DNA of 63,367 nucleotides, counting the filler, from Collodictyon triciliatum (taxonomy: Eukaryota): NCBI GenBank assembly GCA_043381765.1. It is 7 parts of 7 records of this genome, joined end to end, with 100 filler letters (N's around TTAATTAATTAA, not from the genome) between each part and the next. Parts side by side here need not be neighbours in the genome. Positions count along the whole stretch, not along the records: positions 46,160 to 56,162 come from JBHJMP010002827.1; 6 more parts are not named here. One strand, written 5' to 3'. The notes under the pieces are model-generated. The model had not been told where the DNA came from, made no database searches, and saw only the letters and a list, made by a program, of their open reading frames with translations. Positions within the stretch are counted from its first letter, which is position 1. Each line of letters begins with the position of its first letter. Positions 1 to 63,367 of this stretch are shown piece after piece. The position numbers and the translations under genes were made by a program.

Positions 1-203
1 CATACATACATACATACATACATACATACATACATACATACATACATACATACATACATACATACATACATACATACATACATACATACATACATACATA
101 CATACATACATACATACATACATACATACATACATACATACATACATACATACATACATACATACATACATACATACATACATACATACATACATACATA
201 CAT
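1..203. repeat. (CATA)n microsatellite, intronic in the channel gene
   Basis: About 50 perfect CATA units. Confidence 0.99.
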
Positions 204-235
204 GTGGAGAATAGGAGTGATAAGGAATAAATTAC

Positions 236-2704
236 CGCGAAGAAATAAATGAACGCGAAACCGAATCCAGCCAAGCTCAGCAGTATGTAGAAAATATTGA
301 CGAGAGATGTTAAAAAGAACTTCATAGAGTCATTAACCAGAAAAACACGGAAGGAGCGAAAGCAACGCAGAAAATCTAAATGCAATTTGTTCAATCAGGT
401 AAAAATGATGTTTAAAATTGTTTACCGGATTTTATAGAAAGAAATTATCGAACTTGATCATATTGCATATAAAAACGGAATTAAAATCAACAGACCTCTC
501 AAAATTGGATCCAATCCTGTGTGATAGCTGCCAACCAGGCACAGGAGAGATACCAAGGAAAGTAATTGACAGGAATTCAAATATTTCAATGCCTGAATGT
601 TACTGACTTTGGGAAGCATCATGATGAAGATCTATTTGACATCGTATAATTTATGAGTTTCTCTAAGGAATCATCTGTACGAAACATATTCTATAAGTGA
701 GAACGATACAACGTAGTGTCCTATGTAACAGAAATTTTCAAGTCAGCAGCAAAAATAATAATAATAATAATTATGATCAACCAACCTCTAAGAAAAAGAA
801 GCGTATCGCGATGGAGCCCAGTTGAAATGAAGCATAGGATGGTATAACAATCTCAAAAGTACTAACTGAATCAAAGGATAAGCAAACTAGATCCAAAACT
901 ACGAAAAATAAGGAAATCTTTCGAAATGTTGCGTTTGAATTCAGATAATGACATCCCATCTCTATATCCTTTGGTAAGCTTAGGACTGTAAATTTTAGGG
1001 GGTATTGTAAAAAGAAAAAGTCAGATATTTGTTGGTTACAGCCATGAGACAGCAAAGTATTTTGAAAAAAATGCAAAGTAAGAAGAGGTTCATGTAGATA
1101 GCTTCGTGCGGGGGATATGAGGAATGATTTTAAATAAATATATATTAATTGGTACGCATTACTTCTTGACATAATCGAACGGGAGAGCGCTTGAGTATTT
1201 TCATGCTGTTTGTACAGCTCCTTCGATGAAAAGTTAAGCCCCAATATTTCTCGAATTGACAGGAAATCAATAACATCAAGCTCGTCATCATAGCGAGATA
1301 GCATTTCATACAAAACATTCGACTCGGTAGCAGAAAGCTAGAGTTAAATTAGATCATGTAACTTTGCATCTTTGACATATCAAATGAAAAACAAGAGGCT
1401 ATGTTTAGTAAAGAAATATATATATAATTTAAAGCTAATTATAAATAAAAAAAAATAACTCTAATTGGAATGATATGATCATATAAGTCTAGGACAAAAG
1501 AAAGGGAAAACACGTAGAAAATAGAACAGAAAGGAGAAGGAGAGTTAAAAAAGTTGATATTATACGGTTGGTCGTAAATGCTCCATCAGCTTCCTCCATA
1601 TATCCCTAGTTATTACGCCTTTATTCTGTGGATCCAAGAATGAAAAGGCTTTGAATAGGCCTTTAATCTCCTTCAATTGATCTTTTTCAACCTAAATAAA
1701 GACCCGAATTGAACATCTATGTTATGTCAAGAATCGGCTTTGAAGAGAATTATGTTAAAAAAAAATGCGTACTTTAGATATAATTTTGTGTGCTGGTAGT
1801 AAGGAGAGGATACTTACTTGATTCTTGTTTTGTTTGCTGTATTCATCCGTGACTGCAGCTAAAACCAAAGCCATCCCAAAGAATACACCAAGGAATATGA
1901 AGATGAGGAAAAATACGGCATATATCCCGGATTTCATAGACAATGGTTGAACAATATCGTTGAAATTGTCCATTGTCAAAAGAATAAACAAATTTCTCAT
2001 TGAAGACAACATATCCTACAAAGAAGTACAGGAGCACTCAGCCGGGTTTCATATTATGCAAAAGAGAGTGTAAGCGATTAATAATCAATAGTTCTTGAAT
2101 AGTAGCGAGCGATTCTGAGCAACTACAAACTCTAAAGTGAATCAAATCTTCTCCTTCAAATTGTGCGTCGGATTGAAACATGACATGAGCGAAGTTTGCA
2201 AAAACAAACAGAAGGCCACATACAGGCATAAAAACCTTTGTCGGGGATTACAAAAAAAAAAAAAAAAAAAGTATATGAATTTTTAATGCTACGTATGGCT
2301 TGATGGCTGATAAGCAAACAATAGTGAGAAATGGTCCATACAGATCCCAGCGTCGGAAGCATGTCGATTATAGCTGTGTAGAACCTGAGAACGAGGTGGT
2401 TATGGTATAGTACTTGAATCATTTGAAAAAAACTATTACAAAAAAGTAATTATGTGTAAAAGGCAACAAAATCTTGGCTTTTTTTCGGAATGCTATAATA
2501 TATATGGTCATAAAATAATTTTAAAAATAATCACCGTCTGATTTCACGGTGCCTGCAAAGCATCGCAACAGGGCGAATAGGTCTGGTCAAGCGAAATCCG
2601 ATGAAGAAGGAGAGAAAAAAGTCGATAACGAGACAACAAGTATATAAGAAATATACTTTCTGCCATGTTTTCGATAGGAAGTCCTTCACATTCATGTAGT
2701 ACAT
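236..2704 (-). CDS. TPC1: Two-pore channel (TPC-like), multi-exon, partial at both ends
   Basis: Spliced exons give S4-like RLTRPIRPVAMLCRHREIR, pore/S6 RNLFILLTMDNFNDIV..YAVFFLIFIFLGVFFGMALVLAAVTDEY, an EF-hand-like linker KAFSFLDPQNKGVITRDIW, then a second S4 FLRCFRSFRVFL and S5. This is the two-domain TPC layout. S1 was not located and the 3' end lies outside the window. Confidence 0.85.
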
Positions 2705-2802
2705 CTAACAAAATAATGAGGAGTGAAAATAATTCAAGGAGATAGAACGTAATATTGTTTTGTAAGATGACACATAAAGGTTATTTAATGTTGTTTACTG
2801 TC

Positions 2803-2877
<75 letters not shown>

Positions 2878-3160
2878 GAACAAGAACAAGAACAAGAACA
2901 AGAACAAGAACAAGAACAAGAACAAGAACAAGAACAAGAAGAACAACAAGAACAACAAGAACAAGAAGAACAAGAACAAGAACAAGAACAAGAACAAGAA
3001 CAAGAAGAACAAGAACAAGAACAAGAACAAGAACAAGAACAAGAACAAGAAGAACAACAAGAACAAGAAGAACAACAAGAACAAGAAGAACAACAAGAAC
3101 AAGAAGAACAACAAGAACAAGAAGAACAACAAGAACAAGAAGAAAAAGAAGAAAAAGAAT
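2803..3160. repeat. (AAT)n followed by compound (AAGAAC/AAC)n microsatellite
   Basis: Direct reading; the overlapping ORFs are repeat translations. Confidence 0.97.
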
Positions 3161-3903
3161 CAAAAGGGAAACGGAAAATGAAAACATGGTAGGTGGATTA
3201 ATGCTTCGGATAGGTGTTGTGTGGCCTAATATATTCCACAATTAGATAATTTCGGTATTGAAGGGAACAACTCCTCTCTTTTTTCTCTTTTTTCTCTTTT
3301 TTCTCTTTTTTTCTCTTTTTTTCTCTTTTTTTCTCTTTTTTTCTCTTTTTTTCACTTTTTTTCACTTTTTTTCACTTTTTTTCACTTTTTTTCACTTTTT
3401 TTTCTCTTTTTTCCTCTCTATTTATCTTTTTTCTCTTTTTCTTTTTTTTCTTTTTTTTCTTTTTTTTTCTTTTTCTCTATTTGCGTTCGGTCGATCATCA
3501 CGGATGAAAATCGAAAGAGCCAAAAACAAAAAATTCTGATGGGGTGATAAAAAAAAAAGTGTTGTCGGACTATTTGACGACACAGGAATATGGTTCAGCT
3601 TTACATTCTTCTTGACACAAAACTCACACATGGGCACTGGTAATCAGACGGCGCGATGAGCGATAGGAATGATAGATGTTGAAAAAAGAAAATAAGAGGT
3701 ACAAAGGCTGAGTGTGTTGAATTCCGTGGATTAGTTTCGTATCATATCAGTTCTCTTCTCTTTATTCGCTCCAGAACAATAGAAAAGAACATGGACTTTT
3801 GTGAAGCAGAAACTAAAGCGACCCGGATTATATGGAAAACAATCACGAGAAATGAAAACAGACAAATATCTTGATGAAAACAAGTCAAAATATTTAGGTG
3901 GCT

Positions 3904-6900
3904 CTATCTCGGGTGGGAGAGTGCTGTCCAAACGGGCGATGTGATTTCGCGAACAACTGCATAGTTTGGTTTGTTGTGATAGCTCGCGTCAGACTCGTGC
4001 GCAACCCTCTTTGGCTTTTCCTTCAGCAACGACACCTATTACGTGCAAAGAATGAAAGAAAAAAATAAAGAAAACTGTGAGCATGGACTCGCCTTCTTTC
4101 GGTATGAAATAAAATAAAAATGGTGGGGCTTCGATTCACCAGGCATGTGTAATAGCTTCTGAATTATATTTTCACTAGTAAATGAAGATACTAAAGAAAG
4201 GGAGAGAAAGGAAGGGAAAGAGTCCACGCATAGAATGTCTGACCCGCTTATCTGAGTCCATTTCCGATAAAACTTCGTCCACATCGATCGGGTCTTCGTC
4301 GAGGGATTGGTGCGGCACAAAATACCGCTCATGTATATTAAAGCAGATGAAATTTGCCACGGCCATAATCCACAAGACCCACCTGTCCAAGCAAGTGAAG
4401 TGAGCTTAGAAAGTGGACACTGACTTTTTCAAAGCGAATGTGGACCTCGATATGCGCATATGCCAAAGATTCAAGAAAATTATTTGGATGGGATATGCTT
4501 CGAAATGGCTATGGATTGTCTTGTTCCATGGAACCACCTTGTGGTTTGGCTAAGGTTGACCAAATCGAATTTGTCTTTAATCCATTCTGACGGGCTAATG
4601 TGATTTGAGCACTTAAAGTTAGATAAATACATCACTAATTATATAGAGTTACACCGGCGAATTAATCACGCAAAATGGAGAAAGGAGGACACAAATCTGA
4701 TTGTCGATGGTAGAATATGTCATGTTCGTCCTCCTACCATAAAAGCATGATGGAACAAGAAAGCAAGTCCAGAAATAATACAAAGGAGAGGAGGTAGTTT
4801 TGGTCGAGCGGTTGGCGGAAGACACCGAAACTCTGACTCAGCGCAACTCCGACAGATGGAAACTGAAAGTTCGAGAAAAGGAAGCTCTCGGTGGTGTCTG
4901 CATTAAATGACTCGTTCGTATCATCATCCGGGTCTTCATAGCGACCTTGAAATGAAGTGCGACCGAGGGTTATTGGATAACCAAAGAAGCGGTCAAATTG
5001 ATGGACATGCTACTTAAAAAGCAAATATTTTTAACTAAAAACCGCACTTGTGTGGTGTAGATACTCATTCGCAGCAATTTGAAAGCCCACTATGATAACG
5101 ATGAATCCAATCACAGAACGTAGGATTGTAGATGAGACCAGGTCAGGCTCTGGGCGACCTCGTGTGAGAGTCTTCCTTGATTTGATGAGGGGCATGATAA
5201 TCGCAACAGGGAGGACTAAGGCTGTACGAAGTTTATTAAGGTTTTGAGTAGGGAAAAATAACAGCACATAAGCAAATCCACCCTCAGCAGGTATATGCTA
5301 TTTGCAATTTGATGTAGTTAAATATTATCGGCTCGATAATTCGGTAAAAATTACCCATATCGCCCCAATTATACTGAAGGTCGCTGAACTCTAGAACGTT
5401 TTTGTACAAAATGATTACCGACATTGCTTGAATCATCCCGTAGCAAAACATAAACCGAAATATTGCAAAAGTGGAGACGATGCAACAACGGCCCTCCAAG
5501 ATGAGTTCAGATACCTATGAAAAAACGTGCTTGCTTTGATTTCGTGGATAAGAAATATGGAGATGGATGGAGAGAAACAGATAGCATTCAGCGGTTGGTC
5601 AAGATATTGCAACTGGCTTATTGAATCATTCTACGGCATCTCGATTACTTTGCCATATCCAGCTATATTATAGGAAACAAATTAAAAAAATTACGGCTCC
5701 AATATGGTGAATAGGTGTCGAAAAAGGCGCAGCAACAGAGAGGGATGATTCGTCGCTTGATGCATCGTCAATATCTGCCTTTTTTGCTTGAATGCTAAGT
5801 CCAATATCTGCCGTTTTCAGAGCAACAGAGTCATTTGCACCGTCCCCTGTCCTGTTACGTACAAAAGAAAGAGTGTGTTATAATTTTTGAAAATAAAAAA
5901 AATGAGTCCTGATATTTTGATTTTGATTTTGATTAAGTAACCGCTAAAAAAATAAAAAATAATATAATGTACAAATATTGAGTAGGTAATAGAACATGAA
6001 CTATATACATGCAAACAGCGAAATGGAGATCTTGTAAACCGTGCATCAAATCTTCTTTGTTTTTAGGTGTCATCCGCGCAAAAATGTTGGCACGGGTTAG
6101 AACCACTTGGAAGGGTGTCATTGAAAGTTTGTTGATTGGGTCAGTCTCCCGCGTTCTGAATAGTTTTCTCCACATCGCACTGCAGTATGTTTTCAATTAA
6201 TTGATAGGAAGAGAAAAGAATCGGTAATCGTAAAAGTAGTATTGATGTTTTTATAAGCAACACGCTAACTGTAATGCAAAATTGAGAGAATAAATAAATA
6301 AATAAAAAAATAAAAAAATAAAAAAAATAAAAGGGCACGATAGACCCTCTTGTATTTACACTTTTTCAAAGAGAATATTCTTTTTTGAAAATAAAAAATA
6401 AAGGCTTTTCAAGAGGGCTTCCGATAATGGGGAAGGTGATGGTGATGGTGATGGTGATGGTGATGGTGATGGTGATGGTGATGGTGATGGTGATGGTGAT
6501 GGTGATGGTGATGGTGATGGTGATGGTGATGGTTTTAAGAATAATTTAAATATGATATCATTTTCGAATCGTTACTATATCAAGGCTTCACCAATCGTAG
6601 AATTGATCGGAAGTGGGTCTTAATGGCAAAAAGAAAGAAAGAGGAATAAAAATGAAGGCGTTTCAGGTCGTGAATTACGTCGTAGAGTTGTCTGTTCCCT
6701 GGAAAAATCTCCGCCCTTGTCCTTTCTTCTTGACGAGCGCAATATGCTCGGCTTGCAGATACGAAAATGCATTTCCTGTTACCACTAAGTCGATCTTTCG
6801 CAAAGATTCATCCACATTTTGATCGCTCTCATTCGGCTTTACCTTGAATACAGGATGTGGTGATCCCAAATCAGATGGTGTCTCACCCATCAGTAACATT

Positions 6901-9890
6901 TCTGTAGGAATTGATTTTGAGCGAAGAAAAGACTGAAAGTCGCACCGGACAGATGGGTCTAGCATGTCTTCTATCGTGAGCTTGGATTTGACACGGTTTT
7001 GCGATTGTACATCCAGCAAAAATGTTCTTCTGGATGGGCGAAGAAAGAACGGGTCACATTTTCGAGATACAGCAAACGCCGTGTGTGGGTTATCTCCTGT
7101 GACCATGATGCATCGCAGCCCAGCTCGGACATATGTCTCCAGAGCGCCCAGCGTCTCCTCCTTCAGAGCATTCTCCATGACAAGAAACCCGGAAAACATG
7201 ACGTCCCTCTCCATTTCGTCTCTGCTTTCAGATAAAAGCTGCTCTAGGGTCTCGTTCACACCCGCCGGGCACGGCCGTAGGTTAGTTGCTGGCTCAACTT
7301 TACTTGATTTGATTTTGATTGATTTGTAAGCGCACGCCAGAATGCGATAGCCTGACAAAGCTAACTTCTTCATGTTGGAGTCAAAGTCGTCAGGGATGGA
7401 GTCCGGCGCACAAATATCACGAATATTTTCTGGGGCTCCTAAAAATAATTTGAAATGGGTTCACAATACTCCCTTCTTTTTTAAGAAAGAAATTATATTA
7501 CGTAGAAGCCTGTGTAGGATTGGTTTCTTTTTTTTTTCTTATTATTTATTGCTCATTTTCCATGCATGTGTACTGGCACTAATGTTGGTTACCTTTGACT
7601 AGCAGGATGTATTCTGGTTCTGATTCGGCTTTAGGAAATATTGGTATACGGCATACTAGCGAGGCCATACGCCGAACGTCAGAGTCAAACTCAAATCGTT
7701 TCAGAATGGCCAAGGCGAAGCTGTTTTTGCTGGGGGCTGGTGGGTATATGACTGTATCTACAAAACTTGGAATGTGTGGAGAGTTCCATATCTATTCCCA
7801 AAAAAAAACTAGTAAGAAGAAGCCAGAACGAAGAAAACTTGGTCCTGTAAAAATAAGATTGAATATAAAAGTGGTGAGTTATAACTATAGAAATCATAGA
7901 ATGCTGTAGAATGAAGTTTGTGGTTTGCAAAGTTTGTAACCTTCGATTCGATTGAATCATTTGCCCTTTGCGTACGAGTCAAATATTTCCAGTTTGTGTT
8001 CGAGAACATTTGAATCTCGAGCGGGTCACCAACAAATAATTTTTCACTCTTAATTTCCGGGCCGTTCATACCAACGGATACATAACCACCTTTTCTCCTC
8101 GTAGGATTGCTGTGCAAGTTGGGAAGAAGATTGGACAGCTTATCCAGCGGAAGGTATCCTTGTTCGTCCTCACTATCATCATCGTCTTCTAGTAGGGAAA
8201 GGCTAACCGTGACAAGAAAAATATGAGTAATTTACAAGCTTCTCCGTATTTTGGGAACAAAATGCGGTATTATATATTGCTTTTCGATGTTCTCATATCA
8301 TCGACATTCTTGCTTTTGCAGAAAAAAAGGAGGAATATAAGTGTCGATGAGATTAACGAGAAAAAGCTCAAAAATCAACACGCCTACCTATGGCAAGATG
8401 CAAGGGTATAACACAGAGCCATGTTCGAAAGGATAACCGGGTCCTCTGTACTTGATTTAGTTCTATGTAAGGTCTTCTGAGTTTCAAAGTAAAATTCCAT
8501 TATTTCAGAATCAAGAGCGGATATTTGGCCTTTATGGTCTTTTGAGGAGGCTTCCAGATATTGAACACCCTTGAGAGTGAGTCCGTCCTCTGTGAGTGTT
8601 CCAGTCTTGTCAAAACACAGGACATTGACTCTGCCGCCGGCTACTATACGGTTTGGGTCGATGCAGTATATCTTTTTCTTTTTGAGTTGGTGGAAGGCTG
8701 CAGATATAGCAATAGAAAGTGCAAGCGGCAATGCCGGAGATATGGCAACAGTTGCAAGGTCCATACAATTTAATATGATTGACCACGCACTTTCATCCTC
8801 CTTCACAGCCTCGTCTATCGTGATGGCCCAGCCAACAATCAGAAGAATAAGCAGAAATACCATGAACTGAAGAACTTGCACTTCGAAACGAAAGATTGGG
8901 GGCTTCGGATAAAGGATAGATCGAACTAGCTGCCCTTTTGATGTGTGAAATCCTGTTCGGATCACCATGCCAATTGCCGGCAAACTCTTCTCTCTGTTGC
9001 GAAAGGAATTGGAAAGCTCCAATATACGAGACTCTATTTCACTTTCACTTGCACCTGTCGTCTCCAAGTATCTGCGCAGACCATCAACCGAGTGCTCCAT
9101 TGAAAACTATGATATGACATCAAAGTAAATAAGGACTATCCCACAACAACAAAACAGAAAAATGTTTCGAACGAAATTTGGAGAGTGTCATAATGAAGTT
9201 ACGGATAGGGTATAATAATATAATCACCAAAATATAGCGGACAACACGATAGGTATATTTTTAGTACTCTACCTGCCAAATTGTTTCAGGCTTGATGTCT
9301 GCACTCTGATTTTGTTCATTTAGAATATCAGTGATCAGGGGAGGGCAATGTACTGCACCTTGTGGTTTAACTTGAACCACTTTTGTCCCAGCAAATAGTA
9401 TATACTTTGCGTCCTTGTCGCTCTTCGGATTAAAAGTGGCTAACGGCTGTGCATTTCTTGAAGAGTATCCGTAAGGAATGGGCGTCTTCTGAACTGGCGC
9501 ACTTTCCCCAGTCAACATCGACTCGTTGACAACCACACTACCAGAGAGCAGGACCACATCACACGAGAGAGTCATGTCTCCGCTGATTTCAACAAGGTCT
9601 CCAGGGAGAAGAGAGTGGCTGGAAATAGTGTGTCTTCGAAAAGTCGGAATGGGACTCCATGGGCGGTGATGCTGATGTTGATGCTGCTGTGGAGACGGTT
9701 TCTTGCTGTCTTTCATCCCAGAGTCTTTTATTGAGTTGGGTTGCTCGTTTTGCAGAACAGGGACGGTGACTGGCATGTCCATCCGCGATATTTTTTGCAG
9801 AATTTCAATGTTTTTCATGTTTGTATAAGCATCATTCAGAGCAGATGTGTTTGCCAAAATAAAAATCATGGTTGAGAAAATATAGTATCC
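3904..9890 (-). CDS. ATP13A: P5B-type P-type ATPase (ATP13A/Ypk9 family), multi-exon, 5' end lost at spacer
   Basis: [75 protein letters not shown] (phosphorylated Asp), [29 protein letters not shown] and C-terminal TM exons. Last exon [10 protein letters not shown]...ALSHPR ends at TAG 3904-3906. Confidence 0.95.
6434..6533. repeat. (GGTGAT)n microsatellite in ATPase intron
   Basis: Direct reading. Confidence 0.97.
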
Positions 9891-10017
9891 CTATTGCATG
9901 AGACTGTTCAGTTATTTCGAGAGAAGGAGAGAAGGAGAGAAGGAGAGAAGGAGAGAAGGAGAGAAGGAGAGAAGGAGAGAAGGAGAGAAGGAGAGAAGGA
10001 GAGAAGGAGAGAAGGAG

Positions 10018-10117
10018 NNNNNNNNNNNNNNNNNNNNNNNNNNNNNNNNNNNNNNNNNNNNTTAATTAATTAANNNNNNNNNNNNNNNNNNNNNNNNNNN
10101 NNNNNNNNNNNNNNNNN
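10018..10117. other. Artificial contig spacer N44-TTAATTAATTAA-N44 (also 20131-20230, 35955-36054, 46060-46159, 56163-56262, 62206-62305)
   Basis: The same 100-bp structure occurs six times; TTAATTAATTAA places stops in all six frames. Confidence 0.97.
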
Positions 10118-10129
10118 AAAACAAAAAAA

Positions 10130-10171
<42 letters not shown>

Positions 10172-10186
10172 AAAAAAACAAAAAAA

Positions 10187-10267
<81 letters not shown>

Positions 10268-10527
10268 AAACAAAAAAAAGGAAACAAAAAAAGGAAACAA
10301 AAAAAAAAGGAAACAAAAAGGAAACATAATAAGACAAAACAAGACAAAAATTTACTTATTCTCATACTACTGAACTTTTTATGAGGGCATAATAACTGCT
10401 GGTTTATGTTATTATTTTATACCTATTTTCATTACTATTAGAATACACATTAAAGTAAGTTGCTGCCTCTTCGTATCAAAAAGGCACTCTATTTGAATAT
10501 AATCAAATACTGTTATTAAATAATTAG

Positions 10528-16513
<5,986 letters not shown>

Positions 16514-17069
16514 CACCTTGTAATTATCCGTCGTTTGCGCAATCGAATCTCCTCTCTCCTTCTCTCATCCCTTCCCTGCGATTCCAACGCCTTCCAAACT
16601 GTGAATCCCCGACCACACCAAACGCCACAGACCGGATGACTGAACGAACCACCAAGAAAAATAAACATCAGTCCGAATGAAAGAAAATAACGAAACATAT
16701 TGCAGCGGAGTTGCAGTAAGGACCGAGCATCCTTTGTGTTCCTTCGTTTATATCATATTCGTTCTTGTCTGTGGGTGGATGAACCTCGAGTGGACAGAAA
16801 AAGAAGAAGAAGAAAAAAAAAAGAAAAAGAAAAGGAAAAGTATATATGGGAGCGAGTGAGTGAGAGGGCGAAAATAAGCAGGGGAAAAAGAGGGAGGCAT
16901 TTCGCGATGATTGTCTGCAATATAGATTCGAGTCCGAATATCCCTTTTCGAACTCCACTGCAAGCCCAAAGGGAGTGACTCGTTAGCGATTCCTCTGCTC
17001 CATGGCGCATCCGCGTTGCCTCCAAACACGGTCGGTAGGCTATCGCCACGGACCAACCATCAGGGCCCA

Positions 17070-19150
17070 TCACTGCGCGCCACTTGGGTCATCTCCAAGG
17101 TCAGGATTTTCGGACGCGTCAAACTCGCCTTCAAACTCACCGTCAATTTCGTCCCCAACGAAATCCTCACCTTCAATGCCATCAAGATCTGCAGCCAACT
17201 CTCCAAATCCGTCGGCATCGGGCTGTGGCAGCTGTTCGGCTCCGGTTTCATTCTCTTCATACTGCACACCATCCTCTTCCTGGAAATCGTCCTCGCCTTC
17301 CTGCTCATCGTAGCCTTGCTCGTCTCCTTCATACTGCTGGTTATCCTCACCATATTGCTGGTTGCCTTCCTCGTTGTATTGGTGTTCGGCATCTGCATAG
17401 TCGCCATAGTCCACTTCTTGCATGTCCCCGTCCTCGGGGTTCAGGGCCCTCTCAGCTTCATAGGACCTGTCCTTTTTGCTTTCAGACGGCTCGGCTAGTT
17501 GGGTGTCAGGCTCTTTGCGTTTGGTGCTTGCATTCATGATATCCTTTGATGGATCGATTGTCGTGGTTGATTTCGGTGCTGTTGTATGTGCGGCGCTTGA
17601 GAGGGGTAGCGGGCTCGACTTGATTTGGGTTATGACACAACGCATCCCACTTGCTGATTTAACAGGTGCCACGGCATCGGTACTAGCACCGGCACTGGAT
17701 ATTTGCTGGGCGGCCTTGTGTTGCTGTTGCAAGGAGCTGATTAATGTATCCTCGTTGACAGAGGTCATGGTAACCTTCAATGTCGACTCCTGAGCTTTGT
17801 TACCCTGTGCTGGTTTTTTGACAGCATTATAGTTATCCCCAAGCAGCTCCTGCAGCGACCTCACACGAAGAGGCTCCTGTTTGGTGGAGTCTGAATCCGT
17901 GGAGCCAGGAAGCATTGTTTTCTTCTGTGACTGATTTTGTTGTGTATGTTGTGTTTGTTGCATTTGTAGGTTATTAGGCTTTGGTGGGTTGGGCTTTCTG
18001 GACTGGTTTCTTTGAGCCTCAGCTGGGAACACAGCTACACCGCCTTCTAGAAGAGGCCCCTGGTTTCTAGATGGAGCTCTTTTATCTTGTTGACTGTGAG
18101 GCTGCAACATGTTGACAGGGGTATTTTGCTGGAACATCGAAAGAATGGCTGGATTCATGCCGTTGGCGGCCAAAAACTGCATAAGTGCCATCTGTGCAGC
18201 CGGATGCCCTTGGTTATAACGGCCTAGGAGTGCAGGGTTTATCATTTGTCCCTGCGAGCCATACGGAACCCCTGTGTGTGGGATGATGGGCCCTTGTCCT
18301 CCCATATACGGGTTGTACTTGTGTATCGGTCGCGATGGGTTCTTTGCCGGCCTCGGTGCTGGGGTGCTTGCTGTGGTAGCAGAAGCCGGAGTGTTTTGGG
18401 GATTGACAGGAGTATTTTTTTTCGGGGCGGTCGTAGATGACTGCACGGAGTCTACTTGACTGGTTGGAGCGCTTGCCTTTTGTGTGGCTGTGCTGAGATT
18501 TGCAGGGGCCTCAGGGTTGCCTGCTGGCCTTGCATTGCTGCTGACAGACATTGCACTGTCGATGCTGAGGACGGATGTTGATGGGGACTCTGTCACGGTG
18601 GGTGCGGTTGTTGGTTTCGGGGAATTCGGATCGAACTTCCGGTGGCTGAGGCTGTGGTCGAATGGGCAGCTGCGGCCACGCTGGCATTGTCCCTTGATGA
18701 AGAACTTGCATGGAACCGAGCTTGTGTTCACAGCAGCCTAGAAGGAGGCGTATCGACTTGTGAGTGCTTATGATCGAGGGCGACACTCAAATAGATAAAT
18801 CTCTAGGTATCTGTATAATGCATGGATTGTGACTAGGAATGCGTCTATGTACGTTCTCAGGCTGTGAGTGGCGGAAGGGACAGTCCTGTTTGAGGCATCG
18901 CGAGCTACGGAAGAATATGCACTCGCTGGGATTAGCTTTGGCAGACTCACTGTGTCTAAACTCGCAATCACTTCCCTATGGTAATTTTTTTTCAATCAAA
19001 TAAAGAATAAAGAATAATAATAATAATAATAATAAAAATTAGAATAAAGAGAGTATGTAGGGGATGGGCAAGAATAGAACAAGTTTATGAAATGTAAACC
19101 TTGACACAGTCGCTGGCCATAAAATCTTTGCAGTCGATGTTCTTGTTCAT
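17070..19150 (-). CDS. ZC3H11: Triple CCCH zinc-finger protein, ZC3H11A-like, with low-complexity middle and acidic tail
   Basis: Three spliced exons give MNKNIDCKDFMASDCVK|GSDCEFRHSESAKANPSECIFFRSSRCLKQDCPFRHSQPEN|AAVNTSSVPCKFFIKGQCQRGRSCPFDH, matching the ZC3H11 N-terminal finger pattern. ATG at 19150. Confidence 0.8.
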
Positions 19151-20033
19151 GATCGGCGTCTCGTACAAATGGCGCAAAAGCGGATGTGTTGAATATTGAG
19201 ACCTACTGGTTGGTAAAGAAAAAAAAATGTGAGGCCAGTTGCAGTCTCTTCAGCAGAAAAAAAAAAGAATAAGATGCAGAAAACGAACAAGAAAAGAAAA
19301 AAAATAGAAAAAAGAGTAGAAAAAGAAAAAGAAAAGAAGAGAAGAAGAGAAGAGGAGAAGAAGAGAAGAAGAAGAGAAGAAGAAGAGAAGAAGAAGAGAA
19401 GAAGAAGAGAAGAAGAAGAGAAGAAGAAGAGAAGAAGAAGAGAAAAGACAAGACAAGAAAAAAGAAAAATACAGCAGAGTATAATACATAACGATAGACA
19501 AGAGCATCAGAAGGAACGGCGGAGGTCTGGTGGATTCATGAAAAGCAGCTTCGGCCTTCTCGTTGTGGCTCGTTGAGGAGGACATACAAATGCGCTTGTG
19601 AAAGAGAAAATTTGATCAAAAAAAAAAAGACACCATTTTTCAATGAATCCAACCATGAATTTCAAAATACAGAGAATATACTAATTGTGGATATTAAAAT
19701 TAATTTTTACATTTCGTGTAAATTATAATTGGTTTAAAATAATAATATCAATGAATGGTAGGAACTGAAATATATAACATGGAAAGCAAATGATTAGCAA
19801 GTTGCGCAACCCGTCCTCGCCGATTCCATCTCCCAAAGCCTTCGACCGCCACAGGCACAAAATAATAAAAATGAAAAAAAAAAAAAGGAATCCAATATTC
19901 TGCTTCGTGGTGTTAAAGAACTAGTCTACAAACGCTTAATCCTGCATCGTGGTGGAAATACATTAATTCTATCATGATTTTCTTTGAATCGAACAGAGGG
20001 AAAAATATGCCATGATTTTAGGGGTGGTATTCC

Positions 20034-20130
<97 letters not shown>

Positions 20131-20230
20131 NNNNNNNNNNNNNNNNNNNNNNNNNNNNNNNNNNNNNNNNNNNNTTAATTAATTAANNNNNNNNNNNNNN
20201 NNNNNNNNNNNNNNNNNNNNNNNNNNNNNN

Positions 20231-20280
<50 letters not shown>

Positions 20281-20318
20281 TAATCCATTTGAGAGTTCTC
20301 AGTTATCTTTACTTTAGA

Positions 20319-21834
20319 TCCGTTTGGCTCCTCTTTAGAGAAAAATATAAGAGCCTGATTCAGGAGGCAAAAAAGATGGGCCATGAAATGCTGGAGAAAG
20401 GTTTCTCACTTACTATTTGTTGGAATCATTTGATGTGCCTTTTTTTTTTCCTTAAATTTAAAACCTATCTGACCAAACGCACCGATTATTTTATAGAAGA
20501 AGAAGAGTACATTCGAGGAGTTTTGCTGAAAGTAAGCAATATACCAAAGGATACGAACCGCAAAATTATCAGGGTGATTGATTTAACCAAATGGTGATAT
20601 AATTTAAGCTTTTATTTTTGACATGTAAGAATATGCGTCCCTTTTCATTTCAAGGAAGATTTTATTTCATTTATATTGGTTAGCTGGATTATTATATTGC
20701 TTTCCTATTTTAATGTACAGCCTTTAAAATAGGACTTGTTTCAAAGCCTTGCATCAGTGGCTTACGTTGACATGAGTGGCGATGGAGAGTCTGTGAGTAA
20801 TGGAGCTGGAGGAGAAAAAAAAACATAAGGAAATAACGAAATCACATATGTGTCACCTCCTTTTTTTGTGATTTATTTATTTATCATTTGTAAAACAGTA
20901 AGAACCAAATATTATAAAAATTAAAACTTGAAATCAGAGCATCGTCCGCATGCACCAGCCCGAAGGAACCGAATACGTCCTGCAATACCACCAGAATACA
21001 CCGCTCAGTATCACAGGCACGCCTTTGGACGTTTCTCCGATTTTGGGTAAATTCATATCAGGGCATCAGTTCTTCTTTTCTACGGAATGGGCATCAAACA
21101 ATCAAATCGAAGAAAAGCGATCAATGGCAAAATAGAATAGAATAGAATAGAAAGCCGTGAATGGATCAATATTTGTTGTTATATATTCAGGAATGGAAGA
21201 AAAAAGCTACTGGCAGAATATCCGCTCTCTGCAGGATGCGAAGAAAGAAACCAAGAAAAAGAAGGAAAAGGCCAGCAAAGATGAGCAAAAAGGGAGCACA
21301 CAAACCCAAACACAGAACGCACCTAATACACACCCCAAGTCAAAGACAAGGTCAAATTCAAAGTCAAAGTCAAAATATGAAGGAATTGTGACAGTGAGGG
21401 AGGAAAACCCAGCAGAAGATGCGCAAGTATGTACCAGTCAAACAATTATGACTATCCTATACACATTTTCCCTCGTTTTCCCATCACCTATGCAAATGAA
21501 TCAATCTATCGATTGTGCTTGGCATGATTTCAGTATCACGCATTTACTTCATCTATCACCACCCATCAATACCGTGGAATCGCAGCCCAACGACGCTGCT
21601 CCGCCGAAGCGCAAAGTGGACCACGAGCCCGACACCTTTGTTGCAAAAAAACAAAAGAGCAAACCGAACACTCATATCAAATTTGCCGATAGTGATGATG
21701 AGAATGATGCAATGACTGCTCCACTTACAACCGAGAAGGCATCTACAAGTCTTGATTCACACACCGGACTTGTAAACACGCAAAGCACATCCATTTCATC
21801 CGATGCCCCAAACCACGGGGATGAGGACGAATAA
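20319..21834 (+). CDS. La / LARP7-family RNA-binding protein, C-terminal part (xRRM)
   Basis: Spliced YIRGVLLKVSNIPKDTNRKIIR|DLFQSLASVAYVDMSGDGES|SIVRMHQPEG...DVSPIL|GMEEKSYWQNI, followed by a Lys-rich tail and HIKFADSDDE. The 5' end (La motif) was not found. Confidence 0.78.
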
Positions 21835-21968
21835 AGCAGCAGTTTTTCCTCTCTTTTTTTTTTTTTCTCTATCTCTTTCTTTCAAATCTTTCTCAGCCAT
21901 CCTCTGAAGTACCATTTGCAGACAATAATACGTGTATTCTTTCTTGAACCGAGGTCTGTGCCCAAAGC

Positions 21969-22819
21969 CTATTTTTCCACTTCGCTTGCGAAGGCATCTT
22001 CAGACTGGGTTTGGCGACGATTGTGCAAAGAGTACTCAAGCACATGTGCAGATGCTGGTTCGATGCGTTTGTAGTAGGCTGCAATTGTCTCTCGAAGCTC
22101 GAAGCGATGCGTGCGGTAGAATGCAAGTGCGCGTTCGTTGGGTGTGTGGACGTGAAGGTAAACGCAGCTCAGGCTTGAATCGGCGGCGGCCTCTCGAAGA
22201 AGCCGAGTCAGCAGAAGAGTGCCTGGGCGAATGGTATTCAAGGTGTGATTGCAACCGTCGTTCGCAAAAAGGCGATATAGGTTTGGTGAGGCGTATGGTA
22301 TATGATTGCAGGGATGGAAGGTGTAAAAGACCGTAGCTTTTATCATTTACCTTGATAAGAAAATATCAAAATATTCGAAGTGATAATAATGAAGAAATAG
22401 AATGTCAAAAAAAAAAAGAAAAAAACAATAATAACCATATCGCATAAATATAAAAATAATGAAAATAAAAGAGAAAAGAAAGATATGATGGCATTAATAA
22501 TAGAGGGGAAAATAAAGGGAAATGAACTACGGAGAGTTTGGTGTCTCTAGAACCCACCATATCCCAAGCCCCGGAAAGGCGCCAGAACGCCGACCGTGTA
22601 TATGTATAGGCGGCCACTCGCCTCTGGAAAAACACCGGCTGTGATGCACCCGACAACGCAGCCCTCAATGCACCCGACAAGAGTCCAGACGCGTTTGTGT
22701 TCAAGAAGTCGCGAAAAGAACTTCTCTGTATAGCGGATCGGAAACACTGCGAGATGCAGAGAGCGGACTTGGTCCAGACTCGACGCTTCCAACGGCGCGA
22801 TCTCAAACGCTTGCGACAT
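21969..22819 (-). CDS. NAA50: GNAT N-terminal acetyltransferase, NAA50/San-like (2 exons)
   Basis: LHLAVFPIRY, RLYIYTVGVLAPFRGLGYG|TLLL, VYLHVHTPNERALAFY, YYKRIEPASAHVL; intron about 22223-22557. Confidence 0.88.
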
Positions 22820-23185
22820 GGCCTCTGAACAAACGCAGGCTGCAAGAACTTGTCTTTTCTATGAGTAGGTCCTCCCAACCAGCCACCCTGTTTGTTCGTC
22901 GTCTCGCGGATTTGTCCAAAGCTTTCTTCGCCTTGCCCTCCTTTGTCCTTTCCTTCTCGATCACAAATGAGTCAGACTGCAACGGCGAGTGTCACAGCGC
23001 TACACCTCTCGTTCCCTGTTTGGATTCGTTGGATGTGCTATCGGAGAATCGCATAATTGCCAGCGACTTAAAAAAATGGGGGTACACGAGGCTGCCACAA
23101 CCACACAACAAATATCTCGGTAGACTCAGGCAAATGTGAATTGGTGTTTTTCTTGGTAATCAACTTCACATGCGTCACAATCCCT

Positions 23186-23862
23186 TTGAGTGAGTGATTG
23201 AGTGAGTGAGTGATTGAGTGAGTGAGTGAGTGAGTGAGTGAGTGAGTGAGTGAGTGAGTGAGTGAGTGAGTGAGTGAGTGAGTGAGTGAGTGAGTGAGTG
23301 AGTGAGTGAGTGANNNNNNNNNNNNNNNNNNNNNNNNNNNNNNNNNNNNNNNNNNNNNNNNNNNNNNNNNNNNNNNNNNNNNNNNNNNNNNNNNNNNNNN
23401 NNNNNNNNNNNNNNNNNNNNNNNNNNNNNNNNNNNNNNNNNNNNNNNNNNNNNNNNNNNNNNNNNNNNNNNNNNNNNNNNNNNNNNNNNNNNNNNNNNNN
23501 NNNNNNNNNNNNNNNNNNNNNNNNNNNNNNNNNNNNNNNNNNNNNNNNNNNNNNNNNNNNNNNNNNNNNNNNNNNNNNNNNNNNNNNNNNNNNNNNNNNN
23601 NNNNNNNNNNNNNNNNNNNNNNNNNNNNNNNNNNNNNNNNNNNNNNNNNNNNNNNNNNNNNNNNNNNNNNNNNNNNNNNNNGTGAGTGAGTGAGTGAGTG
23701 AGTGAGTGAGTGAGTGAGTGAGTGAGTGAGTGAGTGAGTGAGTGAGTCAGTGAGAGAGAGAGAGTGAGTGAGTGAGTGAGTGAGTGAGTGAGTGAGTGAG
23801 TGAGTGAGTGAGTGAGTGAGTGAGTGAGTGAGTGAGTGAGTGAGACAGTGAGTGAGTGAGAG
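23186..23862. repeat. (TGAG)n microsatellite containing an internal N gap
   Basis: Direct reading; N run 23314-23681. Confidence 0.97.
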
Positions 23863-23902
23863 CGAGAGGGAATGAATGAGGTGGGTGATGAGGTGAGAAA
23901 TA

Positions 23903-26900
23903 TCAAAGTCCAGGTGTGCCTAGCAGATAACCAGCCAAGTATCGAATCATATCACGCAAGGTTCCGCACACAACCCCTTGCGCGTTGTCGCAGCGAGGCA
24001 ACACGATAGCTGCAAGATAATCGTCGATGGAGTAGAGATGGCGAACCGCACGCTCGGGAGTGGACAGAGCAGGCCACGCAACAATCAGGACCGAGCAGCG
24101 CAGAAGTGCATAGCTCCGCAGAAGATGGTTTTCGGCTCTATCGCGGACCCGGAGAGCGCGCCACCCAGAGCCGAGCGGATCAAAACCAGCCTCAGAAGGC
24201 AGCGAACCCGAGGCTCGAGTTGCCAGTGTGGCCAAGGTGGAAAGCGAGTACTGCACACGCTCCATAAACGCCACGTAAAGCGCACGCGAGATGCCCGAGT
24301 TGAGAGTCACCTGCGCAAACATAATCGGCTGCGACAACTCCGCAAGATTCTTGACAAGCTCCCAGCCCTCCTTCCAGAGCTCGGCTTCCTTGGGGTTAGA
24401 GCGGACAAGTGCAAACGAGGCACTCGCAGGAGCCGGGTACGCTTTGGTTAGCAGATCCGACACCCTGCTTTTGTAGACGGTGGCCACGTCGCTCTCGCCC
24501 GCGTGATCTGCTGCGATCTGCTCGGGTTTGCCTTTGCCCTTGCCGCTGCCCTGGCGTCTGTGATAGTTGAACGCGAGATGGTCTGGCCGGACGAAGGTGG
24601 CCAGCATAGCATAGGTTCCGTTACGGATGGACACCATTGCCTGGCGTTCAGAGACTGCGGCGAATGGGATGACGACGGCTTTTGGATCTGCGCGGATCAG
24701 GCGATGCACGAGGCGGTGGTTGACAGCCACTTCGACCGTTCCATCGCTGTGTCGGTAGAGTCCAACCACGTCGTTGCGCATAATGGATTGTGCAATCGGC
24801 AGGCACCGGTGTTGCCCATCGACAGACGGCCCGCAAATCAGGATGGAACCGCACGTGGGTTCTGACGGACGACGGGCAGATTCCAAAGCGCTGAACAGAG
24901 CTTGGTCAAAGACTTCAAACTTCTCCAAGTCCTTTGGTGTCGTTGTGGTCGCAGGTCTTTGGAGATACTGCGATATCAGGCTCTTTTGCTGCATGGCTGT
25001 GTCAATCAGACTGGCGTTCATCACACCAACCAGGATTCGCGGATTAGGTGCGCACTCCCCGATAACAAACTCAATGATGCATCCGTCTCTCAGGCTCTGG
25101 CTGCTTGCAAGAACGACCCATTCATCCTCTCCTGTGACTGATATGGACGCACTGGCGTTCCGGTCATTGATTACAACCGATCTGCTTGCGGAAGCGCTGC
25201 CCAGTGCCCGAAGCACACGAAGGCTCGGTGGAGAATGGGCTATGTGATGGATTACATGCATGAATGTGATTGTGTTGTCTTTATTTATTTATTTTGTCTA
25301 AAAAGAGCATGAAATATCGAACAGAGAATGAAGAGGATGATTCTCAAAATGAGAATGAGAAGTAGAAGGGCGCAAGGAATGAACATATGAATCAGATTTA
25401 TCTACCAGCGGCGATGTATTCAAACGACGATTCTTGAGGCACCTATTTTTTTTTTTTAAAAAAAAATTAGGGTGGTTTTCTGGTTACCAGTACGCTTCGT
25501 GAATGTATACTTCTGCTATTCACTTACAAAAATAGTCTGCGTATATGTTGGCTGTGCTGCTTCAGGCTTCATAGGGATACGCATCACTGCCCCATGTGGA
25601 AGAGGCGGAGGCGGCGGTGGTGGTGGTGGTGGAGGAGGAGGATGAGATGAAGGCGGGGACGGAGACGCAGGTGAAACGTCATAAGCAACGTCGGCGAAGT
25701 TATCGAAGCCATCGGATGCGCCTGACCAATCATCGGAGTCGGCCTCAGCTCTTTTGAACTTGAGCGCTGACCCGAGTGCCAGAGATGAGAGCATATCCGA
25801 CTGCATCCTGGGAGGCGACGAAGCTGCAGGGCCCCCGAAAGGTGGCGACGAAGGTGGAGGTGGAGCTGCTAACCCTCCAGAAGGCGGTGGCGGTGGTGAA
25901 ACAGATGATGATTTGTGAGGAGACAGGGCTGCAAAAGGATCAGGATGAATCACAGGAGGTGGCGAAGAAGGAGCAGATGATTTGTGGGGGGCTGCTTGGG
26001 AGAGTCTTGCTGGTGATGGAAGCGGCAGAGGCGATTGCGCCGGTGCTGCGGATTCGGAAAACATCGGCTTTGGTAGAGGCATCAATTGTGACGCCCCTGC
26101 ACTGCTTCCGATAACACCCAAGTTAGAGCCGAGGTCTTCAAAGGTGCTCTCGCTTTCAAGCGCCTCTTCTTTCTTTTTCTTCTTGGTTTTCTTCTTGTAT
26201 GAATAAGCTTCGGACGCTGCCTCCATCTTCAGAGTATATGTGGCATCATAGGACTCTTTCTCCACTCTGGATGGTGCTTTCCCGGCAGAAGACACTATCG
26301 AAGTGGGCAAAGGATGGTCGCCCCATGAATCATGTGTCTCCATCTGGTATTTTCCGGAGATTGGTAGCAGCGCAGCGGGAGATGATGAAATAGACGATGA
26401 TTGTGGACGAGTGCCAGGAAGGCTTTGCTGGGGCGATGTACTCGAAGGTGCGTTGAGGGTTCCTCCGACACTAGGAGGTGGTGGGCGAATATTGGCCATC
26501 TCTTGTTCCTGGCTCTCGCTTCGGCGCAATCGTTGGGATATCGGAGATGATGCAGGAGCTGGCCTATAGTCGATGATAACGTGTAACAGTTTGAATAAAT
26601 ACAAATCGAAATAGTGGGGGGAATCAAGGGGAAATAGATACAATAATCCAAAAGTAGGGTGAAGGTTTTAGATGCTGATGTCCAATTAATATATTGTATT
26701 CGGCTATATGGTTGTATTCATTTAGATGGGTATATCCGAAAATACTGCTTTTGAGTATGTTTTGATATTCGTTTACCGTGATGATGAGGAAAAGAAGGAT
26801 GGTGGTTTCCATGAACTTTTCTTCGCCTTTTTTCTGAAATTCTGTGCTGTATCACTTAACATATCTGCTTGCATTTCCAACGCATCCAGCATTTCAGATC

Positions 26901-29900
26901 GATCTAGAACTTTTTCTACATTCTCCTCTGTTGAAGAAGACGAAGAATCGATTCAGATTTTTGCATAAGGATATGCCACTAGAGATCACTAAATATGCCA
27001 AACACAGAGGAGGTAAATCATGAATGCTGTTTGTTATCTTTTAAAAGAAAATCGTACTCATGATGCTTTTTACATCCTCGATATCACTTTGCAGGGAGCT
27101 GAATGTGAGTATAAGGGTAAAAATAAAATAATGAAGTGAAGTGAAATGAAGTGATATGAATCAAATGATATATGCAGTTAAATTATTTTTGATTATCATC
27201 AATACAGTCACATGGGAGTAGAATGTTCGACTTTCATTTGAGAATTATGTGTTTTGGGAGATGGGATTGAAAAGCATCAGAAGTAACGGTAAAAAAAATA
27301 AATAGCGAACCTAATACTTTCCTCCTTAAGCAATCCTTCATGCTGCTTGCGCTCCGGCAATACGACTTTCTGCTCAACTTCTTCCATGATATCATCTTCG
27401 TCTTGCAAACGAAGATACTCACTTTGAGATTGTAGCCGGCTTGATATCACTATATCCTCTAAGGGCTCCATATAATCATACATCGGCTCTGTTTGATTTG
27501 AAAAATTGATTTTTTTACCACCTTTATTTGCGGTTTGGAAAACTGATAAATATATAAATTTAAAATTCACGGCCCACAGCGCACAAGAAAACAACTTATA
27601 AGATTGTATTATATGATATAGGTAATGTTGTGCACTTTTCTGCGTGTTTGGATAAAACTTTTTTTTTCCTTGTGTATCGCATCGTAAAGTCATGACCTTG
27701 CATAGATGACTAAAGTTTACTTACTTGTGGATGGAAGTCTTGTTATTGGAAGCCTCTTGTACTTGAAAAAATCCAAAGAGTCTTTCGAGAATTTTTCTGC
27801 GGTAGCAATCAGCTCGCTTTCACACACACGGAGCCTTTCATCATCTTTTTTAGAACCTTAAAGGAAAAAAACCAATAATGGTGTATTTTAGCAGCTAAAT
27901 AAATGCATACCTCTCTCAACTCGATAGTAGGGATTTCCGGAGGAAATTATGAAAGCATGATATCAAGGAACTGCTCATGATCAGTTGAGACATACTTGCT
28001 TCAGCAGAGAGCTCTTCCATCTTCTCGTCATCCGAAAATTGTTGAACAAGGTTATGAGCCTCTTCCTGAATTATCGAGTTCCAGCTAAAGGGCGGGTAGC
28101 TAGATATCTGCAAGACATCGTCTAATGTCATGGTTTCCATACACATACAAAAAAAAATTAATTAATCCATGCGATGCACCAAAACATCAAGAACAGGGGT
28201 CATCTTGAATGAATTCGATGTATTACATATTTCCATGATTTTCTTGTTTTGATTTTCAATTGCAGTGATAAAATGTGCATGAAGCTAGTACCGTGGAAAT
28301 GTGCTGAAGCTATGTGCTTCATTTTATCCAGAAAAAGAGTGGATAGTTTCGGCTCGTATTCCTTCCCTGAATCACACATAAGAGTTGTATATTGAAGTTT
28401 GTTTTTTTATAAAAAAAAAATTCATATTAAAAGAATACAAATTCGTGCGTTAGTCTAATCACAATAGAGCTCATATAGAATAAATAACAATTCAAACAAC
28501 AAAGCAAGTAAGAGATAGTTTGGATGCAAGAAGGAGAAAAAAAAGACAGAAATACCTGTAGCAACAAAGAACATGCAAAAGTCATCGTTACTCTGGAAGA
28601 GCTTTCCCCATGGATGGAACTCACTTTCACATGCAAATTTGGCCTTATTTGAAGTTGTCCCAACAAAACTTCGGGCATCATATTCTACTTGCTTCACATC
28701 GTAACAATAAGGATTACGATAGCCAAACAGTTGTGCCTAAATAGATATTCATTACACGCCATGTCACAATTTCTGTCTGTTAACTCTGCGATGAAAGATT
28801 GGATCATCTCCGTACAATATAATGCAAGTATTTTTTTAAAAAAGAAAAAAGGTATATGTTAAAATTGTACTCTGTCGTTACTGCGGAATATACCCGTCCA
28901 TTTGATACGATCGATTTTCACTGTAACGCCAGGTTCGAGCTCGATCTTTTGTTCATTAATGTGTGGAAAAGAATATAAAATTAAAAAGTAAACGTTTAAA
29001 TCTAGGACCATACTGCAGTATGAGTGTTGTTTTCAATGATGCACTAAGACGAAAAATCCATCTCCCAAGGATTTTTTTCACTGTAAATTGAGACTTTTTT
29101 TTTTTAAAAAAAATGGTAGTCAAAAAGCAAACCTCGGTTGCTATGTCGATGGGTTTGAAAGCTACATTCAGAGCGAATATGGAGAAAGTCAATAATGCAA
29201 TCAGATCGAAAATAAGGAAGAGTATCACAATCGCTCTGGACAGCTCACTAAATGGTGGCATTATTGAATCCTTAGGAATTAAAATTGTAGTTGGAGGTGA
29301 TTTATTTACACATTTAGACAACAATTAATGAATAAAAGGGAATACATTTAAGTATACCTGTAATCACCAAAATGAGAGGACTCACTCGAGATGTAATAAA
29401 TACAACCAACTAAATCACCAACAACAAATCCACTGAAAGCAGTGATATATGCTTTGGCATAATGGACATGGCCAAGAATATCAATCTTTCATTCATAAAG
29501 TTAGCATGGAAGAATCACACAGAGCAAAGAATTGTTTTGAGTAGACTTGTATCAGGAAAAAAAAGTATGCATTTTTTATTTATGAAAGAGAGAGAAATAA
29601 CGGCATAAAAGATCTATCAGAAAAAAGTTGTCTTACTGGGTCTCCCTTTTTGTTCTCGATAATCATATTGCGTCGGATCTGATTTTATAAAATACATAAA
29701 AGAAGGAAGGTGATATGATTATCCTTGCTAACTTTTTTCCTTCAAAACTAAAATGATAACACAATTCGAAGTGAATCCTAAATGACACCATAGTTAAATT
29801 TTAAAATGCTGTTTGTTTTTTGTTTTTTGTTTTTTTTTTCCATCATTCACCACGGGGAAAAAATGGTCAAGGACGGCACCAACCTGCTCAATCAAATCGA

Positions 29901-32710
29901 TACCGTGGATGACTACTTTCTTTTTCAGCATCACAGAGTAGAATATGACCAGATAGAAAATATTCACGAGACAATAGCCAATTGTCACACCAAGCGATAG
30001 GATAAGTTGCTGATTCAGACTCACATATAAGAGTGTCCTTTTTCGAGAATGGAAAGAAAAAATGATACAATTATACCGAAAGACGGCCAAAAAGCAATAA
30101 AAGTGACATTATAATAAGGTTCAAAAGGATTTTCCTGAATATCTTGGCTGTATTACATTAAATATCGTGTCTTAATTACCAAATACTGTATGCAACAAAT
30201 CCTTGCAAAGTAGTCAGCAGTACAAAACATGCCAAAGCAAAGTGTCTGCTTTCTTCCTTTTGAGCTGTTTGAACCACCTTTTTGAGGAGATTCTCCTAAA
30301 AAAAAAAACCAAAAATCGGGCCTTCATCTTGATGCTTGTTCGTCAAATACCCTGATTTCTTCAACTTCATGCTATTACTTCAAGTATATTAGCTATAAAA
30401 AAAAAGTAACCAAAAACCTTTTTCAGTACGATAGGACGAGTTGGTGTTAAGACAAGAAATGGCCCAAGGGATGTTGTCACAGCCCCAAAAACAAGACTGG
30501 CCTTCATTAATGCCTCCAGTTCATCCTGGGTAATAAACAAACAGAAACGTTGATGAGGAATGAATAAACAACCTGACAGATTTACATGTAAACAGCGTAC
30601 CGAGGCAGTGAAGTTGACCAGCACAGACACAATGTTGTATGCAAGAAACCAAGCAGAAAACAGGAACGTGGATGCCAGGCCTTTTCTCAGCAAAGCCAAC
30701 ACGCAGAGAAGATAATATACATATTGAGTTAGAAAGTTATGGCCATACTGAATAGTTGAGTTATCTTCTATTTTCTATTTCGTTTCATTCGTTTCATTCG
30801 TTTCATTCGTTTCATTCGTTTCATTTGTTTCATTTGTTTCATTTGTTTCATTTGTTTCATTCGTTTCATTCGTTTCATTCGTTTCATTCGTTTCATTCGT
30901 TATATTTTATGTTTTTAGTTTATGTTTTTAGTTTATGTTTTTAGTTTTTTTATTCTATGTTTGATGCTTTTTTATTTTTTTATGTTTGTTTATCTTATGT
31001 TTTATTTATATGTTTTTTTATTTTATGTTTTTTTTATTTTATGTTTTTTTTTATTTTATGTTTTTTTTATTTTATGTTTTTTTTATTTTATGTTTTTTTA
31101 TTTTATGTTTTTTGTTTCTGGAAGGGACTTGATGGACATGATCAAGTCCTTCGATGACATGCGGCGGGTGGAGGGGATTTAAGCCCTTCAAAGAAAAAAC
31201 CATGGCAACGTAATGAGGTATAGAAATGAGAGTGACCTTTGGGGTATGTTTTCGAGAGCTCGAAAAGCGTATTTATATATTTCATGGCCGAAGACGCGGT
31301 GGCTGCCACACCGACGAGAGCAGACGTCACCGCAAGATTGGCACGCATCAGAGTCTCGGTGTCCATGGCAATGACAAGAGATCAGGCTTCGATCCGCCTC
31401 TGTTCAGCCTACAAACTAGAGGAAAGGAAGGAGTTTATCAATGCAGAGATTCGGAGCCTGCGAGCACCTTGCCTACTTCCTGGCGGTGACACGTGGTTTT
31501 TGTGATTTGGGTCGAGTTGGAAAACGCAGCAGAGTAGTGATAAAATTAGCTGCTTGACATCTAGAGGCAACACGCAGTGGAAAAGGAAAAAAAGAAAAAA
31601 AAAGTCTCCAATTGCGCGATGATATCCCATCGGGGAGTGGCCTCATATTCATGGATGAGACTAGACGGAGTATACCAATCGAAAGATTGGAAAACCGGGT
31701 CCGCTGGTATCCAAGGCCTCAGCACTTTTTTCACAGAGGTCGGGTAGTGGTGAAGCACATGGAATGGTTGATGTGCAGTTTGTCAGTCAAGAGGACTTTG
31801 CTGGTGATTTCACATAGAAAGTCGGGCTTGGCCGTACCCACCAAAGTACGTGGAAAGTCTAGATTGTCTGGTGTCCTTTGTTTGTTTGTTAGTTTGTTTG
31901 CTTGGTGTTGTTTTCTCTCAAAGCGGGGAATCTATGTAGAACATCGTTTGAAAAATCATTATTCGGCATATTCCTTCCAGTAATCCATCATTTTGTCATT
32001 ATATACAAGAAACAAAGTATTACGTTTGTTTTATGGAAAGTTTGCTCCTCTTTAAAAGTCCTTCAGAAAAACAATGAATAAATGTATGTTATTCCTTTTA
32101 CTGCATAGTACGCTCCCAAAAAAATAACAAAAATTACATAATACCAGTCACAACCTACTACTATTGCGCCCAGCTATGAAAACACCAAGTGATATACATT
32201 CTGATGATGTTTCACTTCGACAAAGAAAAATAAACCCTTGAGAGTAGCATTTTCCGAAAAAAAAAAAAAAACAGAAAAACAGAAGAAACAGAAAAAATGC
32301 TCATTCAAGGATGAAAAATAGCGCAATGAAATACGATAATTATTCCATAAACTCATTAAAGAAAATAGTATTTGTACCGAAAAAAAGAGAAAAATAAAAT
32401 GAATGATATTATATTTATTTAACAGAATTCTGAAAATTGTTATTTTCAGGCATCAAACTATTTGGAGGCCAGCACCACTTTTTAACTCGAATTCATTTAT
32501 TTTGAAAATAAGTTTGTGATATTTTTATAGACTGAATTTCATTTATCTTCCTATGAGCTATGTCCAGTTGCTAGGCTTCATCAACTATCAGAATAGTTGT
32601 GGAGGTGAATTCACTCACCAGTTAACAAGGGTAAATTGATGGGCTTGGAAGAGCTCAGCTTATCGCCAACGATTCCATCCCGCCAGGAACAATAATGCCG
32701 AAGGCCTTGC
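23903..32710 (-). CDS. Large multi-exon membrane protein: (DCD-like?) - several TM segments - R-SNARE motif - Ser/Pro-rich linker - NHR/SPRY-like domain
   Basis: Chain of minus-strand GT-AG exons. Hydrophobic exons at 29.1-30.75 kb; SNARE exons 27098-27058 and 26927-26777; Pro-rich exon about 26566-25527; last exon about 25240-23903 with VVLASSQSL..IEFVI..ILVGV..NDVVGLYRHSDGTVEVAVN..VIPFAAV. Linkage of the 32-kb exons is uncertain. Confidence 0.65.
31200..31560 (+). mobile_element. Degenerate LINE APE-endonuclease fragment
   Basis: SIRLCSAYKLEERKEFINAEIRSLRAPCLLPGGD resembles the APE pattern 'xxNVYAP..ER..F...ILGGDFN'; interrupted by stops. Confidence 0.5.
31610..31875 (-). mobile_element. 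Degenerate LINE ORF2 post-RT fragment
   Basis: SRLSTYFGGYG resembles the 'P..xGGLG' motif downstream of L1/Tx1 RT; frameshifted. Confidence 0.4.
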
Positions 32711-33044
32711 CTATGCCATGCTTTTATTTTAAAGATAATAATTATAAACTGATAAATGCACTAAAAAAAATTATATGAGGTATAAATGACGGATAAGAAA
32801 TCCTTCTTCGTGCTGATATACTATTTAAGCTGATCATTTCCAATCTTTGCTCCTTTTAACCATAATATCGGCATAGGGTCCAAAGAAATTTGAATTGTAA
32901 CATATTCTCGCGTGTGTTTATTTAAAAACTACTTTGATTTAATTGGCACCTCTAACCTGGCCCTCTTCACATTCCCTCATCTAAATATTCATTTGAATGT
33001 GTCTAGTGTTCATATAAATACAATATTCTCGTATTCATATTATT

Positions 33045-34285
33045 TTCTAGATGACCTAGAAAAGGTAAACCACAAAAAATTGGAAGCGAGACACTTGCGA
33101 GACTTTGAGCAGATGTAGAAATGGTTCTTTGGACTAGGAAAGGAAAAAGAAAAGACCATGTATCCTTCCTGCACACCATCTGCGGACATGCAGCATTTAT
33201 TATCTCGTACCAATAAAAAGAACACCCACGACTTCTTCTCAAAGATGTGGTCAAGGCGAGACTATGATGCTGCTACTCTCGAGCTTATTACCACAAACTG
33301 CTCTAAGGTTTCATCCTCGCAAGCAGCCAGCATGATAGCACCAATAGATGCAGGCGAATTGTGTAAAGCGGTCAAGTCGCTGCACAACGGAAAGGCGCCA
33401 GGTTCAGATAGTCTGCCCAACGGAATATAATCTGCTTTCATTAATGAGGTCAAGGCATCCTTAGTGACTTTTCTGAATGGAATCATGTCTGGTGGCGACC
33501 TACCGCAAGGATTTACAGAGGCCACAGTGCGGCTGATACTAAAGAAAGGAAATTCGAGCAATCTCACAGATTGGCGGCCAATATCGCTGTTGAATAATGA
33601 CTAGAAGGTATTTACGACGCTACCCAGAAATCGCATATCACCCATCGCTGACAAACTCATATCCAAAGAGCAGATTGGCTTCATGAACGGAAGGAACATC
33701 GACACAAACATCTGGATTGTCAACAAAGAGTATATGGAATATCAAGTAAGTGGGACACCCCGCGCTATGATTTTCTACGACCTGGAGAAAGCATATGACT
33801 ATGTGAACCACGAAGCACTGGAAACCATCCTACGGAAAAGAGGCTTCTGTACCGGATTCACCAGCCTTATCAAGAAATTGCACGACAATGCAACAGCGAG
33901 GGTACTCACGGCACACGGACCTACGGATGCAATCCAAAGACAGAGCGGGGTGTATCAAGGCTGTGCACTTGCACCACTACTCTTCAACTTTGTCGCTGAC
34001 TGCCTTGCAAACCACTTCTGAAACGAAAACAAGGTACGCAACCAACTGCTACTTCAATATGCAGACGACTCGGCTTTCATCTTGCGGTCTCCCGAAGGCG
34101 CCACACTCGCCAACAAATGCATGCAAGAATACACACGAGCTGTCGGCGGGAAAATTAACTACGGCAAGACAGATAGAATTCTTTTTGGGTTTCAGGATGG
34201 ACTGATGTTTCCAGGAAACATTGTGTGGAAGCCACCGTCACATCCGCTCAAGTATCTTGGCATTATCTTCGACCTTCGGAAATAA
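33045..34285 (+). pseudogene. Non-LTR retrotransposon (L1/Tx1-type) reverse transcriptase, inactivated
   Basis: One frame carries KAPGSDSLP, WRPISLLNND*K, EQIGFMNGRNI, YDLEKAYDYVNH, GVYQGCALAPLLF, QYADD, KINYGKT and LKYLGI, with four internal stops (about 33116, 33428, 33602, 34019). Confidence 0.95.
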
Positions 34286-34439
34286 CCGAGAGACCCTAAG
34301 AACCCCATAAAAAAAGACATCTCTTCCGATGTGCTCCTTTTGGATTTTTTGTGTTTTCCCTCTCCTAGGATTATTTGTAAAATTTTTCATATTAATTGCT
34401 CAAAACATTAACTTACTTGACTATTCTTCGTTTCAATTA

Positions 34440-34865
34440 ACCCAAGATGGTGGATATGTTGGCTTTAGTTCGCTAGCCATCGCTTGCATGTATACTGCCC
34501 GGGGTCGGGTGTCGGAGTAGTATTCAGTAATCAGGAATTGCATCCTGCGGTATAGTCTGTAGCCTAGTTCTTTTGCTTACATGAAAGAGGCAAGGTAGGG
34601 TTGAATTTCTTTCTCAGCTTCTTTCCACACGTCTCTTCTCACAGGGTCTGAGTAATAGAACGTGGAGGTGGTGAAGGAAGCTGTGAAGGAAAGCGATTTG
34701 TATGATGTCATTCAGCCTATCATCAGGAATAGGCGGTTGATTGCTGAATCTTGCTTTCGTGAGTATATATGCGTGCTATCCGCATAGTCCATAGCAAATG
34801 GCCTCGCGTCACTGCCCAGAATATCCCTCGAAAAAGGTATTATACACACTTATGCTGATAGACGA
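34440..34865 (-). mobile_element. Inverted LINE ORF2 C-terminal fragment
   Basis: GIFWAVTRGHLLWTMRIAR is homologous to RILWTVARGHML in the 37-kb copy; the end matches 35149-35169 at 20/21 nt. Confidence 0.7.
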
Positions 34866-35128
34866 CCAAATGAAATTAATCAGGAAACTGTTGTATGAAA
34901 AAAAATGGCTGGGATGCATATCGCCGCCTTAACAAGCATATCCACCCAGAACACTTTATTTCCTGCACGCGAGCGAGGTGGTGGGAGATATTTGAGAGCT
35001 ACTATCTGTGAGTATCGCTCATAATTTGTTATTTCTATTCTAGAGGCGAGAAATTCTATCATTTCACCAGCCCAGCTTTATCCTCCTTACTTGGCGTGTT
35101 GTTTTTCACCTCCATTTCATTCATAATT

Positions 35129-35218
35129 AACTTTCTAATACATAGTCCAAAGCCAACATCTCCACCATCCTGCACAAAATTGAAAGGAAGAATAAAAAAA
35201 AACTTTCTAATACATAGT
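35129..35218 (+). mobile_element. 54-bp 5'-truncated retroposed insertion with A-tail and 18-bp TSD
   Basis: AACTTTCTAATACATAGT at 35129-35146 and 35201-35218 flanks 35147-35200, which ends AATAAAAAAA. Confidence 0.85.
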
Positions 35219-36189
35219 ATTTGCACTATTTTTCTATATCGCCTGCATAATTTCTATATTTTCAAACCACCCCCTCATCATAGAAAATCAGCACCAATAT
35301 ATTAATGTTTCAAATAGTTAACAACCTTGTCTATCAATCAGAACCAAGTTAAATAACTCTACTATTTCTTCAATTTATATATTTCTTCATAGCCCCTTCA
35401 ACTTAAATGATAAATCTGATGAGCTAGGCTTTGCCCTTGCAGGCTTGATAGTTTGAAAGTTTGAAAGTTTGAAAGTTTAAAATTCTGCTGTGGTCTTCAT
35501 AGAAATACACAGAAAACGCAGTGGAATCAAATCCACAGCTTGCGTGCGCGGTGGGGTGAATCCGTAGGGATGCGCGTTGCAGCTTTGATTGCCATTTAGA
35601 ATCACACATTCCCATATCAGCATCAAAATATATAAATTAGGCCAGAATGAAACTGGCCACCCAAAAAGCCTGGATATTGGAAATTGTCAAATGACTAGTT
35701 CTCTTTCTAAACTGAAGATAGGAGAAAATAGACTTTGCCTTTCGACTTCTGATGGCCATCACTTTTCATGTGCCATCATATTTTATTCAAGCTTAGTAAG
35801 TGCAATAAGCCCTCATTTGATTTAATGGCATACTTTTCAGCTGCATATGAGTCTTGAGTACGTTATCGTGATAGCCAAGATCATATTCTGCCTCTGCTGG
35901 CTGGCTGTCAACACTTGGATCTTCAAGACCCAGATCCGCCTCTGGAGGCTTCGGNNNNNNNNNNNNNNNNNNNNNNNNNNNNNNNNNNNNNNNNNNNNTT
36001 AATTAATTAANNNNNNNNNNNNNNNNNNNNNNNNNNNNNNNNNNNNNNNNNNNNGTTTGTTTGTTTGTTTGTTTGTTTGTTTGTTTGTTTGTTTGTTTGT
36101 TTGTTTGTTTGTTTGTTTGTTTGTTTTTTTGTTTGTTTTTTTGTTTGTTTTTTTTGTTTGTTTTTTTTGTTTGTTTGTTTTTATCTATG

Positions 36190-36635
36190 AAGCGCCTTGG
36201 TGAGAAGACATTCAAATACAATTCCCAATGAAGTGGTTTGGTCGAGGGGCTTTGCATACGACAGGATGAAGATGGCACGATCAGGGTACCGGCGCCGATC
36301 GCGAGTCAAGTGCCAACCGCAGATCACAACCGATCAGACGGACTTTGAAGGCTTTCGAATTTGCTCAATGATACCGTTTGTGGACGGAGCTACTTTTGCT
36401 GCTGGCTCTGGCGTGGTTGTTTTGTCGATGGAAATGAGAATCTCATGCTGCAACCGACTGCATGGCTGCTTGGCTTCAACCAGTAATCCAGGAATACATG
36501 CAACATATGTTGGCACGATGAAGGGTGGTGGTTAATGGCCATTTGTCCTTCGTCTCTTGCGCACAAAAATGATTGCACTTCAGAATAACTGCAAGACGCT
36601 CTGTGGATGATTCGCGTTGCTTTACCCTCATCAAC
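36190..36635 (-). mobile_element. Degenerate LINE endonuclease N-terminal fragment
   Basis: LAVILKCNHFCAQETKD resembles the APE motif 'DIICLQET'; multiple stops and frameshifts. Confidence 0.5.
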
Positions 36636-36779
36636 TCGTGATTGTTTGTTTGTTGATTCAGAAATGGATATTGTTTTTTTTTTTTTTTTTTTAGAGATGT
36701 CTTTTGATATCTCGACATAACCCTGTCTTTTTTTCACTACTTCTTTTTTATCGATTCAAAGTGTAGCGAGGTTATGCCA

Positions 36780-37975
36780 TACAAGAGACAAGATAGGCGC
36801 GCATGGTTGAGAGCAAACGCGAGTAGGGGAAGACACTACCATGGAGAGGGTAGCACTGGAAAGAAGTCAGTGATAGCGAGTTGGTCAGGTGGGCGACCCA
36901 ACTGGTTGATTGGTTGTGTGGGTAGCAGGGGTTGGATGTGCTGTGGGAGATATCGCACGACACATTCTCACATCTGTCTTCGCTTGCGGTCAGAGTGGCG
37001 AAGAATGAGCGCATGTTTCAGCAGGTTGTTCAGGAAGCTGTATTGCACGAGGCTTTCCAGCTCGATACATTGATTTCTCGTTCGGGTGAATCATTAGAGC
37101 GAGAGAATGCACGCACACTCCATAAAACACAGCATATGTCCCCTTGCGACTGTCCAGAGTATTCTAGAGTCGTGGGTCATTTAGTATTGTGGGACAAACA
37201 GGATGTCAGGCGCGCTGAGACGGTTGGGAGCATAATCAAGCTCAGAGAGCATCTTGTGGGTAGACTCTGTGACTTTTTGAGCAAGAGAGCACTTCACAAA
37301 TGTGTGTTCGATAGAGTCATCTCCACTATGGCACATGGTGCACTCTGGAGAGGCCGTTGCTGCATGGACTACACGCGCACCTATTCACAGTTATCTGTTG
37401 GAGATATTGAGCAGTAGGGCGTGGTGTTTCGGGATTAACTGAGGTATACGGGCTTGCTTCCAGCTTTTGACTATTGGCGGGTCTATAATGCCTATGGTTT
37501 TGGCCCAACAACTCATTTTCTCCGGTTTGTAGGGATTCGGACTGATGATTTTATATCGAAACAGCTTGGAGTACGCCATGGCCATCGAGAATTGCGGAGA
37601 ATCAGGCGTAATGGACCGCTTTGGTTCTTCAGACGAAAGAAAAATGGCGACGGTGCTCCGTATGAGATGGGACGTCGTGAGCGCTATTTTCCTTTGTTGT
37701 TCAGGACGGCTGTGGTTGGGGTTGCATTCGAGGAGTGAAATATCGTTGCATTTTTCGACGGTGTGAAGCTCCCATACTTTTGGAATGTGACTTGTTGCAG
37801 GATGAAGGAGCTGTTTCCTTCTCTCGACTTGACGATACAGAAGCCTTTTGCTCTATCTCAGTGAATGTGTCCTGTACCCGATGTAGTTGGGTAGAGTCGC
37901 ACATTTCACCGTTTTCATACAAAGCCTTCCACCGCGCTAGTAGCGGCTCGGGCGTGTTTTGCGGGGGTGATGGGA
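36780..37975 (-). mobile_element. Degenerate LINE ORF2 C-terminus with CCHC zinc knuckle (zf-RVT)
   Basis: WAKTIGIIDPPIVKSWKQARIPQLIPKHHALLLNISNR*L*IGARV..PECTMCHSGDDSIEHTFVKC (C-x2-C-x7-H-x4-C), then ILWTVARGHML. Confidence 0.85.
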
Positions 37976-38701
37976 TTTTATTATCACAGAGTTGTGTTTC
38001 ATCATGTGCGGTACTAGTTTGCCTGCACAGAAATAACTTTATACATCCTCATTCATTCGAAATTTTAGGACGAGCCTTAAGCTATTGGGATAGCACATCC
38101 GCACATATTTTCCAAAAAGGCTTCTTTTCTTATGACTTCAACCGTAGATATTTGAGCGATAGCAATCATAAAAAAATGGTTAATTACAAAATAAGAATAA
38201 TAAACGCGAGAGTGAGGATTTTATGTAACTGGAGCAGGGGACTTTGCGAGAGCTTTATTTCAATGGAATGCATCGAAGCATCGGAATATTTCCTTTGTAT
38301 TTCTCTCGGTGAATAGATTCCAAAACTATGCCTCGAAGAATTATTTTCGGATCCTACTTTGAGACGTCAGAGAAACCTCCAATTTTTGGATTTGGTATGA
38401 GTACTGTAAAAAGAAAGAGTCTAGGTCTGTTTCTATCGACTTTTATTTTCCATATCCCTTATTTTCCATTTGTTGATTTTATCTTGTATATTCAAGACGT
38501 ATAATTGCAGGCTGGTTGAAAAATAACTTGAAATTGATCGTATAGAATATGGCTGCTCCTCAAAGTGACCAGAAAAAATCCAATCCAATCGAGCTCCTAA
38601 TTAATAGAGACAGTATTTCATCCCTCCACTTCAATTAAAATGATGATTTGATTCTTTTTGACTTCCGCTTTTCACTTTTTTCAGTGAATTTCATATAAGT
38701 C

Positions 38702-40110
38702 TCAAATTCCAATTTGCGCACTATCCCTTGCGGGCCTGGGTGGAATGTTGGCAGGTAAAGAATCTGGTATGGAGAGATATTTAATATCATGAAAACTGGT
38801 GCGCAATGAAATCAGAGTGAAGACATTGATTGTTTTGCTTAAAGAAATCTTCTCGGACATAATAGCTATATTAATTCATTAATCAGCATAACCTGGTTTT
38901 GTGTAAGATCCAATATTTCCAGGTTTTGGAGCAGATTTATTGCCTCCGGTACATTTGATATCTAATATTGTATCAATATTCTATTATAGACTCAAGTTTG
39001 ATAGAATATGTATCTCTGGATATAACTATACAAATAGTCGCGTATAATTACCTCGTTATTTGAAATATTCAGATGAACGATGGACCGAAGTGAAAAGATC
39101 ACATCAGGAATATCAATAAGCTAGCATATATACCCCCAATTAATCAATTTCGTACAAGCTTATCGATTTTTTTGAAAAAAAAAGCAACAAAGAGTGCTCA
39201 CCTTGTTGTTTTCAAGGCACAGGTATGTTAGATTCTGCATGAGTCCAATCCCCTGTGGAAGAGTTGTGAGTTTCATTCCATATAAACTCAAAGACTCATA
39301 TCTAGTTTGCAACACGGTTGGTGTCCAATCTGGCTCATTAATTGAATCGATCTGCACATTTCAATAGAATGGGTGAGTGTGCAAACTAGGGAATATATTA
39401 GAATGAAGTACCGTTTCGTAGAATTTCAAGCCTTGGATGTGGCGATAGTCCCTATCATCTTTATTGCCCCAGCATGGAAGGCTTGATATTCTGCGCGGTG
39501 CTCTCTTAATGCTTATTCTTCCACTCCCCACGATTACAAACGTATGCAAGTTCGTTAAGGCTGTGATTTGTGGCGGTAGCTGTTCTATCTGAAAACAAGA
39601 TAATTTTGTATCTTTATTAAGGATTTCGCTTAAGAATGTATTTTAATTCCTTATACAAACCGGATTATTCCACACCCCAAGCCGCCTGAGATATGTCAAG
39701 CTCGATATTTCTGGTGGGAGGGAGGATATCAAGTTATTGTAAACTGCAAGCGAAGAAAGAACTGTCAAGCACGATATTTCAGCAGGCAGAGACGAAATGA
39801 GGTTGTTTTCAGCGGTGAGATCGTTGAGGCATGCCAAGCATGATATTTCTGCTGGAAGAGATGTCAGTCGATTGGCACCGATACTGAGGCTTCTGAGTCC
39901 TGTTAAGCATGATATTTCTGCAGGAAACGACGATAGCTGGTTGTTCCAAAGGGTGAGTTGTATTAATTGGGTCAGTAGGGAGAGTCCTGGTGGTACATTC
40001 AGTAAATCTTCATACGAGAGGTCGAGTTTTGTTAGGTAAAACAGGTCTTCAATATCTTTGGCTTTTGCGTATTTACAAAGCCTCTTGAGGCGCAGAGGAT
40101 CAGCAGACAT
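38702..40110 (-). CDS. Cytoplasmic leucine-rich-repeat protein (multi-exon)
   Basis: Repeats LxxLxLxxNxLSSLPAEISCL; two later 69-nt single-LRR exons; no signal peptide or TM seen. The 3' end is uncertain. Confidence 0.85.
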
Positions 40111-40996
40111 TGTGGCCGGAGTGGAAGGCGAACTGTGCTTAGTTTGGTTGGGTGTAAGATGTCGTTTTGTGTGTATTCTACAGACAAGAAGCAATGGAGA
40201 GTAGTCGATAAAAGAAAAAATAGCATTTTTTTAAAAATATATATATAAAGGGTCGATCAAGTTGATTTTGCACACAGCGTCTTATTGCCAGGGAATCGTA
40301 GTTATCGAACTCGGTGGCTGTCAAACAAGAACATTGCAGAAGTATTTTTATTTTATGCATTTGTTCGAAGCCATCTGCGCTATATGCGCCACTATTTATT
40401 ATTTTTTATTTTTTTGCGAGGATGAGCCACTAAGAGAGCCTATGCAGATTATAGTCGATGCGTTCAAAAAGCCTCGTCCAGCGCCTCGCAGCCAATATCT
40501 GTTGCGGTGGACGCATCCCAACCCATGTTTATACTTTATATTGGCGTTATTGCCCTTCTTGAATACTTCTGAGCTGTCAAACAAGAGACTCTGGAAATAT
40601 GGGGTGAAAAAAAGACCTCTCATTTTTACAAACGACTCTATTGTTTAATAAACACCCGTACAAGCGTATGATTTAAACGACAAGATATTACCAAAATCAT
40701 GTGTTTTGCTCTGTTCTAGAAAGGATGAAAAGGCGGCACCCTTTTGTTCTATTTTGTTTGTTTGTTTGTTTGTTTGTTTGTTTGTTTGTTTGTTTGTTTG
40801 TTTGTTTGTTTGTTATTTTTTTTTAAAAAAAAAAAAGGAAATGAAAATATAAGGAAAAAGAAAAGGAAGAAAAGGAACTGCCGCCAGATATTTGTCGAAA
40901 TATTCACGTGTATCGCATGGTTTATTGGCTCCACTATGTGTGGATAGTATCTCTTTTTTTCTCTTTTTGAGACCGTGTTATAGATTGACAAAAGAA

Positions 40997-43900
40997 CTAT
41001 TGTAGCAAACATGTTTTGTTGCTGGTGACTTTCTCCTCTTTTCTCGTACTTGTTCTCACTCGTAAGGAAGATATCCTCCTTTCGTTTTCGGTTGTCTTCG
41101 CATCAGCAACACCAAAGTGCTCTTGGTAAACATTTCTCAGGCGCACATATATGGACAAAGCTTGTTGAAAGTTTCCTAGCTTTTGTTGGACAGCCGCTAT
41201 TTTTTCGTAAGATCTTGCAGTTGCGATGTTATTTTCTCCGAATATTTTTAAATGGATTTCCAGAGATTTGTTGTAATATTCTAAAGAGTCGCTGTATCTA
41301 ATTGATAGAAAAGTCAGCGAGGAGGAAAGGATAGGACGGTACGCACTACTAATTCTTGTCACGTTTTTAAGAATTCGCTACTGATAAAATAATCAAGAAA
41401 ACCTTTCTAGATTACTATAGACATTTCCAATATTCATAAATGACGCAGCGACGTCTGTGTGAGTATATCCAAGTAGTTTCTCTTTTATTTCAATCGACAA
41501 TTGAAAGAACTTAATCGCCTCTTCATACCTTATAAACATGATTTTTTTTATTTCAAGAGCAAATATGATTTAGAGGCAATTTTATTATCTGGTCAGTCGT
41601 ATATGAAAAGAAATAATTACCGTTCAATTCTATTGTAGACGGTCCCAAGATTATTGTATGAATATGCAACATCAAGGTGCGTATCACCGAATAATTTCAT
41701 GGTAATTTCAAGTGATTTATTGTGATTTTTTATCGCTTCTTCATATCTAATTTATGTATAAGTAGGTTAGGGAGAGCGTGAAAGAGGAATCGCTCATGGA
41801 ATTATTACAACCGCTTGAGATTCTTGTAAACGGCCCCAATGTTATTGTATGATGCTGAAACGCTCGAATGTAAATCCCCAAAAAGAGATATTTTAATGCG
41901 CAGAGATTTCTGGTGGTATATCAGCGCTTCTTCATACCTTTGTTCATTTGATTAAAAAAGTAGCAATCAGAATGTTTTCTGTTTTTTTTTAAAAAAAATT
42001 ACAGGAAAGTAGTATCAATTCGAAATACCTTTTTAGTTTTTCAAGGGCGGCTGCCAAATTATTGAGGGATTTTGCAACAAGAATATGCGCATCCCCAAAT
42101 ATCTTTTCCCGAATCTCCAAGGATTTTTGGCAATAAGATAGCGCCTCTTCATAACTTATCAAATAAAGTGTGCTCCGATGAGTCTTTTTTTTCCTCTATA
42201 GAAACGCATTTATAAATGACCTGAATTCAATAAAGTCATACTTATGAAGTCTGATGTAGATTGCACCCAGGGTATTCATATCATGACTCCTGGTTTCTAA
42301 TGTACATCAAGAATACTTAAAGTATTGAACATGTCATCTATTACAGAGCGAATATTTGGTATGATTAAACAAAATAATATTCGTGTATAAAGCCAAGACA
42401 AAAAAATAGGAACAGAATGTAGGAAGCAGTAATCATACCTTCGTTTGTATCAGATGCAATCTTTTGTAATATAACAGGCATTAAGAACTGGGATTCATTT
42501 GTAATTTGAAAATAATTGACCAAAGCTGTTCCAATTTCATTGGATTGCTAAATTGATTGAAAATAATGGTTTGTCAGTATTCATTCTAATAAAATAACTC
42601 TTTTTATTTAAAATATATGAATAAATAATATTGTGTAGAAAGTAATATCGATATATGTATTACCTTCACCATTTCCCCGTACACAATCTTATGGTCGTAA
42701 CCATGTTTGTTTAATTCTCGCCAACATTCATAAAATTCGAATTGGTACTCCCCATTCAACAAAGAAAGTACGACCTTTTCAGTAAATTTAATGGAAAAAA
42801 TGAAGGAAAATATAAAGGAAAATATCATGTGGATGGAAAATACAACGGGCTTACATTCTCGTGAGAAAGGTAATCAAGTAGCATTCCAAGCTCTTTTGAA
42901 GTTCTTAATGCATAACATATTTCTGCCATCATATTGCTTGGGGAACTAGAAGCTGCATATTCTTGTAAAAGCCACGTTGCATACTCTTTCGTTTCTTTTT
43001 GAAAACTCGTTTCACTTTCGAATCTGCTCTTCTTCGCAGATTGAACCAATAGCTGGTGCGAGAATGTATACCTGTTAAAAAGACATTATTTACATTTCTC
43101 AAATGTGAGACTTTTCGAGAGTCACATACTTTCCGTTTCTCACTACGAGGTAATCCAAAAGGACGAATATGAATGACTTCCTATACATGTAAGGGTCAGA
43201 TTTTTTTACATGCTATTATTTTGGAGGAAAACTTTGAAAAGATGAAAAATTGACATATACCATGAATGCCACTCTGAGACTGGATGTTTTGATTGGCTTA
43301 TCCCCACACGGTACTGCATATATTTGTCAAGTTCATTTTCATCAAGACCCGTCCTTGAAATGCAGAGTACGTCAATTGAAAGACGAACAATCGTGGGTCC
43401 TGGTCCAGCGGTTAAATTATCGATCGAAACTATTTCACTTCAAACTGTTAGACATATTCATGATGAATTCAAAGTTCAAACCGTATTTATACTCCCAACG
43501 ACTGATGACGAGGTTGAATAAATCGATAACACCCTTCGTTTTCAGCATAATTTGAAGTTCGTGGTCAATCTGTTCGTAAATTCCAAACGTTCGGAGTTCA
43601 TCCAGAATGATTTTCAGATATAAGGGGTGGCCTAGATGTTATCATAAGGCACATATTTTGGATTTTGTATGTTTTTTTGTATGTTTTTTTGTATGTTTTT
43701 TTTGTATGTTTTTTTGTATGTTTTTTTTGTATGTTTTTTTGTATGTTTTTTTTGTATGTTTTTTGTATGTTTTTTGTATGTTTTTTTTGTATGTTTTTTT
43801 TGTATGTTTTTTTTGTATGTTTTTTTTGTATGTTTTTTTGTATGTTTTTTTTGTATGTTTTTTTGTATGTTTTTTGTATGTTTTTTTGTATGTTTTTTTG

Positions 43901-45754
43901 TATGTTTTTTTTGTATGTTTTTTTTGTATGTTTTTTTGTATGTTTTTTTTGTATGTTTTTTCAAAGCACTACCAGTATCCTCTCTGTCATTCAAAATCAT
44001 TTCCATTTGCTTCTCATTTAAGCTTTTATCATATCGATGAAAGAACGATGTTGTAGATATTCTTATTCCTTCATCGTTAAGTTTAAATACTGGTATTATA
44101 TCGATTCCCTTAAGCTTGGCAAACTACAGATAAGACACATAAGTAACAGCAAAAGAAAAACATAGATAAAATAGGAAACGAGCTCTTACATCGCACGACT
44201 TGTGAGTGCTGATTGTAGATGCTATGATACAAAAATTCATTGGTGATTTTGCTGGGAGCCACTCAAGGCCATGAACGAAAGGATATTCTTGTGAATCGAC
44301 AAGTTGATTCAAGCCGTCGAGGACTATGACGACCTGCTTGTTTCTTGCATAATAGATTGGATGTAAATCTGATGATTAAATGAATTAATTTTATTCACAT
44401 ATTTAAAATTTTACAATCTTTTAGAAAATTGTGGTGGGTTTATGGTTCGTATCTACTTAAAGTTGCATGATTTTGTTGTTTGAGCAGGTCATTCTACCCT
44501 TTTGATTCTGCCAATCTTAAAACTGTCCCAAGTCCATCTTTCAAGCAATCTTTTCCTAAAAGATAATATCATTATTTAACCATCTATAGTATTTGAAAAG
44601 TTGACTGCATATTCATACCTTCATCAGAGTCTTGCTTGAATGACATCATCCCAATTTGATACAAAGTCTTCATAACTCGGTCAAGGAGACTAATTTATTG
44701 AGCGCAATTTAATTGCTTCATATTTAAGAATGTTCTGTTTTATGAAAAAATTGCAGAAAGAACATACTTTTCAACAAAACTACTCAAGTTTGAACATCCG
44801 ACGAAATGGTAGATGACAACCAAATTTTTGTCCTTTTCGCGTTGGAGCTGTGAAATAAGTCCACTCAATATCGTTGATTTTCCCATACCAGGTTCCGCTG
44901 CAATCATTGTAATATTTGAGGAATCCGTAGTGAGTTGTTCTTTTGTTTTTTCAATAAGAAACTGTATAGTAGCTTCACGTCCTTCAAACCCCAGCATTCG
45001 GTTGCGCATGAATTGTTCATGGGCGATACTCTCATCATCGACACACTAATCGATGGAATTTAGGTTTGTTGTTTCATCATCGTCAATAACGAACTCTAAA
45101 TAAAATATTCATACGTAATTAGTCGGGAAATCCTCATTTATAGAATGAGTCAAATCTTCAACAATTCGCTCCACCAATTCTTTTGGTGTTCTATAGATTA
45201 GAATTTCGAATTTAATCCGAATTCGTCGTTTCAACTCGTTCTGATTTTGTCTCTATATCAAAAGAAAAATGTTACCCAAAACGAAATTGAAATATGTTAA
45301 ATCGCTGGGGTGATTGTTAAGAAAATATAATGAACAATTGAATACACTAACATCCTTTTCGCTCGCAGGACGGTATAGCTCCCGCTCTGCTTCACTATCT
45401 GCGATGTGTTTTATTGCAAAGTCTTCATCTCTTTCGTAGAAGAAAGCACGTCGAGCAGCAGGTTTGTCTTGTAATGTACCATGTATAATCTGTAGCATTT
45501 TTGGGATAATTTATAGGTTGGGTTAAAAAAAACACAGAAAAAGGGAAGGAGACGATTTTGAATCAGAGATTTATTTAAACCTCATAGTCTGTAACACTGA
45601 GACCTCTAATCTTTGTGAGATAGGGAAAGAGCAAATCCGTCTCTGGGTGCCATTCAGATGGGTTCTCAAAATTAGGGGACCATCCATATCGCGAGCCAAG
45701 TGTGCATAGAAAGTATGGGCATTCTTCAATCGCCCTCAAACAACTTATAACCAC
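40997..45754 (-). CDS. DUF4062-NACHT-TPR STAND NTPase (NPHP3/TEP1/NWD-like), 5' truncated
   Basis: CLRAIEECPYFLCTLGSRYGW..LSVTDYE (DUF4062), Walker A AEPGMGKST, IYHFVG, Walker B VVIVLDGLNQL, WLP, LKIILDELR, GLDENEL, 42-aa kinesin-light-chain-type TPRs. Ends ...KTCLLQ at stop 40997. Confidence 0.92.
43665..43962. repeat. (GTATGT + T-run)n minisatellite in NACHT-gene intron
   Basis: Direct reading. Confidence 0.95.
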
Positions 45755-46159
45755 CTGTATTAATGTTTTACCTTCGTTTAAATAAAAAAAATAGAATCAT
45801 TTAATTGCGATATTTTGGTTTGTTTCACTAAAATAATCGATGATTCGTAACAATTTTCCTTTCACTCTTAATAAAGCAACATCGTTAAAGATTTCATTTA
45901 CCAAACTTATATACTGGCATCATACTTTCTTTTGTTTATTTTATTTTTTATTTATTTATTATGTATTATGTATTATGTATTATGTATTATGTATTATGTA
46001 TTATGTATTATGTATTATGTATTATGTATTATGTATTATGTATTATGTATTATGTATTANNNNNNNNNNNNNNNNNNNNNNNNNNNNNNNNNNNNNNNNN
46101 NNNTTAATTAATTAANNNNNNNNNNNNNNNNNNNNNNNNNNNNNNNNNNNNNNNNNNNN

Positions 46160-46256
<97 letters not shown>

Positions 46257-46477
46257 CATACAAAAATAGTGTAACATATCACAACGAATAAAAAATACTT
46301 CCATATATTAAGAAAACCGTTTTAATTAAGATTTTATTTCATTTTGTTTAATTTTTCCCCAAGAATATGAAATGAAAGTCGCACTTGAAATAGGATTCAG
46401 GTCGCTTAGCCAACCTTTGCATTTGTGGTGATTTGAAATTTGGTAGGGAGATTTTCAAAGTTAAAAATGCTTGAATA

Positions 46478-48296
46478 TTACACTTTGCTGGCTTTGATAT
46501 TTTCTTTAAGGATTACAAACAATTGAATATCAGATTCCGAAAGGTTGAAGGGGTGGTTCACCAACTCTTCGCATGTAAGCTGCAAAAACTCAGAACCTGA
46601 TATTCTTTCATCCATAATTGTAATCAAGAATGCTGGCGAAAGACTAAAGGCACCAAGGTATTGGACCAACTGTTGGGAATTCATGACGTGGACGAATGCA
46701 GGTGATTTATCCATTTGCCATACTAAAGGGCCATGATTTTTTCTGATATCATGAAGCTTTGCAAGAGTTTGTTTAATATTTGGGCGATGTGCAGGTTCAT
46801 ACGAGCAGCAATCTTTAATAAGTTGAGCAAGTTTCTTTGGACAAGATGCTTCGAGAGTAGGACAGCTACTTTTCAATTTTTCGATAATCAAATACCTTAA
46901 TTTCTTTCCGTCATATGGTTTTCTCCCATGAATCATACTCCAAATAACCAACCCAAGGGAATAAATATCACCGGAAGTGGTATATTCACGTAGGCAAAAT
47001 ATCTCCGGTGGGTAATATTCATAAGCGTCCCCGATGTGATTACCTCCTTGGGTCATTTTCCTTGCTTCATGGAATCCAAAGTCACTTATTTTTAAGACGC
47101 CATTAAATAGCAGAATGTTTTCTAATTTTAGTCTTCCGTGATAAAAAGGCGTCTGGTTGCAATGAAGGTAGGAAAGTCCATCACTGATCTGAATTGCATA
47201 TGCAATCGCGGTGTCAATAGATATCGCACCATTTGTTGTAATCAAGGACCACAAATTTCCTCCATCGCTGAATTCTGAAATGATAAAGATCGTATTGCCC
47301 TTGTGGCCTATTGTCATTATTTGACAAATGTTTTGATGTCTTAGCTTACTCAACGAGAAGGCATCGTTTGAACGGTAAAACTCGACTCTTTCTGATCGGG
47401 CGACTTCCTTTTTTAGAAGTTTAATTGAAACCCATTCGCCAGGTTTAATGGATGTCTTAAGAGTTCTACAAAATATAGTATCCCAAGAGACAGGCATGTT
47501 GCTCCAATCGGACATAATCAATTTCTTCAAGTCTGTATTTCCAACAAACTCTCTATTTCCTAAATATATATATATATATAGATGATTCACAAAATGGACA
47601 CTTAAACTGCATATACATATTGCAAGATAGTTGTATCATTTAAAAGCTAATTTACGAATTACGTCAAAGATTCATGGGACAGAGAGAAATTTTAAATTGA
47701 CATTTATTATTATTGATTACACTTGCCAGGGTGAAAAAAGTAAGAGGCACGAGAATCAGGTAGATTTAAGTATGAAGGCGATTGTTCGATACTGGATGGC
47801 TGGTCAGAAATACATGATTTCATTTCGGTATTCATATCGGAATTTTAACTTATGCGAATGTGAAAGTATAATTTTATGATATATGAAACATACATCGTCG
47901 TATAGAGTCAACTCTCGCAGGGTTTCAGCACAATTCCGATTCCAAATGGTTTGTATCTTTGTTTGATTACTCCAACAAGGAAGGCTAGTAATGCCGTGTG
48001 GGGCGCTCTTAACATATGTACTTCCACTGGGGTCATCCAGGATAAACATATTAAGCTCTCGTAAGAGGGTCACTTCCAGGGGAACTCGTTCGACCTATTG
48101 GAGATTGTTACTCGAATATAGAATTTAAATCGTTACTCTGTTTATTGTAAGGTGGTACAAAAATAATTCAGAAAGAGGATTGGTAAAAGGGAAGAGAAAG
48201 TAAGTATAACCAAAACAAAGCAAAACAAAACAAAGCAATCCCATACCATACAAAACCATACCATACAAAAGCAAACCAAACCAAACCACACCAAAC

Positions 48297-48368
<72 letters not shown>

Positions 48369-49284
48369 AAAAAAAAGAATAAAAAAAAAAAAAAGAAATA
48401 AAACAGAATGGAAATTAACATATCAATTAAAATGTACTTTGTTGCCATAAATGACAAAACAGGTTAGACCCGACAAGAGAGATATCCATGAAGGGATACT
48501 TGTCAAAAGATTCTTGTGAATATCAAAGAGAACTAGATTATGTAGCCGTGATATCCCTGAAGGTAAAATCGTAAGCGTGTTTCCGTTAACTTGCAGGGTT
48601 TTAAGTTTTGTCAAACAGCTAATTCCCTCGGGCAAGTAAGCCAGTCGATTGTTGCCCGCGTTGAGATAAGTCAAAACGCTCAAACAGGATATTCCATCAG
48701 GTAACTGTGTCAAACTGTTTTTTATTGAGACATAGGAATGTCAGCTGACTTAAAATTGATATAGTGTCCGGCAAGGATGTGACCTTGTTATCTGAAACGG
48801 CGAGTATATTCATGCTTGATAAACAGGATACCTCTGGAGATATAGACGACAATCCATTTCCAAGCATGATTCCTTTTAGGTTTGTTAATTGCCATATCTC
48901 TGAGGGGATATGTGATACTTTATTTTTCAGACCAAATACAAAGTTCAGCTGTGGCAATTGAGAAATAGTGCTGGGAAGGATCGAGATATGGTTCGAGTTG
49001 AAATTAATTATGGAAAGGTTGCTCATAGAAAAGAGCTCAGGCGGCAGTTCTGTTAGTTCGTTATCCTGGACTGAAATGCAGGTGAGTCTGGTGAGCCTGG
49101 AGATCCAACCGGGTATACAATTGATTCGATTGCCTTGCAAAAATACTACCTCAAGGGCATTAAAAGACCCCAGGTTTTCAGGAAGGGCAGTTAGTTCTCT
49201 GCACTCGAGGTCTAAGCGTGTGCAAACACTCAAGGGCTGCTCGGCTGGTGTCCAAACTGGAGCGCAGTCTTCGACACAAGTCAT
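46478..49284 (-). CDS. LRR - TKL-type pseudokinase - SAM protein; apparent 1-nt frameshift at 48718-48723
   Basis: About 13 LRRs from ATG 49284; kinase fold VSIK, LRHQNI, HGRLKLENILL, KISDFG, YYPPE, DIYSLG; SAM-like tail QQLVQYL..IMDERISGSEFLQLTCEEL. Confidence 0.88.
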
Positions 49285-49396
49285 CTTTCTAACCAAGGCA
49301 ACGAAATAAAATGAAAAACAAAACAAAACAAAAGATAAATGCGATATATTTACATATATCACGACAATAAGCGCATGCACAAATATACTCTAGGCA

Positions 49397-49885
49397 GAAG
49401 AGAAAGAGAGAGAGAAAAAGGGAAAAAGGGAAAAAGGGAAAAAGGGAAAAAGAGAAAGAGAAAGAGAAAGAGAAAGAGAAAGAAAGAAAGAGAAAGAGGA
49501 AAGAGAAAGAGAAAGAGAAAGAGGAAAGAGAAAGAGAAAGAGAAAGAGAAAGAGAAAGAGAAAGAGGAAAGAGAAAGAGAAAGAGAAAGAGGAAAGAGAA
49601 AGAGGAAAGAGAAAGAGAAAGAGAAAGAGAAAGAGAAAGAGAAAGAGGAAAGAGAAAGAGGAAAGAGAAAGAGGAAAGAGAAAGAGAAAGAGGAAAGAGA
49701 AAAAGAAAGAGAAAAAGAAAAAGAAAGAGAAAGAGAAAGAGAAAGAGAAAGAGGAAAGAGAAAGAGGAAAGAGAAAGAGAAAGAGGAAAGAGAAAGAGGA
49801 AAGAGAAAGAGAAAGAGAAAGAGAAAGAGGAAAGAGAAAGAGAAAGAGAAAGAGAAAGAGAAAGAGAAAGAGAAAGAGGAAAAGG
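49397..49885. repeat. Polypurine (GAAAGAGAAAAGAG-like) repeat
   Basis: Direct reading. Confidence 0.95.
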
Positions 49886-50190
49886 ATGTGGTGGGGATGA
49901 GCAAGCTATCACAAGTGCTGCTAGAGATAAAATTATTATTGTTTTCCTTTTTTTTTTATGAGTTGCCCAAGGAAGGCGCCGCAGTCTATTGGGCTTCTGG
50001 TAGCGGCTCTGATTATGATTCCGTGAGCCCCTGCAAAGATTCCTGGAATCAACCCAGTTGTGGAAGATAGCATTAAGGGAGGGAAGTACGCAAATCACTC
50101 TCGAACGACTCTGGATGAATGACAAGATTGTCCAGAGAAAAAAAAAAGAAAAAAAAGTTGTGGTGTAGGCGAAGCGGTGTAGAAAACCTG

Positions 50191-53100
50191 CTAATCCTTT
50201 GACTCGAATACAAAGGAACGAGAGAAAATATTCTCGTGAAAGGTATCCTTCACATCCCCCAACATCTCGCTTAGCCTCCAAAATGCAACGCGAATCACGG
50301 CTGGGCCAGCCACAGATAGATACAACGTCGCAAAGAGTGCATTCAGAAATATAACGAGAACAGCTAAAACACTCTCGCTCATACTGTCCAAATTATCATA
50401 GCGGAATAGTAATCCCATCATCAGAGTAAAGTAAAGAACGCCCATAGAAAACAGCTGAGACTTTCTCAAAACGTTTGACATGAAGGGTTGAAAGTAAAAA
50501 TTAGCCCCAGAAGACATGATTAAAAGCCAGATTCCAAAATAAATTTGCATCGAAGAAGAAAAAAAGACACTAATAAAAACAACCAATAGTTTTTGGACCA
50601 TGGAAACCACCTCCCAGTAGAAGCATTCGTCTTTGTAACCATCCACCAAAAATCGGAACAAAGAGTATGTATGCGATGCCGGGTTACTCAGAGAAGTTCG
50701 CTTCTGGAACATACGGACTAACAGGAAAATTGGCCCACATATGCAATAGACTATTACATACACAAGCGCAATATTTTTCCAGTAATCATACTTCGGGTCG
50801 TCACAGTCTATGGACATATCCATTTTCAAAAATCTCTTATCTCCGAGCGTTTCGCATGGAAATATGCTTGCCACACTCGCGGTTATTGTAGGGTGCAAAA
50901 AGAAAAGGACAACCAACGCTGAATATTGAAATTCGTGACGAAGCTGAGCGTATGTTGTCGGTTTTACATCTGGGTCAGCTTTAAATCGGTTCCAGCCAGA
51001 TTTCACAAACAAAAGAACAACAACCACCCCCATTAGTAAGGCAGGGCTAAGCATGGTGAACAATAACTTTTCATAGGTACTCAGCTGGTACTGGCAGTCA
51101 ACGGGGTATGTATCGATCGAGATGGAAAATGAAAATAGAGCGGGAAGCTTCATGGCCGATAGAATCGACTGGTTCCAGTTGACATCGAAATTGGCCAAGT
51201 ATGACAGGATTTGGAAGTGACTGGTGAGAGTTTTCAGGATTTGAATATTGGCAGTTTTGGGCTGCCTTGACTGCTCTATCATATACACCACGAACCCCAA
51301 AGGAAGAACAATACTGAGAAAGACAAGAAATCCATTAAAACCTTTAGATACACACTTCACACAGAACGAACCTGTAGCTCCATAGCCGCTATCACAGGCA
51401 CTACACAAGGCTCCATCATAACCTTTCGTGCAATCATTGCTTCCTCCTTTACATGCATCGATGTTGGGACATTTATAAGCAATATATTCATGTTTAGAAC
51501 TTTGAGCACGCCAATAACCAGGTGCCACATGTAAGGTGTTACTTCCGTCACATATAAAACCTTCAGGACACTTCGTGCACATCTTATATTTTTCACTCAA
51601 GTACTGGCCATTCAAATTACAAACACACGAATTGTAACTCGTGGACCCAACAGAGCTTGTGGTAGAAGCTGGAGGACAATCTCGGCAAGCAGTTTGCCCA
51701 TGCTCGTAGTTGTAAGAATTCAACGGACATGCCATACATTTGCCGTTTGTCTCATAAGTGCCTGGTTTACAGAGGCAAACGCCGTCTATTTCAGAGTATT
51801 CGTCTTTACATATACAATTGCTAATGTTGCTCGCACCAGTAAAGTTGGTGGTAAATTTGTCTGGACATGGGGAGCACGCAATAATATCATATGAACTCTT
51901 GAAAAAACCAATATCACATTTATCACAAGTCGCGTGATTCTCAAATGAACCTGGGCCGCATGTGCAGATATCGCCACTTTGATCATACGTATTTAAGCAT
52001 CTACAATCATTGATGTTTTTTGACCCTTTGTAATCTGTAGTAGAACGACTTGGGCAATTTGTACACAGGACGCTTCTCTCGGAACTGAATGTGCCCGTAG
52101 GGCATTGAATGCATGATGATATATTCAGAGAACCAGTTTTGTTATTAAACGTACCTGAAGGGCAGGGTTCACAAAATGCTTGGCCTTCAAAATTATTGTA
52201 TGTGCCCTTGGGACAGGCAATGCACGCCGTAATCAAATATGAACCAGAATTGGGATTGAAAGTACCTCTTGGACATTTTTGGCAATGAATACAGCTAGCA
52301 TTAGAACATTGGGCCCCATATGTCCCAGGTAAACACGGAGTACAAAACGAGCTAGCTTCTGGGCTAAATTGACCACCAGAACAGCTCAGGCAGGATGAAG
52401 ACCCATACAATCCAGTCACGTTGTTATAAGTCCCGGATGGACAATTTGTGCATGATATCCCACTATCATCCCCAAAAGTGCCTTTGGGACATGACAGACA
52501 AGAGCTGACGTCAGTTTCTCCAAAATTTGGATTGTAAGTTCCCAAAGGACAAGATTCACAGTTTTTCTGGCCTTTTTTCGAATTAAAAGTACCCGGGAGA
52601 CACATTTCACACGCCATCTTACCTTGGTCGTCAGCAAATGTCCCCTCGGGACATAACTCACACATTTCAATGCTAGTAGACCCTATGTTTGGGTTGAATG
52701 TACCAACAGGACACACATTGCAGGAGATGGAACCTGTTTCATTATTGAAAGAGCCTAGCTCGCAAGGTGAGCAAATAGACTCTCCAAAATCGTTTGTGTA
52801 GAAGCCAGTAGGACAAGGAATGCACCTGGTCTGTCGATCGATCCCATTAAATGTACCGGGTGGGCACTTCTCACATTGCTTTTGGCCACTTTCTGAAGTG
52901 AATGTACCCGGGTTACATGGAATGCAATCATTCACGCTAGTGGAACCGTACTTTGTGCTGAAGGTCCCTGGTGGGCATTCCAAACACTCAAAGTAAGCGA
53001 CAGGGTGGTAATAAGTTCCTGGATTACAAATTGTACAATGCCCCAAAGTCTGGTCGAACATATAGCCCGCATTACATATGCCCCAAGACTTGACTGTAGA

Positions 53101-55776
53101 ATCAACACTTACGGAGATAAGCAATGTGTTATTTTTTGTTACTGCAACGCTTTTGATAGTATTGGTATGCCCACTAAATGAATGAGCTAAATCACAGTCA
53201 GGAAGTGCCCATATTTTAATGGTCCAGTCTCCGCCCCCAGATACTAATCTACCACTTGATGACAATACAACCATGGATGTAGTCCCTGTGAAACTGGTAA
53301 TTTTGTTTATTTCGTGGCCGTCTGTTATGTCGAACATAGATATACCGCCTTCCACTCCAACTATGATATGTAAATCATCAGGGCTAATCACTATGTCGGA
53401 AATTCGTTCTGAATTTAGAATATAAAGAAATGGGATTTCCTCTTTGAAATTCCATACTCTTATGACGCCATCTGAATCACCCGATACTATTTTTTTGCTA
53501 TCACTGGTTAAGGCCAGACCACCGAATCCATTATCATAGCCAATAAGAGTCCGAATGAGAAATCTAGAGGACATGTCCCATATTTTAATGGTGGTATCTT
53601 CACTTGCAGATAAAAAAACAGATTCATCAGAAGCCACTAATATTTTTTTTATAGGGAGCCTATGATGAACAACATTTAAAATGGATACTTTGGTCTCTAT
53701 ATCCCAAACTCTGATTCCATAATATGCGTGACCATAGGCTACCTTAGTCCCATCACCACTCGATGCTAGACACTGTATCTCGATTTCTCCTCGAAAGGAA
53801 TGCACAAATAAACTGTCGCTAAGATTCCAAACCTTAACAGTTCTGTCTGAGCTTCCAGATATTATATATTTACCATCTGAAGTTATCAAAACACTCTGAA
53901 TTGAGCCTACATGGCCGGCTATGGTAGATACAACCATCCTGCTTGCCAATGACCATACTCTGACGAGTTTGTCCGAGCTTCCAGAGACAAATTTAGAGCC
54001 GTCAGGTGATATGGTAAGACTGTAGATAACATCAACTGATAAGGGAATTGCATCTAGTAGAAGCTCTGATGATAAATCCCACATATTTATTGATTGGTCA
54101 GTTCCAGCAGAAAGTAGCACGGAACCATCGGGTGTGACCGCGATGGTCATCACAGGGCCATAATGCCCGACTAGAGTGCCCATCAAGTCACCTGATTCTA
54201 TATCCCAAATGTTAATGGTCTGGTCTTCGCTACACGATACTACCTTTAAATCATCAGGGGTTACGAGTACAGCCATAACACTGGCAGTATGACCATGCAG
54301 GGTGCGAATTAGAGACCAGCTAAACCGATTCCAAATTTTTATGGTCATGTCCATACTCCCTGATACGATTTTTGACATTTCTTTGTTCATGACAACAGAC
54401 ATTATGGCCATAGAATGTCCTTGGAGGCGCTTAATGGTTGTTCCTAAAAAGTAGTCCCAAATAATAATGGAGCTATCCCAGTATCCACATATGATTATAG
54501 AGTCATCCGGTGCAATAAAAATTGCTTGCAGAAGTATGGAGGGCACTAAAACTTGGTGCGTGAGAGTTAAGGTATCAGCTTCCCTTATGGAAATATCCAT
54601 ATCATTTCCGGCACTTAAAATATGCCCTTCAGTTGGGGTGATGGCAATTGTATTTATATCTTCGATATGGGCACTTATTTGGCTTATTAGAGTCCCGTTG
54701 TTTGCGTCGATTTTTAGGATACTTCCATCCTTGCCACCAACATATAGAATTGATCTTTTATGTGAAATTCCTATGGTATAGTATTCTGTGCAGCCATAGA
54801 TTACTTTCAGAAGGGTTCCATTCGACAGCGACCAACTCTTTATAATATTATCCATTCCTACAGAAATAATGACGGAGTCGCTGTGAGCCAGAGCAATATT
54901 TTCTACTCCAACTGTACCGCAGACAATATTCTGCAAAAGAACTCCGCTTTCTGTTGACCAAATTTTTATTGTATTATCTCTGCTTGTAGAAATGACTTTT
55001 GAATCGTCTTGTGTCACGAGAATACATATTATCTCTCCATAATGACCCCCTAGCGCCATTATGAATGAGGCAGTCTCTAAGTCGTACATGAATAAGTCAC
55101 CAAAGGTACCGCAAGAAACAAAGAGAGATGACCCATCATGAGTAGTTGCCAGATACCTGACGAATTCACAGACATCTAAGGATCCAATTAGACTCCCATC
55201 ATCAAAATTCCAGATTTCAATGGAGGGCTCATATGAATATGCGCTGTCTGCAGAGCCCAGGAGAAGAATTGGTTGGTCAGGAATAATGACCGCACCTCCT
55301 AATGCGGTTATGCTCCCAAATATAGGAGATAGTAATGAACCGTCTCGGACATCCCAAATATTTACCATTCCCCATTGTTCACAGGAAATTATCCTATAGC
55401 CATCCCCAGCAACTAGGAGATGAGACACACTAGAAAAATGATCAACTAATGTGTGAATTATCGAATAATCTAGTAGACTCCAAACTACGATGCTTCCATC
55501 TTCATAGCCTGATGCAAACCATAAGTCATCCAGGGCAATAGCGATGGATGCCGGCTTTCCATTGCTTGAATCAATACTCTTAAGTAACATCCCGTCTTCC
55601 AAACCCCAAATCTTGATCACTTCGTCATAACCTACGGTTATGAACTTTTGGTTGTCATGAGTGACGACTATGTGTGAGATTCCTTTAGAATGCCCCTCAT
55701 TCTTGTAGCTGAATAGGTAGTCACTTCCGTATCCCGCGTTGAATGTAAATGAGATGATGAGGCCTATGTTATACAT
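50191..55776 (-). CDS. Intronless 1861-aa receptor-like protein: ~20 WD40 repeats, Cys-rich ephrin-receptor-like/TNFR-like repeats, ~9-TM domain
   Basis: GH...SGSxDxTIKIW repeats; CxxCPxGTF repeats; CKGG..CTKGYDGALCSACDSGY; TM domain with HFQIL, LHPTIT, LKMDMSIDC and FLVDGYKDECFYWEVV. Confidence 0.93.
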   Translation of the reverse strand: MYNIGLIISFTFNAGYGSDYLFSYKNEGHSKGISHIVVTHDNQKFITVGYDEVIKIWGLEDGMLLKSIDSSNGKPASIAIALDDLWFASGYEDGSIVVWSLLDYSIIHTLVDHFSSVSHLLVAGDGYRIISCEQWGMVNIWDVRDGSLLSPIFGSITALGGAVIIPDQPILLLGSADSAYSYEPSIEIWNFDDGSLIGSLDVCEFVRYLATTHDGSSLFVSCGTFGDLFMYDLETASFIMALGGHYGEIICILVTQDDSKVISTSRDNTIKIWSTESGVLLQNIVCGTVGVENIALAHSDSVIISVGMDNIIKSWSLSNGTLLKVIYGCTEYYTIGISHKRSILYVGGKDGSILKIDANNGTLISQISAHIEDINTIAITPTEGHILSAGNDMDISIREADTLTLTHQVLVPSILLQAIFIAPDDSIIICGYWDSSIIIWDYFLGTTIKRLQGHSMAIMSVVMNKEMSKIVSGSMDMTIKIWNRFSWSLIRTLHGHTASVMAVLVTPDDLKVVSCSEDQTINIWDIESGDLMGTLVGHYGPVMTIAVTPDGSVLLSAGTDQSINMWDLSSELLLDAIPLSVDVIYSLTISPDGSKFVSGSSDKLVRVWSLASRMVVSTIAGHVGSIQSVLITSDGKYIISGSSDRTVKVWNLSDSLFVHSFRGEIEIQCLASSGDGTKVAYGHAYYGIRVWDIETKVSILNVVHHRLPIKKILVASDESVFLSASEDTTIKIWDMSSRFLIRTLIGYDNGFGGLALTSDSKKIVSGDSDGVIRVWNFKEEIPFLYILNSERISDIVISPDDLHIIVGVEGGISMFDITDGHEINKITSFTGTTSMVVLSSSGRLVSGGGDWTIKIWALPDCDLAHSFSGHTNTIKSVAVTKNNTLLISVSVDSTVKSWGICNAGYMFDQTLGHCTICNPGTYYHPVAYFECLECPPGTFSTKYGSTSVNDCIPCNPGTFTSESGQKQCEKCPPGTFNGIDRQTRCIPCPTGFYTNDFGESICSPCELGSFNNETGSISCNVCPVGTFNPNIGSTSIEMCELCPEGTFADDQGKMACEMCLPGTFNSKKGQKNCESCPLGTYNPNFGETDVSSCLSCPKGTFGDDSGISCTNCPSGTYNNVTGLYGSSSCLSCSGGQFSPEASSFCTPCLPGTYGAQCSNASCIHCQKCPRGTFNPNSGSYLITACIACPKGTYNNFEGQAFCEPCPSGTFNNKTGSLNISSCIQCPTGTFSSERSVLCTNCPSRSTTDYKGSKNINDCRCLNTYDQSGDICTCGPGSFENHATCDKCDIGFFKSSYDIIACSPCPDKFTTNFTGASNISNCICKDEYSEIDGVCLCKPGTYETNGKCMACPLNSYNYEHGQTACRDCPPASTTSSVGSTSYNSCVCNLNGQYLSEKYKMCTKCPEGFICDGSNTLHVAPGYWRAQSSKHEYIAYKCPNIDACKGGSNDCTKGYDGALCSACDSGYGATGSFCVKCVSKGFNGFLVFLSIVLPLGFVVYMIEQSRQPKTANIQILKTLTSHFQILSYLANFDVNWNQSILSAMKLPALFSFSISIDTYPVDCQYQLSTYEKLLFTMLSPALLMGVVVVLLFVKSGWNRFKADPDVKPTTYAQLRHEFQYSALVVLFFLHPTITASVASIFPCETLGDKRFLKMDMSIDCDDPKYDYWKNIALVYVIVYCICGPIFLLVRMFQKRTSLSNPASHTYSLFRFLVDGYKDECFYWEVVSMVQKLLVVFISVFFSSSMQIYFGIWLLIMSSGANFYFQPFMSNVLRKSQLFSMGVLYFTLMMGLLFRYDNLDSMSESVLAVLVIFLNALFATLYLSVAGPAVIRVAFWRLSEMLGDVKDTFHENIFSRSFVFESKD

Positions 55777-56360
55777 TAGAGCTGCGTATTAACTAAAATA
55801 ATAGGGGTCTTACATCAGGCACGGTCAAGTAATAAGTACCCGATAATAGTAATGCTAGATAAATAAACTATTTTTTCTATTCCAGTAGTGCTTACATATC
55901 AATTCAACTTTAAAGAACATTGCTTTCGGCTATCCGCAGGACAAACCTGTTGCGACGATGTCTAAATTTGAATATGAAGTGCTAGGATTAGGAATATGAT
56001 TTAGCTATTCCACTATTCTTCTGATATGCAAACTGAAGAGGGTCATTTTCACCACAAGAGAAGGAAAGAAAGAAGGAAAGAAGGAAAGAAGGAAAGAAGG
56101 AAAGAAGGAAAGAAGGAAAGAAGGAAAGAAGGAAAGAAGGAAAGAAGGAAAGAAGGAAAGAANNNNNNNNNNNNNNNNNNNNNNNNNNNNNNNNNNNNNN
56201 NNNNNNTTAATTAATTAANNNNNNNNNNNNNNNNNNNNNNNNNNNNNNNNNNNNNNNNNNNNATAAAAAATAAAAAATAAAAAATAAAAAATAAAAAATA
56301 AAAAATAAAAAATAAAAAATAAAAAATAAAAAATAAAAAATAAAAAAAAAAAAAAAAAAA

Positions 56361-56421
<61 letters not shown>

Positions 56422-56467
56422 AAGAAAGACGTCCAATTTTTTAAAATGATTGGCCCTTATTATTTAG

Positions 56468-59400
56468 ATGGGCTATTGCGCTATTGTATCACTAAATCTG
56501 GGTGACAATTACCTCTCTGGACAATTTGAGTCCATAGAGCCTTATTTATGGCAGTTTCCCTTTCTGATGTATTTAATTCTTAGTGATAATCAATTGCATG
56601 GTACAATTGGATCATTTAATCAAATGTACCTTCAGATGATTGCACTAAATGGAAATCGTTTGTCTGGAACCTTGCCCAATATGATACTGCCCAGTTTGAA
56701 GACGTTTGCTATTCATGAGAACATGTTTACTGGGCCACTTCCTGAATTTTCATCATCACCGCAAGTGAATACAATTAGCGCTTACAGCAATATCTTCCAT
56801 GGTCAAATACCAGAATACAACTTGCCTAGATTAAGTGTCCTTGCTTTGCATGACAACCGCCTGAGTGGGACCCTTCCCACATTTCAGAATAGTCCGTACT
56901 TAGTCATCTTTAGCACTCAAGAGAATATGATACATGGAATCGTACCAAATTACTCTCTTCCTTTTCTAAATACTCTGTCAATCTTTCAGAATGAAATTTA
57001 TGGTGATATTCCAAAGCTAGTATGTCCTTCTCTGGTTAATCTTGCCATGCACAATAATAAGATGTATGGCACAATCCCGTCTTTTTCTTTTAATCCGAAT
57101 TTAGATGTAGTGTCATTATCGGGCAATCAGTTGACTGGAACAATCCCATCTTATTACCTCCCTAAATTGACGACCTTGTCATTGGGTGGTAATCGATTTT
57201 TTGGTTCCATTCCAGCAGCCGAACAACACCCGATGATAAAGGTTTTATCACTGACGAGCAATCAATTTCATGGAACTTTGCCAAATCTTGCAGACTCCCC
57301 TCTTATCACTGTCGTTGATGTTTCAAAAAATAATATATCAGGTACATTAGAAAAACAACTAGGGGGTGTGAACTTACATGCCTTTGTAGCAACATCGAAT
57401 CCACTGGAAGGAATGATACCCAACTTTATCGGAACGCCATACCTATCCATTCTTTTGCTCGAAAACAACCACATAAACGGGACGATACCAAGATTTACTA
57501 ATCTATCATTTCTTTCTCTCTTTATTACTGGTGGCAACAAGATTGAAGGGACTATACACTCGTTTTCAGAAAATCAATATCTTCAGACTTTGGGAATGTA
57601 TCAGGCAAATTTAACAGGAACATTACCAGCTTTTAATTCATCGGCCCTATTAGAAGTTTTGATTATTTATGAGACTCGTATCAGCGGTTGGCTACCTAAA
57701 TTTGAGTTGCCATCGCTGGAGAATATATACATTTTGCGAAATGATATGATCGGAACCATTCCAACATTCAAGCAATCGAAGAGAATTAAGGAAATATACC
57801 TTGTCTACTGCAACTTTAATGGTACCTTACCTGATTTTTTTAACATGCCTTCCTTGATTTCCTTGTTCATCACCCATACAAACATTTCGGGTACAATACC
57901 TAATTTTCGCAGTGTTCCAAACCTTCGTGAGCTAGTATTATCGGCTAGTCAATTTTCGGGCACAATCCCAAACTTTTCTCATCTGCCTTACTTGAGAACT
58001 TTAAAGATTTATCAAGCGATGATTTCGGGAACTATCCCAGATTTTGAATTAATCCCGGAACTTATGGTTTTGAGCCTCTACGAAACAAGAATTAATGGCA
58101 CCATTCCAGATTTTAAAAATTTACCGAAGCTGGCAACTCTCCAGATTCACCAGACCGACTTGACAGGACCACTCCCAGCTTTCAAAAACTGCATCAATCT
58201 TAGCTACGTCACTGCTTTTAAGAACAAATTGAATGAATCGATTCCCAATTGGACGCTTCCGAGCTTATATTATTTGGATGTCGGCCATAATATGCTGACT
58301 GGTATGGTCCCGTCATTTTTGGGAATTCCTAAGCTACAGAGCTTTATTATTCACCACAACCATATAGCTGGAGTCATACCTCAATCTGCATCAAATCTAT
58401 ACTATTTGCAAGAATTTATTGCTGGCCACAATAGTCTTAAGGGCTCCTTGCCGACGAAATTCCTGAATCTCCCTAATTTGCTTACCTTGGACTTGAGTCA
58501 TAACGATTTTGATAGCGTGATAAACTATTTCTTGGTTCCTGATTCGGATGCTGCGACATCTATATATTCCATATATTCCCTTAATTTTGAAAACAATAGG
58601 CTATCAGGGCCAATATCTTATTATATTCCTAGTGTGTTGATGAAAGCCAGGGAAGTTAATTTTGCAAATAACATGATAACCTCTTTGGATGACTTACCCT
58701 TTTTCGCCAGTTGGGAACGATTCAATTTATCTGGCAACCCCTTGACTGGTACCATTCCTGAAACGTATGCATCGTTGTCGAGTTTAGGTGTTCTTGATGT
58801 TACAAACACGCAGCTAAAATCTAATCGAAAGGAACAACCATTACCAAAATTTTTGTCCGTCTCGCTAGTGTTTGAAAGGAACGATGAGCTTCAGAACTAT
58901 TATTGCCCAAAGATTATTGGCATGCAGAACCCCAGCCTGAACGTATATATGGAATCGACTTATTATAATAATACGTTGTGCCAATGTCTTCCAAACTATT
59001 TTGGATCAGGGAACCGTTGCATTATTTGTGAATCTCCTTGCCAATGTTCTGGTGGTACGCACCTTAAATATTGCTATGACTCTACAAATGAAGGAATTCC
59101 TGTTGGGCTATACACATGCCCGTACAAATCTGCGTGTAACCCTGATGACAAGGAAAACTTTGAATGCAAGGCAGGTTATTCTGTAAGTGAACAAATCAAT
59201 ATGATTTTTTTAATACATTATCTGGTTTTAAGAAATAATTATGATTCTTGTTCGTCTCACGTTATGCATCTTTGATTTAATTTCTGGTTTAAATTAGGGC
59301 CGACTTTGTTCCCAGTGTGTATCAGGATACCAACAACAAGGAAGAAAGTGTGCAGAGTGTCCATATTATGCAACAGCTGTTGTTTTGACCCTTTTTCCTA

Positions 59401-61326
59401 TGGCTCTTATATTATTGATGTGGTATTTAATAACCACTCCACCAAAAAATACAGGTGATTTCACCCTCCCGTTAGCCAGAGAAAAGAAGCTGAATTTTTT
59501 TAAAAAATATGCATTCGTACATCTACTAATTTATTTTACATAAAACATAGGTGTCATCAAGATATTCCTTTTTCATTTGCAAACTCTTTCAATTTTGTCA
59601 TCAACTATTCTTGATCTGGGTACTGAAATGAATTCATTCGTCGATACAGCTTTTTTGTCAGCCAGTTTTATGCTCCCTGCATTGGTATATTATCAAAGGA
59701 ATGCAATCACCTCAACATTATTATATTATTTTTTATTGTTCCAAAGTTTTCTATGAAAGTAAAAAAAAAACTTCGTAATTCAGAACTGCATAGTGGGGGA
59801 TGTAACGACTAGAACAACAATACTCATCTACCTTCTTCGGTTTCCTGTTATATTGGTCTTGGGGGCAGTCATTTGGATAATTGTACCAGACAGAAATAAA
59901 AACAAGGTAACCTAGCTATCCAGCTGATATCTCAACAAGACAAGGTTTTTAAGAACGCTGAATTCCCTTCCTTGCCTTGTTTCCCTTTTATTCCCCCATG
60001 TCCCTTTTCTTTCCATTCTTCGCATCAGAGAAAATTGTCAAGTGAAATTAATCCTTTTTTTTATGTATTTATATGACCCATTTTACAATAGGTCATTTTC
60101 ATAATGTCCTTTTGCATCTACGCAATTTACTATGGAGTTAGCAGAGTTACCTTCAGTTCGATAGGTTGTACATTATACGACCAAGGAAATAAACACTGGT
60201 ATTTGAATATGTTTCCATGGATACGATGTAGACCATCGACAGGTGAGTTTGATGACATCGCTGCGATTGCATCCCTGTTTCTAATTTTTGTCGTCCTGGG
60301 CCTTCCTATATGGACATATTTTCATCTTGAGCGTCTATCTAAAAAATTCAATGAGGCGAACGTGGAGGATTGTTATGGTTTTCTCTACCTCCCCTACCGC
60401 AAGGTAAGACTTCGGGCTTAAGCTTTTCTATCTCGTTACTGGGGAGGATATTGTAAAAGGAAACACTCCAGGAATGCAATCTACCCAATTTTATTACCAC
60501 TGCTATTATATAAGTGTCTTAAAAAATATGTTTTGGTGACTAACCGGTCGGATAAATGAAATAGGAATGTTACAACTGGGAATGTGTTGTATTGCTGAGG
60601 AGATTGTTTTTCAGTATGGTGATTACCGTTGTTCCATATTCCCAGCCAACGCTGTTGTTCTTTTTGCTCTACATAATAATACAGGTTTTTTTTTACCATT
60701 GAGATTACTTTTTTTTTTTATCACCCCTCATTACAATAATGACCTTTAAATTTTTTAATCTTACTCTTGAATTTCTTGATGCTGCAAACATTACTCTTTT
60801 TTTCTGGAAAAAAAATATTAGCATACCCAGATTTCATACAAGTATTGAAGAGGAAATATACCCTTAACGTGTATCATACATGAAGCTTTATCTGATAAAC
60901 CCGTCCTCTTAGATATCGATATGGCTCCAACAAACCTACAAACCTTATGCCCTGGAGCGGGAGAATCGCCTTGAGATTGCAAGTCTATATGTGATTTACT
61001 TCTCCTTCTTTGCAGGGCTGTTATCGACGCTGTTGGATATCAGCCAGTGGTTAATCCTGCTTGTCTTGGTTTTTAACATCGTGGTTGCATCGTTTATAAG
61101 CATCGTGTTCATCATCGTCCCGGGAGCAAGAAGCTTCTGGGCCTCTCTCTCCAAGAATGTATCTCCAGTCCACAACTTCAACTCTATCCAAATGGAAGTG
61201 TTCTCAGGCGCTTCGAATTCTAAAGCCTCGTGGAGCAGTCCCCAAGAGGGTATCGAAGCGGGGAGTACGGTATGCACCCAAGAAGTACCTTCAAAGCCCC
61301 AATCAAAAGAGGGCCCCAGCAGCTGA
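56468..61326 (+). CDS. LRR-ectodomain receptor-like protein with Cys-rich stalk and ~9-TM domain; at least 7 exons, 5' end missing
   Basis: About 30 plant-RLK-type LRRs (LxxNxLxGTIP). Exons approximately 56468-59182, 59299-59454, 59551-59684, 59784-59906, 60092-60403, 60565-60683, 60913-61326. Motifs CKAGYS|GRLCSQCVSGY, FHLQTL, YLNMFPWIRC, YGFLYLPYRK|ECYNWECV, YKPY. Confidence 0.9.
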
Positions 61327-61496
61327 ATCTGCAATAGTCCACCCAGGTCATTCATAGGAGTATCACAAGCTTTCGTGCATACTCTCTGAGAGGAGTCACT
61401 NNNNNNNNNNNNNNNNNNNNNNNNNNNNNNNNNNNNNNNNNNNNNNNNNNNNNNNNNNNNNNNNNNNNNNNNNNNNNNNNNNNNNNNNNNNNNNNN

Positions 61497-61548
<52 letters not shown>

Positions 61549-61592
61549 CAGGAAACAAATCAAAAAATCAAAAAAGATGCACAAAATAACAG

Positions 61593-61998
61593 ATTGGCTC
61601 GATTGGATGACATAACACGATTGATGAAATCGATTTGTGGACCCTATAATAAATGCTCAGAAAAAAAATTAACAAAGTCTTTCGAGCTCGGGTATATTAC
61701 ATCCCTAGTAGTGCCTTATTATATGCGTATATGTTGCTGTTTGTTTTGTTTTTTGGTTTTTGGGGTTTTTGGGGTTTTTTTGGGTTTTTTTGGGTTTTTT
61801 TGGTTTTTTTGGTTTTTTGGTTTTTTGTAATATAGCCACACAGAATTGCGCATCGAAAAAAGTTTTTTGCATGAGTCCTTTCTATTAGTTAAGCTTTATG
61901 AAAAGACAGAAACTAAGGCTGGCTTTCCTTGCAGTAATTGGCTAGAGAGAGTTTTCGGAGGATTTCTTTGGCTCCGTCTTGATTCTCCTTCGGGTGTT
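61593..61998 (+). CDS. Two putative exons of an unidentified gene
   Basis: AG/GT-bounded open stretches LARLDDITRLMKSICGP... and HTELRIEKSFLHESFLLVKLY...WLERVFGGFLWLRLDSPSGV; no family recognised. Confidence 0.3.
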
Positions 61999-62305
61999 GT
62001 AAGTCTATTGTTCAGGAGGTAAAATTTAACATCAGAGTCATGTAGATTAGATAAATATCATACTATCAGTGTTCCAATAGTTGTTTGTGTTTTGTGAATT
62101 TTCTTTTTCTTTTTCTTTTTCTTTTTCTTTTTCTTTTTCTTTTTCTTTTTCTTTTTCTTTTTCTTTTTCTTTTTCTTTTTCTTTTTCTTTTTCTTTTTCT
62201 TCCTTNNNNNNNNNNNNNNNNNNNNNNNNNNNNNNNNNNNNNNNNNNNNTTAATTAATTAANNNNNNNNNNNNNNNNNNNNNNNNNNNNNNNNNNNNNNN
62301 NNNNN

Positions 62306-62373
<68 letters not shown>

Positions 62374-62529
62374 CTTTTTTTTCTTTTTTTCTTTATCTGC
62401 TTGTTCTTTTATTAAGTTTTGGTTCCGTCACGCTCCCGCTCCTCATAATCGAAAAGATGCACGAAAGACAGAGATAGTGAGACAAAAAAAAAAAAGAAAT
62501 AAGAAGGAATCAAAGAATATTATAGAAAG

Positions 62530-63367
62530 AAACATTCAAAGACGTTCTGTGTCAATCATTGATTCGTGCACACTTCCCTTCAACCTCATCCATATCGCAT
62601 CCACTCTGCGATACATGGGCCTCCACAAGAGTCAGTCTATCTCTCACATATATGTCCCCACTTCCCGTCTTCTTATCCTGCTTTAGCCTTCTCCTTTCTT
62701 TCTCCTCGCAAGGAGCAAATAAAGCCTTTCCATACAGATCCACAACTGGAGAGCTTCTTACCCTTCCTTATGTTCGGGGACGATCTGCACAACGCCGCTG
62801 GAAGAGAAGCTAACGAGGGGGAGAAAACCAAGACCAAAAAAAAAAAAAAGGAAAAGGAAAAGAGGGAAGGGGGAAGGGAGGTAGAAGGCCTGAAAATGAG
62901 ACCGAATGAAACACAACTGTAGAACACCCTGGAAAGGCATGAAGGGACATATGCTGCTGTTCTTGCAGAGTGCGCTCACTTTCTCTCACTCTAAGGAATC
63001 AGCCGAGTGAGACATCAAACACTCGTCGGCTGGAAACCCCCGCGCAACAGCAGCTTCTTTGAGTAGCTTCTCCGCGATGCTTCCGCACTCTTTGCCACTC
63101 CGACCGCCAGCGAATATGGACGAAGGGAATATGCGATCTACAATATCTTCCATTCTGCAGCTCCCTATTGGTGATATGAAGCATTAGAGAGCGGTGATTT
63201 GGAAGGACTTGCGGGGTTCGTGCTTATCTCCAGCTCGCGGTGAGCGGGGCGTGGGTGATGCCCAGGGTTTCTCCCCACCGTTGATGTTTTGACTTTTTGT
63301 AGGGTGTCGGCGGCGATATTTTGTATCGAAAGAATTTGGAGTAGGCCATAGCCATCGAGAACTGCAT
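62530..63367. mobile_element. Rearranged LINE remnant, same family as the 37-kb copy
   Basis: Plus 62530-62810 has LRYMGL..IHNWRASYPSL (post-RT). Plus 62900-63140 matches minus 37170-36960 at DNA level. Minus 63367-63160 reads MAMAYSKFFRYKISPPTPYK..WGETLGI..SWR*ARTPQVLPNH, against MAMAYSKLFRYKIISPNPYK..WAKTIGI at 37.5 kb. Confidence 0.85.

Follow-up and report, generated by a model that had tools for sequence, protein, structure and literature searches.

Gene model and exon structure

The window (the whole 63,367-nt stretch of Collodictyon triciliatum DNA analyzed here) carries, from 31366 to 23903 on the minus strand, a predicted single gene of 19 exons whose protein would be about 1413 aa long. 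The model was built by tblastn of the Diphylleia rotans protein P0001 onto the window, together with intron phase and GT..AG sites; its introns are all GT..AG (18/18) and 75 to 556 nt long, every junction is in phase, and the sole stop is terminal. The start ATG lies at 31366, with an in-frame stop 5 codons upstream. The exons are as follows.

Exon 1, 31237..31366 (minus): aa 1-44, weak TM1; tblastn with P0001 residues 1-44, 68% identity
Exon 2, 30601..30680 (minus): aa 44-70, TM2; tblastn and model
Exon 3, 30418..30525 (minus): aa 71-106, TM3 and onset of a basic cytosolic loop; highest conservation among the exons
Exon 4, 30180..30295 (minus): aa 107-145, basic loop and TM4; tblastn, 69% identity
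Exon 5, 29884..30037 (minus): aa 145-196, TM5; tblastn, 71% identity
Exon 6, 29637..29678 (minus): aa 197-210, portion of the basic TM5-TM6 loop; tblastn and model
Exon 7, 29358..29485 (minus): aa 211-253, TM6; tblastn, 57% identity
Exon 8, 29133..29247 (minus): aa 253-291, TM7, the top hydrophobic segment (score 2.83)
Exon 9, 28871..28945 (minus): aa 292-316, onset of the predicted longin domain (first strands); aligned to the folded part of P0001
Exon 10, 28556..28736 (minus): aa 317-377, predicted longin core (strand, helix 1, three strands); tblastn, 68% identity
Exon 11, 28292..28366 (minus): aa 377-402, predicted longin helix 2
Exon 12, 27996..28121 (minus): aa 402-444, predicted longin helix 3
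Exon 13, 27725..27856 (minus): aa 444-488, linker from longin domain to SNARE motif; tblastn weak (E 8.3)
Exon 14, 27311..27488 (minus): aa 488-547, acidic linker; in phase with exon 15
Exon 15, 27058..27098 (minus): aa 547-561, N-terminal layers of the R-SNARE motif
Exon 16, 26777..26927 (minus): aa 561-611, most of the R-SNARE motif, including the zero-layer Arg (VLDR)
Exon 17, 25528..26563 (minus): aa 611-956, low-complexity linker rich in Ser, Pro, and Ala; lies in an open frame of 383 codons that is GC-rich
Exon 18, 25406..25442 (minus): aa 957-969, proposed 37-nt mini-exon
Exon 19, 23903..25239 (minus): aa 969-1413 and stop, C-terminal domain

The predicted protein thus reads, in order, as a seven-pass membrane part, a longin domain, an acidic linker of about 100 aa, an R-SNARE motif, a basic stretch, a Ser/Pro linker, and a C-terminal domain. 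The intron before exon 3 (75 nt) is in frame and stop-free, lying within a longer open frame. For exons 13 and 14, the precise boundaries were set by phase and weak similarity alone. Exon 18 is the least certain part of the model; it was proposed because no other in-phase joint was found between the last open frame and the GTAAGT donor at 25527 (phase 0), and the P0001 alignment shows no clear counterpart for it. Around the motif, exon 15 has the acceptor cag/C at 27099/27098 and the donor A/GTACGA after 27058, and exon 16 has the acceptor caacag/AG before 26927 and the donor CG/GTAAAC after 26777. Joining these two exons by coordinates (27098-27058 and 26927-26777) returns exactly the peptide quoted in an earlier reading made without database searches (the sequence-only reading). 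An in-frame TAA begins at the exon 16 donor GT, so retention of this intron would terminate the protein at aa 611.

The sequence-only reading had taken the locus for a single gene, and the whole layout does lie within one ORF of D. rotans: P0001, a 1500-aa ORF from Trinity transcripts, is collinear with the window model from end to end. Two further full-length D. rotans forms (1511 and 1521 aa) likewise come from Trinity transcripts, all of them from a de novo assembly of a species other than that of the window.

Seven-pass membrane part and topology

P0001 has seven hydrophobic segments, and the window model has six over the threshold of 1.5 plus a weaker first one; TM1 scores 1.57 in P0001 and falls below 1.5 in the window model. 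Tblastn-placed exons and the hydropathy scan thus agree with the earlier claim of TM exons upstream of the motif. Topology was taken from simple hydropathy and a count of loop charges, not from a trained predictor. Basic loops (KR 4-8) take turns with acidic or neutral ones (KR 0-1), which indicates that the region after TM7 is cytosolic; these charges place the N-terminus of the predicted protein outside or in the lumen and everything beyond TM7 in the cytosol. Across the membrane part, 204/290 residues are identical between the window and P0001. Atlas neighbors of the N-terminal 295 aa of P0001 include the THH1/TOM1/TOM3 and GPR137_N clusters at 0.85-0.89, scores under the level at which the tool counts a neighbor as more than a lead, and Pfam PF06454 and PF27607 had no match at E ≤ 1 in P0001, P0007, or P0008-P0012 (Mantamonas proteins included).

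Predicted longin domain

Structure prediction assigns a longin fold to the domain that separates the membrane part from the SNARE motif. The AF2 run used the orthologous 156-aa part from Diphylleia and an alignment of 5 rows; the best model reached a pLDDT of 86.5 and a pTM of 0.85; two of the five models were confident (pLDDT 86.5 and 82.7, followed by 59.8, 53.5, and 42.6). Foldseek with this model returned 12 matches at E ≤ 0.001, the best being VAMP7 (4b93_A, 2.3e-5) and Sec22b (1ifq_A, 2.7e-5), the latter superposing with TM scores of 0.70/0.84 and an rmsd of 2.1 Å. Ykt6 was also among the longin matches, and E values for VAMP7, Sec22b, and Ykt6 spanned 2.3e-5 to 2.3e-3. The predicted order of elements (strand-strand-helix-three strands-two helices), upstream of the motif, fits a longin domain. 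At the sequence level, Pfam Longin had no match in the window exon frames or in P0001, and a profile of this part searched against PDB sequences gave no longin match, only two at chance level (E 0.54 and 0.86). The domain is well conserved between the window and P0001 (91/150 identical, 61%). It is not N-terminal: it starts near residue 292, behind the seven hydrophobic segments, and is joined to the motif by the acidic linker, in which 27/99 residues are identical between window and P0001.

R-SNARE motif

By similarity well beyond chance, exons 15 and 16 encode a true R-SNARE motif (aa 547-600 of 1413). The sequence-only reading had recognized such a motif with a zero-layer Arg, and profile searches uphold it: exon 16 alone (open frame 26776-26952) matches Pfam Synaptobrevin (PF00957) at 36.1 bits (E 5.9e-9), against a gathering cut-off of 26.4 bits, over profile positions 19-57 of 89. 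All three matches listed for exon 16 against PDB sequences at E ≤ 0.01 are R-SNAREs, namely VAMP4 (2nps_A, 4.2e-4) and Snc1 (3b5n_A and 9cru_J), and the Arg of its VLDR falls at the position of the zero-layer Arg in these R-SNAREs, VAMP4 2nps_A and Snc1 3b5n_A among them. P0001 has the motif in the corresponding position (46.4 bits, profile positions 3-55 of 89); its PDB matches at E ≤ 0.1 are R-SNAREs in 12 of 12 cases, the best being Nyv1 at 1e-6, and its Arg likewise aligns to the zero-layer Arg of Nyv1 and VAMP4. Synaptobrevin was the sole Pfam family found in P0001 at E ≤ 1, with no WD40. Identity between window and P0001 around the motif is 23/64, and retention of the zero-layer Arg at this level points to selection on SNARE features.

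Region after the motif

A transmembrane tail anchor, typical of R-SNAREs if not universal among them, was not found in the window model: as the sequence-only reading had held, the hydropathy scan of all 1413 aa shows no hydrophobic segment beyond residue 277. The PF00957 matches of the window and P0001 stop at profile positions 55-57 of 89, and what follows in exon 16 is a basic stretch with one Trp and without a hydrophobic anchor. The disordered linker of about 350 aa comes next, and its earlier description as Ser/Pro-rich is apt (19% Pro, 18% Ser), with Pro runs in exon 17 at aa 834-838 and aa 919-931 (13 Pro).

The C-terminal domain (about 440 aa, exon 19) is predicted to be beta-rich in its first half and helical in its second. 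An exhaustive search of exon 19 against 1.84 billion representatives gave one match, P0001 (residues 1046-1491 of 1500, E 4.5e-27), with 132/428 residues identical across the domain. The NHR/SPRY-like identity proposed earlier for this domain could not be confirmed: Pfam SPRY and Neuralized had no match in window exon 19 or P0001, and a low-confidence AF2 model (pLDDT 49.4, strands in residues 8-172) gave 0 Foldseek matches at E ≤ 0.001. Neuralized and SPRY clusters are among its Atlas neighbors at 0.89, a lead-level score, and we treat a SPRY/NHR-like domain only as a lead. Pfam SPRY was just over its cut-off (26.9-28.0 versus 26.3) only in the Mantamonas relatives, whose C-terminal parts have no demonstrable homology to that of the window (hhalign probability 1.7%, BLASTP E 1.7).

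Relatives with other tails

The Mantamonas plastica relatives share the 7TM and longin core with Diphylleia (165/419 identical, 39%, E 8e-92), and nothing else significant was found between the two outside this core. Their tails carry either a weak, sub-threshold SNARE-like motif (15.3 bits, E 0.018) or, in its place, a Ras-like GTPase (149.6 bits). A metagenome genomic contig, L001, has the same core followed by a P-loop. Because the motif in Mantamonas is sub-threshold or replaced by a GTPase, it does not belong to the family's conserved core, which makes SNARE pairing less likely as the family's central job.

Discussion

Beyond what the sequence-only reading contained, the analysis adds the seven segments with a cytosolic tail, the longin domain, the absent anchor, and the relatives with other tails. 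That reading had not recognized the architecture, and our literature searches likewise found no description of a protein with such a layout. The closest resemblance is to longin R-SNAREs (VAMP7/Nyv1, Sec22b, and Ykt6), which likewise have a longin fold ahead of an R-SNARE motif with a zero-layer Arg. Unlike these, the window protein has about 290 aa with seven TM segments ahead of the longin domain, a linker of about 100 aa between longin domain and motif, and about 800 aa past the motif, and it lacks a tail anchor, a lipidation signal, and a Pfam Longin match. As in tomosyn and amisyn, the motif has no adjoining membrane anchor and would be expected to form non-fusogenic complexes with Q-SNAREs; those proteins, however, are soluble, have WD40 propellers or a PH-like domain, and end in the motif, whereas the window protein is predicted to be an integral 7TM protein that has a longin domain and carries its motif internally. 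In chlamydial Inc proteins such as IncA, too, a membrane anchor precedes a SNARE-like coiled coil in the cytosol, an arrangement linked to interference with fusion (PMC2265411). The Incs differ in being bacterial, in having a bilobed hydrophobic hairpin instead of 7TM, motifs that are merely SNARE-like, and no longin domain, and they bear no sequence relation to the window protein. The seven-pass proteins of the THH1/TOM1/TOM3 and GPR137 groups resemble it in their seven TM segments, which are of similar length, a likeness that is a lead only, and they are without a longin, SNARE, or SPRY tail.

Three other explanations deserve consideration. The conserved job could belong to the 7TM-longin core, which would serve small GTPases or adaptors as a receptor or scaffold at an endolysosomal membrane, with the motif an accessory or inherited coiled coil of little or no SNARE function. 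This would account for the core being the only part clearly conserved from Diphylleia to Mantamonas, for the Ras-like GTPase that replaces the motif there, and for the P-loop that follows the core in L001, and it fits the THH1/TOM1/TOM3 and GPR137_N neighbors as leads; TOM1, which has seven passes, was co-purified with ARL8, a small GTPase (PMC3234234). We consider it unlikely, since the motif is full length and over the Pfam cut-off in both window (36.1 bits) and Diphylleia (46.4 bits), the zero-layer Arg is kept although so few residues nearby are identical, the longin domain has its best structural matches among SNARE longins rather than roadblock or DENN-type domains, and the Atlas scores stay under the tool's beyond-lead level.

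Less probable still is a working fusogenic R-SNARE in which force is transmitted by lipid binding or lipidation of the basic Trp stretch, or by a membrane-associated C-terminal domain. The motif is canonical in length and layers, the Lys-rich stretch with Trp that follows it resembles the juxtamembrane region of tail-anchored VAMPs, and lipid-anchored SNAREs such as Ykt6 and SNAP-25 exist, but the window model is free of hydrophobic segments downstream of the motif, and conservation of the basic stretch in Diphylleia is poor. P0001 has two weak C-terminal segments, which carry charged residues, and the matching region of the window is predicted to be a helix bundle (low-confidence AF2). The end of the window protein is without Cys and so has no CaaX-type signal, and about 800 aa lie beyond the motif. 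We regard as very improbable that two or three neighboring genes (for the 7TM part, a longin SNARE, and the C-terminal domain) were fused by the model and by read-through or chimeric Trinity contigs. In-frame stops do occur at the exon 16 donor (TAA) and 4 codons past exon 17, Met codons lie near the start of exon 17 and ahead of exon 19, and Mantamonas Trinity isoforms are visibly mosaic. Yet the gaps between modules (187 nt from TM7 to longin, 213 nt from SNARE to linker) are sized like the other introns and too short for a terminator plus promoter, every junction is in phase, the same order recurs in three full-length Diphylleia ORFs and the core order in Mantamonas and the genomic L001, and a longin SNARE gene on its own would be without a nearby start codon and membrane anchor.

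Our preferred reading, to which we give a probability of about 0.6, is a VAMP7/Sec22-type longin R-SNARE whose tail anchor has given way to a polytopic anchor at the N-terminus plus a long extension in the cytosol and which would be non-fusogenic. The order of 7TM, longin domain, and motif without a tail anchor suggests a longin R-SNARE with its anchor moved. The interpretation offered by the sequence-only reading therefore survives in part: the single-gene layout supports it, but its picture of a bare motif in a foreign protein overlooked the longin domain, whose position between TM part and motif argues for a re-anchored longin R-SNARE instead. Like that reading we favor a putative decoy or regulator role; the actin/SH3-type binding it suggested would likewise be conjectural.

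In such a protein the motif should still be able to join a four-helix bundle with Q-SNAREs, with its membrane-distal end as the anchored side. Because that end is the anchored one, zippering would be unable to draw two bilayers together, and the absence of such a pull would make this a membrane-resident, non-fusogenic SNARE. Q-SNAREs may be held in dead-end complexes, as with tomosyn or amisyn, or partner membranes may be docked, while the longin domain might serve as a fold-back or adaptor-binding regulator and the Pro-rich linker and C-terminal domain as recruitment sites. Read as an R-SNARE anchored at the wrong end, the protein is most likely a regulator or decoy, not a fusogen; judged by this geometry and by the example of tomosyn and amisyn, it is more likely to regulate membrane fusion than to drive it.

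The R-SNARE motif

The sequence-only reading had placed an intron-split R-SNARE motif in two exons of the window:

27098-27058, minus strand: exon 15, preceded by cag, with donor GTACGA
26927-26777, minus strand: exon 16, preceded by caacag, with donor GTAAAC

Joined by their coordinates, the two exons give exactly the peptide quoted in that reading, which had described a synaptobrevin-type motif with a zero-layer Arg and had named Pfam Synaptobrevin (PF00957) as one check. This search was run, and the open frame of exon 16 matched the family above its cut-off (36.1 bits against 26.4, E 5.9e-9), covering profile positions 19-57 of 89. Among PDB sequences, exon 16 had three matches at E <= 0.01, one to VAMP4 and two to Snc1, all of them R-SNAREs; the Arg of VLDR is aligned under the zero-layer Arg of VAMP4 and Snc1. 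In P0001, a 1500-aa orthologue from Diphylleia rotans, the motif scored higher (46.4 bits, residues 547-599, profile positions 3-55), and Synaptobrevin is the sole Pfam family found in this protein at E <= 1; 12 of 12 PDB matches of the P0001 motif at E <= 0.1 are R-SNAREs, the best being the VAMP7-type vacuolar SNARE Nyv1 (1e-6). In sequence, the window protein has what defines an R-SNARE, and the motif is real.

Exon model and transcript-derived orthologue

Whether the motif and the modules around it belong to a single gene was addressed by homology, via a transcript-derived orthologue. An exhaustive HMMER search of the last exon against 1,835,955,588 representatives returned exactly one match, P0001 (E 4.5e-27), in which residues 6-437 of the query were aligned with residues 1046-1491 of 1500. 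Word-based protein searches restricted to longer proteins returned no matches for the last exon (8000 candidates) or for the SNARE exon (36 candidates). P0001 is the ORF of a Trinity transcript in EukProt; its cluster has seven members, all isoforms of one Trinity gene, of which three are full length, at 1500, 1511, and 1521 aa. By tblastn, P0001 is collinear with the window from 31366 down to 23921. The resulting model has 19 exons on the minus strand, a CDS of 4242 nt encoding 1413 aa, and one stop, which is terminal; its 18 introns are all GT..AG, with sizes of 75-556 nt, and the gaps of 187 and 213 nt between modules are ordinary introns. Exon 18 (37 nt) is a proposal, made on the basis of reading phase only. 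The start ATG at 31366 coincides with the Diphylleia start and has an in-frame stop five codons upstream; alternative starts at Met codons at 29011 or 29261 are overruled by the collinearity with P0001. On the plus strand, an ORF at 31236-31505, antisense to exon 1, was rejected as a gene, as it mirrors Ala-rich codons.

The window protein is identical to P0001 at 204/290 positions of the membrane part, 91/150 of the domain that follows (longin; see below), 27/99 of the linker, 23/64 around the SNARE motif, 112/275 of the low-complexity linker, and 132/428 of the C-terminal domain. The transcript-derived orthologue thus supports the single-gene model. The membrane exons, motif, linker, and C-terminal domain of the architecture first proposed thus stand together in one gene; that proposal had overlooked the longin domain.

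Several features of the introns and flanks were also observed. An in-frame TAA overlaps the GT donor of exon 16 (26775-26777, minus strand), such that retention of intron 16 would give a putative 611-aa form consisting of the 7TM, longin, and SNARE parts only and ending just past the motif. An in-frame TAG lies four codons past the donor of exon 17 (25516-25527, minus strand), and retention there would end the protein at aa 959. A T-run followed by an A-run (T8-10, A7-13) occurs in several introns of the gene (25455-25480, 28415-28440, 28830-28850, and 29095-29115, minus strand). Within intron 1 (556 nt), at 30750-31100, are a hexanucleotide microsatellite and a stretch of only ~11% G+C. Directly past the stop codon, a (TCAC)n-type tetranucleotide repeat (23690-23900) runs into a 368-base N run (23314-23681).

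Membrane segments and topology

A Kyte-Doolittle scan (window 19, threshold 1.5) found seven hydrophobic segments in P0001 and six plus a weaker first one in the window model. The loops past TM1, TM3, and TM5 are basic (4-8 Lys or Arg), and those past TM2, TM4, and TM6 have 0-1 Lys or Arg and more acidic residues. The positive-inside rule is an established basis for orienting membrane segments, and because the loop charges alternate, the N-terminus is predicted to be outside and everything past TM7 cytosolic; the tail is predicted to be cytosolic even if TM1 is not a true TM segment. No Pfam family matched the membrane part in the window frames, P0001, or the Mantamonas plastica relatives described below, and the 22 upstream open frames gave two chance-level matches at E <= 10 (BCD, 0.11; NrsF, 0.24). 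Among the ESM Atlas neighbours of the 7TM part, unnamed clusters score 0.92, and those named THH1/TOM1/TOM3, GPR137_N, and PRRT3 score 0.85-0.89; these are leads only.

A longin domain between TM7 and the motif

A longin-like pattern was noticed in exons 9-12. The fold was predicted for the orthologous 156-aa part of P0001 from a five-row alignment (Diphylleia, Mantamonas, and three window exons), and the best of five models had a pLDDT of 86.5 and a pTM of 0.85 (pLDDT of the five: 86.5, 82.7, 59.8, 53.5, and 42.6). Its elements run in the order strand, strand, helix, three strands, and then helices. Foldseek returned 12 PDB matches at E <= 0.001, led by VAMP7 (4b93_A, 2.3e-5), with further VAMP7 longin entries and Sec22b (1ifq_A, 2.7e-5; TM-scores 0.70/0.84, rmsd 2.1 A over 129 columns); Ykt6 followed at 2.3e-3, and then zeta-COP and sigma-adaptins, which have the same fold. 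Pfam Longin gave no match on the window exon frames or P0001, and the alignment profile searched against PDB sequences found just MntR and a NifU-like protein at E > 0.5, i.e., at chance level. Going by the predicted fold, a longin domain separates TM7 from the motif, and the modelled protein therefore holds a complete longin R-SNARE cassette.

The region after the motif

The Synaptobrevin matches stop at profile position 57 in the window and 55 in P0001, short of positions 60-89, which we take to be the anchor, and the Kyte-Doolittle scan found no hydrophobic segment beyond residue 277 of the window model. These two results agree with the earlier suggestion that no TM segment follows the motif. 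Directly past it is a Lys-rich stretch with one Trp; a frameshifted TM segment was considered and rejected, as the other frame yields just ~11 hydrophobic residues. The Ser/Pro-rich linker of ~350 aa is present as described (19% Pro, 18% Ser, 11% Ala), with Pro runs at aa 834-838 and 919-931.

The C-terminal 444 aa have no Pfam match. The AF2 model of this domain is poor (pLDDT 49.4), with strands in residues 8-172 and better-scored helices beyond 280, and from this poor model Foldseek gave no PDB match at E <= 0.001; generic helical bundles in the list (14-3-3, translin, and the CAP N-terminal domain), none of which reached that value, were disregarded. An alignment profile of the domain gave five matches to PDB sequences at E 0.67-6.4, none of them meaningful. 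Neuralized and SPRY clusters are among its Atlas neighbours, at 0.89, a lead only, which leaves the NHR/SPRY identity proposed for this domain unproven.

Relatives with modular tails

When residues 1-620 of P0001 were used in a word-based search, three of 7999 scored proteins reached E <= 0.001, namely, P0001 and two Mantamonas plastica proteins. One of the Mantamonas relatives, P0010, is identical to P0001 at 165/419 positions (E 8e-92) across the 7TM and longin parts, with no significant similarity outside them. The Mantamonas isoforms are of two kinds. At the position of the motif, one matches Synaptobrevin below threshold (15.3 bits, E 0.018, profile positions 25-60), and the other has a Ras-like domain (149.6 bits) with its profile halves in swapped order. 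Both then continue into a Lys/Pro-rich linker and a Pfam SPRY match (26.9-28.0 against a cut-off of 26.3). Between the C-terminal parts of the window protein and Diphylleia on one side and Mantamonas on the other, hhalign gave a probability of 1.7% and BLASTP an E of 1.7. In the isoforms with the Ras-like domain (P0012, P0009, and P0011), Ras profile positions 43-160 precede a stretch matching Roc profile positions 1-45, an order that points to circular permutation of a small GTPase or to a mosaic Trinity contig. Identical stretches recur among the Mantamonas isoforms, which may be paralogue mosaics.

A scan of metagenome contigs gave at least 592 pattern matches, and one relative was confirmed among the matches listed. 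In this 2.1-kb contig with introns (relative at L001:197-2110, plus strand), TM segments are followed by a longin-like stretch and, at the contig end, by a P-loop where Roc and Ras matches stay below threshold; the encoded relative has 45% identity to residues 55-184 of P0001. The 7TM-longin family may reach beyond the two named CRuMs species. The 7TM and longin parts thus make up the conserved core, to which modular tails are attached.

Other features of the window

The window is eukaryotic, with AT-rich GT..AG introns between exons higher in G+C. On the minus strand, like the SNARE gene and close downstream of it, lie two exons of a GNAT acetyltransferase (Acetyltransf_1, 30.5 and 21.6 bits; 21972-22858). 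A single open frame of 1865 codons (50194-55788, minus strand), an unusually long intron-free exon for this window, encodes several WD40 beta-propellers (e.g., THOC3-type, 498 bits) and then ~10 ephrin-receptor-like repeats (249.5 bits). Reverse transcriptase fragments (RVT_1, 51 and 23 bits) in two adjacent frames at 33605-34282 (plus strand) are probably a decayed retroelement. Exon fragments of other proteins are as follows:

8387-9890, minus strand: P-type ATPase
11797-12021, plus strand: DENN protein
17073-18737, minus strand: CCCH zinc-finger protein
39646-40230, minus strand: LRR protein
48700-49389, minus strand: LRR protein
45578-45796, minus strand: DUF4062 protein

Paired 44-base N runs occur at 10018-10117, 20131-20230, 35955-36054, 46060-46159, 56163-56262, and 62206-62305, spaced ~10.1 kb, with larger gaps of ~15.7 kb and 6.0 kb around the N runs at 23314-23681 and 61401-61496. 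These recurring runs look like masking or scaffolding marks and not biology.

Proposed function

SNARE zippering starts at the N-terminal end of the motif and proceeds to its C-terminal end, where the anchors lie, and its force reaches the bilayer via a short linker and TM segment. Tomosyn and amisyn are R-SNARE-motif proteins without a TM segment that compete with VAMPs and form non-fusogenic complexes. In the window protein the anchored end would be the N-terminal side, with ~260 residues between it and the motif. The motif could still bundle with Q-SNAREs, yet this could not force bilayers together; because the anchor sits N-terminal of the motif, we infer a non-fusogenic inhibitory or docking role. 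In VAMP7 and Ykt6 the longin domain folds back onto the SNARE motif and also binds adaptors, and the longin domain here would likewise regulate the SNARE, with the Pro-rich linker and C-terminal domain recruiting other factors. We give a probability of roughly 60% to this combined reading, in which the protein is a membrane-resident SNARE with an inhibitory or docking role, under the control of its longin domain.

As the main alternative, the functional unit could be the 7TM-longin core, acting as a receptor or scaffold for GTPases or adaptors, with the motif as an accessory. Relatives that carry a GTPase in the tail suggest this, and we hold it to be unlikely, if worth keeping in mind. A more speculative and rather improbable idea is that these proteins form a lineage-specific class of seven-pass receptor-effector hybrids, in which the 7TM-longin module would sense a lumenal or extracellular cue and directly gate a built-in trafficking effector; this effector would be the R-SNARE motif in the diphylleid form, released from or clamped by the longin domain, or a small GTPase in the Mantamonas and environmental forms. 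Signal perception and control of SNARE pairing would then lie within one polypeptide.

Comparison and significance

The window protein shares the sequence features of R-SNAREs and the fold of longin SNAREs but lacks the usual N-terminal position of the longin domain and the tail anchor, and it is not a tomosyn or amisyn. A literature search at the level of titles and abstracts found no description of a polytopic or seven-pass R-SNARE; in the parts available, the Mantamonas genome paper, which surveys SNAREs, mentions NPSN, Syp7, and syntaxin 17 only (PMC10492846). Its parts are known, but neither the architecture nor the reversed anchoring had a precedent that we could find. Such a protein would be overlooked or wrongly classified by automated SNARE surveys built around short proteins with a tail anchor.

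SNARE-driven fusion depends on an anchor immediately C-terminal of the motif, and the window protein is a natural test of this rule, as a full longin R-SNARE cassette would here be anchored from the N-terminal side via seven helices. It is also a candidate membrane-resident inhibitory or docking SNARE, and it shows the longin-SNARE cassette to be a module that can be transferred to a polytopic scaffold. The CRuMs are a deep, little-studied group of eukaryotes, and the presence of a GTPase on the same scaffold in relatives hints at a modular, receptor-like family within them.

Follow-up and report, generated by a model that had tools for sequence, protein, structure and literature searches.

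The window analysed here, a 63,367-nucleotide stretch of DNA from Collodictyon triciliatum, contains an intact single-exon gene that encodes a large surface-receptor-like protein. The product consists, in this order, of a leader, 21 WD40 units, 12 Ephrin_rec_like repeats, a DUF7630 domain and a membrane module. We consider it probable, at roughly 60%, that these parts make up a modular surface-receptor-like protein, in which an outer WD40 cassette is carried by a cysteine-rich stalk and a signalling module of about nine helices. WD40 repeats are among the commonest intracellular scaffolds of eukaryotes, and the canonical ones are almost always cytosolic or nuclear. The finding is best seen as one unusual cassette in a cassette-exchanging family rather than as a new kind of system, and it turns on an inferred topology.

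The gene and its setting

The gene lies at positions 50191..55776 on the minus strand, where the ORF listing gives a single ATG-to-stop ORF of 1861 aa; the uninterrupted ORF of about 5.6 kb described in an earlier note on this DNA is thereby confirmed. The 5583-nt reading frame contains no internal stop, and the stop-to-stop frame around it extends over 50191..55788, with an in-frame stop four codons 5' of the ATG. The window is composed of seven sequence pieces joined by six identical artificial linkers of the form N44-TTAATTAATTAA-N44 (at 10018, 20131, 35955, 46060, 56163 and 62206), and most 'neighbours' in the window are therefore unproven as genomic neighbours. The gene's own contig piece covers 46160..56162 only and is closed by the linker at 56163..56262 (no strand assigned), 386 nt 5' of the ATG, which is the full length of the genuine upstream sequence. 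LRR and kinase pieces are found downstream of the WD40 gene on the same contig, in separate frames. An Rfam scan of the whole window returned no match.

The WD40 array

The 21 canonical WD40 blades (residues 18-899; 53080..55725, minus strand) match PF00400 with 239.9 bits (E 2.5e-73; cut-off 27 bits), and the hits extend to many families of WD40 propellers, e.g. THOC3 at 6e-150. An iterated repeat HMM divides the array into head-to-tail units of about 42 aa each, 19 of them strong and two weak, which refines the earlier count of about 20 canonical repeats at the N-terminus. In the AlphaFold2 model of residues 1-930 this part is built of beta strands only, 82 of them from residue 33 to residue 899, or about four per unit; since the mean pLDDT is 71.3 but the pTM only 0.42, the model supports the blades and not their arrangement into propellers. 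The number of units is enough for three seven-bladed propellers, and on this count the array may be taken to form three closed rings. The blades show no sign of adaptation to an extracellular setting: the 10 cysteines in residues 1-900 (132, 203, 222, 251, 286, 329, 430, 515, 669 and 861) have no periodicity, and only four N-x-S/T sequons (N319, N360, N651 and N882) are present in these 900 residues.

The cysteine-rich stalk and the membrane module

Directly after the last blade, without a linker, begins the Cys-rich stalk (residues 900-1434; 51475..53079, minus strand), which is built of Ephrin_rec_like repeats of the GCC2/GCC3 type. PF07699 (Ephrin_rec_like) matches 12 stretches of it at E 4e-86, and TNFR_ELAPOR1_6th (3.4e-23), NCD3G (3.7e-19) and TNFR_c6 (7e-7) match the stalk as well. 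Residues 901-1480 contain 69 cysteines (11.9%), against 10 in residues 1-900, together with seven N-x-S/T sequons; no signal is present in the stalk itself. It is followed by the juxtamembrane cysteine knot DUF7630 (residues 1435-1475; 51352..51474, minus strand), a domain that relatives of the membrane module also have. Its profile, PF24633, is matched with 29 bits, above the cut-off of 27, at E 1.2e-6; in alignment A1, 10 of 28 members carry a DUF7630 match, and so do two of the 12 long relatives that were scanned. The CxxC-type cysteine repeats that had been noticed between the WD40s and the first transmembrane segment correspond to the PF07699 repeats, with the TNFR-like and NCD3G matches and DUF7630 placed just before the first hydrophobic helix. 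No literature was found under the name DUF7630. A lead from the ESM Atlas, at 0.82, to a cluster with Ephrin_rec_like, NCD3G and DUF8003 lies below the level at which that resource speaks of evidence.

The C-terminal membrane module occupies residues 1476-1861 (50194..51351, minus strand), the stop codon being at 50191-50193. By hydropathy, strongly hydrophobic segments lie between residues 1482 and 1832, and the stretch 421-1475 contains no hydrophobic segment; the WD40 region has three mild peaks, which are beta strands in the AlphaFold2 model. The model of the module itself (mean pLDDT 86.5, pTM 0.84) can be read as about nine membrane-spanning helices, N-out/C-in, which agrees with the nine-TM C-terminal part proposed earlier, the number of spans being a reading of the model. 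In this nine-span arrangement the loops would carry 13 K+R inside and 6 outside. The alignment contains conserved motifs and two invariant cysteines (fragment positions 216 and 233), which lie in one loop that is placed outside by the same arrangement. When the module was compared with the PDB, a sequence-profile search gave marginal matches to the cysteine part only (best E 0.019), and Foldseek gave none at E<=1e-3, with TM-scores <=0.23; in the PDB, neither the sequence nor the fold search finds a solved structural analogue of the module.

A large chassis family with exchangeable outer cassettes

The family of the membrane module is very large and consists mostly of protist proteins: a search with residues 1426-1861 returned 6874 relatives at E<=1e-3, of which 57 reach E<=1e-30. 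The best match of these residues among the protein collections is 48% identical, and the organism's own proteome seems to be absent from these collections; matches typically span query positions ~5-400 and are located at the C-terminal end of long proteins. Named relatives come from Rigifila ramosa, Clastostelium recurvatum and the brown algae Ectocarpus fasciculatus and Sphacelaria rigidula. The constant part of these proteins, the chassis, comprises the Cys stalk, DUF7630 and the module of about nine helices, and the variable part is the distal outer cassette. Among the 12 long relatives scanned, the outer domains include TIG (nine proteins), RCC1 propellers (four), Ephrin_rec_like (four), FG-GAP (two), PQQ-type propellers (two) and LRR (one). 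Propellers of an 'intracellular type', such as RCC1, are routine in the outer part of this chassis (4 of the 12), and with so huge a family and its outer RCC1 propellers the architecture is less singular than the earlier note supposed. A WD40 outer cassette, on the other hand, was found in none of the 150 best chassis relatives, which makes the WD40 arrangement exceptional within the family. A search for longer proteins with an A1-profile word index gave four matches, with no informative names. Among the papers listed for PF07699 and for extracellular or secreted WD40s, none was found to describe WD40s on this chassis, a result that is not proof that none has been published.

A second bearer of WD40s is P0066 (ENA record, 2506 aa), which carries, behind a clear signal-peptide-like start, three modules in the order of the query: WD40s of the canonical type, then Ephrin_rec_like repeats, then this membrane module. 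Its PF00400 match (E 9.9e-72) extends over residues ~141-884. P0066 differs in having Ala/Gly-rich repeats on both sides of the WD40s, which by eye look like a beta-helix of the PMP type. The overall identity between the two proteins is 23%, and their WD40 regions are similar at E 6e-25, far less than the similarity of the query's WD40s to bacterial and fungal WD40 proteins (whole-protein matches up to E 4e-204), which suggests that the two cassettes were probably recruited separately.

The leader and the 5' end of the gene

The start codon and the following hydrophobic stretch (residues 1-17; 55726..55776, minus strand) make up a 17-residue leader, MYNIGLIISFTFNAGYG, which adjoins the first WD40 unit and is a candidate short signal peptide. 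The weak hydrophobic leader reported before is accordingly present; its best nine-residue hydropathy is 2.33, at position 4, a value reached by 35 of 97 chassis relatives versus 8 of 75 WD40-only control proteins. In the model of residues 1-930 the pLDDT of residues 1-27 is below 50, and the leader is both short and without charge.

There is some chance, though a clearly minor one, that the 5' end is incomplete, i.e. that at least one exon further upstream is to be found past the contig break or within the remaining 386 nt, and that the present ATG is internal. The missing exons would then bring the real signal peptide, and perhaps more outer domains, and the gene would not be strictly intronless. 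The end of the contig so close to the ATG, at an artificial linker, and the weakness of the leader as a signal peptide are in line with such a structure, and so is a speculative feature at 55782..55920 (minus strand), read from the sequence only as a candidate 5' mini-exon and intron. It is composed of an upstream ATG at 55920, a GTAAGC donor 25 nt further on and an in-phase CAG acceptor ending at 55782; their spacing resembles that of the introns in the paralogue described below, and splicing between them would add 10 codons to the leader without a shift out of the main frame. However, a better-looking TAG acceptor a few bases upstream of the CAG gives an in-frame stop and favours at most a non-coding 5' intron, every upstream ATG soon reaches a stop when read unspliced, and the main frame itself is closed four codons before its ATG. 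Furthermore, no blade seems to be missing, because there are exactly 21 repeats (3 x 7), the first of which follows directly on the 17-residue leader. An incomplete 5' end would in any case alter the N-terminus and leave the extracellular reading of the WD40s intact.

Topology of the WD40 array

The gene had been proposed to encode an extracellular ligand-binding domain made of WD40 propellers. The first half of this proposal holds in so far as the array is most likely extracytoplasmic, and both this topology and the ligand binding, as well as the mode of signalling, are what we infer. An extracellular array is the best reading because P0066 has its WD40s behind a signal peptide on the same chassis; moreover, the WD40s and the disulfide-type stalk are encoded in one uninterrupted ORF, with no hydrophobic segment between them.

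One could suppose instead that the whole N-terminal 1477 residues are cytosolic, that the first helix serves as a reverse signal anchor and that the cysteine repeats bind metal, which would make the protein a membrane-anchored cytosolic WD40 scaffold. Such a scaffold would suit the established location of canonical WD40s, the blades without disulfides and with few sequons, and the short, uncharged leader, but we hold it to be very unlikely. The family descriptions class Ephrin_rec_like, TNFR-like and NCD3G repeats as extracellular modules with disulfides, and the complete relatives of the chassis start with signal peptides, which are clear at the N-termini of P0128, P0131, P0145, P0146, P0147, P0159 and P0066. 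The basic residues RQPK directly after the first helix, and the K+R bias of the loops, fit an outside N-terminus, and the loop with the invariant cysteines comes to lie outside only in the N-out model. In addition, the TgCRMPs, which the query resembles by architecture, are reported to be N-out (PMC9670195).

The least probable alternative is that the fusion is not a real product, either because the assembly joined a cytosolic WD40 gene to a receptor gene as a chimera or because the gene died recently or was never expressed: the assembly is fragmentary, with 10-kb pieces that contain microsatellites and gaps, and the exact protein is missing from a collection of 15 billion proteins, but a stop-free frame of 5583 nt would not be expected in a chimera or a decayed gene, the last blade leads into the first cysteine repeat without a break and with similar GC3 (0.369 vs 0.381), and P0066, an independent protein from another source, shows the same three modules.

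Comparison with known systems

The cysteine repeat modular proteins (CRMPs) of Apicomplexa and ciliates are, according to two reports (PMC9815656, PMC9670195), proteins with Cys-rich domains and nine TM segments, whose N-termini are outside and C-termini cytosolic, and which have been proposed as contact sensors; Dictyostelium proteins are described in one of them as having the predicted nine-TM core of CRMPs and different outer parts. The query resembles CRMPs in its outer part of GCC2/GCC3-type Cys repeats and its predicted C-terminal helices, about nine in number, a likeness of architecture. The outer modules of CRMPs, however, are Kringle, MAR or GAIN-like, whereas those of the query are WD40s, and the nearest named relatives of the query are found in Rigifila and Clastostelium, not among alveolates as for CRMPs.

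Another likeness leads to PF06011 (Pfam TRP, fungal TRP-like proteins), to which fission-yeast Pkd2 and budding-yeast Flc presumably belong. Eight of the 28 module relatives match the C-terminal two thirds of this profile at E<=0.01, and two of them, P0210 (53.3 bits) and P0223 (32.4 bits), are above the cut-off of 28.5 bits, with matches over profile positions ~156-416 of 426. Residues 1426-1861 of the query, in contrast, have no match to PF06011 even at E<=1, and the N-terminal domain of the fungal proteins is small compared with the 1470-residue outer part of the query. Fission-yeast Pkd2 is predicted to be N-out/C-in and passes Ca2+ on membrane stretch, as stated in PMC9727806; a channel activity of the query's module would be pure conjecture from this analogy.

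The plant receptor kinase CRINKLY4 shares with the query an outer propeller followed by a cysteine-rich domain. In a preprint (bioRxiv 10.1101/2020.08.10.245050), its seven-bladed propeller, called 'WD40' by the authors, precedes a TNFR-like Cys-rich domain and is described as functionally essential and as the putative ligand-binding part. As depicted there, CRINKLY4 has one propeller with one disulfide in every blade, a pore-filling N-terminal strand, a single membrane helix and a kinase, whereas the query has 21 blades (for three propellers) of ordinary cytosolic-type sequence, non-periodic cysteines and a predicted nine helices. Neither one disulfide per blade nor a single helix with a kinase was found in the query, which gave no kinase match. 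Giardia GlVps, for its part, is reported in PMC3423367 as a membrane protein with a lumen-facing WD40-like domain and no predicted cleavable signal peptide. It is known there from a single weak WD40-like match (superfamily E 2.7e-10), has one membrane helix and a role in sorting, and differs from the query in lacking a cysteine stalk and a multi-span module.

Possible mode of action

If the extracellular reading is correct, the short leader, alone or extended by a small exon further upstream, would direct the chain into the ER, which would leave the WD40 array and the disulfide stalk outside and the C-terminal tail in the cytosol. The propellers could then offer a large docking site for a macromolecular ligand or for the surface of another cell, and the binding, or force acting on the long stalk, might be relayed to the membrane module. 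Signalling by the module might take either of two forms: a pore that is sensitive to stretch and permeable to Ca2+, as in its putative distant relatives among fungi (PF06011, fission-yeast Pkd2), or a sensor without channel activity that triggers exocytosis, as in the CRMPs of apicomplexans and ciliates. A far more specific proposal, which we think unlikely to be right as a whole, is that ordinary, disulfide-free WD40 propellers form an outer head that senses a ligand or force in receptor-channels of a new class, in which the triple head on a rigid Cys stalk gates a Pkd2/Flc-related, Ca2+-permeable nine-helix module, that WD40s were recruited at least twice independently (in this gene and in P0066), and that all the introns were lost via an RNA intermediate.

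A canonical, disulfide-free WD40 array outside the cell would, if real, widen the accepted capabilities of the fold and provide a simple test case for the secretion of propellers. The gene also draws attention to a receptor chassis that has very many members and has hardly been described; it occurs in several eukaryotic supergroups and swaps its outer cassette freely. This chassis, which may be distantly tied to the fungal Pkd2/Flc proteins, could represent in free-living organisms what the invasion-triggering CRMP sensors are in apicomplexans, and the mode of signalling of any one member would bear on all chassis proteins.

Introns, retroposition and the age of the cassette

A profile search with A1 of all 1891 ORF pieces in the window revealed a paralogue at 56468..61323 on the plus strand of the next sequence piece, which has an LRR outer domain (LRR_4 at 6e-38) in a 2.8-kb ORF, and a split DUF7630 and membrane module. 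The latter two are distributed over seven colinear pieces (A1 profile positions 8-79, 80-126, 139-177, 180-217, 242-333, 334-373 and 371-454; E 2e-8 to 0.26, three at 1e-8 or better), and at least six introns must thus interrupt them. These introns are ~90-220 nt long, with GTAAGT or GTGATT donors and mostly TAG acceptors. A tblastn search of the window with residues 1401-1861 found only a 21-residue piece of this paralogue.

Introns that are present in a homologous gene are therefore lacking here, although the paralogue is a distant one, and not the parent gene. The contrast drawn in the earlier note between an intronless gene and intron-rich neighbours stands as regards the uninterrupted ORF and the intron-rich paralogue, but most of the supposed neighbours are located on other joined pieces. 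Retroposition, which the note had offered as an explanation, is possible: it fits the lack of introns relative to the paralogue, but the hallmarks of such an event are lacking. No direct repeats of >=12 nt flank the ORF, a weak test given the short upstream flank, and in place of a poly(A) remnant there is only an A10 tract, ~235 nt beyond the stop codon in a genome rich in homopolymers. An RT fragment is present on another piece of the window.

The other suggestion, a recent capture of the domain, is not supported. The blades are on average 25% identical to one another (47.5% at most), the best WD40 relatives found are 22-31% identical, with no sign of a close prokaryotic donor, and the GC3 of the WD40 part is host-like (0.369, against 0.36-0.38 in other genes of the assembly). 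As judged from these sequence comparisons, the WD40 cassette is old. The RSCU correlations between the modules are noisy, ranging from -0.03 to 0.67.

The receptor gene and its sequence piece

A single ATG-to-stop ORF runs on the minus strand from 55776 down to 50191, exactly where the earlier note had located it, and encodes a product of 1861 residues (P0001). The stop-to-stop frame (50191..55788) is just four codons longer, and the upstream flank contains three further ATGs, each reaching a stop within at most 21 codons. As the G+C content of the window is ~41%, a stop-free frame of this length (5583 nt without the stop) cannot have arisen by chance. Six identical artificial linkers of the form N44-TTAATTAATTAA-N44 (10018-10117, 20131-20230, 35955-36054, 46060-46159, 56163-56262 and 62206-62305) divide the window into pieces of 10017, 10013, 15724, 10005, 10003, 5943 and 1062 nt; the window is therefore a chain of separate contigs rather than one chromosome stretch, and adjacency across the linkers carries no meaning. 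Two further gaps, of the ordinary kind, lie at 23314-23681 and 61401-61496. The piece holding the receptor gene is 46160..56162; all sequence below 46160 and the LRR gene that starts at 56468 lie on other pieces and need not be neighbours of the receptor gene. Since this piece stops in a TTCC microsatellite only 386 nt above the ATG, an extra exon may lie further upstream.

Architecture of the predicted protein

P0001 starts with a short hydrophobic leader (residues 1-17, MYNIGLIISFTFNAGYG), followed by a WD40 array (residues 18-899) in which an iterated repeat profile found 21 head-to-tail units of ~42 residues, 19 strong and two weak. The array's match to PF00400 (E 2.5e-73) is surpassed by those to many propeller families. 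An AlphaFold2 model of residues 1-930, built from a 24-row alignment (A2), is all-beta, with 82 strands in residues 33-899 (mean pLDDT 71.3, pTM 0.42); this model supports the blades, but not how the propellers are arranged relative to each other. The 21-blade count fits three seven-bladed propellers. Directly at the end of the last blade begins a cysteine-rich stalk with 12 stretches of Ephrin_rec_like (PF07699, E 4e-86) and TNFR-like and NCD3G matches, and DUF7630 occupies residues 1435-1475.

The remaining residues, 1476-1861, are strongly hydrophobic and matched no other family in the Pfam scan, the Pfam TRP family (PF06011) included. Their AlphaFold2 model, computed from alignment A1 of 27 short relatives, has a mean pLDDT of 86.5 and a pTM of 0.84, and its helices can be read as nine spans, which would place a loop with two invariant cysteines outward and 13 loop K+R residues inside versus six outside. 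On this predicted model, the "9-TM chassis" of the earlier note is a fair description. Searches of the module against solved structures found nothing similar by sequence, and by Foldseek none at E<=1e-3 among the matches listed (TM-scores <=0.23). Among the A1 members, 8 of 28 matched PF06011 at E<=0.01, and two exceeded its curated cut-off of 28.5 bits (P0210, 53.3 bits; P0223, 32.4 bits); this family includes fission-yeast Pkd2 and the budding-yeast Flc proteins. One A1 relative also matched Pfam JAMP (PF05571, E 1e-6), a hint that this family, too, may be related to the module or to the cysteine knot next to the membrane.

A chassis family with exchangeable heads

When the last 436 residues were compared by phmmer with 1.84 billion cluster representatives, 6874 proteins were found at E<=1e-3, 1782 at E<=1e-10 and 57 at E<=1e-30, and the match lay almost without exception at the C terminus of a long protein. 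Among full-length relatives, Rigifila ramosa transcripts rank best (30-35% identity); another comes from Clastostelium recurvatum, and more distant ones from the brown algae Ectocarpus fasciculatus and Sphacelaria rigidula. Pfam identified in 12 long relatives the heads TIG (9/12), RCC1 propellers (4/12), FG-GAP (2/12), PQQ-type propellers (2/12) and LRR (1/12), together with the stalk domains Ephrin_rec_like (4/12) and DUF7630 (2/12), one protein having no match; more distant members bear ANF_receptor, PMP repeats or EF-hands. With such varied heads on a common module, the family behaves as a constant stalk-and-membrane module with an exchangeable outer cassette, a position in which another "nuclear/cytosolic" propeller, RCC1, is already in use. 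A paralogue lies on the next piece (56468-61323, plus strand), where a single 2.8-kb ORF encodes an LRR head and seven colinear pieces follow with DUF7630 and the membrane module; its 5' end is probably cut, as the ORF starts ~200 nt from the contig start.

The WD40 head appears rare in this family. No WD40 region was detectable with the array of P0001 in any of the best 150 of the 6874 relatives, and among 125 proteins from homology searches only P0066 combined WD40s, stalk and module, the others having WD40s only (90), stalk only (26), module only (4) or stalk plus module (4). P0066, a protein of 2506 residues from a separate source, opens with a signal-peptide-like segment; its canonical WD40s (PF00400, E 9.9e-72) span residues ~141-884, and it also bears Ephrin_rec_like repeats and this membrane module. 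Its WD40s match those of P0001 at E 6e-25, far less closely than the WD40s of STAND-type proteins from bacteria and fungi do, and separate recruitment of the two heads is therefore probable. The precomputed Pfam list of a further protein, P0126 (EukProt, 2375 aa), has PF00520 (ion transport protein) alongside WD40-propeller families, another instance of a chain with WD40s plus a membrane channel domain.

Topology of the WD40 array

We favour, on indirect grounds and with a probability of roughly 0.6-0.7, a topology in which the WD40 head and the stalk are outside and the tail inside. Being made of disulfide-type extracellular modules and lacking its own signal, the stalk could enter the ER lumen only through an N-terminal signal, taking the WD40s along; no hydrophobic segment occurs in residues 421-1475, array and stalk are one polypeptide, and the mild hydrophobic peaks within the WD40s appear as strands in the model. 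Relatives with complete N-termini (P0128, P0131, P0145, P0146, P0147 and P0159) start with obvious signal peptides, and P0066 is an independent case of canonical WD40s behind a clear signal-peptide-like start on the same module. A further point for the outside reading is the leader: its best 9-residue hydropathy, 2.33, is attained by 35 of 97 chassis relatives that start with M and have >400 residues ahead of the module (truncated predictions account for many of them) and by 8 of 75 WD40-only proteins, and the first blade starts exactly at its end. Against an outside array, the leader is short and uncharged. The blades also lack outside-type adaptation, with 10 scattered cysteines and four sequons in 900 residues, whereas the extracellular propeller of CRINKLY4, whose propeller-plus-cysteine-domain outer part is an already described counterpart of that in P0001, is reported to have one disulfide in each blade.

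Proposed mechanism and known systems

With the head outside, a triple-propeller head and cysteine stalk would face outward above a short internal tail; the head might bind a large ligand or surface, and the stalk would relay binding or pulling to the membrane module of nine helices, which we infer could signal either by Ca2+ passage, by analogy with Pkd2/Flc, or as a non-channel sensor, by analogy with CRMPs. The domains and their order, the family with its variable heads and a second WD40-headed member are observed, whereas the membrane topology, ligand binding and the mode of signalling belong to the proposed model. Fission-yeast Pkd2 is described as predicted N-out/C-in and as Ca2+-permeable upon membrane stretch (PMC9727806). 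CRMPs of apicomplexans and ciliates are described as having cysteine-rich outer domains, nine membrane helices and an outside N-terminus, and as proposed exocytosis contact sensors whose predicted 9-TM core is common to Dictyostelium proteins (PMC9815656, PMC9670195). P0001 recalls this general design of a Cys-rich outer part and nine membrane helices, a likeness at the level of design, and the chassis type is already known in outline from the Pfam TRP family and from CRMPs. In Giardia, GlVps has been claimed to carry a lumenal WD40-like domain (PMC3423367); our literature searches yielded no account of arrays of canonical WD40s on an Ephrin_rec_like/DUF7630 nine-helix chassis.

Introns and origin of the gene

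The lack of introns, from which the earlier note had suggested retroposition or recent domain capture, is genuine, the module of the paralogue having at least six (~90-220 nt; donors GTAAGT/GTGATT, acceptors mostly TAG). The 2.8-kb head of the paralogue is a single exon, and therefore long intron-free exons are normal for such genes. Retroposition is a possibility that lacks the usual marks of a processed copy: a search for direct repeats flanking the receptor ORF found none, and beyond the stop lies only an A10 tract, ~235 nt away and ahead of a long CT-rich microsatellite. The only reverse transcriptase signal among the scanned ORFs, an RVT_1 fragment in a short ORF (33605-34021, plus strand, E 2e-13), is part of a retroelement on a different piece and makes RT activity in this genome plausible, no more. 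Recent capture is unsupported: pairwise blade identity averages 25% (maximum 47.5%), inter-blade DNA repeats show 61-75% identity over 33-36 nt, GC3 is matched (WD40 part 0.369, stalk 0.381, kinase 0.36, LRR gene 0.379), and a word-index search found no WD40 protein with >31% identity to the query.

Other features of the window

Long microsatellites and homopolymers lie at 49339-50070, 56060-56162, 56280-56420 and 48170-48400, including a ~550-nt CT/GA-rich array immediately downstream of the receptor gene, the TTCC array at the upstream contig end and poly-T/poly-A runs; a 243-aa plus-strand ORF at 49339-50070 was rejected as a gene, being merely translated GA repeat. A G+C-rich island (23903-26667, minus strand; 0.54 in 24001-26000 versus ~0.37 elsewhere) contains two long ORFs (461 and 383 aa) with no Pfam match at E<=1e-4. 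On the contig 36055-46059, LRR (E 3e-12) and TPR (E 3e-11) ORF pieces occupy 39643-41377 on the minus strand, and near them weak, non-significant matches to the A1 profile (E 0.15-0.7) occur at 40652-40944. Downstream on the receptor gene's own piece, LRR pieces occupy two minus-strand frames (48697-49389, 48423-48740); together with a protein-kinase ORF (46478-47635, minus strand, Pkinase E 1e-37) they are probably one intron-split LRR-kinase gene (46478-49389). Finally, two E1-E2 (P-type) ATPase ORF pieces at 8384-9890 on the minus strand of the first contig (E 1e-10 and 2e-13) belong, as exons, to a cation pump gene.
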